Of a stretch of DNA of 64,000 nt, positions 1 to 64,000 are shown piece after piece. Every line of letters starts with the position of its first letter. Positions within the stretch are counted from its first letter, which is position 1. The stretch lies in NCBI GenBank assembly GCA_965227515.1, contig CBDDFZ010000001.1, positions 2,880,001-2,944,000 of the forward strand, read 5' to 3'. Under the pieces are notes generated by a model that saw only the letters and a list, made by a program, of their open reading frames with translations, did no database searches and was not told the origin of the DNA. The position numbers and the translations under genes were made by a program. This stretch comes from Alphaproteobacteria bacterium. Lineage in GTDB: Bacteria > Pseudomonadota > Alphaproteobacteria > CALKHQ01.

Positions 1-2
1 CG

Positions 3-1211
3 GCGCTGGCGACGACGGCGCGCGCCGATGCGTTCGCGGGCCGCGTGTCCGTGACCTATACGCCGGCCGGCGATGCGGCCGCGCGCGAGGCGGCATTGCT
101 CGATGCCCAGGCCCAGGTGATGTCGATGGTTCTGCAACGGCTGACGTCCAGCCGCGACCATGGACGGCTGCCGCAGGCCAGCGGACCGAACGTGCCGGGC
201 TATGTGCGCGAGGTAACCGTGCTCACCGAAACCGACGACGGCGGCGGGACCCGCATGGATGTGCGGGTCAGCATGCGCTCCGACGCGCTGACCCAGATGC
301 TCGACAGCCTGGGGCTGGAATACTGGACCAACCGCGCGCCGAACCTGGTGCTGGTCGCGGTCGACCAGCGCTCGGGCACGCCCACGCTGTGGGGCGGGGT
401 CAATCCGTGGCTGGATGCCTGGGGGCTGGATGACCACAGCGGCGATCTGGTGCCGTTGCTGGTGCCCTATGGTGAGATCGGCGACCTGCGCACGATCACG
501 GTGGAACAGGCGGTCGCGGGCGACGCGGTGGCGCTGCAGGCCCTGGCCAACAAGTACGGCGCGGCCGGTGCGCTGGTCGCCATCGTACGGACCGACGGCA
601 TCGACCTGATGGCGTACGGCCCCGAGGTGCCGGAGATCGACATCCAGGTGCCGGTGCCGGCGGGCGGCGACCTGACCACGGCGGTTGGCGCGGCGGTCGA
701 GGCGCTGAGCCGGCAGTGGGTCGACGACAATCTGGTGCCGAGCTTCGACGGCCCGGTGTCGCCCATCGACCTGATGGTAACGTTCACCAACTTCCAGGAC
801 TGGGCCGAGATCCGCCGCCGGCTGACCGAGTCGCCGGTGATCGAGCGCATCGAGGTGCCGACCATGGCGGCCGGCCAGGCCCATGTGGTTATCTACCACT
901 ACGCCGACCTGTCCACGGCGACGCGGGAACTGGCCGCGGCGGGCCTGGAGATGCAGGCTGGCGTGCCAGGCCCGATGTCGCACAGCGGCTATGTGCTACG
1001 GCTGGCGCCCGGTGTCTCGCCGCAGGCGGTGGTGGACGGCAACGTGCCGCAGCAGCCGGGCCAGCCCTTGAACCTCCACATCGTGCCGGGGCCGCCCGGC
1101 ATTGTCAGCGAAGGCGACCAGGGCGGCCAGCCCGGCCCCGCGGGCAGCGATTTCGGCATTTCGCCTGACGCGACCTCCATCCCGTCCTTGCAGTTCCGCC
1201 CGCAGCAATAA
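3..1211 (+). CDS. DUF2066-family exported protein, 5'-truncated by window edge
   Basis: Frame is open from base 3 (ALATTARA-DAF, the end of a signal-peptide-like stretch). Motifs PLLVPYGEIGDL, LANKYGA and FQDWAEIRRRL, plus the position upstream of hdaA, fit alphaproteobacterial DUF2066. Confidence 0.7.
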   Translation, partial: ALATTARADAFAGRVSVTYTPAGDAAAREAALLDAQAQVMSMVLQRLTSSRDHGRLPQASGPNVPGYVREVTVLTETDDGGGTRMDVRVSMRSDALTQMLDSLGLEYWTNRAPNLVLVAVDQRSGTPTLWGGVNPWLDAWGLDDHSGDLVPLLVPYGEIGDLRTITVEQAVAGDAVALQALANKYGAAGALVAIVRTDGIDLMAYGPEVPEIDIQVPVPAGGDLTTAVGAAVEALSRQWVDDNLVPSFDGPVSPIDLMVTFTNFQDWAEIRRRLTESPVIERIEVPTMAAGQAHVVIYHYADLSTATRELAAAGLEMQAGVPGPMSHSGYVLRLAPGVSPQAVVDGNVPQQPGQPLNLHIVPGPPGIVSEGDQGGQPGPAGSDFGISPDATSIPSLQFRPQQ

Positions 1212-1276
1212 CCGATTGGCTGCCGCGCGCCGCGTGGGGTCTTGCCCGCGCGGGGTTTTGCGGTCACATGAAGGCC

Positions 1277-1996
1277 ATGAGCAATGGGCAATTGACGCTG
1301 GCGTTCGACCGGTCGGTTTCGTTCGCGCCGAGCGACTATGTGGTGACCGACGCGAACCAGGCGGCGCGCCAGACGGTGGACGCCCGGGCGGTCTGGCCGC
1401 ATTTCGCGCAGGCGCTGGTCGGGCCTGTCGGGGCCGGCAAGACCCATCTGGCCCACATCTGGCTTGGCGACGGTGGCGGCACTCATCTGCCGGCGGCGCG
1501 ACTCGGCGAGGTCGACATCGCCGCGGTGCTGGCGGACGTGCCGCGTGTCGCGCTGGACATGGGAGAACTTGCGGCACCGCCGCCCGCGCTCGAGGAACCG
1601 TTGCTGCATCTCTACAATGCGGTCGGCGAGGCGGACGGCCGCCTGTTGCTGGTGGCGCGCGAGCTGCCGGCGCGCTGGCCGGTGTCTCTGCCCGACCTGC
1701 GTTCGCGCCTGGCGGTGATCCCGGTGGTCGAACTGCCGCCGCCGGACGACGACCTGCTGGTCGCCGTGATCGCCAAGCAGGCGACCGACCGGCAGATCCA
1801 CATCGACGCCGACGTGATTACGATGATCGTCAAGCGCATCGACCGCACCTATGTCGAGGCGCAACGGGTCGTGGCCGCCCTGGATGCCAAGGCGATGGCG
1901 ACACGGCGGTCGATCAACCGCGGCTTGGCGGGCGACGTGCTGCGCGAACTGGGCTATATCCCAGCGCCAACAAACATTGACGAGACAACGGGGTAG
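1277..1996 (+). CDS. hdaA: DnaA regulatory inactivator HdaA
   Basis: N-terminal clamp-binding motif QLTLAF, Walker [26 protein letters not shown]. Alternative start at 1268. Confidence 0.88.
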
Positions 1997-1998
1997 CG

Positions 1999-2778
1999 AT
2001 GGATCTGGGAATTGCCGGCCGCAAGGCGATCGTATGCGCGGCCAGCCGTGGGCTTGGCCGGGCGTGCGCCACGGCGCTGGCGGCCAATGGCGTCGACGTG
2101 GTGATCAACGCACGCGGTGCCGAGGCGTTGGAGGCGACGGCCGAGGACATCCGCCAAGCGCACGGCGTCAAGGTGACGGCGGTGGCCTGCGACATCACCA
2201 CGCCGGCCGGGCGCGACGAGGTGCTGGCCGCATGCCCGGACCCGGACATCCTGGTGAACAATGCGGGCGGGCCGCCGCCCGGCGACTTCCGCGATTGGAC
2301 CGACGAGGACTGGCACAAGGCGGTGCAGGCCAACATGATCACCGCGATCATGCTGATCCAGGCGGTTGTGGACAAAATGCGCGAACGCGGGTTCGGGCGC
2401 ATCGTCAACATCACGTCGGCGGCGGTGAAGTCGCCTATTCCGACCCTCGGGCTCTCGAACGGTGCGCGGGCGGGGCTGACCGGGTTCTGCGCCGGCCTGT
2501 CGCGGCAGGTGGCGCGCGACAACGTGACCATCAACAACATGCTGCCGGGCCCGTTCGAGACCGACCGGCTGACCAGCAATATCCAGATGGCGGCGGACAA
2601 GGCCGGTGTGGACTTCGACACCATCGCCAAGGAACGCGCGGCGCAGAACCCGAGCGGCCGGTTCGGCCAGCCGGAGGAGTTCGGCGCGATCTGCGGCTTC
2701 CTGTGCAGCGCCCATGCCGGCTACATCGTCGGCCAGAACATCACCGTCGACGGCGGCCTGTTCAACAGCACGTTCTGA
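1999..2778 (+). CDS. SDR family oxidoreductase (3-oxoacyl-ACP reductase-like)
   Basis: AASRGLG Rossmann motif, [31 protein letters not shown]. Confidence 0.9.
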
Positions 2779-2858
2779 CTTGTGTCCAGAACGGTCACGC
2801 AACCGCAATTGTGGCGTGCTATGTATATGACCAGCTTGAACAATTGACCGGGCCAGAA

Positions 2859-5120
2859 ATGTCGTCGTCCACGGCGCTGCAGAAGATCAAGGATGAGGTG
2901 GTGCAGGTCGGCGAAGAGGCCACCGGGAAGGACGCGCAGACTGCCGCGCAGAGTGCCGCGAAGACCAAGCAGCGCTCGGGCACGCCGCGCGCCAAGACGC
3001 CTGCCATACGTCGACGGGCGGACCGCTTCATCAACCGCGAACTCTCCTGGCTCGCCTTCAACCAGCGTGTGCTGGACGAGGCGGAGAACCACAATCACCC
3101 GCTGTTCGAACGGGTGCGGTTCCTGTCGATCTCGGCCAGCAACCTGGACGAGTTCTACATGGTGCGCGTCGCCGGCCTGAAGAGCCAGGTGGACGCGCGG
3201 CTGGACATGCGCAGTGCCGACGGCATGACCCCGGCGGAGCAGTTGGTGGCGATCAACCAGCGTGCGGCCGCGCTGATGGACGACCAGCAGCGTGTCTGGG
3301 ACAAGCTGCAGCAGGAACTGGCGGAGGCGGGACTGGCCATCGTGGGGCAGGACGACCTGTCCGAAGCCGACCTGGTCTGGCTGTCCGACCATTTCCTGGA
3401 GCATATCTTCCCAGTGCTGACGCCGTTGGCGATCGATCCCGCCCATCCGTTTCCGTTCCTGCCCAATCTGGCGTCGGCGCTGATCCTGCAACTTGAGAAC
3501 AAGGAGCAGGACCATTCGGTGCAGGCGCTGGTGCCGCTGCCGCAGCAGGTGAAGCGTTTCGTCCGCCTGCCCGATTCGCCGGTGCGTTTCGTGCGGCTTG
3601 AAGTGCTGGTGGAAATGTTCCTGGGCGAGCTTTTCCCCAAGTTTTCAGTGGTTTCCAGCGGTGTCTTCAGATTGATCCGGGACAGCGAGGTGGAGATCGA
3701 CGAAGAGGCCGAGGACCTGGTCCGCCACTTCGAGAGCGCCTTGAAGCGGCGCCGCCGCGGCAACACGATCCGGCTGACCTTCGGCGCCGACCTGCCGCAG
3801 CACCTCAAGCGCATCGTGATGCACAACCTCGAGATCGAGGAGATCGACGCCTTCAAGCTCACTGGCCTGACCGGTCTGCGCGACGTCAGCCAACTGATCA
3901 CCGACGACCTGCCCGGCCACGAGTTCCCGCCCTACCGCCCGCGCTTCCCGGAGCGGATCAAGGAGTTCGGCGGGGATTGCTTCGCGGCCATCCGGCAGAA
4001 GGACATGATCGTCCACCATCCGTACGAATCGTTCGACGTGGTGGTCGACTTCCTGCGCCAGGCGGCGGCCGACCCGGCGGTGATCGCGATCAAGCAGACC
4101 CTCTACCGCACCAGCGACGACTCCCCGATCATTCGCCAGCTCATCAATGCTGCCGAGCAGGGCAAGTCGGTGACCGCGCTCGTGGAGTTGAAGGCGCGGT
4201 TCGACGAAGAGGCGAACATCCGCTGGGCCCGCGACCTGGAACGCGCCGGCGTGTCGGTGATCTACGGCTTCGTCGACCTGAAGACCCACGCCAAGGTATC
4301 GATGGTGGTGCGGCGCGAGGGCACCGGCCTGCACACCTATTGCCATTTCGGCACCGGCAACTATCACCCGGTGACCGCGAAGATCTACACCGACCTGTCG
4401 TTCTTTACCGACGACCCCGCGCTGTGCCGCGACGCCGCGCGCACGTTCAACTTCATGACCAGCTATGCCTGGCCTGACCAGCTCGAGAAGCTGGCACTGG
4501 CGCCGCATTCCCTGCGCTCCACGCTGGTGGAGCTGATCGACGAGGAGATCGTGCACGCCAAGGCGGGCCGGCCGGCCGCGATCTGGGTCAAGCTGAACGC
4601 ATTGGTCGATGCCGACATCATCGACCGGCTCTACGACGCCTCGCAAGCCGGCGTGGAGATCGACCTCGTCATTCGCGGCATCTGTTGCCTGCGGCCCGGG
4701 GTGAAGGGCCTTTCCGAGCGCATCCGCGTGCGCAGCATCGTCGGCCGCTTCCTGGAGCACTCACGCATCGTTTGCTTCGGGGCCGGCCACGGGCTGCCGT
4801 CGCCGCAGGCGCGGGTGTTCATCTCGTCGGCCGACTGGATGCCCCGGAACCTCAACCGCCGGGTCGAGACCCTGGTGCCGATCGAGAACGAGACCGTGCA
4901 CCAGCAGGTGCTGGACCAGATCATGATGGCCAGCCTGAAGGACAATATGCAAAGCTGGACCCTGGATGCGGAAGGCACGTTCCATCGCGTGGTTTCCGAC
5001 GATCAGGAGTTTTCGGCCCACCAATACTTCATGACCAATCCGTCGCTGTCCGGTCGCGGGTCGTCGCTGGAGTACGACCGGCCGGCGATGATCGCGACGG
5101 CTTCGGTCGCGACTGACTAG
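2859..5120 (+). CDS. ppk1: Polyphosphate kinase 1
   Basis: [58 protein letters not shown]. Start taken at ATG 2859 inside the longer ORF. Confidence 0.96.
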
Positions 5121-5131
5121 GTCTTTGGTAC

Positions 5132-6634
5132 ATGCCCAAGTTTGAGCGCGCCGTCGATCAGGCGCGGTTGGCGGTTATCGATATCGGCTCCAACTCGGTG
5201 CGGATGATCGTCTATGACGGCATGCACCGCGCCGCCCAGCCCATATTCAACGAGAAGGCGAATTGCGGGCTTGGGTCCCAGGCGGCCGAGCCAGGCATGC
5301 TGGACGACAAATCCATCGCGCGCACCGTCACCACACTGGTGCGCTTCTGTCGTATCGCACGGGCCATGGATGTGGCCGACATTGACGCGTTCGCGACGGC
5401 GGCCGTGCGCGATGCCAACAACCGTGACGCGCTGTTGGCCGCGATCGATCGCGCCTGCGGGCTGAAGGTCGAGGTGCTGAGCGGCGAGGACGAGGCCCGG
5501 ATGGCCGCGGCCGGCGTGCTGGCGTCCTTCCGGAACGCGACGGGTGTGACCGGCGACCTGGGCGGTGGCAGCCTGGAGTTGGTGGCGCTGGAGAACGGGC
5601 GGCAGGAGCGTCACGCGACCATGCCGCTGGGCGTCGTGCGGCTGATCGACGCCACCGGGGCCAAGCCGATCGCCATCGAGAGGGTGATCGAGGCCGAGAT
5701 GTCGCAACTGGCGTGGCTGGACGACGCCAAGTCGGACGTATTCTATGTTGTCGGTGGGGCATGGCGGGCGCTGGCGCGCACCTTCATGAACGCCATCGAC
5801 TATCCGCTGCACATTGTGCATGCGCTGCCGGTGCCCTGCGGCGACATGATCGACTTCGCCCGTGTGATCGAGCGCATGGACAGCTACGATGAGGGGCTGG
5901 TTCGCGGTCTGTCGCGCCGGCGCGTCGAGATGCTGCCGGTGGCCGCCACCCTGATGCGCGTGGTGCTCAATCATCTGCGCCCGAAGACCGTCGTGTTCTC
6001 GGCCCATGGCGTGCGGGAGGGACGGCATTTCCAGCGCCTGAGCGCCGCCGAGCAGGCCCGCGACCCTTTGCTGGCGGCGTGCACGGCGCTGGCCCAGGAC
6101 ACGCCGCGCTTCAAGCTGACCGCCGAGGATGTCTTCGACTGGATGTCGCCGGCATTCGGTGCGGAGACGGACGAGCAGCGCCGCTGGCGCCGCGCGGCGT
6201 GCGTGGTGGCCGATATCGGCTGGCGCCACCATCCGGACTACCGACCGGAACAGGTCTACCGCCGGTTGCTGCTGATGCCGGCTATGGGCCTAGACCACGA
6301 GGGCAGGGCGTTCCTCGCCGCCGCCGGCTTCGCGCGCCACTCCCACCATATCGACCATCCCTGCCTGAAGCCGTCTTTCGCGCTGTTGGAGGCGGACCGG
6401 CTGCGCGCCGCGTTCCTGACCGGAGCGGCGCAGCGATTGGCCTATGAATTGAGCGGGGGCGATCCGGCGGTGCTGAAAGCCTGCAGCCTGGAGCGCGAGG
6501 GCGACGACTTCGTGGTGACCGCCGACGATGTGTTGCCGGACATCATGGACCCGATCATCCAGCGGCGGCTGAACCAGATGTCGCGCCTGGTGGCGACCGA
6601 TGTCGGGGCGGTGGAGACGGCGGCGGTCGCCTGA
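5132..6634 (+). CDS. ppx: Exopolyphosphatase Ppx/GppA
   Basis: IDIGSNSVR, ATAAVRDA, DLGGGSLE, GVREG; directly follows ppk1. Confidence 0.94.
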   Translation: MPKFERAVDQARLAVIDIGSNSVRMIVYDGMHRAAQPIFNEKANCGLGSQAAEPGMLDDKSIARTVTTLVRFCRIARAMDVADIDAFATAAVRDANNRDALLAAIDRACGLKVEVLSGEDEARMAAAGVLASFRNATGVTGDLGGGSLELVALENGRQERHATMPLGVVRLIDATGAKPIAIERVIEAEMSQLAWLDDAKSDVFYVVGGAWRALARTFMNAIDYPLHIVHALPVPCGDMIDFARVIERMDSYDEGLVRGLSRRRVEMLPVAATLMRVVLNHLRPKTVVFSAHGVREGRHFQRLSAAEQARDPLLAACTALAQDTPRFKLTAEDVFDWMSPAFGAETDEQRRWRRAACVVADIGWRHHPDYRPEQVYRRLLLMPAMGLDHEGRAFLAAAGFARHSHHIDHPCLKPSFALLEADRLRAAFLTGAAQRLAYELSGGDPAVLKACSLEREGDDFVVTADDVLPDIMDPIIQRRLNQMSRLVATDVGAVETAAVA

Positions 6635-6659
6635 CCGTTGCCTCGCTGCGGCCTGGCGC

Positions 6660-7880
6660 TCAGGACGGGCTGGCAGCCCGTTCGAACACCTGGACTTCCT
6701 TGCCCTCGGCCGCCAGGCCCAGTTCGCCGCGTGCCACACGCAGCGCATCGGCGCCGAACACTTCGCCGCGCCAGCCTTGCAGGGCGCGCACCTTCGCCTT
6801 GGCCCCGAAGGCGGCGATATGCTCCAGGTCGTCGCCGGTGGCCAGCAGCTTCGGCGCCACGTCGTGCTTCTGGCAGCGCATCCGCAGCAGCACCTTCAAC
6901 AGGTCGACAATCGGGTCCAGGCCCGACGGCAGGTCGGCCCGCGACGGCAGTTTCGGTGCTGCGGAATCGGGAAGCTCCAATCCGCGCTCGACCGCGGCCA
7001 GGATATGGCGCCCCTGGTTGCCGCGCACCGCATTCTTGCCCAGACCGCGAGTGCGTTCCAGCGCCTCCACCGTCGTCGGCTGGCGGGCGGCGATCTCGGC
7101 CAGCGACTCGTCGCGCACGATCCGGTTGCGCGGCACGTCGCAGCGCTGCGCCTCGCGCTCCCGCCATGCCGCCAGCTCGCGCAAGACTTTCAGCACCTTC
7201 GGGCGCGCGTTGCGCACCTTGATCCGCCGCCAGGCGTCGCTGGGATCGGTCTCGTAGAGCGACGGGTCGGCCAGGGCGGCCATGTCGTCCGCCACCCAGT
7301 CCAGCCGACCCGACTTGCGCAGCCGATCCTGCATCGCCTCATAGACCGGCCGCAGATAGACCACGTCGCTCAGCGCATACTCCATCTGCTGCGCGCTCAG
7401 CGGGCGGGCGGCCCAATCGGTGAAGCGCGCGCCCTTGTCGATCCTGACGCCGGCCAGCTTGGAGACCAGGGTGTCATAGGCCGCCTGGTCGCCGAAACCG
7501 CAGACCATGGCCGCGATCTGGGTATCGAACACCGGCGCCGGCAACTTGTCGGACAGGCGCGCGAAGATCTCCATGTCCTGGCGCGCGGCGTGCAGCACCT
7601 TCACGATGCCCGGGTCGTGGAACAGCTCCAGGATCGGCGACAGGTCGATGCCGGGCGCCAGCGGGTCGATCAGCGCGCTGTGCTGGGCGCCCGCGACCTG
7701 CAACAGGCAGAGCTTCGGATAGTAGGTGCTCTCGCGATGGAACTCGGTGTCGACGGTGATGTAGTCGTCGCCCGCCACCGCCTCGCAGAACGCGGCAACC
7801 GCCGCGGTCTCGGTCAGCAGCACCAGTTGGCTTTCGTCGATGCGCGGTGGGGTCTGGCGCTGGCGTCGGTCGGCATTCAT
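6660..7880 (-). CDS. rnd: Ribonuclease D
   Basis: VDTEFHRESTYYPKLCLLQ, KVLHAARQD, FDTQIAA, TDWAARPL, YALSDV, followed by an HRDC region. Start could be 7904. Confidence 0.95.
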   Translation of the reverse strand: MNADRRQRQTPPRIDESQLVLLTETAAVAAFCEAVAGDDYITVDTEFHRESTYYPKLCLLQVAGAQHSALIDPLAPGIDLSPILELFHDPGIVKVLHAARQDMEIFARLSDKLPAPVFDTQIAAMVCGFGDQAAYDTLVSKLAGVRIDKGARFTDWAARPLSAQQMEYALSDVVYLRPVYEAMQDRLRKSGRLDWVADDMAALADPSLYETDPSDAWRRIKVRNARPKVLKVLRELAAWREREAQRCDVPRNRIVRDESLAEIAARQPTTVEALERTRGLGKNAVRGNQGRHILAAVERGLELPDSAAPKLPSRADLPSGLDPIVDLLKVLLRMRCQKHDVAPKLLATGDDLEHIAAFGAKAKVRALQGWRGEVFGADALRVARGELGLAAEGKEVQVFERAASPS

Positions 7881-7983
7881 GGTGAGAGGCGTTGTATAGA
7901 CCAATTCGCCGAATTGGGAAAACCGTTAGCGGTTGTCCCGGCCCATCGGGCAAGACCGGGCTCAAGAGTGTCGTTTCCGAAGT

Positions 7984-8000
7984 GTAGCTATTTATGCTAC
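7984..8000 (+). promoter_or_regulatory. Putative parDE operator/promoter (GTAGC-N7-GCTAC inverted repeat overlapping a TATGCT -10-like hexamer)
   Basis: Short palindrome about 33 nt upstream of the antitoxin start. RHH antitoxins typically autorepress at such sites. Confidence 0.35.
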
Positions 8001-8032
8001 TCCATTCGTGCGCATGGAATGGAGCTTCGACG

Positions 8033-8302
8033 ATGGCACGCAATCCCAGCATTTCGCTAACCGAGCACCAGCAACTTTTTGTCGAGAAGCTGGTATCGAG
8101 CGGCCGCTACCATGGCGTTTCCGAAGTCGTGCGCGCCGGATTGCGGCTGCTGGAGGCTGAGGAGGAGAGCAGGCGTGCCGCACTGGAAAATCTGCGCAGC
8201 GGTGTTGCCGAAGGTCTGAGTGATATCGAACAAGGGCGGGTCCGAGAATTCGATGAGGAGCGCATCATCGCCATGGCGGAGCAAGCTCGATCAAACCGCT
8301 GA
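8033..8302 (+). CDS. parD: Type II antitoxin, ParD family (RHH)
   Basis: SISLTEHQQLFVEKLVSSGRYHGVSEVVRAGLRLLE is the ParD/CC2985 pattern. GGAG upstream of ATG 8033. Confidence 0.92.
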   Translation: MARNPSISLTEHQQLFVEKLVSSGRYHGVSEVVRAGLRLLEAEEESRRAALENLRSGVAEGLSDIEQGRVREFDEERIIAMAEQARSNR

Positions 8303-8598
8303 GGCTCCGCATCACCGAACGGGCCGAAGCTGACTTCGTCGATATTTGGGACTATATCGCGCGAGAATCGCCTGATCGTGCCAGCGGGTTCATTCGCGAG
8401 ATCAGGGCGCGGTTCAAACCGTTGTGCCTGCACCCGGAACTCGGTCCGTCGCGCGGCTCACTCGGCGAAGGCCTGAGGGTCCATTTCCACCGGGCCTATG
8501 CCATTTACTACCGCGCCACCGATACAGACCTCATCATCGTGCATGTGACGCACGGTTCGCGCGACATCGCCTCGTCTTTCGAGCCGCCAGAGCGCTGA
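8299..8598 (+). CDS. parE: Type II toxin, RelE/ParE family (absent from ORF track; non-canonical start)
   Basis: Hand translation: [99 protein letters not shown]. Overlaps the parD stop as CTGA. Confidence 0.88.
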
Positions 8599-8732
8599 CG
8601 GCGCCGCTGAAATTATGCCTGCTTGACATTGCCGCGCCGCGTGTGGACTTTCGCGGCGCTTTTCCACCCCATTTATCTGCCGGGCCCCACGGCTTGCCGA
8701 GCTGTTGGTCCAACCAGTCGAACGAGGCCATG

Positions 8733-10568
8733 ATGCACCCATATCGCACCCACAACTGCGACGAGCTTCGCCCTGAGCATGTGGGAGAGACGGTCCGGAT
8801 TTCAGGCTGGGTAGACCGCAAGCACGATCTGGGCGGGCTGCTGTTCGTGGAACTGCGGGACGATTTCGGCCTGACCCAGTGCGTCATCGAGACCGACCAC
8901 GAGCTGTTCGCGGCGGTCGAAGGGGTGCGCGTCGAAAGCGTGGTGACAGTGACCGGCCGGGTGGTCAAGCGGTCGGAGGAAACCATCAACCCGAAGCTGA
9001 GCACCGGCCTTGTCGAGATACGGATCGAGGGGTTCGAGGCGCAGTCGCAGGCCGAGGTGCTGCCGCTGATCGTGCACGGGGGCGAGGACACGGCGGAGGA
9101 CATTCGCCTGCGCTACCGCTTCCTCGACCTCAGGCGCGAGCGCATGCACGCCAACGTCAAGCTGCGCTCGGCGGTGATCGCGAGCATCCGCCAGCGGATG
9201 ATCGCGCAGGGCTTCCAGGAGTTCCAGACCCCGATCCTGACCGCAAGCTCGCCGGAGGGCGCGCGCGACTATCTGGTGCCGAGCCGCGTCCACCCCGGCA
9301 AGTTCTATGCGCTGCCGCAGGCGCCGCAGCAGTTCAAGCAGTTGCTGATGGTGGCCGGCTTCGACCGCTATTTCCAGATCGCGCCGTGCTTCCGCGACGA
9401 GGACAGCCGCGCTGACCGGTCGCCGGGCGAGTTCTACCAGCTCGACTTCGAGATGGCGTTCGTGACCCAGGAGGACGTGTTCGCGGCGCTGGAGCCGGTG
9501 CTCGCCGGGCTGTTCGAGGAATTCGGCCAGGGCCACGCGGTCGACAAGCCGCCGTTCCGCCGCATCCCGTTCGATGAGGCGATGCTGACCTATGGCTCCG
9601 ACAAGCCGGACCTGCGCAACCCGCTGGTCATCAGCGAGGCGACCGAGGTCTTCGCCGGCTCCGACTTCAAGATCTTCGCGCGCCAGATCGAGCAGGGGGC
9701 CGTTGTTCGCGCCATCCGCGCCCCGGGGGCGGCCGCCCGGCCGCGCAGCTTCTTCGACAAGCTGAACGACTGGGCGCGTGCCGAAGGCGCCGGCGGGCTC
9801 GGCTACGTGATCCTGCGCGAGGGCCGGGGCGACGGGCCGATCGCCAAGTTCCTGGTCGACGGGCGGCTGGAGCGCCTGCGCGAGCTGACCGGCGCCGAGG
9901 ACGGCGACGCCGTGTTCTTCTCCTGCGGCCAGCCGGAGGACGCCGCCCTGTTCGCGGGCGCCGCGCGCACACGGTTGTGCGACGAACTCGACCTGCTGGA
10001 GCGCGACGCCTTCCGCTTCTGCTGGATCGTCGACTTCCCGATGTTCGAGCGCGATGCGGACACAGGGGCCATCGAGTTCAGCCACAACCCGTTCTCGATG
10101 CCGCAGGGCGGGCTGGAGGCGCTGGAGACCCAGGACCCGCTGACCATCAAGGCGTGGCAGTACGACATCGTCTGCAACGGCGTCGAGTTGTCGTCTGGCG
10201 CCATTCGGAACCATCGCCCTGACATCATGATCAAGGCGTTCGGCATCGCGGGCTATCCGGCCGAGGAAGTGGAGGCGCGGTTCGGCGGTATGCTGAACGC
10301 GTTCCGCTATGGCGCGCCGCCGCACGGTGGGTCTGCGCCCGGCATCGACCGTATCGTCATGCTGCTGGCCGGTGAGCCGAACATCCGCGAAGTGATCGCC
10401 TTCCCGCTGAACCAGCGGGGCGAGGATCTGATGATGCAGGCGCCGGCGGAAGTGGAGATGGAGCGGCTGCGCGAACTGCGCCTGCGGGTGGTGTTGCCGC
10501 CGAAGAGCAAGACGGACGAAAAGGCGGATGCCAAACCGGAAGCGGGCCCGGACGGCCAATCTGGATAA
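8733..10568 (+). CDS. aspS: Aspartate-tRNA ligase
   Basis: [61 protein letters not shown]. Confidence 0.97.
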
Positions 10569-10645
10569 AGCATTAATCTTCGTTTCGTTGCTTTGCACGG
10601 TTCTTGCCTGGATAGTCGTAGAAATTGCGACTCAGTGAGGTACAC

Positions 10646-11230
10646 ATGCGCAAGATCGTGGCCGTGGTCACCCCCGTACTGCTGGCCGGTTGCGGCATTC
10701 CCCCTGCGGTAAGCGTCGGGTCCTATGTCGTCGATGGCGTCGTGATGGCGACGACCGGCAAGAACATGCGCGACCATGCGCTGTCGACCGCCGCGCAGCA
10801 GGACTGCAACATGTTCCACGTCGTTGAAGGCGGAAACATCTGCCAGGACTACGAGCCCAACGACCGTGTCCGGATCGGCCTGTTGGGCCTGGAAGACAAC
10901 GAGCGGGTGTTTACGACAACTTCAGACGGGCGGGCGATCCTGGTCGCCGCCGATGGCCCCCCGACCGAGCGCGTCCTGACATCGTCGGCAAACGGGCGCG
11001 ATGTCATGGTGGCGATCGAGGACACGCCGAACTATGTATTCAACAGCGCGGTCGCCAACGACATTTCGGATGGCGGCGTGACCGAGCCGTCACCGGCACC
11101 GGCAGCCATGCTGTCGCAGGAAGTTGCGGAGGGCGAGGAACTTGCGGCCGTCGACCGGCTTACGTTGCCCAATTTGGCGCCGCGTGACCGGGTACCTTCG
11201 CCGCAACTATCTCACGCGGCGGCCCAGTAA
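10646..11230 (+). CDS. Putative lipoprotein
   Basis: GAGG then MRKIVAVVTPVLLAGC lipobox; TGKNMRDHALS..QDC..ICQ segment. Confidence 0.7.
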   Translation: MRKIVAVVTPVLLAGCGIPPAVSVGSYVVDGVVMATTGKNMRDHALSTAAQQDCNMFHVVEGGNICQDYEPNDRVRIGLLGLEDNERVFTTTSDGRAILVAADGPPTERVLTSSANGRDVMVAIEDTPNYVFNSAVANDISDGGVTEPSPAPAAMLSQEVAEGEELAAVDRLTLPNLAPRDRVPSPQLSHAAAQ

Positions 11231-11440
11231 TTGACACGTTTGCTGTTTCTTCTGCCTGTTTGTTGGGCTGGCGCGCGTTGAAGCGGCAGGAAAGGGCGGG
11301 CCTGCGGGCCGGTTTGGGCCGTTAGGACGGGCGCCCACCATGTTGTGAAGTGGCCGCGATGGCGTGTGGCCGCTGACTTGCATAAATGTTACCACGCAGT
11401 GACGGCCCGTCACGGCGACGAGCAACAGGGGCGATAGCTG

Positions 11441-12349
11441 ATGACACTGGTGCAGCGCGACCACAACGGTATCCCGGCGACCGGGGTTACGCGCCATCGC
11501 CACGCGCCGCGCATGGGCGTCGGCATGGCAGCGGTGTCTGCCGTGGCTCTTGGCCTGACAGCGGCCGGCGCGGCCATGCCGTCAGCCGCGGAAGCGGCCG
11601 AGATTGCGGCCCACAGGGCGATCTACACGCTGGATCTGGTCAGCATTGTCGATGACAGCCACGTCGCCGATGCCCGTGGCGCGCTGGTGGTCGAGTGGCG
11701 CGATGTCTGTGATGGCTGGCAGGTGGAACAGCACTACGCGCTATATGTCTCGCACCACGAGCAGCCGGACCGGCGCATCGAGTCCAGCTACTCGACCTGG
11801 GAGTCCAAGGACGGCCTGACCTACACGTTCGACGTCGAGACCAGCCACGACGGGCGCGGCGGCGACCGGGTGCGCGGCAGCGCAACCCTGGACCCGGAGA
11901 CCGGCGCCGGGGAGGCTGAGTACGCCCGCCCGCGCGGTGTGACCGTGGAGCTGCCGGCCGGCACCATGTTCCCGATGGCGCACACGCGCGAGGTGCTGGG
12001 CCAGGCGGAGAACGGCGGCGTGGTGATCAATCGCGTGGTGTTCGACGGCTCGAACGTCGATCAACCGCTGGAAATGAACGTGCTGGTCGGCGCGCGGGTG
12101 AACATGGGCGACGACCCGTCGCCGCAGCTTGCCGCGGACTCCGGCAATCCGTTGCTCGAGGCGCCCGGCTGGAACATCCGCATGGCGATCTTCCCGATGA
12201 CGTCGGTGCTGGCGGTGCCGGATTATGAGATCGAGGTCGGGCTGCTCAATAACGGCGTGGCCCAGACCATGCTGCTCGACTATGGCGACTTCATCATGTC
12301 GGCGTCGTTGCGCCAGATCGAGGCCTTGCCGGCCGAAGTCTGCGAATAG
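11441..12349 (+). CDS. eipB: Cell envelope integrity protein EipB (DUF1849)
   Basis: Signal-like N-terminus, AHRAIYTLDL, CDGW, TWESKDG, TMFPMAH, VFDGS, NGVAQTMLLDYGDF, terminal Cys. Confidence 0.85.
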   Translation: MTLVQRDHNGIPATGVTRHRHAPRMGVGMAAVSAVALGLTAAGAAMPSAAEAAEIAAHRAIYTLDLVSIVDDSHVADARGALVVEWRDVCDGWQVEQHYALYVSHHEQPDRRIESSYSTWESKDGLTYTFDVETSHDGRGGDRVRGSATLDPETGAGEAEYARPRGVTVELPAGTMFPMAHTREVLGQAENGGVVINRVVFDGSNVDQPLEMNVLVGARVNMGDDPSPQLAADSGNPLLEAPGWNIRMAIFPMTSVLAVPDYEIEVGLLNNGVAQTMLLDYGDFIMSASLRQIEALPAEVCE

Positions 12350-12355
12350 GTCCGC

Positions 12356-13639
12356 CTATCCCAGGCCACGTCCGCGGGCGATGGCCTTGTCGCCCAGTTT
12401 CGCCCTGACATCGTCGATGGCGCGCTCCACCTTGGCGCGCCGCATCGAATCCGGGTCCGCCAGGTCCGGTTGATCGGCGAAGCGTGCGTCGGCCAGGCCC
12501 GACGTGCCGATGCCGATCAACCGATAGGGTGTGCCGTCGCTGGACGCCTCCAGCAACGGCCGCGCGGCCTTGTAGAGCTGGTCGGCCAGTTGGGTGCAGC
12601 CGGTGAGCTGGCGGCTGCGGGTGAGGATGCGGAAATCCGCGCGCTTCAGCTTCAGCGTGACCCCGGTGGTGGCGAGCGATTTCGCCTTCAGCCGGCGCGA
12701 CACCTTCTCGCATAGCGGCCACAGCCGCTTCGACAGGTCGTCGAATGTGGTCAGGTCGTCGTTGAAGGTGGTTTCCGCCGAGATGCTCTTCGCCGGCCCG
12801 TGCGGGTTCACCCGGCGGGTGTCGTGGCCACGCGCGAAATGGAACAGCCGGTGGCCCATCTGGCCGTAGCGGTCCACTAGCGCCGCCTCGCTGTGCGGCA
12901 ACAGGTCGGCGATGGCGGCGATACCGTCGCGGTGCAGCGCGCCCGCCAGGGCCTTGCCGACACCCCAGATCAGGGTCACGGGTTGTGCGGCCAGGAACGC
13001 CTGGGCATCGCCGCGGCCGATGACGAAGAAGCCGCGCGGCTTGTCGGCGTCCGACGCCACCTTGGCCAGGAACTTGTTGTAGCTGAGCCCGATCGAGGCG
13101 GTGATGCCGACCTCGTCCTTCAGGCGATTGACCAGGGCCACCAACAGCTCGGCCGGTGTGTGGCGGTGCAGCCGGCGGGTGCCGCTGAGGTCCAGGAACG
13201 CCTCGTCGATGGAGATCGGCTCCACCAGCGGCGTGACCGACAGCATGATCTCGCGCACCTGGCGGCCGGCGGCGGCATACTTCTGCATGTCCGGCTTGAT
13301 GACGACCGCGTCGGGGCAGGCCTTCAACGCCTTGAACATCGGCATCGCGGAGTGGATGCCATAGAGGCGGGCGTGATAGCAGGCGGCCGACACCACGCCA
13401 CGCCGCCCGCCGCCGATGATGACCGGCCGGTCGCGCAGGCTGGGGTCGTCCCGCTTTTCCACCGTCGCATAAAACGCATCGCAGTCGATGTGTGCGATTT
13501 CCAGGCTGTCGAGCTCGGGGTGGGCGAGCAGGCGGGGCGATCCGCAGGCCTTGCAGCGGCTTGTCTCGGCCGGCTGTCGGGTCGCGCAGTCCCGGCACAG
13601 CGCGTCGACACTCACGGACGCCTGCGATGTGCCGTTCAT
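12356..13639 (-). CDS. dinB: DNA polymerase IV
   Basis: N-terminal CxxC..CxxC, HIDCDAFYATVE, SIDEAFLDL, KFLAKVASD, KSISAETTF. Confidence 0.96.
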   Translation of the reverse strand: MNGTSQASVSVDALCRDCATRQPAETSRCKACGSPRLLAHPELDSLEIAHIDCDAFYATVEKRDDPSLRDRPVIIGGGRRGVVSAACYHARLYGIHSAMPMFKALKACPDAVVIKPDMQKYAAAGRQVREIMLSVTPLVEPISIDEAFLDLSGTRRLHRHTPAELLVALVNRLKDEVGITASIGLSYNKFLAKVASDADKPRGFFVIGRGDAQAFLAAQPVTLIWGVGKALAGALHRDGIAAIADLLPHSEAALVDRYGQMGHRLFHFARGHDTRRVNPHGPAKSISAETTFNDDLTTFDDLSKRLWPLCEKVSRRLKAKSLATTGVTLKLKRADFRILTRSRQLTGCTQLADQLYKAARPLLEASSDGTPYRLIGIGTSGLADARFADQPDLADPDSMRRAKVERAIDDVRAKLGDKAIARGRGLG

Positions 13640-13669
13640 GCTGCGGTTCCCGTTATCGAGGGCCGGGCG

Positions 13670-14572
13670 TCAGGTCTTGGGCGGCCACAGCCAGGCCGCG
13701 CCGCGCACGCCAGTGGAATCGCCATGCACCGGCGGCCTGAGCTTGGTATCGACCCGGTCGGAGAACACATAACGGTCCCAGATCGCCGGCACGTCGTCAT
13801 AGAGGCTGGTGACGTTGGACATGCCGCCGCCGAGCACGACGACATCGGGGTCCAGCACGTTGATGATGGTGGCCAGCCCCCGTGCCAGGCGGTCGGTGTA
13901 GCGCTCCAGCGCCTGCACCGCAGCAGGCTCGCCGCTTTCCACCCGCTCCATGATCTTCTGGCCGGTCAGCTTGGTCCCGGTGGCCTGGGCATAGTCGCGC
14001 TGGAAGCCGGTCCCGGACAGGAAGGTCTCGATGCAGCCATGCAGGCCGCAATAGCAGGCCGGTCCGGGCCGTTCCTCGTCGCGCGGCCAGGGCAGGGGGC
14101 AGTGGCCCCACTCGCCGCCGATGGCGTTGGCGCCCAGCACAGGCTTGCGGTCGACCACCACGCCGCCGCCGACCCCGGTGCCGATGATAACGCCGAACAC
14201 GACCTTGCCGTCGGCGCCGGCGCCGTCGACCGCCTCCGACACCGCCATGCAGTTGGCGTCGTTGGAACAACGCACCTCGCGCCCCATCGCCTCGGACAGG
14301 TCGCGGTCCAGCGGGTGGCCGATCAGCCAAGTGGAATTGGCGTTCTTGACCAGCCCGGTGGCCGGCGAGATGGCCCCGGGCATCGACAGCCCGACCGTGG
14401 CCTTTTCGCCCAATTCGGCCTCCGCATCGCGGACAAGACCGACGATGGCCTGAATGGTGCCGTCGTAGTCGTCTTTCGGTGTGTCGATCCGCCGTCGAAT
14501 CAACTCGACCCCATCATCGTCCAGCGCGATGATTTCGGTCTTGGTGCCCCCCAAGTCTATGCCGATCCGCAT
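13670..14572 (-). CDS. ROK family sugar kinase (fructokinase-like)
   Basis: [42 protein letters not shown]. Confidence 0.92.
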
Positions 14573-14733
14573 GTTTTTCGCCCGTTTCTAAGTTGCTTCC
14601 GCGCATCAGGGCCGATAGTACTGAGACCCCCGATCCAGGCAAAGCCGAATGCGCCTGGACATTCGAGAGCATACGCCTAGCTGATGACGATGCAGGCCGG
14701 TGCGCCCCACGGCACCCGCCCAGGAAAGCGTAC

Positions 14734-15114
14734 ATGACCAAGACCGTTCTGATCGTCGAAGACAACGACCTGAACATGAAGCTGTTCCATGACCTGCTGG
14801 AGGCGCATGGCTATGCGACCATCCAGACCAAAGACGGCATGGAAGCCCTGAAGATCGCCCGCGACCAGCGCCCCGACCTGATCCTGATGGACATCCAGCT
14901 GCCGGAAGTCTCCGGCCTGGAGGTGACCAAGTGGATCAAGGAAGACGACAATCTGCGCTCCATCCCGGTGGTGGCGGTGACCGCGTTCGCCATGAAGGGC
15001 GACGAGGAGAAGATCCGCCAGGGCGGCTGCGAGGCCTATATAGCCAAGCCGATCTCGGTGACCCAGTTCCTTGAAACCGTGCGCGGCCTGGTCGGCGAGG
15101 CCGAGAGCGCCTGA
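14734..15114 (+). CDS. divK: Single-domain response regulator DivK
   Basis: [22 protein letters not shown]...[19 protein letters not shown]...[28 protein letters not shown] closely matches DivK. Confidence 0.93.
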
Positions 15115-15239
15115 CCCGCAAACGCGGGGGTGCCGTTTCGCCGCGCAATTCTTTGCTTCTCGCGGGTTGCGCCGCCCGCCGGAAGCGACTATCTGATACC
15201 TCCCGCCGCCGGCAACCGTTCCAGGTCGCCGTCAGGCAT

Positions 15240-15315
<76 letters not shown>

Positions 15316-15407
15316 CGCTTCGCCCTTGCGGGCTGCGCGTGGCGCAGCCACGTTCGGATCGCTAGCGCGAAGCAGTGCCCGGCGAAGCCAAGTGCGCGAA
15401 GCCGGGC
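15316..15407. repeat. Multi-hairpin palindromic intergenic element (REP/RIME-like)
   Basis: GCTTCGC 15317-23 pairs with GCGAAGC 15367-73, enclosing hairpins GCCC-ttgc-GGGC and CGTGGC-gca-GCCACG. Second stem GCCCGGC 15377-83 / GCCGGGC 15401-07. Confidence 0.55.
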
Positions 15408-15453
15408 TGCACCAGCCCGCCCTGACATTACCTCGTCGCTTCTCCGAACCAGT

Positions 15454-15546
15454 TCGGCCCTACGCCCCCAGCAGGCGCTGGTAGGTCTCGCGCACGGTCT
15501 GGCGCACCTTCTGCGGTTGCTCGTCCAGCGCCTGGGTCAGCGCCTT
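15454..15546 (-). repeat. 93-bp direct repeat, left copy (orphan 3' end of cbpM)
   Basis: Matches 25667-25759 except one C/G difference. Encodes KALTQALDEQPQKVRQTVRETYQRLLGA* on the minus strand. Confidence 0.95.
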
Positions 15547-15850
15547 ATCTCGTCGCGGACCGAGTTGCCGCAGCGAAGGGCCTGTCGCTGGTGGACTATC
15601 CCACCGCCCGTGCTCGGACACTCGCACATGAGTGGAACATGACCGAGGCGGGCGTCCGGAGACGGATCTTGCGCTTGTGGGACTGCATTCACAAGATGGC
15701 ACTGCCAAGTCACGTGATTGGCCAGATGATGATCTGATCTTGAAATATCAGGCGTGGCACGATTATCGACCAAATCCGCATCGCGTATGTGTCATTGTGG
15801 CCAAGAAAGTCTATAAATGCGCACCACTGTTAACGATATGGAATTGTTGA
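15546..15850 (+). pseudogene. Truncated, frameshifted C-terminal winged-helix-like gene remnant
   Basis: No start codon. One frame (15546-15737) reads YLVADRVAAAKGLSLVDYPTARARTLAHEWNMTEAGVRRRILRLWD; another continues DDDLILKYQAWHDYRPNPHRVCVIV (HTH plus wing-like). Confidence 0.4.
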
Positions 15851-16241
15851 GTCGTGGTATTATCTCTCGAGTTCTGTCTCACAACAAAATCATAACTGTA
15901 ACGAATGGAGCATAATATTCCAAAATTTTCACATATATATATTTATGCAGCGATTTGTCTTAACAACAATGGAATTCTCGTCACCTCATGGCGCGGAAGA
16001 CAAAAAAGAGACGGTTAGGCGTCGGCTGATGTGCTTGGTATTGCGCCAAAGTCAGATCGACGTATTTGCGCGAAACCATAGAAATGACTGAATTCAGTCA
16101 ATCCAATCCTTGGTCATCACTCACAGTATTGCGGATAAATTGCATCACGGGACTTTGAACAATCGCCCTGTACGCCATATCGCGGATGGTGCATAGTATT
16201 TGGCTTGCAAATCCGTCTTAGCTCGCTGTCGTGGGAACGCC

Positions 16242-16775
16242 ATGCCTACAGTGAGGATGGAAGATTGGCTTGAGCTACTGGGCCTGACCGGGTCGGTTCA
16301 GCAGCTCCTTGCCGGGCAGCGAACGCTCAGCGATGCGCGCGAGGACGTAGAGTCGGCCAAGACGACCTGGCCCGGCGTGTCCCAGGATTTCGTCTCTGTT
16401 CTGGACCAGTTGAATCCCTTCTTTGACGACGTCGCCGATGTCATTTCCGAACAACACGATCTGATTGACGAGTTCAATAATGCCGTTGGCGAGTTCGGGG
16501 AAACATTCCCGGCCCCACAGGATCGGCTTCTGAATGAAGAGGATCTGGGGGACATCGCCGACATCCGCGATGCGCTGCTGGATTTCCTGGCCGAACTCCA
16601 CAGCCAAATCGAGTCCATCGTCGACGAGATCGAAGACCTGCTCAACGAGCTCGAGTCCCAGCGAGGCGGTCTGGAGGAAGGCGATCCGTTCCTCGCCGAC
16701 GAAATCGCCGAGACGCTTGAGGAACTGGAAGAGCTGCAGGAGGCGCTGGAAGGCGAGGGGTGCCTGGGTCCATGA
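16242..16775 (+). CDS. Hypothetical strongly acidic alpha-helical protein
   Basis: D/E-rich heptad-like sequence. First gene of an ATGA-coupled operon; GGGA before ATG 16242. Confidence 0.75.
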   Translation: MPTVRMEDWLELLGLTGSVQQLLAGQRTLSDAREDVESAKTTWPGVSQDFVSVLDQLNPFFDDVADVISEQHDLIDEFNNAVGEFGETFPAPQDRLLNEEDLGDIADIRDALLDFLAELHSQIESIVDEIEDLLNELESQRGGLEEGDPFLADEIAETLEELEELQEALEGEGCLGP

Positions 16776-17137
16776 CCGATGTACCGCCGCCCTTTGCCAC
16801 CGGTGACCTTGCCGCCCCCCTGACCCTCCCGGCCAGTGACCCCGACGATCCCATGGCAAAGCTGAGGGCGCTTCAGGCGGAACGCCGCCGCCTGGAGTTG
16901 CGGCGTATCGAGCTGGTGGTCGAACTGACCAATGCGCGCCGGGTCGTGGCGCGGTTCGAACAAGAGGCTTCGGCATCGTTGCAGGGGCCGGTGGAAGCAA
17001 TCCTGTTTGCGCGTGCTGCGTCGAACGCGGCCGAACTCGCGATTGCCGCGCGCATCGTCGAGCAGCGGCTGCGCCATATCGAACTGGAACTGCCGTCCGC
17101 CTTCGGCCGCACCGCCCTGGAGGTGACCCGCCGATGA
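16772..17137 (+). CDS. Hypothetical Arg/Ala-rich coiled-coil protein
   Basis: ATGA overlaps with both neighbours; helical pattern LRALQAERRRLELRRIELVVELTNARR. Confidence 0.7.
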   Translation: MTDVPPPFATGDLAAPLTLPASDPDDPMAKLRALQAERRRLELRRIELVVELTNARRVVARFEQEASASLQGPVEAILFARAASNAAELAIAARIVEQRLRHIELELPSAFGRTALEVTRR

Positions 17138-17667
17138 CCTTCCCGCCCGACACTCCGCTGCTGGACTGCGACCGTGTCGGCCTGCTTTGGGCGGAGGACT
17201 ATCTGCCCGCCGTCATCGCTGCGATCGAGGGGGCAAGAACGCGACTGGACGTTGCCATGTTCATTCTGGCGGTCGGCACAACGACACGGGCGCTGGACCG
17301 GGTGCGCGACCTGGCCGACATCTGCGCGCGGGCCCACCATCGCGGCGTCGCTTGCCGCGTCCTCATCAATGATTTTACCGAAGACGAAGAATTGCCGGTG
17401 CTGAACCTGGTCGCCGGCCACTATCTGGCGGCCGCCGATGTGCCCGTGCGCCAGTACCGAAGCGATCGGCACAGCAGCATTCATTCCAAGTATGCGTTGA
17501 TCGACGACGACAACGCCTTCGTCGGCAGCGGAAATTGGACCGGCGGCGGCTTGATGGCCAATCTCGAGGCATCGGTGCATGCGGTGTCGGCGCCGCTGGT
17601 GGCGATCCTGCGACGCCGCTTCGACAACGACTGGCAACGCGCTGCGATGCTGGAGCGCCTACCATGA
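17134..17667 (+). CDS. Phospholipase D-superfamily protein, single HKD (Nuc-like)
   Basis: HSKYALID-x6-GSGNWT and ANLEASV; N-terminal IEGARTRLDVAMF. No signal peptide. Confidence 0.88.
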   Translation: MTFPPDTPLLDCDRVGLLWAEDYLPAVIAAIEGARTRLDVAMFILAVGTTTRALDRVRDLADICARAHHRGVACRVLINDFTEDEELPVLNLVAGHYLAAADVPVRQYRSDRHSSIHSKYALIDDDNAFVGSGNWTGGGLMANLEASVHAVSAPLVAILRRRFDNDWQRAAMLERLP

Positions 17668-19346
17668 ACGTGCTGCCCAACATGGCTCCGGAGGCTGCAC
17701 TGCTAACCGGACTGCTCGACCGCTGGCTGCCGGGCGCAAACCTTACGCACAGGCAATGGTGGTCTCTGCGCCGCGCGGTCATCCGCATCGGCAGTGCGCT
17801 GGGCGTTGTCGACGAACTGGCCAGGCTGCCCTTCGAGCAGGGCACGGTGTCCTACCAATCGAAAGTCATTGCCGAGGGCGTTGATGCCCTGGTGCGGCGC
17901 AGCGTCGACGTGGGCCCGACCGAGGCGGTGCCGTTCGCCGTCGCCGCAGCCGGCGGGGCATCCCCGGTGGCGGGAGTCGTGCCGGCCGAAATCGTGCCGC
18001 GCCTCGACATCAATGCTGCCGATACGGACCAGTTGGCCGGCCTGCCCGGGCTCGGGGGAGTCAGCGCCCGGCGTATCGTGGCACGACGGGACGCGCGTGG
18101 CCCCTATGTCGACCTGGAGGATGCGCGAAGGGCCGGCAACGTCTCCAAGGCGGCGTTCGCGCGCGCGACCGTTCACCTGTATGTCGGTGCCGCCGTGCCG
18201 CCCCGGTCCCAATTGCGCGAGACCGAACTGATCCAACGTGGCGGACTGAGCGCGTATCTGCAGCTATGGCAGGACGGTCGCCTCAGCACCCCGCACCTCA
18301 GCGCTGAGACGGCAGAGGACGCGCTGGTGACGCTGGTGCAGGGTTTTGCTGCCGCGGTGCGCGCCAAACCGGCGGTTCCGCGGCTTTGGGCGCCAGGCCG
18401 CCGCCGGCTGCGACGCGGCTCTCGGGCGCTTGGGCGCGCGACGGAACTGGAAGCCGCGATGGCGACCGATGCGCAGGTCGCACCGATCTTCAGTTCCGGC
18501 TATCTGCCGAAGCTCGTCGCCACGATCGATGCGGCCACCGCCACCGTCATTGCGTCCATGTTCTACTTCACGGTCGGCGAAGCAGATGTGGAGACCGACC
18601 CGGGGGACGAGATCGTCACGGCGCTGGAGCGGGCGATTGGGCGGGGAGTCGATGTGCGCCTGATCCTCGACGACGACGTGCCGACCGACCGGCACGGCGC
18701 CCAGCTTGTCAACGCGACCACGTTCTCCGTTCTCGAGGCCAAGGGGATTCCGTTCCGGCGGGATCATCTGGAGGTGACCTCTCACGCAAAGGCCATCGTG
18801 GTCGATGCACAGAACGCCATCGTCGGCAGTCATAATTGGACCGCGTCGTCGTTCTTCCGCTACCAGGAAACGTCCCTGTTCGTCAGGTCGAACGATTTCG
18901 GCCAGACGCTGTTCGAGCGACTGTCCCGGCGCTGGCAGATGCTGGCCCCCAAGAACGAGCGCATCGTGCCGGTCGAGCACCTGGAGAGCCTGGACTCCGA
19001 CCAGAAGGGCGCGGTCTTGGCCGCCGGCCTGGCCGATGGGCCGGCCTTTGTGAGTGCCACACGGCTGAAGGCGCAGCGCGATGCGCTGGTGGAGCCGCTC
19101 TTAATGGGCGAAGACGACATCGCGAACGTGCGGCGCATCGTCAATCTGATGCAGACCTTCCCCATCTCCGAGACGGCGGCCGTGGCGTTGATCGGCGATG
19201 GATTGGACTCAGCCAGCGAGGTGCGGCGGGCCACCGCCGCGCGCTTGCAGCAGGCATTCGCCAGGATGCCGGCACTGCCGGAGCCGTTCGGGCTGCGCGA
19301 GATATTGCCGGAAGTCGCGGACCGGCTGGCGGCCGAGGAGGGTTGA
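17664..19346 (+). CDS. Fusion of ComEA-like helix-hairpin-helix, single-HKD PLD and DUF4332-like C-terminal domain
   Basis: LDINAADTDQLAGLPGLGGVSARRIVARRDARGPY (HhH); HAKAIVVD-x6-GSHNWT..YQETS (PLD). The C-terminal two-fold pattern VEHLESL..AAGL / LMQTFPISETAAVALIGDGLDS resembles DUF4332 (weaker call). Start at the ATGA overlap. Confidence 0.8.
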   Translation: MNVLPNMAPEAALLTGLLDRWLPGANLTHRQWWSLRRAVIRIGSALGVVDELARLPFEQGTVSYQSKVIAEGVDALVRRSVDVGPTEAVPFAVAAAGGASPVAGVVPAEIVPRLDINAADTDQLAGLPGLGGVSARRIVARRDARGPYVDLEDARRAGNVSKAAFARATVHLYVGAAVPPRSQLRETELIQRGGLSAYLQLWQDGRLSTPHLSAETAEDALVTLVQGFAAAVRAKPAVPRLWAPGRRRLRRGSRALGRATELEAAMATDAQVAPIFSSGYLPKLVATIDAATATVIASMFYFTVGEADVETDPGDEIVTALERAIGRGVDVRLILDDDVPTDRHGAQLVNATTFSVLEAKGIPFRRDHLEVTSHAKAIVVDAQNAIVGSHNWTASSFFRYQETSLFVRSNDFGQTLFERLSRRWQMLAPKNERIVPVEHLESLDSDQKGAVLAAGLADGPAFVSATRLKAQRDALVEPLLMGEDDIANVRRIVNLMQTFPISETAAVALIGDGLDSASEVRRATAARLQQAFARMPALPEPFGLREILPEVADRLAAEEG

Positions 19347-19347
19347 G

Positions 19348-22300
19348 ATGGGCTACCTTCCACACCCGCATTACGCCGAGCAGGACCCGAATAATTCGGA
19401 GGTCATCCACTTCTACGAGACACACTACTCGGACGATCGCGACGATTGGACCCAGATCGGGTTCGGCACGCTGCCGGATGGCCTGACCTGGGACGAGTGG
19501 GTGGAGGGATTCGAGAACAACGAGGGCGTTCCGCTGGAAAACTTCGTCCCGGTCGATCCAGACGCCGGGGAGGGCGATGGAGACGGCCTGCCGGCGGGTG
19601 GAGAAGGCGATGGCGACGAATTGCCAGGGGATGGCGAAGGCGATGGGGGTGCCGGCGGCACGGTGGGCGACTCCGGTGATGGCGATGGCGACGCCGGGGA
19701 CGGCGACAGTGGCGATGGCGATTCCGGTGATGGCGATTCCGGCGATGGCGATTCCGGCGATGGCGCCAGCGGCGATGGCCAGGGCGACGGCGGGCAAGGC
19801 GACGGCCAGGGCGATGGCGGTGGTGGCGGCACCGGCGCCGCCGGTGAAGGCACGGGCGTGCAGGACAGCTTCATCGCGTTCTGCAAAGCCCTCATGGAGG
19901 ACTATGAGTCCGCGCTCGACAACCTGAACGACCTGGGCGAGCAGGTGCCCAGCGGCGGCGGCGAAGACGCTGCCGCGGAAGCCATCGGCATCAGCGAGGA
20001 GATCGGCGATCTTGCCGGTGTTCTGGAAGACCTGAACAGCGAGACGGAAGCGCTGACGTCTGCGTTGGGGCGCGGCCAGCTGGCATTGAATGGATTGCAT
20101 GACTCGGTCGGCGGCATCGACGGTGGCGACATCCTGTCCGACACGCCGTCGGTCTCGATTCAGCAGTTTGAGGAGCCGCCGGAGTTCGCGGAAACCGGCG
20201 GTGAGCCGGTCGCGCTGTCATCGGGCGCGTTCCAGAACGTTACGGTCGACCTGGTGATCCCGTCGGTGGGCGTGGATTTCGATGTCACCCGCATCTACAG
20301 CAACCAAGTCTACAATGCCGGGTCTTTCGGTGCGAAGTGGGATGTCTGGTTCGACGCCAACGTGCGCGAGCTCAGCAGCGGACTGGTCTATCTGTGGAGC
20401 GGCCAGGCGCGCGGCTGGTTCCTCAGCCCGGACGGGCCGAACGACTATGACGGCGGGGTCGGCTTCCGACACCGGTTCGTGCGTGCCGGCGGCGGCTGGG
20501 AGTTGCGCGATCGCACCGGATTTGTCTGGGTGTTCGACGGCGATGGGCACCTGTCCGAGCGCAGGGACCGGTTCGGCAATTTCATTCGCGTCAACCGCAA
20601 TGGCGACGGCCTGATTGTCGGCCTGGAGGACACCAACGGGCGCACCCTGACCGTGTCCCGCGACACGGCCGAGCGGGTTACCGAGATTGCCGACTGGACC
20701 GGGCGTGTCTGGCAGTACGACTATGACGGGCAGGTGCTGAGCGCGGTCACGCTGCCGGCAACGACCGATCATCCCGGCGGCCGGGTGATTCGGTACAGCT
20801 ATGATTCACCCGGACCGCCCCAGATGCGCGCCAACCTGGTGTCGATCGACAGCCCGGTCGGCTCCGAACTGGTGGCCAACATCTACGGCACGTCGGTTGA
20901 CGGCTTCAACAAGGTGATCGAGCAGGACTTCGCCGGCGACGACCATCAGTTCGAATACGAGGTCGTCAACGACGACATAGACGCGGAGGTGGTGAACCGT
21001 CACCAGTTGTCCCACCGCACCACCCATACCGACGGGCGCGGCATCGTCCACATCCATGAATTCAATGTGTTCGGTGGCCTGCTGGAGACGCGCACACTGT
21101 CACAGGGTATCGCCACCAATGCGCCGTCCAACTGGCGGTTCGCGTTCCAGTACGACACCTTGCTGCACAATCAGGAGATCGTCCTGCCCGGCGGTTCGAT
21201 CCTCCGTTTCAACTACGATCTCGGCGCCGGCGATCCGTTGGCGCGCCACGATATCCTGCAGATACGCCACGTGCCCAGCGACGGCGGCACCCACGCGGTC
21301 CACCGCTTCGAATACGGGGCCTTCGGCCAGGTGACCCGGTTCGAGGACCCGCTGGGCAATGTGTTCGAGATCGACGTCGACAACATGGGCCGTCCCACGC
21401 GGTACACGGGGCCGTCGGCCGAACTGGCGACTGGCGGCAGCCACACGCCGATCGTTGACACCGTTTATGATGCGCGCGGCCAGATCGTGAGCATCGCCAG
21501 CGCCGAGGGTGTCACCCACAGCTTCGAATACGAAGGCGGTGGCCAGAACGCCGGCCGTCTGGTGCGTCAGCGCCGCAACGGGACGCAGATCGCACAGTAC
21601 GATCGCGATGCCTTGTGGCGCGTCACCGGGTACACGGACGAGGCGGGTCATCTCTTCACGCTGCAATGGGATGCCGCCGACCAGGTGACGATGGAACTCG
21701 GCCCGACCGGCACCCACGTCAGGCGCAGGTACCGCTATGACGAGGCCGGCAGCCTGGTTGCGGTGGGCGAGCGCAACATCAACGAGAACGGGGTGGTCGG
21801 CTTCCCGGTCTTCGTCGAGACCACGTTCGAGCGTGACGTTCGCGGCCGTGTCACCGCGGTCCACCAGCCGATCGAAAGCGGCGTTTCGGCGGAAACGCTG
21901 ATCGAATGGGACGCCGACAACCGCATCGTCGAGGTGATCGATCCGGAAGGTGTCTCTACGCGTTGGGTCTGGGACGAGCGTGGCCTGATCCACGAGCGCA
22001 TCACGGCGGCGGGCACCAGCCGCGAGGCGGTCGAGCGCTTCGCGCACAACCTGGATGGACTGATCTCGTCGTACGCTGATCCGAATGGGAATGCGCGTAG
22101 TTACGCGTACGACGGCTACCTTCATAACGCGTCCATGCAGAGTCCGGACGGCACCACGGCGCGATGGGCGTTCGACCGCGCCGGGCGGCTGACCCGCGCC
22201 GATGTTGAGGACGGCGCCGGCATCCTGCGCGAACGTCACCGCTTCGACTACGACGCGCTTGGCCGTGTCATGCGCGTGCGACAGCGGGTCATCGAACCGG

Positions 22301-25300
22301 ACGGCATTGCCGTTGCCACCCTGGCCAACGAGGTCGCGTACGACCGGGACGGGCACCCGGTGGCGCTGATCGACGCCGATGGCGGCCGCCATGACATCGC
22401 CTGGAACGCGGCCGAAGACGTTGTTTCCGTGACCGATCCCTCCGGTGACCCGACGCTCTTCGAATACGATCCGCGCGGCCTGATGACACGCATGACCAGT
22501 GTCGGCACCGACACGGCCACCGGTGCGACGTCGGTTGTCAGCCACAGCTTTGCCCACGATGCGCTTGGGCGCCTGACCTCGGCGACCGACGGGCTCGGCA
22601 ACGCCGATCGCTACACTTACGACGGCCGCAACCGGTTGACTCAGTTGGAGCGGCCCGCCGGCGTGATCGAGGAATATGCCTACGACCTGGCCGGCCGCAT
22701 GACCCAGCGGCGCATCGCGAGGGTGCGCCCCAATGGCATCCCGTTGTCCGACGTGGTCGAGCTCGTCGGCTACGACCTTGCCGGACGGCCCGTGCGGCTG
22801 CGCGATGGCGGCGGCAATGAGATCGAAATCACGCGCGACGCCATGGGGGATGCGACCAGGATCGACCTGCCCGACTTCACATACGCTCAGTACGAATACG
22901 ATGCCGCCGGCAACCCGATACGCGTGCAAGACGGCCGCGGAACGGTCGTCGAGATCGATTATGACGGCCTCAACCGGCCAGTCCGCCAACAGGTCGTAAC
23001 GGCAGCCGGCGCGCTCGGCGCCACCGATGAAGAGTTCGAATACGATGCGACCGGCAATCTGGTGCGGGCGGAAAATGCCAGCCACGTTGTCGAGCGAACC
23101 TTCGATTCGCTGGGCCGGCTGCGCAGCGAAGAGGTCGATGGACGAACCGCCACCCGCACCTATCGCGCCAACGGCTTGCCCCGGGACCTGGCCTATCCGT
23201 CGGGGTTCCGGTTACGCGCCAGCTTCGACGACGCGCATCGGCTGCGCGACCTGAGTATCGTCTCGGCCGGCAGCGGGTTTCCAGGTGGAGCGTTGCCGCC
23301 GGACCCGCTGCTCCACTGGGACTATCGGGCCGAGGTTTTCCCCTCACGGCTAACCACAGCCGGCGGCGCCGAGCAGCGCATCGGCTACGATGCCGCGGGG
23401 CGAGACTTGGAAATCGCGGTCGCGACAACGGCGGGGCCGGACGAGCACCTGGTCAATCTGCGTGACGGGTTTGGGCGCATTCGCATGCGATTGCGCGACA
23501 GCCTTCACACCACGGCGGCCAGGTACGAGAGTACCGGCTGGCTCAGCAGCGTTGCGCAAGGCGCGGCGCCCGCACTTCCTGGCCTCTCCAATTGGCGGCC
23601 GACCGGCAACAGCGCCAACCCCAACCCGGCGGGCGATCAGAACTCGCTCAACGTGCTGGCGGCGAGCCTGGATCCCGCCGTACCTGACCGCAGCGACGAC
23701 TACGCCTACGACAGCCGCGGCAACCGAACGTCGCACACCCGCGCGGAAGGTGGCGTGGACAATACGGTGTCATGGACCTACGACGATTCAAGCCGGGTGA
23801 CATCGATGTCCGGCGCGTCTGTGACCTCCGACGGGGCCGGCAACGTGCGCGACGACGGCGTACATCGCTACAGCTATGACCACGCCGGGCGGTTGACCAG
23901 GATTGAGCCCACCGGTGGCGGTGCGGCTCTGGTCGAGATCAGCCGCGACGCGTTGGGCCGGGCGATCGAGGTGACGACGCCGTCTGGCACCCGTCGCCGG
24001 TTCTACGCGGTTCTCGACCTGATCGAGGAAACGACGGCGACCGGCAGCTTGCTGGCGCTCTACGTTCCCGGCACCAGCATCGACCAGCCGCTGGTTGCCT
24101 TCGCGGGCGGTGACGTCGCGTTTGCGCATCAGGACTCGGTCGGCACCGTTTTCGCGACGACGGACCGTGACGGCCGCCTGCAGCACCGCTATGTGCGCGA
24201 CGAGTTCGGGCAGGTGCTCGGCACTCTGGCGGCGGATGGCTTGCCGCTGCCAGCAGGAACTGACATCTACCCGTTCGGTTTGCAGGGCCGCGATGCCTGG
24301 ACCGACGATCCGATCGTCGTCGATTATCGTGCCCGCGTGATGCGCGCCGATTGGGGTCGGTTCCTGCAGCCCGATCCATTGGGGCTGGCCGGCGGCGCGA
24401 ACGTCTATCAGTTCGTTGGCAACAACCCGCTGCTGTACGTTGACCCGACGGGCGAGCTCGCGTTCCTGCTTGCAGGCATCCTGGCGGGTGCGCTGATCGG
24501 CGGCGGCGTCGCGGCGTGGTTCAACCGCGACAAGTCCGGCTGGGACTTCTGGGTGCCGGTGATCGGCGGGGCGGTGGGCGGCGCGGTGATGGGGTCCGGC
24601 CTGGGTCTGGCCGGGTTCGTTGCCGGGGGCGCCATCAGCGGCGGTATCGTTGGCAGCTATGAGGGCTACAAGGCCGGTGGCGTGAAGGGGGCGATAATCG
24701 GCGGCACCTTTGGCACCGTGTTCGGCGGATTGGCTGGGGGCGTCGGCGGCTCGGTCGGGCGCAGCGTCACAACGCGCTTTACCGGCCAGATTACCAACAG
24801 CCTGATCGGGCGGATGTCGGGCCAGAGCGCCTATGCCGTGGGCTCCTATGCCGGTGCCGGCCTTGGCGCCGCGGCGGGCGGCGGCGCTGGCGGCGGCATC
24901 AATGGCTTCGGCAATGGCGTGGGGCAGTCGCTCGCCGCCGGTCAGGATGTCGGGGATTCGCTGCGCAATGGCGCAAACGCCACGCTGCCCGGCGTTGGCT
25001 ACGGCCTGGCAACCGGCGTCGTCTCCGGCGTCGGCACCAAGGGCCTGATGCAAGCGGGCAGCTACCACGGATTCAAAGGCGGGCCGACCTGGCTCAGCGG
25101 TCGGAACAGCCGTGCCGGCGTCATCGGCGCCGAGGGCGAGTTCTTTGTCGGCCAATCCATTGGGCAGCGTGCCAACACCGCGTTCCGTACACCTGGCGGC
25201 AAGATCCCGGACTTCTGGGGCCGCGTGCGCGCGGAGGTCAAGAACACCGCCAAGGTGCCGACGCTCAACCAACAACGCGGGCAATTGCGGCAGTTCATTG

Positions 25301-25470
25301 CCGCCAATCGTGGTGCCGGGTCGGACCCGTTCCAGCTCTTCCTGCGGCCGGGTGTGACGCCGCCGCCGCGTGGCGGGGTGATGGGACAGGTCAATGCCGG
25401 CAATCTGGTGCTGCGGACGATCCCGCACTACGCCTATCCGGCGCTGGCGAGCCTGCCGCTGGGCTGCTGA
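19348..25470 (+). CDS. Rhs/YD-repeat protein (2040 aa) with C-terminal PD-(D/E)xK nuclease-like toxin domain
   Basis: DUF6531-like GEPVALSSG..DL..TRIYSNQ..FGAKW, many YD repeats, core end GRFLQPDPLGLAGGANVYQFVGNNPLLYVDPTG, Gly-rich hydrophobic segment, tip GAEGE..GKIPD..EVKN..QLRQF. Confidence 0.92.
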   Translation: MGYLPHPHYAEQDPNNSEVIHFYETHYSDDRDDWTQIGFGTLPDGLTWDEWVEGFENNEGVPLENFVPVDPDAGEGDGDGLPAGGEGDGDELPGDGEGDGGAGGTVGDSGDGDGDAGDGDSGDGDSGDGDSGDGDSGDGASGDGQGDGGQGDGQGDGGGGGTGAAGEGTGVQDSFIAFCKALMEDYESALDNLNDLGEQVPSGGGEDAAAEAIGISEEIGDLAGVLEDLNSETEALTSALGRGQLALNGLHDSVGGIDGGDILSDTPSVSIQQFEEPPEFAETGGEPVALSSGAFQNVTVDLVIPSVGVDFDVTRIYSNQVYNAGSFGAKWDVWFDANVRELSSGLVYLWSGQARGWFLSPDGPNDYDGGVGFRHRFVRAGGGWELRDRTGFVWVFDGDGHLSERRDRFGNFIRVNRNGDGLIVGLEDTNGRTLTVSRDTAERVTEIADWTGRVWQYDYDGQVLSAVTLPATTDHPGGRVIRYSYDSPGPPQMRANLVSIDSPVGSELVANIYGTSVDGFNKVIEQDFAGDDHQFEYEVVNDDIDAEVVNRHQLSHRTTHTDGRGIVHIHEFNVFGGLLETRTLSQGIATNAPSNWRFAFQYDTLLHNQEIVLPGGSILRFNYDLGAGDPLARHDILQIRHVPSDGGTHAVHRFEYGAFGQVTRFEDPLGNVFEIDVDNMGRPTRYTGPSAELATGGSHTPIVDTVYDARGQIVSIASAEGVTHSFEYEGGGQNAGRLVRQRRNGTQIAQYDRDALWRVTGYTDEAGHLFTLQWDAADQVTMELGPTGTHVRRRYRYDEAGSLVAVGERNINENGVVGFPVFVETTFERDVRGRVTAVHQPIESGVSAETLIEWDADNRIVEVIDPEGVSTRWVWDERGLIHERITAAGTSREAVERFAHNLDGLISSYADPNGNARSYAYDGYLHNASMQSPDGTTARWAFDRAGRLTRADVEDGAGILRERHRFDYDALGRVMRVRQRVIEPDGIAVATLANEVAYDRDGHPVALIDADGGRHDIAWNAAEDVVSVTDPSGDPTLFEYDPRGLMTRMTSVGTDTATGATSVVSHSFAHDALGRLTSATDGLGNADRYTYDGRNRLTQLERPAGVIEEYAYDLAGRMTQRRIARVRPNGIPLSDVVELVGYDLAGRPVRLRDGGGNEIEITRDAMGDATRIDLPDFTYAQYEYDAAGNPIRVQDGRGTVVEIDYDGLNRPVRQQVVTAAGALGATDEEFEYDATGNLVRAENASHVVERTFDSLGRLRSEEVDGRTATRTYRANGLPRDLAYPSGFRLRASFDDAHRLRDLSIVSAGSGFPGGALPPDPLLHWDYRAEVFPSRLTTAGGAEQRIGYDAAGRDLEIAVATTAGPDEHLVNLRDGFGRIRMRLRDSLHTTAARYESTGWLSSVAQGAAPALPGLSNWRPTGNSANPNPAGDQNSLNVLAASLDPAVPDRSDDYAYDSRGNRTSHTRAEGGVDNTVSWTYDDSSRVTSMSGASVTSDGAGNVRDDGVHRYSYDHAGRLTRIEPTGGGAALVEISRDALGRAIEVTTPSGTRRRFYAVLDLIEETTATGSLLALYVPGTSIDQPLVAFAGGDVAFAHQDSVGTVFATTDRDGRLQHRYVRDEFGQVLGTLAADGLPLPAGTDIYPFGLQGRDAWTDDPIVVDYRARVMRADWGRFLQPDPLGLAGGANVYQFVGNNPLLYVDPTGELAFLLAGILAGALIGGGVAAWFNRDKSGWDFWVPVIGGAVGGAVMGSGLGLAGFVAGGAISGGIVGSYEGYKAGGVKGAIIGGTFGTVFGGLAGGVGGSVGRSVTTRFTGQITNSLIGRMSGQSAYAVGSYAGAGLGAAAGGGAGGGINGFGNGVGQSLAAGQDVGDSLRNGANATLPGVGYGLATGVVSGVGTKGLMQAGSYHGFKGGPTWLSGRNSRAGVIGAEGEFFVGQSIGQRANTAFRTPGGKIPDFWGRVRAEVKNTAKVPTLNQQRGQLRQFIAANRGAGSDPFQLFLRPGVTPPPRGGVMGQVNAGNLVLRTIPHYAYPALASLPLGC
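19678..19818 (+). repeat. Imperfect 15-bp coding tandem repeat (GDGDS/GDGQG) in Rhs N-terminus
   Basis: Run of GGCGATGGCGATTCC-like units. Confidence 0.8.
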
Positions 25471-25557
25471 CCGGTCACGTCCTGGTCGGATCAGGCTTCA
25501 TCACCACGGGGCCAAGCCCGCCGCGGTGAGTGCAGCCTTGCAGATCGTGCATACGTT

Positions 25558-25614
25558 GTGAGCGCAGGAACAGGGCGTGAGCGCAGGAACAGGGCGTGAG
25601 CGCCGGACCAGGGC
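25558..25614 (+). repeat. 3 x 19-bp tandem repeat GTGAGCGCAGGAACAGGGC
   Basis: Two identical copies (25558-76, 25577-95) and one with 2 mismatches (25596-614); no spacers. Confidence 0.9.
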
Positions 25615-25666
25615 TGCGTATCAAGACCCTGTGCCTCGAAACCGCCGTTTGGACCGAGCTCGATGC

Positions 25667-25759
25667 TCGGCCCTACGCCCCCAGCAGGCGCTGGTAGGTC
25701 TCGCGGACGGTCTGGCGCACCTTCTGCGGTTGCTCGTCCAGCGCCTGGGTCAGCGCCTT
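25667..25759 (-). repeat. 93-bp direct repeat, right copy (functional 3' end of cbpM)
   Basis: Matches 15454-15546 with one mismatch. Confidence 0.95.
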
Positions 25760-26011
25760 GAACTCGCGGCGCATGCCGTAGAGCTGGTCGAGCAGCGACA
25801 GCACAACCGGCACGGCGTCGTCGTTCAGGTTCATCTCTTCCTTCAGTTCGCAGACCAGGCGGACGCGCTCAACGTCCAGATCGTCGAACCTGGGGCCGGA
25901 GGTGCTTGTCGCCGGCACCACCCAGCCATTGCGCACCCACAGCCGCAGCCGGCGGAGCGTGATGCGGTCGACCTCGGCGACGACCTGGGTCTCGGTCCAC
26001 ATGGTGGTCAT
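25673..26011 (-). CDS. cbpM: Chaperone modulator CbpM (MerR-like)
   Basis: LRLWVRNGWVVP..FDDLDVERVRLVCELKEEMNLN..VVLSLLDQL; ATGA overlap with the cbpA stop. Confidence 0.88.
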   Translation of the reverse strand: MTTMWTETQVVAEVDRITLRRLRLWVRNGWVVPATSTSGPRFDDLDVERVRLVCELKEEMNLNDDAVPVVLSLLDQLYGMRREFKALTQALDEQPQKVRQTVRETYQRLLGA

Positions 26012-26955
26012 GACGCCCTCCCGAACGCGCCGCGCGGGTCGTAGTGGTTCTTTTCCCGCCACGTCTGCATGAACGCCTCAAGCTCCGGATCGATCCGGCG
26101 CGGCATAACCACCTTCAGCACCACACGCTGGTCGCCGGCGCCCGATTTGGCCTTCACGCCGCGCCCCTTCAGCCGCAGGGTATCGCCGCTGGTGGCGCCT
26201 TTCGGCACCGTCATGCTGACCCGACCGCCGATGGTCGGCACCTCCACCTTGCCGCCCAGCACCGCCTCGTCGATGGAGATCGGCACCTCGACCACGATGT
26301 CGTTGCCGTCGCGGCTGAACACGGCGTGGGGGCGGACGGTGATGTCGATCAGCGCGTCGCCGGCGGGGCCTTCGCCCAGCCCGGCACCGCCCTTGCCCTT
26401 CAGCCTGAGGGTGCTGCCGTCGCGGGTGCCGGGCGGGATCGTCAGGTCCAGCGCATTGCCGTCGGGCATGGTGATGCGTTGCTTGGTGCCGTTGACGGCG
26501 TCCAGGAAGTCGACCTCCAGGTGGTAGCGCGCGTCCGCTCCACGGGCGTGAAAGCCGTGCCCGCCCTGCGCCCCGCCGCGCCGGCCGCCACGGGCCTGGG
26601 CCCGCTCGCCGAACAGGTCGGAGAAGATGTCGGAATAGTTGGCGAAATCCTCGAACCCGGCGGAGCTCGCATAGCGCTGCCCGCCATCGCCCTCGGCATA
26701 GTGGCGATAGCGCGGCTGCTGTGCGCGTTCCGCACCCGAGGCATCGATCTCGCCACGGTCGAAGCGCGCGCGCTGCTCGGCATCGCTCAACAGATGATAG
26801 GCAGCCGACACCTGCTTGAATCGCTCCTCGGCCGCCTTGTCGCCGGGGTTCAGGTCCGGGTGCAGCTCCTTGGCGAGCTTGCGGTAGGCCTTGCGGATAT
26901 CGGCCTCGGACGCGGACTTCTCCACGCCCAGTACGGTGTAGGGATCGTCAGCCAC
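26008..26955 (-). CDS. cbpA: DnaJ-class chaperone CbpA
   Basis: J domain DPYTVLGV..HPDLNPG, C-terminal DnaJ_C (LRLKGKG, LRLKGRG), no Zn finger; paired with cbpM. Confidence 0.9.
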   Translation of the reverse strand: MADDPYTVLGVEKSASEADIRKAYRKLAKELHPDLNPGDKAAEERFKQVSAAYHLLSDAEQRARFDRGEIDASGAERAQQPRYRHYAEGDGGQRYASSAGFEDFANYSDIFSDLFGERAQARGGRRGGAQGGHGFHARGADARYHLEVDFLDAVNGTKQRITMPDGNALDLTIPPGTRDGSTLRLKGKGGAGLGEGPAGDALIDITVRPHAVFSRDGNDIVVEVPISIDEAVLGGKVEVPTIGGRVSMTVPKGATSGDTLRLKGRGVKAKSGAGDQRVVLKVVMPRRIDPELEAFMQTWREKNHYDPRGAFGRAS

Positions 26956-27058
26956 CTTGCCTCCACTCCCGAAAGTGACGTGCGCGCACAGTCGCCCGCA
27001 TGGCGATGTGGCGCAACGGAATCAACCCAATCATATATGGGTAAGGTGCCGGGAGGCG

Positions 27059-27286
27059 TCACCCGGCCTTCGGCGTATCGGCGGATTGTTCGTCGTCGCC
27101 CCGGTGCTGCTGTGCGCTCTTGGGCACGGCGACCTGATCGGCCACGCTGTCGTCGTCGATCAGGATGCGATGGGCCGCGCCGTCCAGATCCTCGAACTGG
27201 CCCGATTTCAACGACCACAGGAAAGCGCCCAGGCCGACCAGGCCCAGGAACAGCGCAATCGGAATCAGGAAGAGCAGTTGGTCCAT
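27059..27286 (-). CDS. ccoS: cbb3 oxidase maturation protein CcoS
   Basis: LIPIALFLG..FLWSLKSGQFEDLDGAAHRILIDD. Confidence 0.93.
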   Translation of the reverse strand: MDQLLFLIPIALFLGLVGLGAFLWSLKSGQFEDLDGAAHRILIDDDSVADQVAVPKSAQQHRGDDEQSADTPKAG

Positions 27287-27290
27287 TGTG

Positions 27291-29519
27291 TCAGCCCAAC
27301 TGGCGCTGGCGGGCCAGCCGCAGCGCGTTGCCGACCACCAGCAGCGACGACGTCGACATGGCGACCGCCGCCACCAGGGGCGTGACGTACCCCGCCATCG
27401 CCACCGGCACCATCAACGCGTTGTAGCCGAACGACAGCCAAAGGTTCTGCCGCACCAGCCGGTTTGCCCGACGCGCGGTCTCCAGCGCAACCGCGACTGG
27501 CGCCAGCCGCTTGCCCTGGAACACCAGGTCGGCGGCGGCCTGGGTGACCGCGATGCCGGAGGCCGGCGACATCGACGCATCGGCGGCGGCAAGGGCCGGG
27601 GCGTCGTTCAGCCCGTCCCCCACCATCAGCACGCGCGCACCCTGGCCGCGCAGCTCAGCGAGCGCGGCACACTTGTCGGCCGGTTTCAGCGCGGCGCGCC
27701 ATTGCGCGATGCCGACGGCCTCGGCGGTCTGCCGTACCGGCGCCGTCTGGTCGCCCGACAGCAGGCCGATGCGGTAGCCGGCGTCCTTCAGGCGGGCCAG
27801 GGTCTCGCGCGCATCGGGCCGCGGCGTGTCGGCGAACCGGAAGCGCACAGGCGCCGCATCGGGCCTGGACAGCCACAACTCCGGCGTTTCGGCCGGCGGC
27901 GCGTCGACGCCGCACCATTCGGCGCTGCCCAGGCGTATCTCGCCCTTCGGCGTGGAAAGGGCGATGCCCATGCCCGGTGTTTCGATCGCGGCCGGATCCG
28001 GCTTTGCCATGCCGGCGGCCTGGACGATGCCGCGCGCCAGCGGGTGCAGGCTGGCGGCCGCCAGCGGGGCCGCATCGTCCAGCGCAGTCGGGTCCGGCGG
28101 GTCGATGCCGGCGAGGCGCGGGGTGCCGTCGGTCAGCGTGCCGGTCTTGTCGAACATGATTGTGTCGATGCCGGCCAGCCGTTCCAGGGCGGCGCCCGAT
28201 TTCAGCAGCACGCCGGCGCGGAACAGGCGGCCGCTGGCGATTACCTGCACGGCCGGCACCGCCAGCGCGAGAGCGCACGGGCAAGTGATGATCAGCACCG
28301 CGGTGGCATAGAGCAGGGCGTCCTGCCAGGCGGCGCCTGCCAGCCACCAGCCGGCGAAGGTCGCCAGCGCCAGCACATGCACGACCGGGGCATAGGCGCG
28401 GGCGATGCGGTCGGCCAGAATGACGAAGCGCGACTTGCGCTGCTCGGCGTCGGCCAGCAATCGCACGATACCCGCCAGCAGCGTGTCGTCGCCGGTGGCG
28501 GTGACTTCGATGGCCAGCTGGCCGGTCCGGCTGATCGTGCCGGCGTGCACATGGGTGCCGGTGCGCGCCGCGACCGATGTGGTCTCGCCGGTGATGGCGC
28601 TCATGTCCAGATCGCTGGTACCGAACACCACGTCGCCGTCGACGCCGATGCGCTCGCCGGGCGCCACCACGACCGTGTCGCCGACCGCGACCGCCTCCGC
28701 CGGCACCTGGCGCACCTGCCCGTCGACAGTGCGCAGGGCGACGGTGCGGCTTTGCATCGCCAGCAGCATGTGCGCGGCGGAGCGTGCCTTGCCACGCGCG
28801 CGACGGTCCAGGAAGCGGCCGATCAGCAGGAAGAACACCAGCGCCGTCGCGCTGTCGAAATAGGCATGCTCGGCGCCGATGATGGTCTGGTGCAGGCTGA
28901 GCCCGCAGGCCAGCAGGACCGCGAGCGTGATCGGCACGTCCATGTTCAGGTGGCCGGCGGCCAGCGCCCGCGCCGCCGAGCGGTAGAATGGGCGGGCCGC
29001 ATAGGCGACCGCAGGCAGCGCGATCAGCGCCGATATCCAGTGAAAGAGGGTGCGCGTCTCCGCCGCCATGCCCAGGTCGTGGCCGGCCCAGATCGAGATC
29101 GACAGCAGCATCACGTTGGCGGCGGCGAACCCCGCAACCGCCAGCGCGCGGAGCAGGGCCTTCTGCTCGCGCTGGTCGCCGTCGTCGGCGGCGGCCGGGT
29201 CGAAGGGTGCGACGCCATAGCCGAGGTTGCGCACCAGCGTCGCCAGCCGGTCGGCTTCGGCAGTGGTGCCGGACCAGCGCACGACCAGATGGCGCGCGGT
29301 CAGGTTGAGGCGGGCATGCGCCACGCCGGGCGCGTCGTTCAATGCGCCCTCGATCCGGGCGAGGCAGCCGCCGCAGTGGGCGCCCTCGACCAAAAGATCG
29401 AGCTGATGCAGCCCATCGCCCAGGTCGCGTACAGCGCCCTGGACCGACTGCTCCGGCAGCTCGGCCGCCGGTTCGGGCCGTGGCCGTATGTCCCCGGTGC
29501 CGAGGACGTCGGTGCTCAT
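27291..29519 (-). CDS. ccoI: Copper P1B-type ATPase CcoI/FixI
   Basis: HCGGC metal-binding domain, TGET, TCPCAL, FDKTGTLT, VGDGLNDAP. Confidence 0.94.
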   Translation of the reverse strand: MSTDVLGTGDIRPRPEPAAELPEQSVQGAVRDLGDGLHQLDLLVEGAHCGGCLARIEGALNDAPGVAHARLNLTARHLVVRWSGTTAEADRLATLVRNLGYGVAPFDPAAADDGDQREQKALLRALAVAGFAAANVMLLSISIWAGHDLGMAAETRTLFHWISALIALPAVAYAARPFYRSAARALAAGHLNMDVPITLAVLLACGLSLHQTIIGAEHAYFDSATALVFFLLIGRFLDRRARGKARSAAHMLLAMQSRTVALRTVDGQVRQVPAEAVAVGDTVVVAPGERIGVDGDVVFGTSDLDMSAITGETTSVAARTGTHVHAGTISRTGQLAIEVTATGDDTLLAGIVRLLADAEQRKSRFVILADRIARAYAPVVHVLALATFAGWWLAGAAWQDALLYATAVLIITCPCALALAVPAVQVIASGRLFRAGVLLKSGAALERLAGIDTIMFDKTGTLTDGTPRLAGIDPPDPTALDDAAPLAAASLHPLARGIVQAAGMAKPDPAAIETPGMGIALSTPKGEIRLGSAEWCGVDAPPAETPELWLSRPDAAPVRFRFADTPRPDARETLARLKDAGYRIGLLSGDQTAPVRQTAEAVGIAQWRAALKPADKCAALAELRGQGARVLMVGDGLNDAPALAAADASMSPASGIAVTQAAADLVFQGKRLAPVAVALETARRANRLVRQNLWLSFGYNALMVPVAMAGYVTPLVAAVAMSTSSLLVVGNALRLARQRQLG

Positions 29520-30088
29520 TCCACGACCAGCCGGTGCTCGGCTCGATGGTGGTCGTCACCGTGGTCGATCTCGACCCGAATCTCCCACAGGCCAGCCAAC
29601 GGCAGGTCAACCGTCGCTTCGTATCGACCATCGCCGACAGCCGCCAAATTCGCCTCGATATCGAAGCCTTCGTGGATCGGGCGCCTGAGCGTGGCGGTGA
29701 CCGTGGCGTCGTCGAACGGCGCGCCGTCACGGTCGGACACCGTGGCGCTCACCAGCATCTGCAGGGTTGAGTCACCCGGCACCCTCGTGGCGCCGATGGC
29801 CACCTGCCAGCCCCTGGCGTTCTGCGCCGCGACCTCATCGAGCGTGCGGTTGTAGGTGAGGCCACGGTCGTAGGCGCCGTCGGTGGCCAGCCCGTTGAAC
29901 GAGCCCAATGCCAACGCGAGCATCACGCCGTTGACCGCGATCACGAGCAGGAAGCCGCCGACGATGGCCCAGGGAATCCAGCGGCTGCGGCGCGGGTCGA
30001 CGTCGTCGTCCTGACCATCATTTCGAAATGGGCCGCCGTATCGATTGGGGCCGCTATGTTGGGCCAGTTCATGGTCCATGGAAGACAT
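29516..30088 (-). CDS. ccoH: FixH/CcoH family protein
   Basis: WIPWAIVGGFLLVIAVNGVM, AYDRGLTYN, LPLAGLWEI; lies between ccoG and ccoI. Start uncertain. Confidence 0.88.
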   Translation of the reverse strand: MSSMDHELAQHSGPNRYGGPFRNDGQDDDVDPRRSRWIPWAIVGGFLLVIAVNGVMLALALGSFNGLATDGAYDRGLTYNRTLDEVAAQNARGWQVAIGATRVPGDSTLQMLVSATVSDRDGAPFDDATVTATLRRPIHEGFDIEANLAAVGDGRYEATVDLPLAGLWEIRVEIDHGDDHHRAEHRLVVE

Positions 30089-31589
30089 CGGTCGTCCTCA
30101 CCACTTCGCCGCCATCGGGGTCCTCGACCACGAAGGTCACGTCGACGGTATCGTCGCCGAGCGTGTCGGGCGGCACGGCAATATACACCTGATAGGTCGT
30201 CACATCATCGGCGGCGGCGGGCAGGGCGACCGGCGCCGTCGCCGCGTCGTCAATGCCGACGATCCGGAACGTCGGGTCCTCAAGGCCCTCCACCGACAGC
30301 ATCAGCACGCGGTCGTCGTGCGACATGTTCAGGAGCTTGATCTGGTAGCCGTTGCGGATCGAGCCGTCCGAGAGCGTGATGAACAGCGGGTTGCGCTCGT
30401 GCAGAACCGTCACCGCTTCCGACGAGCGCGTCGACAGCGCGACCGTCATGATGATCGCCACCAGCAGCATGCTGGCGACATAGGCGATGGTCCTCGGCCG
30501 GACGATGCGCGGCTTTTGCATGGGCGGCGCCTTATCCATCGGCAGCGGGCCGCCACCGGCCAGCGCCGCCGCCTCCTTGGTCAGGGCCTGCATGTTGCTC
30601 TCGGTATCGAAGGCGATCAGCCCGCGCGGCCGGCCCACCTTGTCCATGATCCCATTGCAGGCGTCGATACACAGCGCGCAGCCGATGCATTCCAACTGGA
30701 TGCCGTCGCGGATGTCGATGCCCATCGGGCAGACCGCGACGCACTGCTTGCAATCCACGCAGTCGCCGCGCCCCTCCCAGGTCTGGTTCTTCTTGTGGGC
30801 ACCGCGCGGCTCGCCCCGCCAGTCGCGATAAGTCACCACCAGGCTGTCCTCGTCCAGCAGGGCGGCCTGGATGCGCGGCCACGGGCACATGTACGTGCAC
30901 ACCTGCTCGCGCGCCCAGCCGGCGAGGAGGTACGTCGTCATCGTGAACAGGCCGACGAAGAAGTAGGTCGCGGTGCCCGACTGGCCGGTGAAGAACTCGG
31001 CGACCAGGGTCGGCGCGTCCTGGAAGTACATGATCCAGGCGCCGCCAGTGAACAGCGCGATCAGCAGCCACGTGCCGTGCTTGGCGGCGCGGCGCGCCAG
31101 CTTGTTGGTCGACATCGGCGCCTTGTCCAGGCGCATGCGCTGGTTGCGGTCGCCCTCGATCAGCCGCTCGACCCACATGAACAGGTCGGTCCACACCGTC
31201 TGCGGGCACGCATAGCCGCACCAGATCCGGCCGAACAGGCTGGTGGCCAGGAACAGGCCGAGCGCGGAGAGGATCAGGATGCCGGTGAGGTAATAGACTT
31301 CCTGCGCCCAGATCTCGATGAAGAAGAAGTACGCCCGCCGGCCAGCCAGGTCGATCAGGATCGCCTGGTCCGGTACGCCCTCGCCACGGTCCCACCGCAG
31401 CCATGGCGTGATGTAGTAGATGGCGAGCAGGGCGATCAGCCCGCCCCATTTGATCGCGCGATAGCGGCCGTTCACCGCCTTGGGGTACACGCGTACGCGG
31501 CTGGCATAGAGCGAGGTCTTCTGCTCCTTGCGCGACAGAATATCGTCGGCGCCAGCGAGCGCAGCGTCGTTCGAGGTGTCGTCCGTCAA
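30069..31589 (-). CDS. ccoG: cbb3 accessory ferredoxin/cupric reductase CcoG
   Basis: GRIWCGYACPQTVWTD, CTYMCPWPR, CVDCKQCVAVCPMG, CIGCALCIDAC. Confidence 0.95.
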   Translation of the reverse strand: MTDDTSNDAALAGADDILSRKEQKTSLYASRVRVYPKAVNGRYRAIKWGGLIALLAIYYITPWLRWDRGEGVPDQAILIDLAGRRAYFFFIEIWAQEVYYLTGILILSALGLFLATSLFGRIWCGYACPQTVWTDLFMWVERLIEGDRNQRMRLDKAPMSTNKLARRAAKHGTWLLIALFTGGAWIMYFQDAPTLVAEFFTGQSGTATYFFVGLFTMTTYLLAGWAREQVCTYMCPWPRIQAALLDEDSLVVTYRDWRGEPRGAHKKNQTWEGRGDCVDCKQCVAVCPMGIDIRDGIQLECIGCALCIDACNGIMDKVGRPRGLIAFDTESNMQALTKEAAALAGGGPLPMDKAPPMQKPRIVRPRTIAYVASMLLVAIIMTVALSTRSSEAVTVLHERNPLFITLSDGSIRNGYQIKLLNMSHDDRVLMLSVEGLEDPTFRIVGIDDAATAPVALPAAADDVTTYQVYIAVPPDTLGDDTVDVTFVVEDPDGGEVVRTTDVFHGP

Positions 31590-31745
31590 GCTCCACGGCC
31601 CTTCCTCAACAGTCGGTGCACGGCGATCTCGGGGGACATCGTCGTGCCGACCAATTGATGAAAAACACGCGGGCGCGGGGCAGTCCCGTTCGCCTCGCGT
31701 GGATCAACGGGCCCGGTGTGCCGTATGTGCCACCGGCTGCCCACC

Positions 31746-32618
31746 CTACATGCCGCCACCCAGGCTGTGCACGTACACCGTCAGCATGTTGATGGTGCCC
31801 GGGTCCAACCGGTCGACCCAGGCCGGCATCACGCCATGCTGCGGATTTTCGATCTGTGCGGCAATCGCCGCCGGCGTTCCCTCGAACAGCCAGATGCGGT
31901 CGGCCAAACGTGGGGCACCCAGGGATTGCAGGCCCTCGCCATTTGCACCGTGGCAGGCCGCGCACTGCTGCGCGAAGGTCTCCGCGCCGCGCGCGGCGGC
32001 CTCCTCGTCATGCTCTAGCTCGGCGAGCGCAAGCACATGAGCCGTCACGTCGTTGATGGTGTCGCGGTCGAAATTCGGCATATCGCCGAAAGCCGGCATC
32101 TGCGAGAACCGAGTCTCTATCGGGTCGTGGCGCACGCCATAGGCAATGGTGGTGTGAATGTCCGCCAGCGTGCCGCCCCACAACCAATCGTCGTCGGCCA
32201 GCACCGGATAGCCGCCGTCCTGACCGGCACCGCCCAGCCCATGGCACGGCGCGCAGTTGTCGGCGAACGCGGCCCGGCCGCCGACCAGGGCGAACGACAG
32301 CAGGTCGGGATCGTCGACGATCTCTTCCAGCGGGGTGTCCGCCATCGCCTGAAACATGCCGCTTTGCGCACCGCGGGCGTCCTCAAGGCGGGATTCCAGC
32401 ACCACGCGCTCCTGGCGGCCGAGCACGCCCTCGAAGTAGCCCGTGAACCACGGGATCGACGGGTACAGCACGAAATAGAGCACCGCGATGCCGATGGTCA
32501 CGTAGAAGACGTACAGCCACCAGCGCGGCAACGGCAGGTCGTACTCCTGAATGCCGTCCCAGGAATGGCCGGTGGTCGTGTGCGCGGGGCCCGCATCCTT
32601 TTCGGTTTTCGTCGGCAT
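31746..32618 (-). CDS. ccoP: cbb3 cytochrome c oxidase subunit III
   Basis: TTGHSWDGIQEY..LPRWW, two CxxCH motifs, MPAF/MPAW. Confidence 0.96.
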   Translation of the reverse strand: MPTKTEKDAGPAHTTTGHSWDGIQEYDLPLPRWWLYVFYVTIGIAVLYFVLYPSIPWFTGYFEGVLGRQERVVLESRLEDARGAQSGMFQAMADTPLEEIVDDPDLLSFALVGGRAAFADNCAPCHGLGGAGQDGGYPVLADDDWLWGGTLADIHTTIAYGVRHDPIETRFSQMPAFGDMPNFDRDTINDVTAHVLALAELEHDEEAAARGAETFAQQCAACHGANGEGLQSLGAPRLADRIWLFEGTPAAIAAQIENPQHGVMPAWVDRLDPGTINMLTVYVHSLGGGM

Positions 32619-32624
32619 CCGGGT

Positions 32625-32837
32625 TCAGTCCTTATCCTCGGCCTTGCGGCTGCGCGCGGCGTTGTCGCGCTTTCCGGGCTCACGGGTCGGCATCTCGTCG
32701 TCTTCCAGCGGAATGCGGGCGGCATGCTCGAACTTGGCCTTGTTCGACGGCCACAGGGCGTACGCCACGATGCCCAGGAACAACAGCAGCAGCCACACCA
32801 CCCAGAGCGAACGGATCCATTCGTAGGCGTTTTCCAT
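32625..32837 (-). CDS. ccoQ: cbb3 oxidase subunit CcoQ
   Basis: Single TM helix followed by KAKFEHAARIPLEDD. Confidence 0.9.
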   Translation of the reverse strand: MENAYEWIRSLWVVWLLLLFLGIVAYALWPSNKAKFEHAARIPLEDDEMPTREPGKRDNAARSRKAEDKD

Positions 32838-32855
32838 CTGCTTCGGCTCCTTCGC

Positions 32856-33587
32856 CTATTGCAGCAGTTCTTCGGTGGTGTAGTCGGCGAACTCCACCAT
32901 CCGGCCCAGGATCTGCAGATAGGCGACCAGCGCATCCATCTCGCTGATCATGTCGGGGTTGCCGTCGAAGTCACCGGCGGCGGCCCGGGGATAGCGCTCC
33001 AGAAGATCGCGCGTGCTGCCGGTCGCACCGGCTTGGGCGGCAATGTCCTCCGCGGCGGCTGCGATCATGTCGTCGTCATAGGGCACGCCCACCGCCCGCA
33101 ACGCCAGCAGGTGCTCGGAGATGTCGTCGAACTCGATCGGCTCGTCGAGCAGGAACGGATAGCCCGGCATGATCGACTGCGGCACCACCGCGCGCGGGTC
33201 GACCAAATGGGCGACGTGCCAGGCGTCGGAGTACTTGCCGCCGACGCGCGCAAGGTCGGGCCCGGTACGTTTCGACCCCCATTGGAACGGGTGGTCGAAC
33301 ATGCTTTCCGCCGCCAGGCTGTAGTGGCCGTAGCGCTCCACCTCGTCGCGGAACGGGCGCACCATCTGGCTGTGGCAGTTGTAGCAGCCCTCGCGGAGGT
33401 AGATGTTGCGCCCCATCAGTTCCAGCGGGGAGTAGGGACGCACCCCGTCCACCGGCTCGATGGTCGACTTGATCGTGTGCAACGGCACGATCTCGACGAT
33501 GCCGCCGATGGCGATGGTGATCAGGATCAGCACCGCCAGCAGGGTGACGTTCTTCTCGGCGCGATTATGCAGGTTCAGTCCCGGCAT
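32856..33587 (-). CDS. ccoO: cbb3 cytochrome c oxidase subunit II
   Basis: [38 protein letters not shown]. Start ATG 33587 within the longer ORF. Confidence 0.96.
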
Positions 33588-33592
33588 GGCCG

Positions 33593-35116
33593 TCACTCCG
33601 CCGGTTGCGCGCCAAGCCCCGGCGCCGTGCTGGGCTCGGCCTGGTCGGCCGGCTCGGCAACGTCGCCGCGGATGGTGCGGATCAGGTTGTAGGCCATGAT
33701 CAGAGCGCCGAGCAGGAACAGAATGCCGCCCGCCGCGCGGATCAGATAGAACGGATGCATCGCCTCGACCGTCTCGACGAACGAGTACTGCAGGAATCCT
33801 AGCGCGTCGTAAGCCCGCCACATCAGGCCCTGCATGATGCCGGAGACCCACATCGCGGTGATGTAGAGCAGGATGCCGATGGTCGCGATCCAGAAGTGCC
33901 AGCTCACCAGGCGCAGCGAATAGAGGCCGGCACGGCCCCACAGCCGCGGCACCATGTAGTAGATGACGCCGAAGGAGATGAACGCGACCCAGCCGAGCGC
34001 GCCGGAATGCACGTGGCCGATGGTCCAGTCGGTGTAGTGGCTGAGCGCATTGACTTCGCGCACCGACATCAGCGGGCCCTCGAAGGTGCTCATGCCGTAG
34101 AAGGCGACGGAGATCACCATCATCCTGAGCACCGGGTCGGTCCTGAGTTTGTCCCAGGCGCCCGACAGCGTCATGATGCCGTTGATCATGCCGCCCCATG
34201 ACGGCATCCACAGCATGACCGAGAACGCCATGCCCAGGGTCTGCGCCCAGTCGGGCAGGGCGGTGTAGTGCAGGTGGTGCGGGCCGGCCCAGATGTACAG
34301 GAAGATCAGCGACCAGAAGTGGACGATGGACAGCCGGTAGGAATAGACCGGCCGGTTCGCGCGCTTCGGCACGAAATAGTACATCATCGCCAGGAAGCCT
34401 GCGGTCAGGAAGAAGCCGACCGCGTTGTGGCCGTACCACCACTGGGTCAGCGCATCCTGCACGCCGGCGAACAGCGAGTAGCTCTTGGCGCCGAACCAGT
34501 CCACCGGCACCGCCAGGTTGTTGCCGATGTGCAGCACGGCGATGGTCAGGATGAAGGCGAGGTAGAACCAGTTCGCCACATAGATATGCGGCTCCTTGCG
34601 CTTCATCAGCGTGCCGGCGAAGACCACCAGGTAGACGACCCAGACAATGGTCAGCCACAGGTCGGCGTACCACTCCGGCTCGGCGTATTCGCGGCCCTGG
34701 GTGATGCCCATGATGTAGCCGAGCGCGGCCATCACGATGAACAGCTGATAGCCCCAGAACAGGAACATGCCCGCACCCCAGCCGCCGAACATGCGGGCCC
34801 GGGTGGTGCGCTGGACGACATAGAGCGATGAGCCGAACAGGATGTTGCCGCCGAACGCGAAGATAGCGGCGGAGGTGTGGACCGGGCGCAGGCGCCCGAA
34901 GGTGAGATACTCGAAGTCGAAGTTCAGCGCCGGGAACGCGAGCTGCAGGGCGATGAAGACGCCAGCCAGGAACGCCACCACGCCCCAGAACATGGCCGCC
35001 AGCACGAACAGTCGCACCGGCTCCATCTCGTAAACGACGGCCCGGTCGGGCTCGGCCGGACCGTGCCGCACCGACTCCGCGGCGCCGGCATGTTCTTCTG
35101 CGACGGTCGCGCTCAT
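33593..35116 (-). CDS. ccoN: cbb3 cytochrome c oxidase subunit I
   Basis: [41 protein letters not shown]. Start 35116 or 35161. Confidence 0.97.
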
Positions 35117-35305
35117 GACGCTTTGTCCGATTCCATGTTCGCTCAACCTCGAATGGATCAAGTCTGTTCTACAGGCAGCGTACTACTGAGCCGACAAATT
35201 AGTTTCGAGTCCGAATTGTATCGGGTCGAAATCGAAGTTTGTCGACACGAATTCTGGCGCCGCACAAGATGTGACTGGAGCGTCACTTTCTGTCACCTAG
35301 CCGAC

Positions 35306-35328
35306 TTGTCGCAGCACAATTTGTCGCA
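35306..35328. promoter_or_regulatory. Possible RegA/PrrA(RegR)-type site in the ccoN / DUF2189 divergent region
   Basis: GCAGC-acaattt-GTCGC with a repeated TTGTCGCAG. GC-rich half sites around an AT spacer resemble RegR boxes. Confidence 0.3.
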
Positions 35329-35444
35329 GTGCTCAACCGGGAAGCACTCGGAATATTATAGTTGCATACGCTTGATAACAACGAACGCAGTGTCGGCATC
35401 TACTGGACGCCGACAGATGCGCGAAAGGAACGGGGTGCGCCGGC

Positions 35445-36266
35445 ATGGCGGATGCAGTGGCCGATAAAGTGATGGGTTCGAAACATCCGGTCGTGCGGCG
35501 CGTCGACATGGATCAGCCCTGGTCGTGGCTTGCGGCGGGATGGCGCGACCTGTGGCGCGCGCCGGCGCTGGGCCTGACCTATGGTCTGGTGTTCGCGGTT
35601 ATCGGCGCGGTGCTGACGTGGATCGTGATCGCGGAGGAAGTCTATTACCTGACCTTTCCGCTGATGGCCGGCTTCCTGCTGGTCGGCCCGATCGTCGCGG
35701 CCGGGCTGTATGAGACCAGCCGCCGCCTGGGCGCCGGCGAACCGCCGGCTGCCGGGGCCATGTTGGCGGGGCTGCGCCGCAATCCCAGCCAGATCGCGTT
35801 CTTCGGCGTCATTCTGCTGCTGTTCAATATCGCCTGGGTGCGACTGGCCTCGCTGCTGTTCATGCTGTACTTCAGCGACGGACCGCCGCCGGTCGATCCG
35901 GCAGGCTTTCTTGAGGCGGTGATCTCAATCGAGGCGATACCGTTCCTGATCATCGGCAACGTGATCGGCGCGGTGCTGGCGGCGCTCGTATTCGCGATCA
36001 GCGCCGTTTCGATTCCCCTGCTGGTGGACCGTCCCGACGCCAATGTGTTCACGGCCGTCGTCGCGAGCTGGCAAGCGGTCACCCACAACAAGGCGACGAT
36101 GTTCCTGTGGGCGTGGCTGATCGTGCTGTTCATCGGCATCGGCGTCGCAACCGCCTTTATCGGGCTGATCGTGACATTGCCATTGATCGGGCATGCGACC
36201 TGGGCCGCCTATCGCGATACGATCGAATGGCCCGACGAGGGCGCGGAAGGAGAGGCAGACAAGTGA
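35445..36266 (+). CDS. DUF2189 integral membrane protein
   Basis: PWSWLAAGWRDLWRAP, GFLLVGP..GLYETSRR, PLIGHATWAAYR. Confidence 0.88.
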   Translation: MADAVADKVMGSKHPVVRRVDMDQPWSWLAAGWRDLWRAPALGLTYGLVFAVIGAVLTWIVIAEEVYYLTFPLMAGFLLVGPIVAAGLYETSRRLGAGEPPAAGAMLAGLRRNPSQIAFFGVILLLFNIAWVRLASLLFMLYFSDGPPPVDPAGFLEAVISIEAIPFLIIGNVIGAVLAALVFAISAVSIPLLVDRPDANVFTAVVASWQAVTHNKATMFLWAWLIVLFIGIGVATAFIGLIVTLPLIGHATWAAYRDTIEWPDEGAEGEADK

Positions 36267-36508
36267 CCACCGACGAGAATGCGGTCGCGCCCGGAACCGG
36301 CGCGGCGCCCTGGGTGCTGGGCGGGATTATCAGCCTGATCGGCCTGTTGGGCCTGATCGCGGCGAGCGCGACCGGCGACGGGCCGGTCTACGTGATCGGT
36401 CTCGTTGTCTTTCTGGTCAGCGTGCTGTCCATCTTCGCGCTGATTGCCCGGTTCGCGGGGCGCAAGGGCCCCAGGACGCTGCAACCGGATTCGCTCCCCA
36501 GCGACTAG
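36263..36508 (+). CDS. Small two-TM membrane protein
   Basis: GTGA overlap with the upstream stop; two hydrophobic helices. Confidence 0.65.
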   Translation: MTTDENAVAPGTGAAPWVLGGIISLIGLLGLIAASATGDGPVYVIGLVVFLVSVLSIFALIARFAGRKGPRTLQPDSLPSD

Positions 36509-36548
36509 ATAATCTTGCGCTTGCGCTTGCGCTAAGTCGGCGCCGGCC

Positions 36549-38447
36549 TTACGGCTGCGCGGCACCCACGGCGGCGAGTGCGCCGGCCAGATGGGCCAAC
36601 GACAGCGCGCGTTCCGTCGCAACAGTCAGACGATGCGCCGCGGAGAAGCCTTCCGCCAACACTGATGCCGCGTCGTCGGGGCACGGTGTCGCCAGCGCGA
36701 ACGCGACGTTGGCCATGGCGTGCGACCGAAGCGAATCCTCGACATTGCCGACCTGGGACACGGCAAGCGCGCATTCGCCGATGTCGGCGGTTGCCATGGC
36801 GATCTCCATCCAGGCTTCGCCCTGCCAGTGATCGGACACGTGTGGCACCAGGGCGGCAGCGCCGTCCGGGTCGCCAGACCGCGCCTTCGCCGCTGCCAGG
36901 TTCACCAGCGTCCTGTCGTTGAGGGAAGGAGCACCGCCGTCGACCAGGGCCGTCGCCTGTGCCAATGCTTCTTCGACGCCTTCGCGTGCGCCTGCCATGG
37001 CCGCAGCCGCGATCAGGGTGAGGAGATGGAGCTGGTCGTCCGGGTCGTCGCCTTGCATTGCCATGACAATCGCCTGGTCCGCCGCCCCGGCGTCGGTCAT
37101 GGCTTCGACCAGGACCTCCAGTCCGGCTTGCCGCTCGACCGCGCGGGCTTCGCCCAACAGGGCATTGGCCTCGGCGAAATGGCCGGTGCCGATCAGGGCC
37201 TCAAGCAGGGTGTCGTCATCGCCAATGAAGGCCGGTGGCGCGGCATAGGCCATCGCTTCCTCGGTGCGGTCCAGATGGACCAGCGCGGCGCCGACCACCG
37301 GGGTCTCGAAGGAGTCCAGGGCGTCGGGATCGTCAAACTCGTCGACGATGAGCTGCGCGAGCGTCGCCACTGACTGATCCAGCCCTTGGCCGGCGAGCCG
37401 GCCGAGCAATTGCGCGAGGAACGGCAGGCGGTCCGCTTCGGCATAGCCGGCAACCGCCGGTTCGGCTGCCACCCAGCCATCGACGGCGATCCGGCCGGCC
37501 AGCGCGGCCGCCGAGGCGCCGGCGACGTGCGCAACCTCGTCCGCCATATCCAGTCGGCCGCGGGCGACCCATGCATCCGCCAGCAGCGCGAACGCGTTCA
37601 GCGCATCTCGCCTCCAGTCGGGCGTGCCGCTGCGCGAGACGAGGCGCAGGATGTCCGTGGCCTCGTCGAGCCGGTCACCGGCAATCAACGTATCGACGGC
37701 GCTGAAAACGAAGGCTTCGCTGTCGCCCGTGTTCGGCATCGCGCCGATCGTCGCCACAATGGTCTCGACGTCGCCGACCTCTGCCAACATGGCTGCAACT
37801 TCCAACGATTGCAGGATTGCCTGCCTGTCGCTCGCGGCAATGACGCGGTCGATCTCGCGCAAAGCAGCTTGTGCCGCCGCGCGGGCTTCGTCGGCGAGGC
37901 CGACGTCCGACAGCGCGCCCACGACATAGGAGAGCACGAACACGTGGCGACCACGGTCGGCGAACAGACCGTAGCCTCTGCCGATATCGCTGTAGTCGAG
38001 GCCCGAGGACAGTGCGGCCTGAATCGACCCGTCGGACAGGCAGTCGACGGTGGGCGCCGCGATACAGGACTCAAGGTCCGCGAGGCCCTGGACATTGGCA
38101 ATCGACTGGTCCAGGTCTTCCAGGCGTACGGTTGGCCTGTCGAAGGATGTCGCCAACATGACGGCGAGGTCGGTGTCCGCATAGTCGGTAACGATGGAGT
38201 GGATCAGAGTGCGCGCCTCGACGTAGTACGCCATGGCTGCGGCCGGATCCGTGGCCGCGCCATCGGCGATTTGGCGCAGCGCGAGTTCGCCCTGCCAAAG
38301 GGCTTCGCTCGCTTGATCCAGCAGCGCCTCCGCGGCAGCGGCGCGCTCGGTCGCGCTGTCCTGGCCGAAGCTGGCGGACGACAGCGGCACGGCCATGGCC
38401 GCCGCCAGCGCGACGGCAACCCACGATCGGGCGGGGAGGTTGCTCAT
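36549..38447 (-). CDS. Secreted alpha-helical repeat (TPR-like) protein
   Basis: Signal peptide, Ala-rich helical repeats of type A..G..D.A, CIAAPTVDCL motif. Confidence 0.7.
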   Translation of the reverse strand: MSNLPARSWVAVALAAAMAVPLSSASFGQDSATERAAAAEALLDQASEALWQGELALRQIADGAATDPAAAMAYYVEARTLIHSIVTDYADTDLAVMLATSFDRPTVRLEDLDQSIANVQGLADLESCIAAPTVDCLSDGSIQAALSSGLDYSDIGRGYGLFADRGRHVFVLSYVVGALSDVGLADEARAAAQAALREIDRVIAASDRQAILQSLEVAAMLAEVGDVETIVATIGAMPNTGDSEAFVFSAVDTLIAGDRLDEATDILRLVSRSGTPDWRRDALNAFALLADAWVARGRLDMADEVAHVAGASAAALAGRIAVDGWVAAEPAVAGYAEADRLPFLAQLLGRLAGQGLDQSVATLAQLIVDEFDDPDALDSFETPVVGAALVHLDRTEEAMAYAAPPAFIGDDDTLLEALIGTGHFAEANALLGEARAVERQAGLEVLVEAMTDAGAADQAIVMAMQGDDPDDQLHLLTLIAAAAMAGAREGVEEALAQATALVDGGAPSLNDRTLVNLAAAKARSGDPDGAAALVPHVSDHWQGEAWMEIAMATADIGECALAVSQVGNVEDSLRSHAMANVAFALATPCPDDAASVLAEGFSAAHRLTVATERALSLAHLAGALAAVGAAQP

Positions 38448-40207
38448 TGCCCGTCCTCCGACAGTGCGACCGCTGCGGTCGCGGCCAGCGACATCAGGTA
38501 GGCGCGGTCCTTCGGTTCCGCCGCCGCCTCGGCCAGTGCGATCATGTCGTCGATGACGTCACGCGCAGCGTCGACGTCCCCTACCTGGGCGAGGGCGGTC
38601 ACGATGTCGCGCAGGCCCGCCTGGCGCAGTAATGGCCGTTCGATCCCGTTGAGTGACGCGAGCGTTTCCTCAAGGGCGGGCCCTCCCTCTCGCACCAGTC
38701 GTTGCACGATGATCTGCGCCCGCAGCGTTTCGCGCTGGTCCTCGCGGATAAACGCCCGCCACGCCAGTTCCATTTCTTCGGCGCGCTCGAATTCGCCGGC
38801 GCGGGCCAGCGCCGTCGCCAGCACAAGCGTTGCGTCGATGGTTTGCCGCGGCTCCAATGACATGAGCGCCCGCTCGGCCGCGTTGATCAGCGCCATCGCC
38901 TTTGCCTCTTCCCCTGCATCGATCATCGCGATCGCGACGGTCGCCATGGTCATGGCGCCGACCTGCGGCGGATAGATGGTCTTGGCGAAGTCGGCAGCGA
39001 TATCCAAGGCTCCGGCTTCGATCAACGTCGTGAGAATATCGCTCAGTTTGTAGTCCGGTTCCCTGGACAGGTAGCGCCCGGACCGGCCCGCCTCGGCTGC
39101 CTTGTCCATCACGCCGAGCTCGACCAAGGCCGCAATGGCATCGGACATGAACTGCGGGGCCGGCGCGGCCTCCGCCACTTGGCGAGCTGCGTCGTCCATG
39201 CCGATGTTGTGCAACGTGACGATTATGGACGCGTAAGTTAGGCCGGAACGGATCGGATCCGGTGCGTCCTCACCTTCTGCCGCCGCCAACGCCAGGAAGG
39301 CGGCATCCAGCATGGCGAGCGCCTCGCCCGTATCGCCACGAATGGCGGTAACAAGCGCGCCGCCCCCGATCACCTGATTCGGGTTGTCGAGGTCCAGTGG
39401 GGGCAGCAATGCCAGTGCGGGGTCAATGTCGCCGGCGCGCAGCAGCATGTGAGCCAATTGTTGTTCGCTGGACGCGTCCAACAGCTCGCGATCGATTTGC
39501 TCGGCGATGACAGGTATGGCACCGGGCATGTCGTGCAAGACAAGATCGAAGAATAGCCGCGACCACTCCCAGCCTTGATCGGCGGTTTCCATCGCTGCCA
39601 TGTCTTCGACCAATCGCGTGAGCACGGCGGTGTACGGTCCTTCGAGACGTGCAAAGGCGTACACATCGGTCAGCACCCGCCATTGAAACAACCGGTCGTC
39701 GGGGTCGTCTATCTCGGCAACGGCATCCAATGTCGCTGCCAGTGCGTCGCGGCCTGCGTCGTCGCGGCCGGCGAGATAGAGGTCGACGCTGATGGTGGCC
39801 AGGCTTTCGATCCGGTCGTCGACGTCGCCGATGACACGGCCCATCGCTATTGCGGCGTCGGCCAGGCAATCGGCGCCTGGATCGGCGCGGCACGCGTTCA
39901 CCGTGCCGCGCAACAGCGGTTCGGCAAAGATCTCTAGCGACACCAGGCCAATCGCGTCGCCGTCGCGCAGCATTTGCGCGTATTCGCTTTCGGGATGCTC
40001 CGCCAGGAAGGCCTGAAGGCGGTCCAGCGCCTGGCTGTGGAGGTTGAGCCGCTCCCGTTCATCCTCCTCGGCCAGCGCCGCCCGGAATGTCATCGCCGCT
40101 TCCACGATATGCGCCTGGGCCGTGCCGTCGGCCTTTGCGGCGGCGAATGGAAAGGCGAGCAACATGGCGGCCAAATACGTGCAAAGGCATCTTCCATGCG
40201 CAGTCAT
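38444..40207 (-). CDS. Secreted alpha-helical repeat (TPR-like) protein, paralogue of neighbour
   Basis: Signal peptide (..AAAKA-D), CRADPGADCL motif, repeats ARAGEFERA / AQVGDVDAA; ATGA overlap with the neighbour. Confidence 0.7.
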   Translation of the reverse strand: MTAHGRCLCTYLAAMLLAFPFAAAKADGTAQAHIVEAAMTFRAALAEEDERERLNLHSQALDRLQAFLAEHPESEYAQMLRDGDAIGLVSLEIFAEPLLRGTVNACRADPGADCLADAAIAMGRVIGDVDDRIESLATISVDLYLAGRDDAGRDALAATLDAVAEIDDPDDRLFQWRVLTDVYAFARLEGPYTAVLTRLVEDMAAMETADQGWEWSRLFFDLVLHDMPGAIPVIAEQIDRELLDASSEQQLAHMLLRAGDIDPALALLPPLDLDNPNQVIGGGALVTAIRGDTGEALAMLDAAFLALAAAEGEDAPDPIRSGLTYASIIVTLHNIGMDDAARQVAEAAPAPQFMSDAIAALVELGVMDKAAEAGRSGRYLSREPDYKLSDILTTLIEAGALDIAADFAKTIYPPQVGAMTMATVAIAMIDAGEEAKAMALINAAERALMSLEPRQTIDATLVLATALARAGEFERAEEMELAWRAFIREDQRETLRAQIIVQRLVREGGPALEETLASLNGIERPLLRQAGLRDIVTALAQVGDVDAARDVIDDMIALAEAAAEPKDRAYLMSLAATAAVALSEDGQ

Positions 40208-40542
40208 ATGGCGCGGCTCCGCTGACCGAATGCTGAAAGATTGCGCATGTTACCATCGTGGGCTCGTTTGGCCACACGATACAACCACTACATGAAAGCC
40301 CGCCGGAAGTCGGTGGAACACCTGAGGCGCTGCTCTTGTGTATTCTGCTTAGTCTTCAATATATCTTAGGTTAAAACGTCTTAATAATTGTAAAAATGCC
40401 ATCATTTTATCAAAAAAGCCGTCTGCTTTTTGAGGTGTCGGCACAATTGAACCATCTGGTTACTGAAATAGTTTCGAGTATTAACTGATTTGCAATCAGG
40501 GGGTGTCACTCATAGATCAATTTCGCGCGCAATCTAGCGAGG

Positions 40543-43500
40543 ATGACTAGCAGCATGGCGACGAATTCAGGCGACGGTGGGCAACTCGACAACGACCAGG
40601 ACGGCGCAGTCGAGCAGGTTACATCCCGATTGGATGCGGACCACTACCAGGTCGGTGACCTGGATGCGATTCAGGAAAGCCTTAGCGGCGGCGGCAGTTA
40701 CGCAGCCACTTCCGTGCAGGGCACCCCGATCCCTGAAGGTGGAGGCACGTTCGGTGACCTGGACGGCTACGATCCCGACCTGGATACAGGCGCCGGCACG
40801 GGCGGGCGCCAGTACGGCGACAGCAGCGGCAACATGGACCGCGGGTCGAGCGACGGCCAAGCCACCACGCCGAACGTCGGCGTCGGCAACGGCGACTTTG
40901 TTGTTGCGGCCAATTCCGCCGGTGTATCGCAAATGCTGGCCAATGGCGGGCCGCTGGTGGGCTGGGGCGCCGGCGCCGGTCAGAGCGGCGTCGAGTTCTT
41001 TTCGACTGAAATCAATAACAGCGCGTCGACCGAGATCAACGAATTCACCGATGACGGTCCCGGCGATCCCGACGATCCCGACCGGCCGGAGGATCCCGAC
41101 GGCCCCGATACCCCGGACAATCCCGACAATCCCGACAATCCCGACAATCCGGGCAGCGGCGATGTCGATATCACGCTCGACCTGATCACCGATGTCATCG
41201 GCATACCCGTCGTGGGCGACGTGGACGTGATCCTCGACCCGGTCGAGGAGGTGCTCGGCGACATCAATCTGGATATCGACGTCCTGCCGGACACCGGTGC
41301 GGTCAATGACGTCGCCGAGGCCGTGACCGATGCCGTCAGCGGCGTATCCGACGCTGTTGGAGGCGTTACCGACACTGTCGATAAGATCGTGGATGGCGTC
41401 CTGGGCGACGATATCGGTGTCGGCACCGTCACCGGCACGCTCTCTTCGGCAAGCGTGTCGGAGACCCTGGCAACCACGAAGGCGGCAGTCAGTGGCGCAA
41501 CCGGCACGTTCACCCGCATCGTCGGCAGCCCGAGTACGGTATTCGAACAGCTCGCGAACACGGAGACGCTGACCGACCCCGCCAGCATTGCCCGGGTGCT
41601 CGATGCCGAGGTGGGCTCGATCGTCGAGGCACCTGTGTCCCTGAGCGACAGCGTCGAAATCGTGTCCGACCTGGCATCGACGGAGTCGCTGACCAGCAGC
41701 GCGGACGAGATCCTGTCGATGGTCGACGATACCTCGCTTGCCGACGGCGTCTCGTCGATGGTCGAGGACACCGATGTCTCCGACACCATTGGGAACGTGC
41801 TGCCGGATATCGGCATATCGAGCGATGAGATAACCGCGATTGGCGGCGAGGACGGCATCGGTGGCGCGGATCTGTATTACGCGCCCACCGAGGAGGTTGC
41901 GGAAGTACTCGAGGTTGTTGCGCCTGCTGTCGAGGATGCGGCCGACACCGTTGCCGATGCCGGCGACACCGTTGTCGAGACGGTGGACAGCGTCGAGGAC
42001 GCAGTGGATGAGGCGGCTGCCGACGTCGAGGCCGTGGTGGAGGATGTCTCGGGGGCGGTTGAGGAGGCGGTCGAAGAGGCGGTCGATGCCGAGGCGGTCT
42101 TGGCTGAAGCCGACGATGTCGTGGCAGAGGTGTCGGAGAACGTGGACGAGGCCGTCGACGTCGACGATGTGATGGCCCAGGCCGACGACGCCTTGGCGGA
42201 CGTGGCCGATGCGGTGGAGACGATCGAAGACACGGTCGGCACCGACGATATCGCAGCACAGGTGGGCGAGGTGGCGGACACCGCCGACGATGCGGTCGCC
42301 ACTGTCGAAGAGACGGCCGGCACCGAAGAGGTGGTGGCGCAGGTCGACGATGCGGTCGGCGGCGCGGTCGATGTCGCCATGGACGCCGCGGCTTCGGTCG
42401 AAGAGGTTGCGGACGCGGTCGCAAGCGCCGTTGAGGACGTCGTGTCCGATGTCGACCCGATGGCCGAAGGGGGGCTGCTCGACCAGGCGATGGACGAGGG
42501 CCTGGGCAGTGGCGTGCTGGTCGACACCAACGACCTGGTCGATGGCGGCGAGGTGGACGTTGCGACCGGCCTGGCCGACATTTCGTCGGAGGACGGCGCG
42601 GACGGCGTTCTTGACGGTGCCCATGGCGATGCCCCAGGCGGCGACGGCGACGACGATCTAGTCGAGCAAGCGGCTGGCGATGTTCTGGGTGCCGTGGACG
42701 GTGCTCTTGGTGACGCCCTAGGCGGCGACGGCGGCGACGATCTGGTCGAGCAAGCGGCTGGCGATGTTCTGGGTGCCGTGGACGGTGCCCTTGGCGACGC
42801 CCCAGGCGGCGATGGCGGCGACGATCCGGTCGAGCAAGCGGCCGGCGATGTTCTGGACGCCGTGGACGGTGCCCTTGGTGACGCCCTCGGCGGTGGTGAC
42901 GGCGGCCTGGACGGGGAACCGTCCGAGGATGGCGACACCGACCTTGTCGTGGACGTCGATGCAGCGGTTGGCGACGTGGTTGTCGAGGCGGACGCCGATG
43001 TGGCGCTCGATCCTGTTGAGGCCGTGGTCGGCGACATCGACATCGAGGTCGATGTGGATGCCGTTCTCGGCCAGGTCGACCAGCCCGGTGTCGTGGACGG
43101 TGTGGTTGGCGACGCGCTCGACGGCGATGGCGGCGACGATCCGGTCGAGCAAGCGGCCGGCGATGTTCTGGACGCCGTGGACGGTGCCCTTGGTGACGCC
43201 CTCGGCGGTGGTGACGGCGGTCTGGACGGCGAACCGTCCGAAGATGGCGACACCGACCTTGTCGTGGACGTCGATGCGGCGGTTGGCGACGTGGCTGTCG
43301 AGGCGGACGCCGATGTGGTGCTCGATCCTGTTGAGGCCGTGGTCGGCGATATCGACATCGGGGTCGACGTGGATGCCGTTCTCGGCCAGGTCGACCAGCC
43401 CGGTGTCGTGGACGGTGCTCTTGGTGACGCCCTAGGCGGCGATGGCGGCGACGATCCGGTCGAGCAAGCTGCCGGCGATGTTCTGGACGCCGTGGACGGT

Positions 43501-46133
43501 GCCCTTGGTGACGTCCTCGGCGGTGGTGACGGCGGTCTGGACGGCGAACCGTCCGAAGATGGCGACACCGACCTTGTCGTGGACGTCGATGCGGCGGTTG
43601 GCGACGTGGCTGTCGAGGCGGACGCCGATGTGGTGCTCGATCCTGTTGAGGCCGTGGTCGGCGACATCGACATCGAGGTCGATGTGGATGCCGTTCTCGG
43701 CCAGGTCGACCAGCCCGGTGTCGTGGACGGTGCTCTTGGTGACGCCCTAGGCGGCGATGGCGGCGACGATCCGGTCGAGCAAGCGGCCGGCGATGTTCTG
43801 GACGCCGTGGACGGTGCCCTTGGTGACGTCCTCGGCGGTGGTGACGGCGGTCTGGACGGCGAACCGTCCGAAGATGGCGACACCGACCTTGTCGTTGACG
43901 TCGATGCGGCGGTTGGCGACGTGGCTGTCGAGGCGGACGCCGATGTGGCGCTCGATCCTGTTGAGGCCGTGGTCGGCGATATCGACATCGAGGTCGATGT
44001 GGATGCCGTTCTCGGCCAGGTCGATCAGCCGGGCGTCGTGGACGGTGTGGTTGGCGACGCGCTCGGCGATGGCGACGGCGGCGACGATCCGGTCGAGCAA
44101 GTAGCCGGCGATGTTCTGGACGCCGTGGACGGTGCCCTTGGTGACGCCCTCGACGGCGATGGCGGCGACGATCCGGTCGAGCAAGTGGCCGGCGATGTTC
44201 TGGACGCCGTGGACGGCGCCCTTGGCGATGCGCCAGGCGGCGACGGCGACGACGATCTGGTCGAGCAAGCGGCTGGCGATGTTCTGGGTGCCGTGGACGG
44301 TGCCCTTGGTGACGCCCTCGGCGGTGGTGACGGCGGCGACGATCCGGTCGAGCAAGCGGCCGGCGATGTTCTGGACGCCGTGGACGGTGCCCTTGGTGAC
44401 GTCCTCGGCGGTGGTGACGGCGGCCTGGACGGGGAACCGCCCGAGGATGGCGACACCGACCTTGTCGTTGACGTCGATGCAGCGGTTGGCGACGTGGCTG
44501 TCGAGGCGGACGCCGATGTGGCGCTCGATCCTGTTGAGGCCGTGGTCGGCGACATCGACATCGAGGTCGATGTGGATGCCGTTCTCGGCCAGGTCGACCA
44601 GCCCGGTGTCGTGGACGGTGTGATTGGCGACGCGCTCGACGGCGATGGCGGCGACGATCCGGTCGAGCAAGCGGCCGGCGATGTTCTGGACGCCGTGGAC
44701 GGTGCCCTTGGTGACGCCCTCGGCGGTGGTGACGGCGGCCTGGACGGGGAACCGTCCGAGGATGGCGACACCGACCTTGTCGTTGACGTCGATGCAGCGG
44801 TTGGCGACGTGGTTGTCGAGGCGGACGCCGATGTGGTGCTCGATCCTGTTGAGGCCGTGGTCGGCGACATCGACATCGAGGTCGATGTGGATGCCGTTCT
44901 CGGCCAGGTCGACCAGCCCGGTGTCGTGGACGGTGTGGTTGGCGACGCGCTCGACGGCGATGGCGGCGACGATCCGGTCGAGCAAGCGGCCGGCGATGTT
45001 CTGGACGCCGTGGACGGTGCCCTTGGTGACGCCCTCGGCGGTGGTGACGGCGGTCTGGACGGCGAACCGTCCGAAGATGGCGACACCGACCTTGTCGTGG
45101 ACGTCGATGCGGCGGTTGGCGACGTGGCTGTCGAGGCGGACGCCGATGTGGTGCTCGATCCTGTTGAGGCCGTGGTCGGCGATATCGACATCGGGGTCGA
45201 CGTGGATGCCGTTCTCGGCCAGGTCGACCAGCCCGGTGTCGTGGACGGTGCTCTTGGTGACGCCCTAGGCGGCGATGGCGGCGACGATCCGGTCGAGCAA
45301 GCTGCCGGCGATGTTCTGGACGCCGTGGACGGTGCCCTTGGTGACGTCCTCGGCGGTGGTGACGGCGGTCTGGACGGCGAACCGTCCGAAGATGGCGACA
45401 CCGACCTTGTCGTGGACGTCGATGCGGCGGTTGGCGACGTGGCTGTCGAGGCGGACGCCGATGTGGTGCTCGATCCTGTTGAGGCCGTGGTCGGCGACAT
45501 CGACATCGAGGTCGATGTGGATGCCGTTCTCGGCCAGGTCGACCAGCCCGGTGTCGTGGACGGTGCTCTTGGTGACGCCCTAGGCGGCGATGGCGGCGAC
45601 GATCCGGTCGAGCAAGCGGCCGGCGATGTTCTGGACGCCGTGGACGGTGCCCTTGGTGACGTCCTCGGCGGTGGTGACGGCGGTCTGGACGGCGAACCGT
45701 CCGAAGATGGCGACACCGACCTTGTCGTTGACGTCGATGCGGCGGTTGGCGACGTGGCTGTCGAGGCGGACGCCGATGTGGCGCTCGATCCTGTTGAGGC
45801 CGTGGTCGGCGATATCGACATCGAGGTCGACGTGGATGCGGTCGTCGCGCAAGTCGATGAGACTGAAAGCGGTATCCAAGACGCTGTCGGCGATACGGTC
45901 GCAAACCTGTTCGGTGGTGGCGATTCGGTGGACGGCTCGGCAGAGAGTGGCGAAACGTCCTGGCCGATCGACGACGATGAGGACAGTGGCCTGTTGTCGT
46001 CCGACGGTTTCGCCGATGTCGATACCGGGTGGGATGCCGACGATGCGCTCGCCGATCCCGACGCCGGCGACAGCTTTGGCCCAGCCCTGTTGGATGTGCC
46101 GGACTCCGGCGGCAGCGGTAGCGGCTGGTTCGT

Positions 46134-46137
<4 letters not shown>
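40543..46137 (+). CDS. Giant acidic repeat protein, probable type I secretion substrate
   Basis: GAGG just before the ATG, no signal peptide, D/E/V/G/A-rich, GGxGxDxLx RTX-like nonamers, ATGA-coupled to the ABC transporter. Confidence 0.8.
42625..45840 (+). repeat. Coding tandem array: nine 315-bp (105-aa) units plus shorter ~84-bp units
   Basis: GGCGACACCGAC anchor at 42931, 43246, 43561, 43876, 44449, 44764, 45079, 45394, 45709. Confidence 0.93.
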
Positions 46138-47923
<1,786 letters not shown>

Positions 47924-47927
<4 letters not shown>

Positions 47928-50125
47928 CGTCGGTGGCGCAGGCAATACCCGCGGCCGGCCTGGCCGTCGACCGCCTGGTCGAGCAGCTTCGCCATGCCCG
48001 TTGGGTGGACATGGAAGACGGCGCACTGCCCTGGGCCCGCGCCGTGTGTGCGTTGCTATTGGCCCAGAAGCGCCAGATCGCAACGGCGGAGATTCTGGAC
48101 GCGCTGCCGGATCGCACGACCGGCATCGACTTCCCGGATGCGCTGAACATGCTGGCGAATCTGGGTTTTGGGCCGGCATCGATGCGGCGTGCCCCCAGCC
48201 GCATCGATGCCAGGCTCTGCCCCTGCCTCTTCCTGTCGGACCGTGAGCCCGACGCGCCCCTGGTGGTGCTCGCCAGGACGACCGCCGGCCTCTCGGTATT
48301 CGACCCGGTCACCGGGCAGGTGCGCACCATGTCGCCCGACGACCCGGCTTGCATGGAGCAGGGCCGCGCCATCGTCGTGCCGCGGCAGCCTGCGGTCGAT
48401 GTGCTGAGTGCCAGCGCTCGCCGCGCTGGCTCTGAGCTTTCCTGGTTCCGGGCCCTGTTGGGCCGGTTCTCCGGGTTGTTCTGGCAGATCATGGCGACCG
48501 GCCTGTTGCTGAACATCATGGCGCTGGCGCTGCCGATCTTCATCATGCTGGTCTACGATCAGGTGATCGGCCCCGGCGTTGACGACACGCTGCATCACCT
48601 GGTCTTTGGGGTGGTGCTTGCCGTGTGCGCCGAAATCCTGATGCGCGACAACCGCAGCCAGGGCGTGGCTTGGCTGGCCGGCCGGCTGGACAACATCGTC
48701 GGCAACCAGATCTTCGCCCGCCTGGTCGGCCTGCCGCCGGCGGAGATCGAGCGTGCGACGGTGGCGGCACAGGTCGCGCGCATCAAGACCTTCGAATCCG
48801 TGCGCGATTTCTTTTCCGGGCCGCTGTTCCTGTCTCTGCTGGAGATCCCGTTCGTTCTGGTCTCCTTCACCGCCATGGTGGTGCTCGGTGGCTGGCTCGC
48901 GGTGGTGCCGCTGGTGGCGATTGCCACGTTTGCTGTGTTGTTCGTCATGGTTCGAAGGCCGATCCGTGTGGCGATACGCCGGGCCGCCAAGGCCAGCTCG
49001 GCGCGGCAGCGCTTCGCCATCGAGACTTTCGAGAAGCTGGCCGCGATCCGCAGCAACGGCATGGTGGATCTGTGGCGCGAGAAGTACCGGCAGTGTTCCG
49101 GGCGCGAGTGCATGGCGCACCTGCGGCTGCGCCAGATTGGTGGCCTGGTTGAGGTCGCGTCCATTTCGGTCACAGTCCTGGCCGGCGTGGCGACGGTGGC
49201 CCTGGGGGTCTACCTGGTCTGGGGCGGCGCGCTCAGTTCCGGCGGCCTGGTGGCCGGCATGATCCTGGTCTGGCGCATCGTCGCGCCATTCCAGAGCCTG
49301 TGCATGGCCGCGCCTCGGTTCGAGCAACTTCGCAGCAGCATCATCCAGGTCAACGCTTTGATGGACGTGCCGCTGGAAACCGAGAGTGCTCAGTCGACCC
49401 GCCTGGTCGGCATGCGTGGTGATGTGGCCTTCAGCAATGTCGAGCAGCGCTACGCGGAAGGCGACGATCCCGCGCTGAACGGCGTTTCGTTCAACGTGCC
49501 GGCTGGCGCCATGGTCGCGGTCACCGGACGCAACGGGTCGGGCAAGTCGACGGTGCTGAAGCTGGTCAAGGGCCTGTATCGCGCAGATGGCGGCGCGGTC
49601 GCCATTGACGGCGTCGACGTGCGCCAACTCCACCCCATCGACCTTCGCCGCCGCGTTGCCTACATGCCGCAGGTGCCTTTCTTCTTCGGCGGCACGGTCT
49701 TGGAGAACCTGCTTGCCGGCAATCCGATGGCAACTCTGGACGATGTGGACGCGATGCTGGACGTGTGCGGCGTTGCCGAGGACGTCGCCGCACTGCCGCA
49801 AGGCCTGCGCACGCGCATCGGCGACGACGGCGGCCACGCGCTCACATCCGGCATGGCGGCACGGCTGTCGCTCGCGCGCACGCTTCTGCAGGACGCACGC
49901 ATCGTCCTGATCGACGAGGTGCCGAACACCATGATGTCCGGTGCGTCGGGGGAGCGGATACTGGCGTATCTGCGCACCCACAAGGCCGACGCCACGATCT
50001 TCATCGTTACGCATCGGGAGGACCTGCTGGCCTTGGCGGACGTCACGGTGACGTTGCGCCGTGGTGCGCCGGCGGTCGTCTCGGAGCCATCCACCACGCC
50101 TGTGTTGAAGGAGTCAGCGGCATGA
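47924..50125 (+). CDS. T1SS ABC transporter with N-terminal C39-like domain
   Basis: LALPIFIMLVYDQVI, GRNGSGKS, IVLIDE, VTHR. Confidence 0.88.
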
Positions 50126-51522
50126 GTCGTGGAACAGCCATGGGACCAGCCAAGGCACCAGCCAAGGGACCAGCCATGGGACTAGCCAAGGGACTGGCCA
50201 TGTTGCGGCGCAGCCGGAACGACGACCAGTTGCGCTACATGGCGCAGTCGGTCCGGCTGGAGGAGACGGTTCGTCCGCGCCTGGTGCGCAGCACGATGCT
50301 GCTGATCGGCGCGTCGGTGCTGGTCTTTATCGTCTGGGCCAGCCAGGCGAGCGTCAACGAGCTGGCGACCGCGGCGGGCGAAGTGGTGCCGCAGGGGTTG
50401 CCCCAGTCACTGCAACATCTGGAAGGCGGCATCGTCGAGGCGATCCAGGTCCGCGAGGGCCAGCAGGTGGAGCGTGGCGACGTGCTGGTTCGCTTGTCTG
50501 GCGCCGGGGTGCACGAGGACCTGGAACAGGCATTGCGGGCCGAGGTGTCGCTCAGGATGGATGCCATCCGCCTGCGCGCCTACGTCGAGAACCAACCCAT
50601 CGACCTCTCCGACTTCGCCGACGACTTTCCGGAGATGGCGGCGGACCAACTGGCGCTGTTCAACGCCATGCTGACGGCCCGCGACGAGGAACGGGCGGTT
50701 CTGGCCGCGCAAACCGCACAGCAGGAAAACCGCTTGAGTATCCGCCAGTCGGAGCTGCAAACCGCGCGCGACAGCCTGGCGCTGACCCAGGACTTGCACC
50801 AGCGGCAGATGGCGCTGGCCCAGCAGGGCTATTTCGCCGAGACCGCCGTGCTGGAAACCCGCCGTGAGCTCACCCGCATCCAGGGCGAGGTTGCGGTGCT
50901 GGAACGCGAGGTCGACGTCGCGACCGACGCGTTGCTGGAAACCAATGTCCGGCTCTCGTCGCTCAATGCCCGTCTGGCGAATGAGAGCCGGGAACGCCTG
51001 GCGCTGACCGAGGTCGCACTCGCCCAGACGCGAGAGCAGGTGGACAAGCTGGCCGACCGCGTGCAGCGGCTGGACGTGCGCGCCCCTGTCGGCGGACTGG
51101 TGACCGCCATCAACATCAACACTGTCGGCGCCGTTGTGCAGCCCGGCGAGACGTTGATGCAGATCCTGCCGTTGGATCGTCCTTTGGTGGTGCAGCTGTC
51201 GATTTCGCCCCGCCATATCGGCCACATCGTGCCCGGGCAGTCTGTGAATCTGAGCTTCTCGACGTTCGATTCCGCCCAGTACGGCACCGTGGACGGCGTG
51301 CTGGATTCGATCTCGGCCACCACGTTTACCGGAAATCGCGGCGAGCCCTATTACCGCGCGGAAGTGGCGCTGGCGCAGAACTACGTCGGCGACAATCCGC
51401 TCGACCGCGTCGTCGCCGGCATGACGGTTAGCGCCGACATCGTGACTGGCGAGAAGACAGTGCTGGAATTCCTGCTGAAGCCGATCCAGCAGTCGCTGCA
51501 AAGCTCGTTTTCGGAGCGCTAG
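50122..51522 (+). CDS. HlyD-family T1SS periplasmic adaptor
   Basis: GEVVPQG..LQHLEGGIVEAIQVREGQQVERGD, VRAPVGG, GMTVSADIVTGEKTVLEFLLKP. Confidence 0.92.
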   Translation: MSRGTAMGPAKAPAKGPAMGLAKGLAMLRRSRNDDQLRYMAQSVRLEETVRPRLVRSTMLLIGASVLVFIVWASQASVNELATAAGEVVPQGLPQSLQHLEGGIVEAIQVREGQQVERGDVLVRLSGAGVHEDLEQALRAEVSLRMDAIRLRAYVENQPIDLSDFADDFPEMAADQLALFNAMLTARDEERAVLAAQTAQQENRLSIRQSELQTARDSLALTQDLHQRQMALAQQGYFAETAVLETRRELTRIQGEVAVLEREVDVATDALLETNVRLSSLNARLANESRERLALTEVALAQTREQVDKLADRVQRLDVRAPVGGLVTAININTVGAVVQPGETLMQILPLDRPLVVQLSISPRHIGHIVPGQSVNLSFSTFDSAQYGTVDGVLDSISATTFTGNRGEPYYRAEVALAQNYVGDNPLDRVVAGMTVSADIVTGEKTVLEFLLKPIQQSLQSSFSER

Positions 51523-51566
51523 CCGCCAAAACGTCAAGTGCCTTTGGAGAACTGGGAGTTACCGAC

Positions 51567-52496
51567 GTGCATGGGAATTCGCCTGACCGAGCATTGAATG
51601 TTCTTGTCGTGGAGGATAGCCGGATTGAACGGGCATTCCTCGAGGCTCAGATAACCGACCTGGGCCACGCCCCCACCGGCGTTGAGTCGGCGGACGATGC
51701 CCTGGCGCACCTGGCGACGGAGGATGTGTCCGTCGATGTGGTGCTGACCGACCGGATGATGCCCGGCATGGACGGGCTCGAGTTCGTCAAGCAGATCAAA
51801 CGCGATCGACGCATGCGCAACGTGCCCATCATCATGGTCACCGGCGCAGACGCCAGCGCCGACATTTCCGAAGGCCTGAACGCGGGGGTGTTCTATTACC
51901 TGCCGAAGCCGGTGGACGAAGAGGTGCTACGCTCGGTCCTGGGCGCGGCAACCCGGACCGCGGTGCAGGCGCGCAACCTGGGCGACGAACTGAAGCGGCA
52001 CCGCCACGCATTCAGCCTGATCGGCACGCTGAAAGGCAGGTTCCGGACCCTGGAAGAGGCGGAGGCGCTGTCGCTGTTCGCTGCGAACTGCTTCCCGGAG
52101 CCGGAGACGGCGGTCCACGGCATCATGGAACTCGCCATCAATGCGGTGGAGCACGGCATCCTCCGGATCGGTTTCGACGCCAAGTCGAAGCTGCTGGCCG
52201 AGGATAGATGGGTCAGCGAGGTGCAGCGTTTGTGCGCGGCCCCGGAGTTCGCGGACCGGCATGCCGAGCTGGCCCTGCTGCGCCAGGACGGAAAGGTCCA
52301 CGTTGTGATTACGGATCCGGGCGAAGGGTTCGAATGGCGGCGCTTCCTTTCGATCGATCCGGCCAGGGCCAGCCAAAGCCATGGACGCGGCATCGCCCGT
52401 TCCGCGGCGACGTGCTTCGACGCCGTCAGCTACAACGACGTTGGCAACCGGGTCGTCGCGACCTCGGGCCAGCCGCGCACCGGCTTCTGGCAATAG
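51567..52496 (+). CDS. Response regulator with C-terminal RsbW-like HATPase domain
   Basis: REC domain (VVEDS, DRMMPGMDG, KP) followed by ELAINAVEHG, DPGEGF, GRGI; no HisKA segment. Confidence 0.8.
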   Translation: MHGNSPDRALNVLVVEDSRIERAFLEAQITDLGHAPTGVESADDALAHLATEDVSVDVVLTDRMMPGMDGLEFVKQIKRDRRMRNVPIIMVTGADASADISEGLNAGVFYYLPKPVDEEVLRSVLGAATRTAVQARNLGDELKRHRHAFSLIGTLKGRFRTLEEAEALSLFAANCFPEPETAVHGIMELAINAVEHGILRIGFDAKSKLLAEDRWVSEVQRLCAAPEFADRHAELALLRQDGKVHVVITDPGEGFEWRRFLSIDPARASQSHGRGIARSAATCFDAVSYNDVGNRVVATSGQPRTGFWQ

Positions 52497-52499
52497 ACC

Positions 52500-55214
52500 A
52501 TGGTCAGCTTCATCAAGGCATCGCCCCTGCGGCGCATCACGGCGTTTGTGGCAGCGTTCCTGGCCATCTCCGCCAACGTCTATCTTTTCACTCAATCCTT
52601 GGACGCCGCTGCGCCGGGTTGGATCGTTCAGGCAACCGCGGTGTTCGATGCGCTGATGGTCCTGTTGCTCCTCGCCATAGCCGTCTGGTCGTTCTCACGT
52701 TCGGCACAAACCGAGGCGCTGAAGTCGGAGGCCGAATTGCGGTCTCGCCAACGGGATGAATTGTTCGACCGGTTCCTGGAGATGCTGCCGTGCGCGGTCT
52801 TGGTGAAGGACGTGCCCGCAGGCTACGTCTTTTCGCACTGGAACCAGATGTCAGCCGACATTCTGGGCGTATCGCGAGAGGATGCGATCGGCCGAACGGA
52901 CTTCGATATCTGGCCGACTGATGAGGCAGAAGTCTTTTACGAGATCGACAAGGCGGCCTGCGAGCGCAACGAGACGATTGATATTCCGTGTGAAATTCTG
53001 ACCACCAAGAATGGCACAAAAAAACTGCATACCCGCAAAACGCCTGTTGCGGACGAGAATGGCGACCCGCGTTACTTGTTCGTGGTGATCGAGGATGTCA
53101 CCGAGCAAATGAACCAGCTCGACGAATTGGACAAATACCGCGACACACTGGAACAGCAGGTGGCGGAGCGGACCAAGGAACTGAACGACGCCTTGATCGA
53201 GGCGGAGGAGGCCAACCGGCACAAGTCGGCCTTTCTTGCTTCTGTCAGCCACGAGATGCGGACGCCCATGAACGGCATCATGGGCATGGGCGAGCTGCTG
53301 AACCGGACCACTATGACACCGGCGCAGCGGCGTTACGCGACCCAGATCCAGTCATCCGCCGAGCAACTCATCAAGCTCATCGAGGACCTCCTCGATCTCT
53401 CCAAGATCGAGGCCGGACGCATGGAACTCGATCCCCAGCCGATGGAGCTGGACGCGCTGTTCCGGGACCTGGCGAGCCATTGGAGAATCCGCCTGCAGGA
53501 CAATCCGGTCAAACTGTCGGTGCGGATCGCGGAAGGCGTGCCCAACAACATCGTGGCCGACAAACAGCGCCTGCGTCAGATCCTGACCAACCTTGTCGGC
53601 AATGCGTTCAAGTTCACCAAGTCTGGCTCGATAACGGTAAGTGCTACCCTGGAGCACGATGAGTTTGGCGAAGTGTTGTGCATGTCGGTGCGCGATACCG
53701 GCATTGGTATCGACCCGGCATCACACGACAAGGTGTTCGAATCGTTCCGCCAGGCCGACGCTTCGACCACCCGTCAGTATGGCGGCACGGGCCTGGGCCT
53801 CGCCATCACCGGTCAGTTGGTGAACATGATGTACGGCAAGGTCTCGCTTGAGAGCGAGCTTGGCAAGGGCGCCTGTTTCGAGGTGCGCATACCGCTGGAG
53901 CGCGCAGCGGTACGGGGAGGCGCAGGCGGTGCGGTCCCTGACGTTTCCTGGCGCGAGATGATGCCGGATGCGAACGAACTGGACGAAAAGGCGGCTTCCG
54001 AGACCGGGGATGTGGCGCCGAACGCATTTGCGGGACTGCGCGTCCTTGTTGCCGAGGACAACCGCGTCAACATGGCGTTCCTGGCCGAGACGCTCGAACT
54101 TCTGGGGTGCGAATACGACGTGGCGAGCACCGGCAAGGAGGCCGTGGAAATGGCCGAACGGTCGGTCTACGACCTGGTGCTGATGGATTGCATGATGCCG
54201 GAGATGGATGGTTTCGAGGCCACCCAATCGATCCGCGCGATAGATGGCGGCCAGGGTTGCAGCCCGAACGTCCCGATCGTCGCGCTAACGGCAAATGCGA
54301 TGAAAGGAGATCGGGACCGGTGCCTGCAGGCCGGCATGAACGACTATCTGAGCAAACCGCTGCGCGGCAAGAAATTGCAAGACATGATCGGCAAGTACTT
54401 CACCCATGGCGGCGGCCTGTTGGCTATTGCGACCGACCATTGGCCCGAGGACGCGAGCGAAGCTGGCGGCGACGAGCTTGAATTCGAGGTGGATATCGAC
54501 GTCGAGGCGGATATCGACGTCGAGGCTGGGGCGGATAGCGAGAGCGTTGCCGGCGATGAGCTCACTCTGGATGCGTTGGAAGTCACCGCGGAACCGGCGC
54601 CCGACTGGCAGCCAGAACGACAGATCAACATGCTGGTGTCTCCCGAGGTTTCTCCACCAGCGCCGGCGGAGGCTGAGATGCCCGACAGATCGGCGCCGAA
54701 TGGCACCTCGCATCATCCGATCCCGGTATCGCAAGACCGCGCGACGAAGAATGTTGACATGCCGCTGAACGCTACATCCCAAGAGATGCCGCAGTCGCCT
54801 GAGCCTGAGCCTGAGTCTGAGCCGGAGCCGGAATCGGAGCCGGCGCATGGCGGCGATGGGGAGGGCGTGCTGGACGAGAAATTGGTGCGCCGCGCGCTCG
54901 ACACCATGCGCAAACAGTTCGCGACGATCCTCGACTGCTACTATGAGGACGCCGAGCAGATGATCGAGACGATCCAGGGCACCGGCGACGACATCGATGA
55001 AGTCGTCCGTGCGGCGCACACGCTGAAGTCGATGAGCATGCAGATGGGCGCGGTGGCCATCGCGGGGCGGGCGCGCGACCTGGAGCGTCAGGCGAAGGAG
55101 GTCGCGGCGGACGGCGGCCTGGAGAAATGGGCCGAGACGGGGCCGGATGCCGCGGCGGCGCTGTCGGACCTGATGACCCGCACGCGCAGCGCCTTCGAAA
55201 CCTACGCGCAGTAG
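52500..55214 (+). CDS. Hybrid sensor kinase (2 TM-PAS-HisKA-HATPase-REC-Hpt)
   Basis: SHEMRTPMNG, NLVGNAFKFT, GGTGLGL, DCMMPEMDG, AHTLKS. Confidence 0.92.
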   Translation: MVSFIKASPLRRITAFVAAFLAISANVYLFTQSLDAAAPGWIVQATAVFDALMVLLLLAIAVWSFSRSAQTEALKSEAELRSRQRDELFDRFLEMLPCAVLVKDVPAGYVFSHWNQMSADILGVSREDAIGRTDFDIWPTDEAEVFYEIDKAACERNETIDIPCEILTTKNGTKKLHTRKTPVADENGDPRYLFVVIEDVTEQMNQLDELDKYRDTLEQQVAERTKELNDALIEAEEANRHKSAFLASVSHEMRTPMNGIMGMGELLNRTTMTPAQRRYATQIQSSAEQLIKLIEDLLDLSKIEAGRMELDPQPMELDALFRDLASHWRIRLQDNPVKLSVRIAEGVPNNIVADKQRLRQILTNLVGNAFKFTKSGSITVSATLEHDEFGEVLCMSVRDTGIGIDPASHDKVFESFRQADASTTRQYGGTGLGLAITGQLVNMMYGKVSLESELGKGACFEVRIPLERAAVRGGAGGAVPDVSWREMMPDANELDEKAASETGDVAPNAFAGLRVLVAEDNRVNMAFLAETLELLGCEYDVASTGKEAVEMAERSVYDLVLMDCMMPEMDGFEATQSIRAIDGGQGCSPNVPIVALTANAMKGDRDRCLQAGMNDYLSKPLRGKKLQDMIGKYFTHGGGLLAIATDHWPEDASEAGGDELEFEVDIDVEADIDVEAGADSESVAGDELTLDALEVTAEPAPDWQPERQINMLVSPEVSPPAPAEAEMPDRSAPNGTSHHPIPVSQDRATKNVDMPLNATSQEMPQSPEPEPESEPEPESEPAHGGDGEGVLDEKLVRRALDTMRKQFATILDCYYEDAEQMIETIQGTGDDIDEVVRAAHTLKSMSMQMGAVAIAGRARDLERQAKEVAADGGLEKWAETGPDAAAALSDLMTRTRSAFETYAQ

Positions 55215-55225
55215 GGCGCGCGCAC

Positions 55226-55939
55226 CTACATCGTGACGTCGTCGCGGCAGTTGACCACCAGTTCGGCGACCGACGCGTTGTTGGAGAGGCCGAGCAGCAT
55301 CAGGACGACGCTGGCGATGTCGCCGGGCTCCATCATCTGCTCGTGTGGGAAGGTCGCGACGTCGGCGGTCATGTCGGTGGCGACGAAGCCGGGGCAGAGC
55401 GCGGTGCAGCGCACCCCGTCGTCCCAGCCGGCGCGGCGGGTGGCGTGCGACATGGCGACAGCCGCGAACTTGCTCATCGCGTAGCCGACATTGTTGTTGT
55501 AGACGGCCTTGCCGGCGATGGAGCAGACGTTGATCACGCGCCCCGACCCGCAGGCGCGCAGGTGCGGCAGCGCGTTGCGGATCATCGACAGCGGCGCCTT
55601 CACGTTGACCGCCCACATCCGGTCCAGGTCGTCGTCGTTGTCGTCCTCCACCGTGACGCGCACCACCATGCCGGCATTGTTGACCAGGCCGTCGATGCGG
55701 CCGAAACGCTCGGCGGTCGCCGCGGCCCAGGCGGCGTGGGTGGCCTTGTCCTCACCGTCATAGCGGTGGGTCATGACGCGGTCCGGCTGCCAGCCCTCGA
55801 TCACCGGCGCCAGGCTTGCGGTGTCGCGCGCGCCAAGGCTCAGCGTGTAGCCGGCATCGTACAGCGCCTCGGCAATGGCGCGGCCGATGCCCCGGTTGGC
55901 GCCGGAGATCATGATCACCCGGCCTTCAGATGTCAGCAT
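55226..55939 (-). CDS. SDR family oxidoreductase
   Basis: SGANRGIG, NNAG, YAMSK, PGFVAT. Confidence 0.9.
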   Translation of the reverse strand: MLTSEGRVIMISGANRGIGRAIAEALYDAGYTLSLGARDTASLAPVIEGWQPDRVMTHRYDGEDKATHAAWAAATAERFGRIDGLVNNAGMVVRVTVEDDNDDDLDRMWAVNVKAPLSMIRNALPHLRACGSGRVINVCSIAGKAVYNNNVGYAMSKFAAVAMSHATRRAGWDDGVRCTALCPGFVATDMTADVATFPHEQMMEPGDIASVVLMLLGLSNNASVAELVVNCRDDVTM

Positions 55940-55969
55940 GCGAAAGGCCCCTTCGTGCTGGGGTGATGC

Positions 55970-56962
55970 TCAGTCGTAAAGGGCGACGCAGCGCACTTCG
56001 ATGCTCCAGCGGTCCGGTGCATCCGGCGGGGTCATAGGGTCGGCAAAGGCGCTGTGGAAGCTGAAGGTGCAGGGCTGGCCGCCCTCCAGCGTGTCGGCCT
56101 GCGCACCTCCGCTCTTGGCCAGTTGGCCATCGGAGTCCCACTGCTTGATCAGCAGGCCCTCGTCGCGAGTGAGCTCCGGGTAGAGATACCAGCGGTGGCG
56201 GTCGGCCTGTTTGGCGAAATAGTTCTCGCCGATCCGGTCGGCATAATGGATTTCGAACACCACCAGGTCCTCCGGCTCCACGCTGGTGGCGTCGCAGAGC
56301 GCCAGCGGATGGGTCACAACGGGCGTGTCGGCGATGTTGCGCCAGACATTGATGATGGCGAAGTGGCCATGGTCGAGCGCCTGGGCCACTTCGCCCGCAT
56401 CGAGCAGGCTTTCGCCCTCGCCGAGCGTTGTGCGGTAAGTGTCGTTGGTGGCCGGTGGCTTGGTCAGGTCGCGCAGGCGCTGCGGGGCGCTGGTCAGGGT
56501 GTAGTCGCCGTGGACCACGTGTGCCGGCCCCTGGACCTGCTGGCCGCCCTCGATGCGGCGCTTGCTCGATTTGCCCGAGGCGGAGCGGACGTTGTGGTCG
56601 AACGCGGCCACGGTGCGGGCACCGCTGGCCGTGCGCACCAGGTCCACGCACTGCGGATAGTACTGCCGCACCACGCTCTCATGGTCGAAGAAGTCGACGC
56701 TGCCTTCGATGGTCGAGGGGCGCATCTCGAAGCCGTTGGCGGCCAGCGTTGGCTGATCGCGGGACGTCAGCGCGCGGGCGTCGGCCACCTGCATGGTGCG
56801 GTCTTCCAGGTCCACGCCCTCCCACACCGCGTCGCTGCCGTCCCGGTCGCGGCGCGTCAGCACCTTGCCGTTGCGATAGAGGGAATGCTCCACCGACGGC
56901 ACCAGGTACTTGAACGAACCGGCGCGCGCCGGCGCGGGTGCTTCGTGTGCTGCGGAACTCAT
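55970..56962 (-). CDS. CmcJ/NvfI-family oxidoreductase
   Basis: FDHNVR, VHGDYT, INVWRNI..PLALCD, WYLYPELTRDE.LLIKQWDS, HSAF.DP..RWSIEVR. Start at ATG 56962. Confidence 0.8.
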   Translation of the reverse strand: MSSAAHEAPAPARAGSFKYLVPSVEHSLYRNGKVLTRRDRDGSDAVWEGVDLEDRTMQVADARALTSRDQPTLAANGFEMRPSTIEGSVDFFDHESVVRQYYPQCVDLVRTASGARTVAAFDHNVRSASGKSSKRRIEGGQQVQGPAHVVHGDYTLTSAPQRLRDLTKPPATNDTYRTTLGEGESLLDAGEVAQALDHGHFAIINVWRNIADTPVVTHPLALCDATSVEPEDLVVFEIHYADRIGENYFAKQADRHRWYLYPELTRDEGLLIKQWDSDGQLAKSGGAQADTLEGGQPCTFSFHSAFADPMTPPDAPDRWSIEVRCVALYD

Positions 56963-57094
56963 GACGGCAAATCCCTTGCTGCGGTGGCATCGGTGCTCCC
57001 GGCCGTGTGCATAGCACGGCGTCAGGCACCCTGATAAGTTGGGGCACTGAACCACGAAAGGCGATGGCAAATCGCCACTACGATTTGGGAGGAA

Positions 57095-57736
57095 ATGCCG
57101 GTGGACATCTACGCCGATCCGATCACCGTGAACTGCCGCAAGGTGCTGGCTGGCCTGGACCTGATGGGCGCCGACTACACGCTCAGCAAGGTCGACTATT
57201 TCAAGGGTGAGCAGAAGGGCGACGCCTATGTGGCGATCAACCCGAACGCGGCGTTGCCGGCGATGAAGGACGATGACCTGGTACTGTGGGAGTCCAACGC
57301 GATCCTGCAATATGCCGCCGACAAGCAGGGCCGGGCCGATCTCTACCCGACCGGGCTGGCCGACAGGGCCGATGTGAACCGCTGGCTGTTGTGGGAGGCC
57401 GGGGCCTGGTTCCCGACCTGCTACGTCTATCTGGTGGAAAACTGCGTCAAGCCGCTGCTGGGCGGCGCGCCCGACCAGGCGATCCTGGACGGCGAGGCGG
57501 ACAATTTTCACAAGCTGGCCGGCATTCTGGATGCGCGGCTGGCCCAAAACGCCTGGGTTTGCGGCGACGGCGTGACCATCGCCGACATTGCCGTGGCCGC
57601 GCCGATGCACCTCTACGAGTGGGCAAAGCTGCCGCTGGACCGGCACCAGAACGTCATGCGCTGGATGACCCAGAACGTCGAGCAACTGCCGAGCTGGAAG
57701 AAGACCCACGTCGGCGAGGGCTTCACGTTAGGGTAG
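57095..57736 (+). CDS. Glutathione S-transferase family protein
   Basis: INPNAALP, LWESNAILQY, TIADIA; GGAGG Shine-Dalgarno. Confidence 0.92.
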   Translation: MPVDIYADPITVNCRKVLAGLDLMGADYTLSKVDYFKGEQKGDAYVAINPNAALPAMKDDDLVLWESNAILQYAADKQGRADLYPTGLADRADVNRWLLWEAGAWFPTCYVYLVENCVKPLLGGAPDQAILDGEADNFHKLAGILDARLAQNAWVCGDGVTIADIAVAAPMHLYEWAKLPLDRHQNVMRWMTQNVEQLPSWKKTHVGEGFTLG

Positions 57737-57794
57737 GGTCTTCCCGCATTGCCACCTCTTGTGGCTGGCAACTCCACCAAGAATACCAAAATTC

Positions 57795-57969
57795 GTCGCC
57801 CTCGCGCTTGTCGCGAGGGCCCATTTGCGGGACGCGCCGCGCCAGTGCCGAATAGAGCGGCCAGAGGTTGCACATCCTAATCGTGCGCCTGCCTCACGGG
57901 GTAACGGGTAGACTTAACCTATTGAGTTCCTGGACATAAATGGGTCCTCGCCACGAGGGCGAGGACGAC
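57795..57969. repeat. REP-like doublet: two 32-bp palindromic units in inverted orientation
   Basis: GTCGCCCTCGCGCTTGTCGCGAGGGCCCATTT (57795-826) and AAATGGGTCCTCGCCACGAGGGCGAGGACGAC (57938-969) are mutual imperfect inverted repeats, each a hairpin on its own. Confidence 0.7.
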
Positions 57970-57976
57970 AGGCTCT

Positions 57977-58138
57977 TCAGTTGCGGTCAATCAGATACTA
58001 GGCCACGTCGATCTGGCCGCGGTCGAAGCCGACCTCGCAATAGGACAGGTAGTAGCGCCACATGCGCCGGAAGCGCTGGTCGAAGCCCAGCCGTTCGATT
58101 GCCGGCCAGTTGCCCTCGAACGCCTTCGCCCAGCGCCG
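57977..58138 (-). pseudogene. Orphan duplicated 3' end of the cfa-like methyltransferase gene
   Basis: 57986-58138 aligns without gaps to 58959-59111 (12 mismatches in 153 by hand count). Reads RRWAKAFEGNWPAIERLGFDQRFRRMWRYYLSYCEVGFDRGQIDVA*YLIDRN* with an internal TAG. Confidence 0.9.
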
Positions 58139-58178
58139 TAGGGTTGACACGACAAGATTTGCCGGGACAACATTCGGT

Positions 58179-58910
58179 ATGCGCTTGTTGGTTGTATTTC
58201 TATTGTTTTGGCCCGGCGTCGCCAGCGCCTCCGAGATCGTCAGCTACGAAGGCGAGACTTTGGACGGAGAGCCGCACGGACACGGCACTGCGATTATGGC
58301 CGATGGGCGGGTGATAACCGGCGAGTACCGCGATGGTGGATGGACTGGTAGCGGATACACAGAGGTTATTTATCCTAGCGGCAATCGCTACGAGGGCAAT
58401 TTCGAGAATTTTTTGAAGCACGGAAATGGAGTCCATAGACAGCCGGACGGGCTGATCTATTCAGGTGGATGGAGCGACGGGCTCTGGGACGGCTACGGGG
58501 CTATCAGGGGCGCAAACGACTTCTCCTACGGAGGCGACTTCGAGCGCGGATTTGCCGATGGCTATGGCATAGCAATCTATCCAGACTGCAGTCGTTACGA
58601 GGGCCAATGGCGTCAAGGCTATCAGTCCGGATCAGGCGCAATGACAACGTGCGCTGGCGATGTCTACGAGGGCTATTGGCTCAACGGACGTCCTCACGGC
58701 TACGGTGAGTATACGGACGCTCAGGGTGAGATTCGGCACGGGAAATGGTTCCACGGCTGTTACTTCAACCCTCCACGCGAGACCGCATGGATCAACATCA
58801 CGCCACAGGAATGCGGTTTCGCAGCTCCAGATTGGGAGAATGCTGAGCCCATTCCGATCATTCCCGTGGGCATGACTTCAAATGTCGTGCATGCCGCTTA
58901 CCCGAAGTGA
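58179..58910 (+). CDS. Secreted MORN-repeat protein
   Basis: Signal peptide MRLLVVFLLFWPGVASA; repeats YEGxWxxGxxHGxG; lower GC than its flanks. Confidence 0.88.
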   Translation: MRLLVVFLLFWPGVASASEIVSYEGETLDGEPHGHGTAIMADGRVITGEYRDGGWTGSGYTEVIYPSGNRYEGNFENFLKHGNGVHRQPDGLIYSGGWSDGLWDGYGAIRGANDFSYGGDFERGFADGYGIAIYPDCSRYEGQWRQGYQSGSGAMTTCAGDVYEGYWLNGRPHGYGEYTDAQGEIRHGKWFHGCYFNPPRETAWINITPQECGFAAPDWENAEPIPIIPVGMTSNVVHAAYPK

Positions 58911-58955
58911 GCCAGACATCAGCTCGTCAAAGGTCGATGGCCCTGGGTTCGTTGC

Positions 58956-60188
58956 TCAGTCGATCAGGTACTGCGCCACGTCGATCTGGCCGCGGTCGAA
59001 GCCGACCTCGCAGTACGAGAGGTAGTAGCGCCACATGCGCCGGAAGCGCTGGTCGAAGCCCAGCCGTTCGATTGCCGGCCACCTGGCCTCGAACGCCGTG
59101 GCCCAGCGCCGCAACGTCTCTGCGTATGACCGCCCGAATGACAGCCGGTCTGCGATGCGCAGGCCCGACCGGGCGGCCACCTCGTCCAGCACGCCCTCGC
59201 TCGGCAGCATGCCGCCGGGGAAGATGTAGCGCTGGATGAAATCCGGGTTGCGGCGGTAGGTCTCGTACACCGCGTCGTCGATGGTGATGATCTGGAGCGC
59301 CGCCCGCCCGCCCGGGGCCAGCACGCGCCGGACCATGTCGAAATACGAAGGCCAATAGGCCTCGCCGACAGCCTCGAACATCTCGATCGAGGCAACCTTG
59401 TCGAACTGTTCCTGGACGTCGCGGTAGTCCTGCACCCGGATGTCGACCTTGTCGGCCAGGCCGGCCCGTTCCACGCGCTGGCGGGCATAGCTGGCCTGCT
59501 CGACCGAGAGCGTGATGCCGGTGACGGTGCAGCCGAATTCACCGGCCGCCATTTCCGCGAACCCGCCCCAGCCGCATCCGATCTCCAGCACGCGGTCGCC
59601 CGGCTGGAGGTCCAGCATCGTCGCCAGTTGCCGGTTCTTGCGTCGCTGCGCGTCGGCCAGCGGCTCGTTGCCGTCGACGAACAGGGCCGACGAGTAGGTC
59701 ATGGTCTCGTCCAGCCACAGCCGGTAGAAGTCGTTGCCCAGGTCGTAGTGGGCGGCAATGTTGCGTTTGCTGCCGCTACGGGTGTTGTCGCGCAGACGGT
59801 GCCGCAGCCGGTTCAGCGCGGTGGTCAGCCAGGACCGCTTCCAGGCGCTTTTCATGTCGGCGGCGTTGTTCGCCATCAAGGTAAGAACGGCGGACAGGTC
59901 CGGCGTCTCCCATTCTCCCGCCAGATAGGCCTCGGCGAACCCCATGTCGCCCGACGCGATGATGCGCCTGGTCATGCCGATGTCGCGGATGGTGACGGCG
60001 GCGCGCAGATCGGACGTCTTGTCGCCGTAAGTGCCCTGGAAGCCGGACGGAAAGGTCACCGTCAGATGGCCGTGGGCCAGCAGCTTCAGCCAGCGCCGCG
60101 CCAGGTGTTCGCGCAGCCCCGCGGGCCGGCTGCGCTGCCGGTGCGACGCGCCGGCGGCGGCGTGGCCGATGGCGTCGTCGCCGCTCAT
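58956..60188 (-). CDS. cfa: Cyclopropane-fatty-acyl-phospholipid synthase family methyltransferase (UfaM/CfaS-like)
   Basis: NIAAHYDLGNDFY, MTYSSA, LEIGCGWG, SIEMFEAVG, FIQRYIFPGGMLP. Confidence 0.92.
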   Translation of the reverse strand: MSGDDAIGHAAAGASHRQRSRPAGLREHLARRWLKLLAHGHLTVTFPSGFQGTYGDKTSDLRAAVTIRDIGMTRRIIASGDMGFAEAYLAGEWETPDLSAVLTLMANNAADMKSAWKRSWLTTALNRLRHRLRDNTRSGSKRNIAAHYDLGNDFYRLWLDETMTYSSALFVDGNEPLADAQRRKNRQLATMLDLQPGDRVLEIGCGWGGFAEMAAGEFGCTVTGITLSVEQASYARQRVERAGLADKVDIRVQDYRDVQEQFDKVASIEMFEAVGEAYWPSYFDMVRRVLAPGGRAALQIITIDDAVYETYRRNPDFIQRYIFPGGMLPSEGVLDEVAARSGLRIADRLSFGRSYAETLRRWATAFEARWPAIERLGFDQRFRRMWRYYLSYCEVGFDRGQIDVAQYLID

Positions 60189-60982
60189 CACGCCCTGGGC
60201 TCGGCCCGGACGGCCGGCCAGTTGCTGCTGGCGTTCGGGGCTTCTGCTGGCCGGTGGGGCAGGGGACGGATGCCCTTCAGCCAGAGGCGCAGCGCTTCCC
60301 AATGGATGCCGGCGAAGACCTTGAACGTCATCAGCGGATGCCGGGCGAGCGTTCGCGCCAACATTGCCGAGGTTAGCGGCCGATGGCGGCCACGAAACGC
60401 CGCCGCCAGGATCGGCCCGTCGCTGTCGCCCACCCGGATGGCCAGCGACACCTCGTCGCCGGGCGGGCGGATGCTGAATGTGTAGCCGGCGTCCATGCCG
60501 ATGAACGGCGAGACGTAGAACCGCTTGTCGCACCTTTGGCGGACCGTGCCGGTGCGCCCGTTGGTGCGGACCGGGATGACGTAGGTGTGGCGCTCGCCGA
60601 AGGTGTTGCGCACCTCGTGCAGCGTTGCGGCCAGGGTGCCGTCGCGCCGGTAGCAGAAATAGACGCTCAGCGGGTTGAAGACGTAGCCCAGGATGCGTGG
60701 GTAGCAGAGCAGGCGCACCGGGCCGTCGTCCCAGTCGATGCCGGCGTCGCGCAGCCGGGCGCCGACCCAGGGGCGCAGCGGCGTGCCGTCGGCGGGGCCG
60801 TGGTCGCGGTCGTGGAAGGCCACCAGCGCGCGCCGGTTATGGCCGAACCAGCGCACGCTCCTGTCGAGGGTCGGCAACTCATCCAGGTCGAGCAGCAGGG
60901 AGAAGACGCGATAGCGCAGGCGGTGCTGCTTCGGGCGTAGCCGGCTGTGCACCACGGCACCTTGGTAGATGGCAGACTGCAT
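60188..60982 (-). CDS. DUF1365 family protein (UfaO-like)
   Basis: YQGAVVHSRLRP, PRILGYVFNPLSVYFC, EVRNTFGERHTY, KRFYVSPF, IHWEALRLWLKG. Confidence 0.92.
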   Translation of the reverse strand: MQSAIYQGAVVHSRLRPKQHRLRYRVFSLLLDLDELPTLDRSVRWFGHNRRALVAFHDRDHGPADGTPLRPWVGARLRDAGIDWDDGPVRLLCYPRILGYVFNPLSVYFCYRRDGTLAATLHEVRNTFGERHTYVIPVRTNGRTGTVRQRCDKRFYVSPFIGMDAGYTFSIRPPGDEVSLAIRVGDSDGPILAAAFRGRHRPLTSAMLARTLARHPLMTFKVFAGIHWEALRLWLKGIRPLPHRPAEAPNASSNWPAVRAEPRA

Positions 60983-60984
60983 GC

Positions 60985-62337
60985 TCACGCCTGTTCCGCC
61001 CATTGCGGAGTGCTGATCGTCAAACGGTCGTTCTCGCCCGGCACGGTCCATGGCCGCCGCGCACCGCCGATGGCCTCGGCCACCGCCAGGCCGGACTGCA
61101 GCGCGTCCTCATGGAAGCCGTAGCCGAAGTAGCTGCCGCAGTACCAGCAGTGGCGGTGGCCCTGCAAGCGCCAGAGGTCGGCCTGCGACGCGATGGCGGC
61201 CCGGTGGTAGTCCGGGTGGGTGACGGTCTGCTCTTCGATCACCAGGTCGGGCGCGGGCTCGACCACCGGGTTCAGGGTGATGAACAGGTCGTCGCGCGGA
61301 TCGAGCGACTGCAGGCGATTGAGCCAATATGTCACGCACAGCGATGCGCGGTCCGGGCCGCCGTCGGGCGCCTCCACCACGTTCCAGCTCGACCAAACGC
61401 GGCGGCGCTTCGGCATCAGCCGGCGGTCGCGATGCGACACCGCGCGGTTGACGGTGTAGCGCCATGACCCCAGCAGGCGCGTCTCGATGGGGTCGGGCGC
61501 CTGCAACAGGCGCAGGGCCTGGTCGGCGTGGGTCGCAATGACGACATGGTCGAATGGGTGCGGGTGGCCGGCGGCGTCGACGACCGCAACGCCGTTCGCG
61601 CGCCGCCGCACGGCCTGCACCGGCGTGTGGCGAATGCGGTCGCGGAAGGGTGCGACCAGGCGGTCGACATATTCGCGGCTGCCGCCGTCCACCGTGCGCC
61701 ATTGCGGGCGTCCGGTCAGCCGCAACAGGCCGTGGCTGTGGAAGAAGCGGATGAACGCTGCGGCCGGGTAGTCCAGCATCGCGGCCGGCGTTGTCGACCA
61801 GATCGCTGCCCCCATCGGTAGCAGGTGATCGTGCACGAACGCGCTGTCAAAACCGCCGGCGCGCAGGTAGTCGCCCAAGCTGAGGTCGGCGACGAGCGGC
61901 TCGTCCAGGTATCGCGCGGCATCGCGGTAGAAATGGCGGATGCCGGCAAGCATGCGCCAGAAGCGTGGGCGCACGGCGTTGCGCCGCTGGCCGACCAGCC
62001 CGTTCAGGCTGGAGCCGGAATATTCAAGGCTGCCGCCGTCCAGCGACGCGGCGAACGACATGTCGCTGGGCTTGGTCGGCACGTCCAGGTGCCGCAGCAG
62101 CGCGGTGAAGTTCGGGTAGTTGGCCTCGTTGTAGACGATGAAGCCGGTGTCCACCGGCACGCTCCGGTCGCCCAGCGTCACATCGACCGTACGCGCGTGG
62201 CCGCCGACGTGGGCGCCGGCTTCGAAGACCGTGACGCGATGGTACTTGTCCAGCAGCCATGCGGCGGACATGCCGGCAATGCCGGTGCCGATGACGGCGA
62301 TGGACATGGGGCGGCTGGTTGGGGGCGGAAGGTTCAA
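60985..62337 (-). CDS. FAD-dependent oxidoreductase (UfaD-like fatty acid desaturase)
   Basis: IGTGIAG, VDTGFIVYNEANYPN, PMGAAIWS, GYGFHEDALQSG. Start may be 62307. Confidence 0.9.
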   Translation of the reverse strand: MNLPPPTSRPMSIAVIGTGIAGMSAAWLLDKYHRVTVFEAGAHVGGHARTVDVTLGDRSVPVDTGFIVYNEANYPNFTALLRHLDVPTKPSDMSFAASLDGGSLEYSGSSLNGLVGQRRNAVRPRFWRMLAGIRHFYRDAARYLDEPLVADLSLGDYLRAGGFDSAFVHDHLLPMGAAIWSTTPAAMLDYPAAAFIRFFHSHGLLRLTGRPQWRTVDGGSREYVDRLVAPFRDRIRHTPVQAVRRRANGVAVVDAAGHPHPFDHVVIATHADQALRLLQAPDPIETRLLGSWRYTVNRAVSHRDRRLMPKRRRVWSSWNVVEAPDGGPDRASLCVTYWLNRLQSLDPRDDLFITLNPVVEPAPDLVIEEQTVTHPDYHRAAIASQADLWRLQGHRHCWYCGSYFGYGFHEDALQSGLAVAEAIGGARRPWTVPGENDRLTISTPQWAEQA

Positions 62338-62412
62338 ATCGGCGGCTCTCGATGTTGGCGGTTATCGAAAACCGCGGTGCAATGATAGCGAACTGCAAAG
62401 GCTCATCGAACT

Positions 62413-62438
62413 TACGCCCTGGGCCGACGTTCGGATCA
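62413..62438 (-). promoter_or_regulatory. RpoE (ECF11)-dependent promoter for the FAD oxidoreductase-DUF1365-cfa operon
   Basis: Minus strand reads TGATCC-N15-GCGTA, the Rhodobacter RpoE consensus. Confidence 0.8.
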
Positions 62439-62481
62439 CGCCGGTTGCAGGCTCGCGATGCGATCGAACCTGTGCGCGGCA

Positions 62482-62507
62482 TGATCCAAAACGCGTCGCT
62501 GTGCGTA
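62482..62507 (+). promoter_or_regulatory. RpoE-dependent autoregulatory promoter of rpoE-chrR
   Basis: TGATCC-N15-GCGTA on the plus strand. Confidence 0.8.
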
Positions 62508-62795
62508 TTAGGGGTCATGAACGCTTGCTCAACAGCGTCGGAGTTTCACGTGCACACACGGGCACCGGGCGCGATGCCGTTCGGCATCGTGGGAATTGCC
62601 CCTGTCTGCGCGACGGCAGACCGGCTAGTCTCGGTTCTGGTTCATCGGCGACGGTCATGTCCCCTGGCTGCCCGATCTCAACGATCGACAATCGGTGCGT
62701 CAGGGAAGGCAGCATGGGCCGCCGCGGGTTTACCTCGATCCGCGGCCCGGAATGGTGGGGGGGTCGTTGCGGGGTTGGCGGCACAAAGAAACGAT

Positions 62796-63362
62796 ATGTC
62801 ACGTACGACGCAGTCGGTGCAAAACGATCTCGATGACAAGGTTGCAGCGGTTGCACGGTCGCAGGACATGGAGGCTTTCCGCGCGCTGTTCGAGCATTTC
62901 GCACCGCGCGTGAAGGCAATCCTGATGCGCCAGGGCGCGGATGCCGGCACCGCCGAGGACGTGGTGCAGGAAACCATGGCCAACGTCTGGCGCAAGGCGG
63001 CGCTGTTCGATCCGGCGAAGGCATCGTGCGCGACGTGGGTGTTTCGCATTGCGCGAAACGTGCGGATCGACCAGTTGCGGCGGACCAACCGGCCCGAGCC
63101 GGACATGGACGATCCGGCCCTTGTCCGCGACCCGGACCCGCAGGCCGACGAGATGCTGTCCCGCGGGCAGGATATCGAGCGCATCAAGAAGGTGGTGGCC
63201 GACTTGTCGCAGGAGCAGCAGGACGTGCTGAAGCTCGCGTTTTTCGAAGGCAAGCCGCATTCGGAGATTGCGGCCGAACTGGACATCCCATTGGGAACGG
63301 TTAAGTCCCGCATCAGGCTCGCCTTTCGGCACCTGCGCGTGGGCTTGGAGCGACAGGTATGA
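62796..63362 (+). CDS. rpoE: ECF sigma factor RpoE (ChrR-associated)
   Basis: AFRALFEHFAPRVKA, VWRKAALFDP, TWVFRIARNVRID, PLGTVKSRIRLA; coupled to chrR. Start uncertain. Confidence 0.92.
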   Translation: MSRTTQSVQNDLDDKVAAVARSQDMEAFRALFEHFAPRVKAILMRQGADAGTAEDVVQETMANVWRKAALFDPAKASCATWVFRIARNVRIDQLRRTNRPEPDMDDPALVRDPDPQADEMLSRGQDIERIKKVVADLSQEQQDVLKLAFFEGKPHSEIAAELDIPLGTVKSRIRLAFRHLRVGLERQV

Positions 63363-64000
63363 GCGCCATGACCATTCATCACCATCCGAGCGAGGAGCTG
63401 CTGCTCGACTATGCGTCGGGTGGCATCCACGAGGCATTCGGCGTGGCCATTGCGACCCATGTCGCGCTGTGCCCGGAGTGTCGTGCGATTGTCGCCGATA
63501 TGGAAGCCATAGGCGGTGCGTTTCTCGATACTGTCGATCCGTCGTCCGTGGGCGATGACACCTGGGCCGGCGTGGTTTCGCGCTTGCAGGATGCACCGCA
63601 ACAGCGGAGCGAAGTAGCCGAAGTGCGCGCCGTGGACGCGGGCAACCGGCCGATACTGCCGCAGCCCCTGCGCAGCTATCTGGGCGGTGACGTCGATGCG
63701 CTGAAGTGGCGCTGGGCCGGCGTCGGCGCCGCCCAGATCGTGCTGCCGACAAGCGAGGGCGGTGCCAAGGCCCGCCTGTTGCGGATCCCGGCCGGCCGGC
63801 CGGTGCCGCACCACACCCATGGCGGGCTGGAGCTGACCCTGGTGCTGGCCGGCGCCTACAGCGACGATACCGGTACCTTCGCGCGCGGCGACCTGCAGGA
63901 GGCCGACGAGAGCCTGAAGCACCAGCCCCATGCGGCCAAGGGCGAGGATTGCATCTGCCTGGCGGTCACCGACACGCCGCTGCGCTTCTCAAGCTTCGCG
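63359..64000 (+). CDS. chrR: Anti-sigma factor ChrR, 3'-truncated by window edge
   Basis: Hand translation MSAMTIHHHPSEELLLDYASG..ATHVALCPECR (ZAS motif), cupin VPHHTHGGLELTLVLAG..HQP..CICL; ATGA overlap with rpoE. Confidence 0.93.
   Translation, partial: MSAMTIHHHPSEELLLDYASGGIHEAFGVAIATHVALCPECRAIVADMEAIGGAFLDTVDPSSVGDDTWAGVVSRLQDAPQQRSEVAEVRAVDAGNRPILPQPLRSYLGGDVDALKWRWAGVGAAQIVLPTSEGGAKARLLRIPAGRPVPHHTHGGLELTLVLAGAYSDDTGTFARGDLQEADESLKHQPHAAKGEDCICLAVTDTPLRFSSFA

Follow-up and report, generated by a model that had tools for sequence, protein, structure and literature searches.

A rare, horizontally mobile five-gene unit with a Rhs nuclease, two helical proteins and two single-HKD PLD proteins

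To our knowledge, Rhs cages are understood as packaging for T6SS, T7SS or Tc toxins, with paired immunity wherever the targets are bacterial. The locus described here raises the question of what such a cage does when a complete Rhs nuclease travels with four conserved partners, without an immunity gene or a recognisable export route. The window, that is, the whole 64,000-nt stretch of alphaproteobacterial DNA analysed, contains an operon of 9.2 kb (16242-25470) with five translationally coupled genes (g1 to g5), all on the plus strand. ATGA overlaps join g1 to g2 at 16772, g2 to g3 at 17134, and g3 to g4 at 17664; the g4-g5 junction is a single base (19347). These ORFs and junctions are as the first-pass annotation claimed, namely five co-oriented genes with ATGA overlaps and a 1-nt gap. 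The start codons chosen for g1 and g5 are backed by homologue alignment, and none of the five ORFs is disrupted in the proteobacterial host, not even g5 with its 2040 codons. By hydropathy, the maximum KD15 over residues 1-45 is at most 1.4 in the five proteins, and no hydrophobic N-terminus or TM segment was found in them, except for a hydrophobic stretch in the C-terminal part of the Rhs. The earlier statement that none has a signal peptide holds on hydropathy, rather than on a dedicated predictor. It is firm that the five-gene unit is rare and horizontally mobile.

The operon is the single cargo of a 10.2-kb island, and the repeats proposed to bound this island were confirmed. The two copies of a 93-nt direct repeat (15454-15546 and 25667-25759) have sharp edges and one mismatch between them. 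The left copy, at the left island boundary, is a duplicated 3' end of a cbpM-like gene, with which the ORF at 15460-15708 (minus strand) shares its last 29 residues. The right copy overlaps the true 3' end of this cbpM-like MerR_2 gene (25673-26062, minus strand), which is the insertion target and lies downstream of a DnaJ-like gene (26008-26955, minus strand). With just one base of difference between its repeats, the island seems to have been inserted recently. A tRNA-Lys (CTT) gene identified by ARAGORN (15240-15315, plus strand) lies 138 nt to the left of the left repeat. The operon is preceded by a leader of about 700 nt (15547-16241, plus strand) with a lower GC content (0.59) and no credible gene; a promoter scan of the leader found no sigma-70 consensus. 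Three tandem copies of a 19-nt unit (25558-25614) are located between the Rhs stop codon and the right repeat. The island contains no integrase, no secretion or lysis gene, and no ORF of more than 112 aa besides the five genes.

The first two genes encode helical proteins. The g1 protein (16242-16775, plus strand; 177 aa) is acidic (pI 4.05), and its conserved motifs are DW..LLG, W/F-P-G-x-S-Q-D, and DRLL. The W-P-G turn motif is replaced by F-P-G or F-P-D in the Dehalococcoidia-type loci. Its profile matches stay below the cut-offs, both for DUF948 (27.3 bits) and for WXG100 (20 bits, E 8.6e-4; cut-off 27.3 bits). Structure prediction suggests that g1 is a partner of the Rhs N-terminal helices: the ipSAE of g1 with the Rhs N-terminus is 0.78, compared with 0.00 for the best control. 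Of 80 solved complexes, 58 attain this mark, as do 2 of 110 mismatched pairs; agreement between runs covers at least 49% of contacts, with a partner pLDDT of 55 or more. Residues 49-177 of g1 are predicted to bundle with the acidic helices at Rhs residues 178-270 (19879-20157, plus strand). In the only interaction examined in silico, the partner of the Rhs N-terminus is g1 rather than a PLD protein. The g2 protein (16772-17137, plus strand; 121 aa) is helical and belongs to no family. It was originally called a basic helical protein; its helical part is indeed Arg-rich, but the whole protein is not basic (pI 6.6). It is the least conserved of the five, with 18-34% identity to equivalents that were assigned in other loci by position.

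The next two genes encode PLD proteins. The g3 protein (17134-17667, plus strand; 177 aa) is a single-HKD PLD (HSKYALIDD...GSGN) with a PLDc_2 score of 73.6 bits. The g4 protein (17664-19346, plus strand; 560 aa) is a fusion of HhH, PLD (PLDc_2, 70.3 bits), and a helical tail. It starts with a three-helix domain, followed by a ComEA-type HhH at residues 114-168, a helical middle part, a single-HKD PLD of Nuc-like fold at residues 284-424, and a C-terminal domain (residues 445-557) modelled as all-helical. The HHH_3 match (36.4 bits against a cut-off of 27) marks candidate DNA-binding repeats, and the HhH matches in the PDB include ComEA, Tex, and EEPD1. The HhH and PLD parts named in the first-pass annotation are supported, but the match behind its DUF4332-like part is weak, with 17.9 bits being below the Pfam cut-off of 23.2. 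The HKD motifs are intact in both proteins. HxK(x4)D(x6)GSxN is kept in seven of eight g4 homologues, the one in L023 having H-E-R, and the HSK core is kept in all six g3 homologues. The nearest structure to the g4 model (pLDDT 83) is Nuc (1byr, TMt 0.77); the second-best structural match is 7e0m, a lipid PLD, and further fold matches include Zucchini, NucT, and PLD3/4. Whether DNA or lipid is the substrate cannot be told from the modelled fold. The best NCBIfam/PADLOC matches of g3 and g4 are DrmC and MkoB, via the PLD domain; DrmC NF038319 gave 42.3 and 41.5 bits for the PLD proteins, below its cut-off of 133. Nuc and other known single-HKD enzymes are active as dimers, from which we infer that g3 and g4 may form one heterodimeric active site.

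The last gene, g5 (19348-25470, plus strand), encodes a 2040-aa Rhs, the only one in the genome (RHS_repeat PF05593, 192.9 bits; TIGR01643, 187.6 bits). The N-terminal part consists of a small domain, an acidic linker, and then the helices predicted to bind g1. The linker (residues 71-215; 19558-19992, plus strand) is Gly-rich and of low complexity (D+E 27%, G 35%, K+R 1%), and is encoded by imperfect GGCGAT-type repeats; similar linkers were found in the homologues. Acidic Gly/Asp-rich linkers are common in extracellular Ca-binding proteins. A DUF6531 domain (residues 285-349; 20200-20394, plus strand; 30.5 bits), which commonly precedes Rhs repeats, is also present. The shell ends with the Rhs-associated core at residues 1656-1702 (24313-24453, plus strand; TIGR03696, 49.8 bits against a cut-off of 32.5), which has DPLGL and YVDPTGE motifs; DPLGL and DPTGE lie at residues 1676-1703, and DPLGL corresponds to the putative autoproteolysis motif DPxGL. 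A Gly/Ala-rich hydrophobic region (residues 1700-1896; 24445-25035, plus strand; G 30%) follows and is conserved in the homologues. It contains a strong TM-like segment at residues 1700-1726 (KD19 2.2) and weaker ones up to residue 1770.

The C-terminal tip (residues 1897-2040; 25036-25467, plus strand) is restriction-endonuclease-like, with the pattern G-x-E-G-E ... I-P-D ... E-V-K-N-T ... Q-L, and the last residue of the protein is Cys. The Tox-REase-7 (PF15649) signature occurs in order as G-A-E-G-E, I-P-D, E-V-K, and Q-L; PMC3482391 lists it as GxxxE, IxD, ExK, and Q. Most of the signature positions are invariant or nearly so across 11 sequences, and the signature supports the PD-(D/E)xK-like tip that had been suggested. 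The tip of the window has no Pfam match to PF15649 at E<=5, and two of 11 relatives match it weakly (best E 0.053). An hhalign comparison with two Tox-REase-7 members gave an E of 0.0035, with a probability of only 9%. By language-model features, Tox-REase-7 is the nearest neighbour (Atlas score 0.94, 161 shared features). The fold model is of low confidence (pLDDT 38). Of 1.84 billion protein representatives searched with the tip, 18 matched at E<=1e-3. The tip hardly occurs outside this Rhs family, and the inspected matches share its architecture, with the exception of P0028. This protein, the nearest outlier with the same tip type, has an N-terminus that resembles a Sec signal by eye and may therefore belong to the ordinary secreted Rhs proteins. 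All homologues keep the tip, and g5 aligns over residues 2-2030 to L024 and over residues 262-2037 to L023. It diverges together with the rest of the Rhs and is therefore not polymorphic.

Homologues of the operon, with 30-43% identity, were found in Dehalococcoidia, Thermoleophilia, and Gaiellaceae MAGs and in soil metagenomes. The first-pass annotation would have given way if the genes did not occur together elsewhere; instead, the same five-gene order is kept in five loci (the window, L024, L007, L023, and L005), and two further loci (L006 and L033) end at contig ends. Order and translational coupling are kept in three phyla with different cell envelopes, and the arrangement is more than chance because it is conserved in other phyla. 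The distribution is patchy across phyla. In this system two different single-HKD genes are always adjacent, and four loci (L005, L023, L033, and L007) have an EEP gene next to the operon. Nor are the homologous operons T6SS, eCIS or Tc cargo: their flanks hold housekeeping or unknown genes, and the hosts include Chloroflexota and Actinomycetota MAGs as well as a T6SS-bearing proteobacterium-like genome. Co-occurrence elsewhere and absence from such loci support the proposal of a self-contained complex. No mobile-element genes were seen beside the operon in the other loci. Two related arrangements were also observed. In Flavobacteriales, a related EEP is next to a two-HKD PLD that carries a T9SS sorting domain, so that there the pair works outside the cell. 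In an archaeal locus, a PLD pair lies beside a radical-SAM protein that matches a pVip model (4e-15), the match spanning just the radical-SAM core.

Immunity, export, and defence genes were also searched for. The 196 nt downstream of the Rhs (25471-25666) contain no credible immunity ORF, and none of the immunity families listed for Tox-REase-7 (ImmHEAT, Imm23, Imm54) is nearby. The term "immunity-less" is thus right for the position downstream of the Rhs, but g1 or g2 upstream could still be an immunity protein. PAAR, VgrG, and Eag domains are absent from the five proteins, as are such genes from the island. The genome of the window has a T6SS, with TssC genes about 1.1 Mb from the operon, and 0 matches to PAAR (PF05488). 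No TcA-like translocator was found in the island, and the Rhs gave no match to a β-propeller or SpvB-type Pfam domain. In four host genomes, three of them MAGs of unestablished completeness, there was no EccC (TIGR03924) over the cut-off, no WXG100 family match, and no multi-domain FtsK-like ATPase; each has one strong match to the FtsK-type PF01580, in open frames of 388-1258 aa. No specialised secretion system common to the hosts was found. A search with PADLOC 2.0 gave no system-specific match for the operon proteins, just generic PLD ones; g2 and g5 had no match, and g1 had coiled-coil-type matches alone (E>1e-3). The homologous flanks have no defence-island character, since only two of ten flank proteins scanned gave any match, and these were weak or generic. 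As a whole, the earlier interpretation stands for the self-contained unit and the PD-(D/E)xK tip, but the defence context that it anticipated, either as a PADLOC system or as defence-island enrichment, did not appear.

We tentatively read the unit, at less than even confidence, as an intracellular conflict system that is self-contained and has a caged toxin at its centre. It would act inside the producing cell as an abortive or anti-mobile-DNA system. The Rhs shell would sequester a lethal membrane-active nuclease, and this sequestration is proposed as the reason why no classical immunity gene follows the Rhs. The helical module of g1 and g2 may hold the N-terminal end of the cage. The putatively DNA-binding PLD pair, with the EEP enzyme in many relatives, would be a nucleic-acid-sensing or -degrading arm, and its engagement of foreign DNA would be coupled to cargo release. 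The fullest form of this proposal is rather doubtful: a Rhs system in need of neither a secretion machine nor an immunity protein, whose cage is an intracellular safe opened by the helical adaptor when a DNA-binding heterodimeric HKD nuclease engages foreign DNA. Conservation of the unit, the nearly family-confined tip, the lack of visible export or immunity, the nuclease- or defence-like partners, and the predicted binding of g1 were counted for the intracellular reading. However, we know of no Rhs/YD-shell protein that acts inside its producer; the characterised ones are all delivered or surface toxins. A simpler explanation of the hydrophobic pre-toxin segment is that it serves to cross a target-cell membrane. 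The layout of g1, g2, and g5 also counts against the intracellular reading, because small helical partner genes and a helical N-terminal domain are the layout of T7SS substrates (PMC11217815). So do flanks without defence-island character, PADLOC matches that are generic to PLDs, a PLD fold compatible with DNA or lipid as substrate, and a pVip match confined to the radical-SAM core. It is also not safe to assume that the cage replaces immunity, because in a 2026 study of teneurin-like YD-shell toxins, chimeric shells failed to protect E. coli from the cargo and almost all the genes had a downstream immunity gene (PMC13018210).

A near-equal reading, itself only possible rather than probable, is an exported toxin with private helpers. 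The Rhs might leave by subpopulation lysis, by vesicles or by an unrecognised route, and hit bacteria or eukaryotic grazers, with the hydrophobic Gly-rich segment carrying the nuclease across the target membrane. Here g1, and perhaps g2, would be a chaperone or adaptor for the N-terminal helices, and one of them may also be an upstream-encoded immunity protein; the PLD pair and the EEP might aid release as membrane phosphodiesterases or degrade extracellular DNA. The full Rhs anatomy (DUF6531, YD repeats, DPxGL core, and a tip with conserved catalytic residues), the conserved TM-like segment, the acidic linker of a kind common extracellularly, the Sec-like N-terminus of P0028, and the T9SS sorting domain next to the Flavobacteriales EEP are all consistent with export. 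A missing immunity gene would fit a eukaryotic target, as with Tc toxins. Moreover, the characterised Rhs proteins are, as far as is known, all delivered toxins (PMC3482391, PMC13018210). Against export, a signal-like N-terminus is missing from all five proteins, the island lacks a secretion or lysis gene, and the hosts have no specialised secretion system in common. A non-polymorphic tip without a downstream immunity gene is atypical for interbacterial toxins, and it is hard to see what a DNA-binding HhH on a cytoplasmic PLD would contribute to export. It is improbable that the operon is a T7SS-type substrate cassette, in which g1 and g2 are Lap/WXG100-like partners and the Rhs N-terminal helices an LXG-like domain, working in monoderm hosts through a divergent T7SS and stranded, inert, in this proteobacterium. 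The W-P-G turn and sub-threshold WXG100 match of g1, its predicted long helical bundle with the Rhs N-terminus, the recent-looking insertion, and T7SS loci reported with Rhs toxins and small helical partner genes (PMC11217815) point in this direction; the five intact ORFs in a proteobacterial host, the lack of T7SS markers in the four genomes, and a PLD pair and absent immunity gene alien to T7SS toxin loci do not. Very improbably, the unit is an addiction or stabilisation module, with the caged nuclease as toxin and an upstream protein as labile antidote, which keeps the island and serves neither defence nor attack. Single cargo, direct repeats at the 3' end of a gene beside a tRNA, patchy spread across phyla, and the absent separate immunity gene would agree with this, but a 9-kb operon with a 2040-aa shell is extravagant for the purpose, the island has no integrase, and the other loci have no neighbouring mobile-element genes.

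A literature search found no paper describing this operon, and a search on Rhs and defence found nothing on a Rhs/YD-shell acting inside its producer. Either outcome would be new: a Rhs leaving one cell and entering another by these helpers alone, or a cage working in its own cell. If the fullest form of the intracellular reading is true, it would be the first Rhs cage used in cell-autonomous immunity, portable between monoderm and diderm hosts. The question is directly testable because the 9.2-kb system is clonable and offers clear catalytic residues for mutation in every part. With about 18 clusters among the protein representatives searched, the ecological weight of the system is limited by its rarity.

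Compared with known systems, the T6SS PAAR-Rhs effectors, such as RhsA, Tse5, and the Rhs1-type proteins, share the DUF6531-type region, YD-repeat shell, DPxGL core, and C-terminal nuclease cargo. However, this island has no PAAR, VgrG or Eag, the genome has no PAAR, and no immunity gene is downstream; the cargo is non-polymorphic, the family extends to Chloroflexota and Actinomycetota MAGs, and the N-terminus is a small domain, acidic linker, and helices predicted to bind g1. The Tc TcB-TcC cocoon is likewise a YD-repeat cocoon without an immunity gene, around a toxic C-terminus that is autoproteolysed, as that of g5 may be; here a TcA-like translocator and a β-propeller/SpvB-type domain are missing, and the nuclease cargo brings a hydrophobic segment of its own. 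Nuc, NucT, Zucchini/MitoPLD, and DrmC have the fold and the HxK...D...GSxN motif in common with g3 and g4, whereas here two genes are adjacent and one is fused to a ComEA-type HhH and a helical tail. The scores for DrmC of DISARM are far under the cut-off (42 against 133 bits), a likeness judged from the PLD proteins alone. Tox-REase-7 shares the signature, but the domain of the window has no Pfam match at E<=5 and none of the listed immunity families nearby. With T7SS LXG/Rhs toxins (PMC11217815), the operon shares small helical genes just upstream, a helical toxin N-terminus, and a WxG-like turn in g1; it differs in that g1 is under the WXG100 cut-off, no EccC/EssC-type ATPase or WXG100 protein was found in any of the four host genomes searched, two PLD genes separate the partners from the toxin, and there is no immunity gene. 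The teneurin-like proteins (PMC13018210) are also rare and patchy YD-shell toxins of Gram-negative and Gram-positive phyla. Their C-terminal toxins vary, and an immunity gene follows directly; this family has neither trait, and instead has four conserved upstream partner genes.

The five co-oriented ORFs at 16242-25470 (g1 to g5) form a conserved, mobile, and co-evolving unit built around an Rhs-caged nuclease. Their junctions are as the first-pass annotation gave them, with ATGA overlaps at 16772, 17134, and 17664, and a 1-base spacing between the g4 stop and the g5 ATG (19348). The GC content of the window is about 67%. The domain calls of the first-pass annotation were borne out by the family scans. 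The g3 protein contains one PLDc_2 domain (73.6 bits). The g4 fusion contains an HHH_3 domain (36.4 bits) and a PLDc_2 domain (70.3 bits); its DUF4332 match (17.9 bits) falls short of the 23.2-bit cut-off. The 2040-aa g5 contains RHS repeats, DUF6531, and an Rhs-associated core. The g1 protein is acidic (pI 4.05), and matched DUF948 and WXG100 at sub-threshold scores only. The g2 protein had been described as basic; this holds for its Arg-rich helical part, but the whole protein is neutral (pI 6.6). No family was matched by g2 in the family scans, and its best score in the Atlas search (at most 0.80) was at chance level. The HKD motif is complete in g3 and likewise in g4; the DNA encoding it is 76% identical over 45 nt between the two genes (17498-17542 and 18799-18843). 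The two proteins share 28% overall identity, and their sequences are consistent with an old duplication inside the operon. No sigma-70 consensus was found in the promoter scan, and terminator-like sites were not more frequent than in shuffled sequences.

Relatives of g4 are very rare, with four among 5.8 billion clustered proteins, and those of g1 are equally rare (five found). No g4 was found in 40 related genomes; the three matches among all 41 genomes were the window's own genome and two weak PLD-only matches. Full-length relatives were obtained by scanning metagenome and genome contigs with family alignments. In the genome contigs, the close-relative alignment (A2) returned nothing, and the wider alignment (A3) recovered the relatives. 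These loci form three groups: L005 and L006 from soil metagenome; L007 from a metagenome and L024 from a Dehalococcoidia MAG; L023 from a Thermoleophilia MAG and L033 from a Gaiellaceae MAG, the latter on a cut contig. Searches with the window proteins (tblastn) showed that the order of g1, g3, g4, and g5 is kept at 30-43% identity, and each locus has, in the place of g2, an ORF for a helical protein of about 105 aa. The proposal that these genes belong together is supported by their co-occurrence: five loci contain the complete set, and two further loci are truncated by contig ends. The coupling is also conserved, with GTGA overlaps between g3 and g4, and a 1-base overlap between g4 and the Rhs gene in L005 and L007. 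The g1 relatives share the motifs DW..LLG, W/F-P-G-x-S-Q-D, and DRLL. A conserved GC pair also lies 2-4 residues from the C-terminus in g1 and its five closest relatives (window 16761-16763). Viral contigs yielded no relatives of either g4 or the nuclease tip.

The g5 protein aligned over residues 2-2030 to the L024 homologue and over residues 262-2037 to that of L023. Judged from the sequences, the Rhs cargo is not polymorphic. The core (DPLGL ... YVDPTGE) is followed by about 200 residues, 30% of them Gly; this stretch contains a single strong TM-like segment at 1700-1726, along with weaker ones. In the C-terminal tip (residues 1897-2040; 144 residues), the motifs G-x-E-x-E, P-D, (D/E)-x-K-N-T, and Q-L show little or no variation. 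Of the 20 Rhs homologues whose C-termini were inspected, 11 have Cys as the final residue (window 25465-25467). Among 1.84 billion representatives, the tip profile had just 18 matches at E<=1e-3. The matches read belong, as C-termini or fragments, to Rhs proteins of 1900-2000 aa that share this layout, except the weakest one, P0028, which has a signal-like N-terminus and no Gly-rich region. The tip domain was not recognised by Pfam. Its nearest neighbours by language-model features were Tox-REase-7, -3, -5, and -2; PF15649 was touched by two of 11 tip members at about E 0.05. The hhalign comparison with two Tox-REase-7 domains was motif-to-motif (E 0.0035; probability 9%). The Tox-REase-7 signature, printed as GxxxE, IxD, ExK, and Q in PMC3482391, was found in the tip in the same order. 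The AlphaFold2 model of the tip, built from five sequences, had a pLDDT of 38, and the PDB profile search returned only noise (E>0.6).

The complex of g1, g2, and Rhs residues 1-285 was predicted alongside three controls, and the Rhs part was scored as the partner. The ipSAE was 0.78, versus 0.00 for the best control. Of 80 solved complexes, 58 reach this mark, as do 2 of 110 mismatched pairs; the counts are approximate here, since custom alignments were used. The runs agreed in at least 49% of contacts, with a partner pLDDT of at least 55. In the confident part of the predicted interface, residues 49-177 of g1 would contact residues 178-270 of the Rhs, leaving g2 outside. From N- to C-terminus, the g4 model (pLDDT 83) has a three-helix domain, HhH repeats, a helical middle, a PLD domain, and a helical tail. 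The best fold match of the PLD part is Nuc (TMt 0.77), followed by the Serratia plymuthica phospholipase D 7e0m; further fold matches include Zucchini, NucT, and PLD3/4. By analogy with how single-HKD enzymes work, we infer that g3 and g4 may form one heterodimeric active site.

The island is bounded by a 93-nt direct repeat (15454-15546 and 25667-25759), whose two copies differ at one position and have sharply defined edges. A MerR_2 (CbpM-like) gene (25673-26062, minus strand), which adjoins a DnaJ-like gene, has its genuine 3' end in the right copy. The left copy, located 138 nt from a tRNA-Lys gene (15240-15315), is an orphaned duplicate of this end. Therefore, 10.2 kb was inserted at the 3' end of the CbpM-like gene, and this end was regenerated. 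The island consists of the five genes, a lower-GC leader of about 700 nt, and three tandem 19-nt units (GTGAGCGCAGGAACAGGGC; 25558-25614) that follow the Rhs stop and precede the right-hand copy of the 93-nt repeat. No integrase or further credible ORF was found in it. The DnaJ-like gene of three same-family genomes is only about 70% identical to that of the window genome; these relatives are too distant for the uninterrupted tRNA-Lys/cbpM junction to be recovered. Elsewhere in the window, a 1864-aa ORF (40543-46137, plus strand) is extremely acidic, repetitive, and rich in D, G, V, and A. It has an N-terminal PDNPDNPDNP run and repeating units such as '...GDDLVEQAAGDVLGAVDGALGDA...', lies where GC skew is strong (about 0.19-0.22 over 42-46 kb), and had no Pfam match at E<0.5.

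A sixth, facultative gene encodes an Exo_endo_phos_3 (EEP) protein. It lies 3' of the Rhs gene in L005 (7-nt overlap) and L023, is divergent and upstream of g1 in L033 and L007, and is absent from L024 and the window's genome. In L007, a 642-aa ORF upstream of the EEP gene (6000-7928, plus strand) gave weak PADLOC 'Effector phospholipase' matches (E 5e-5); the syntenic 785-aa ORF of L024 matched nothing. Five Flavobacteriales-type loci have a related EEP gene divergent to a large two-HKD PLD gene (L060/L012, 7235-10675; L057, 7726-11179; L017, 1719-4480; L070, 144-3468). A T9SS C-terminal sorting domain was found in three of the four PLD proteins scanned (L060, L017, and L070), and DUF5689 in those of L060, L057, and L070. 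This arrangement may be a recurrent secreted pair. The Hadarchaeota contig L025 contains a PLD and HhH-PLD pair without any Rhs. Its operon (4362-8953) encodes an Amidase_2 protein, a 126-aa small chaperone-like protein that weakly matched TY-Chap1 and AIPR_N, the single-HKD PLD, the HhH-PLD fusion, and a 492-aa radical-SAM protein that matched the pVip (viperin) model at 4e-15. For 10 proteins encoded beside the homologous operons, PADLOC gave only this pVip-model match and one weak phospholipase match.

As had been claimed, the Rhs gene appears immunity-less: no credible ORF was found in the 196 nt that separate its stop codon from the right repeat. TssC (VipB) genes in the window's genome (contig C1, about 4003749-4006252 and 312653-313162), about 1.1 Mb away, indicate a T6SS. 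Neither PAAR nor a second Rhs was matched in this genome; the PAAR_motif model gave zero matches despite the T6SS and a completeness of 99.7%. The reading as an ordinary T6SS Rhs was rejected.

A role in intracellular conflict is tentatively ranked slightly first, because the unit moves between hosts of different envelopes without an export or immunity gene, its Rhs cargo does not diversify, and its partners resemble nucleic-acid enzymes seen in defence systems. Almost as likely is an exported toxin that leaves by lysis or by an unrecognised route; everything known of Rhs proteins and the hydrophobic pre-toxin segment speak for it, as does the report (PMC13018210) that E. coli was not protected by YD shells from chimeric cargo. 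The layout of the helical partners would also fit a T7SS substrate (PMC11217815), but this is unlikely, since the host genomes do not fit: in the four cassette genomes, three of which are MAGs, no EccC match above threshold, no FtsK-like ATPase with multiple domains, and no WXG100 match was found.

No literature was found on DUF4332 together with Rhs, and by title or abstract nothing relevant was found on Rhs in anti-phage, defence, or abortive-infection roles. Two papers treat Rhs and PLDc_2 together, and both appear to be T6SS surveys. The five-gene combination is undescribed in the literature searched, and the supplementary architecture tables of PMC3482391 and PMC11217815 may hold a related entry. 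In comparison with known systems, the Rhs toxin system itself is known; its conserved accessory set is new.
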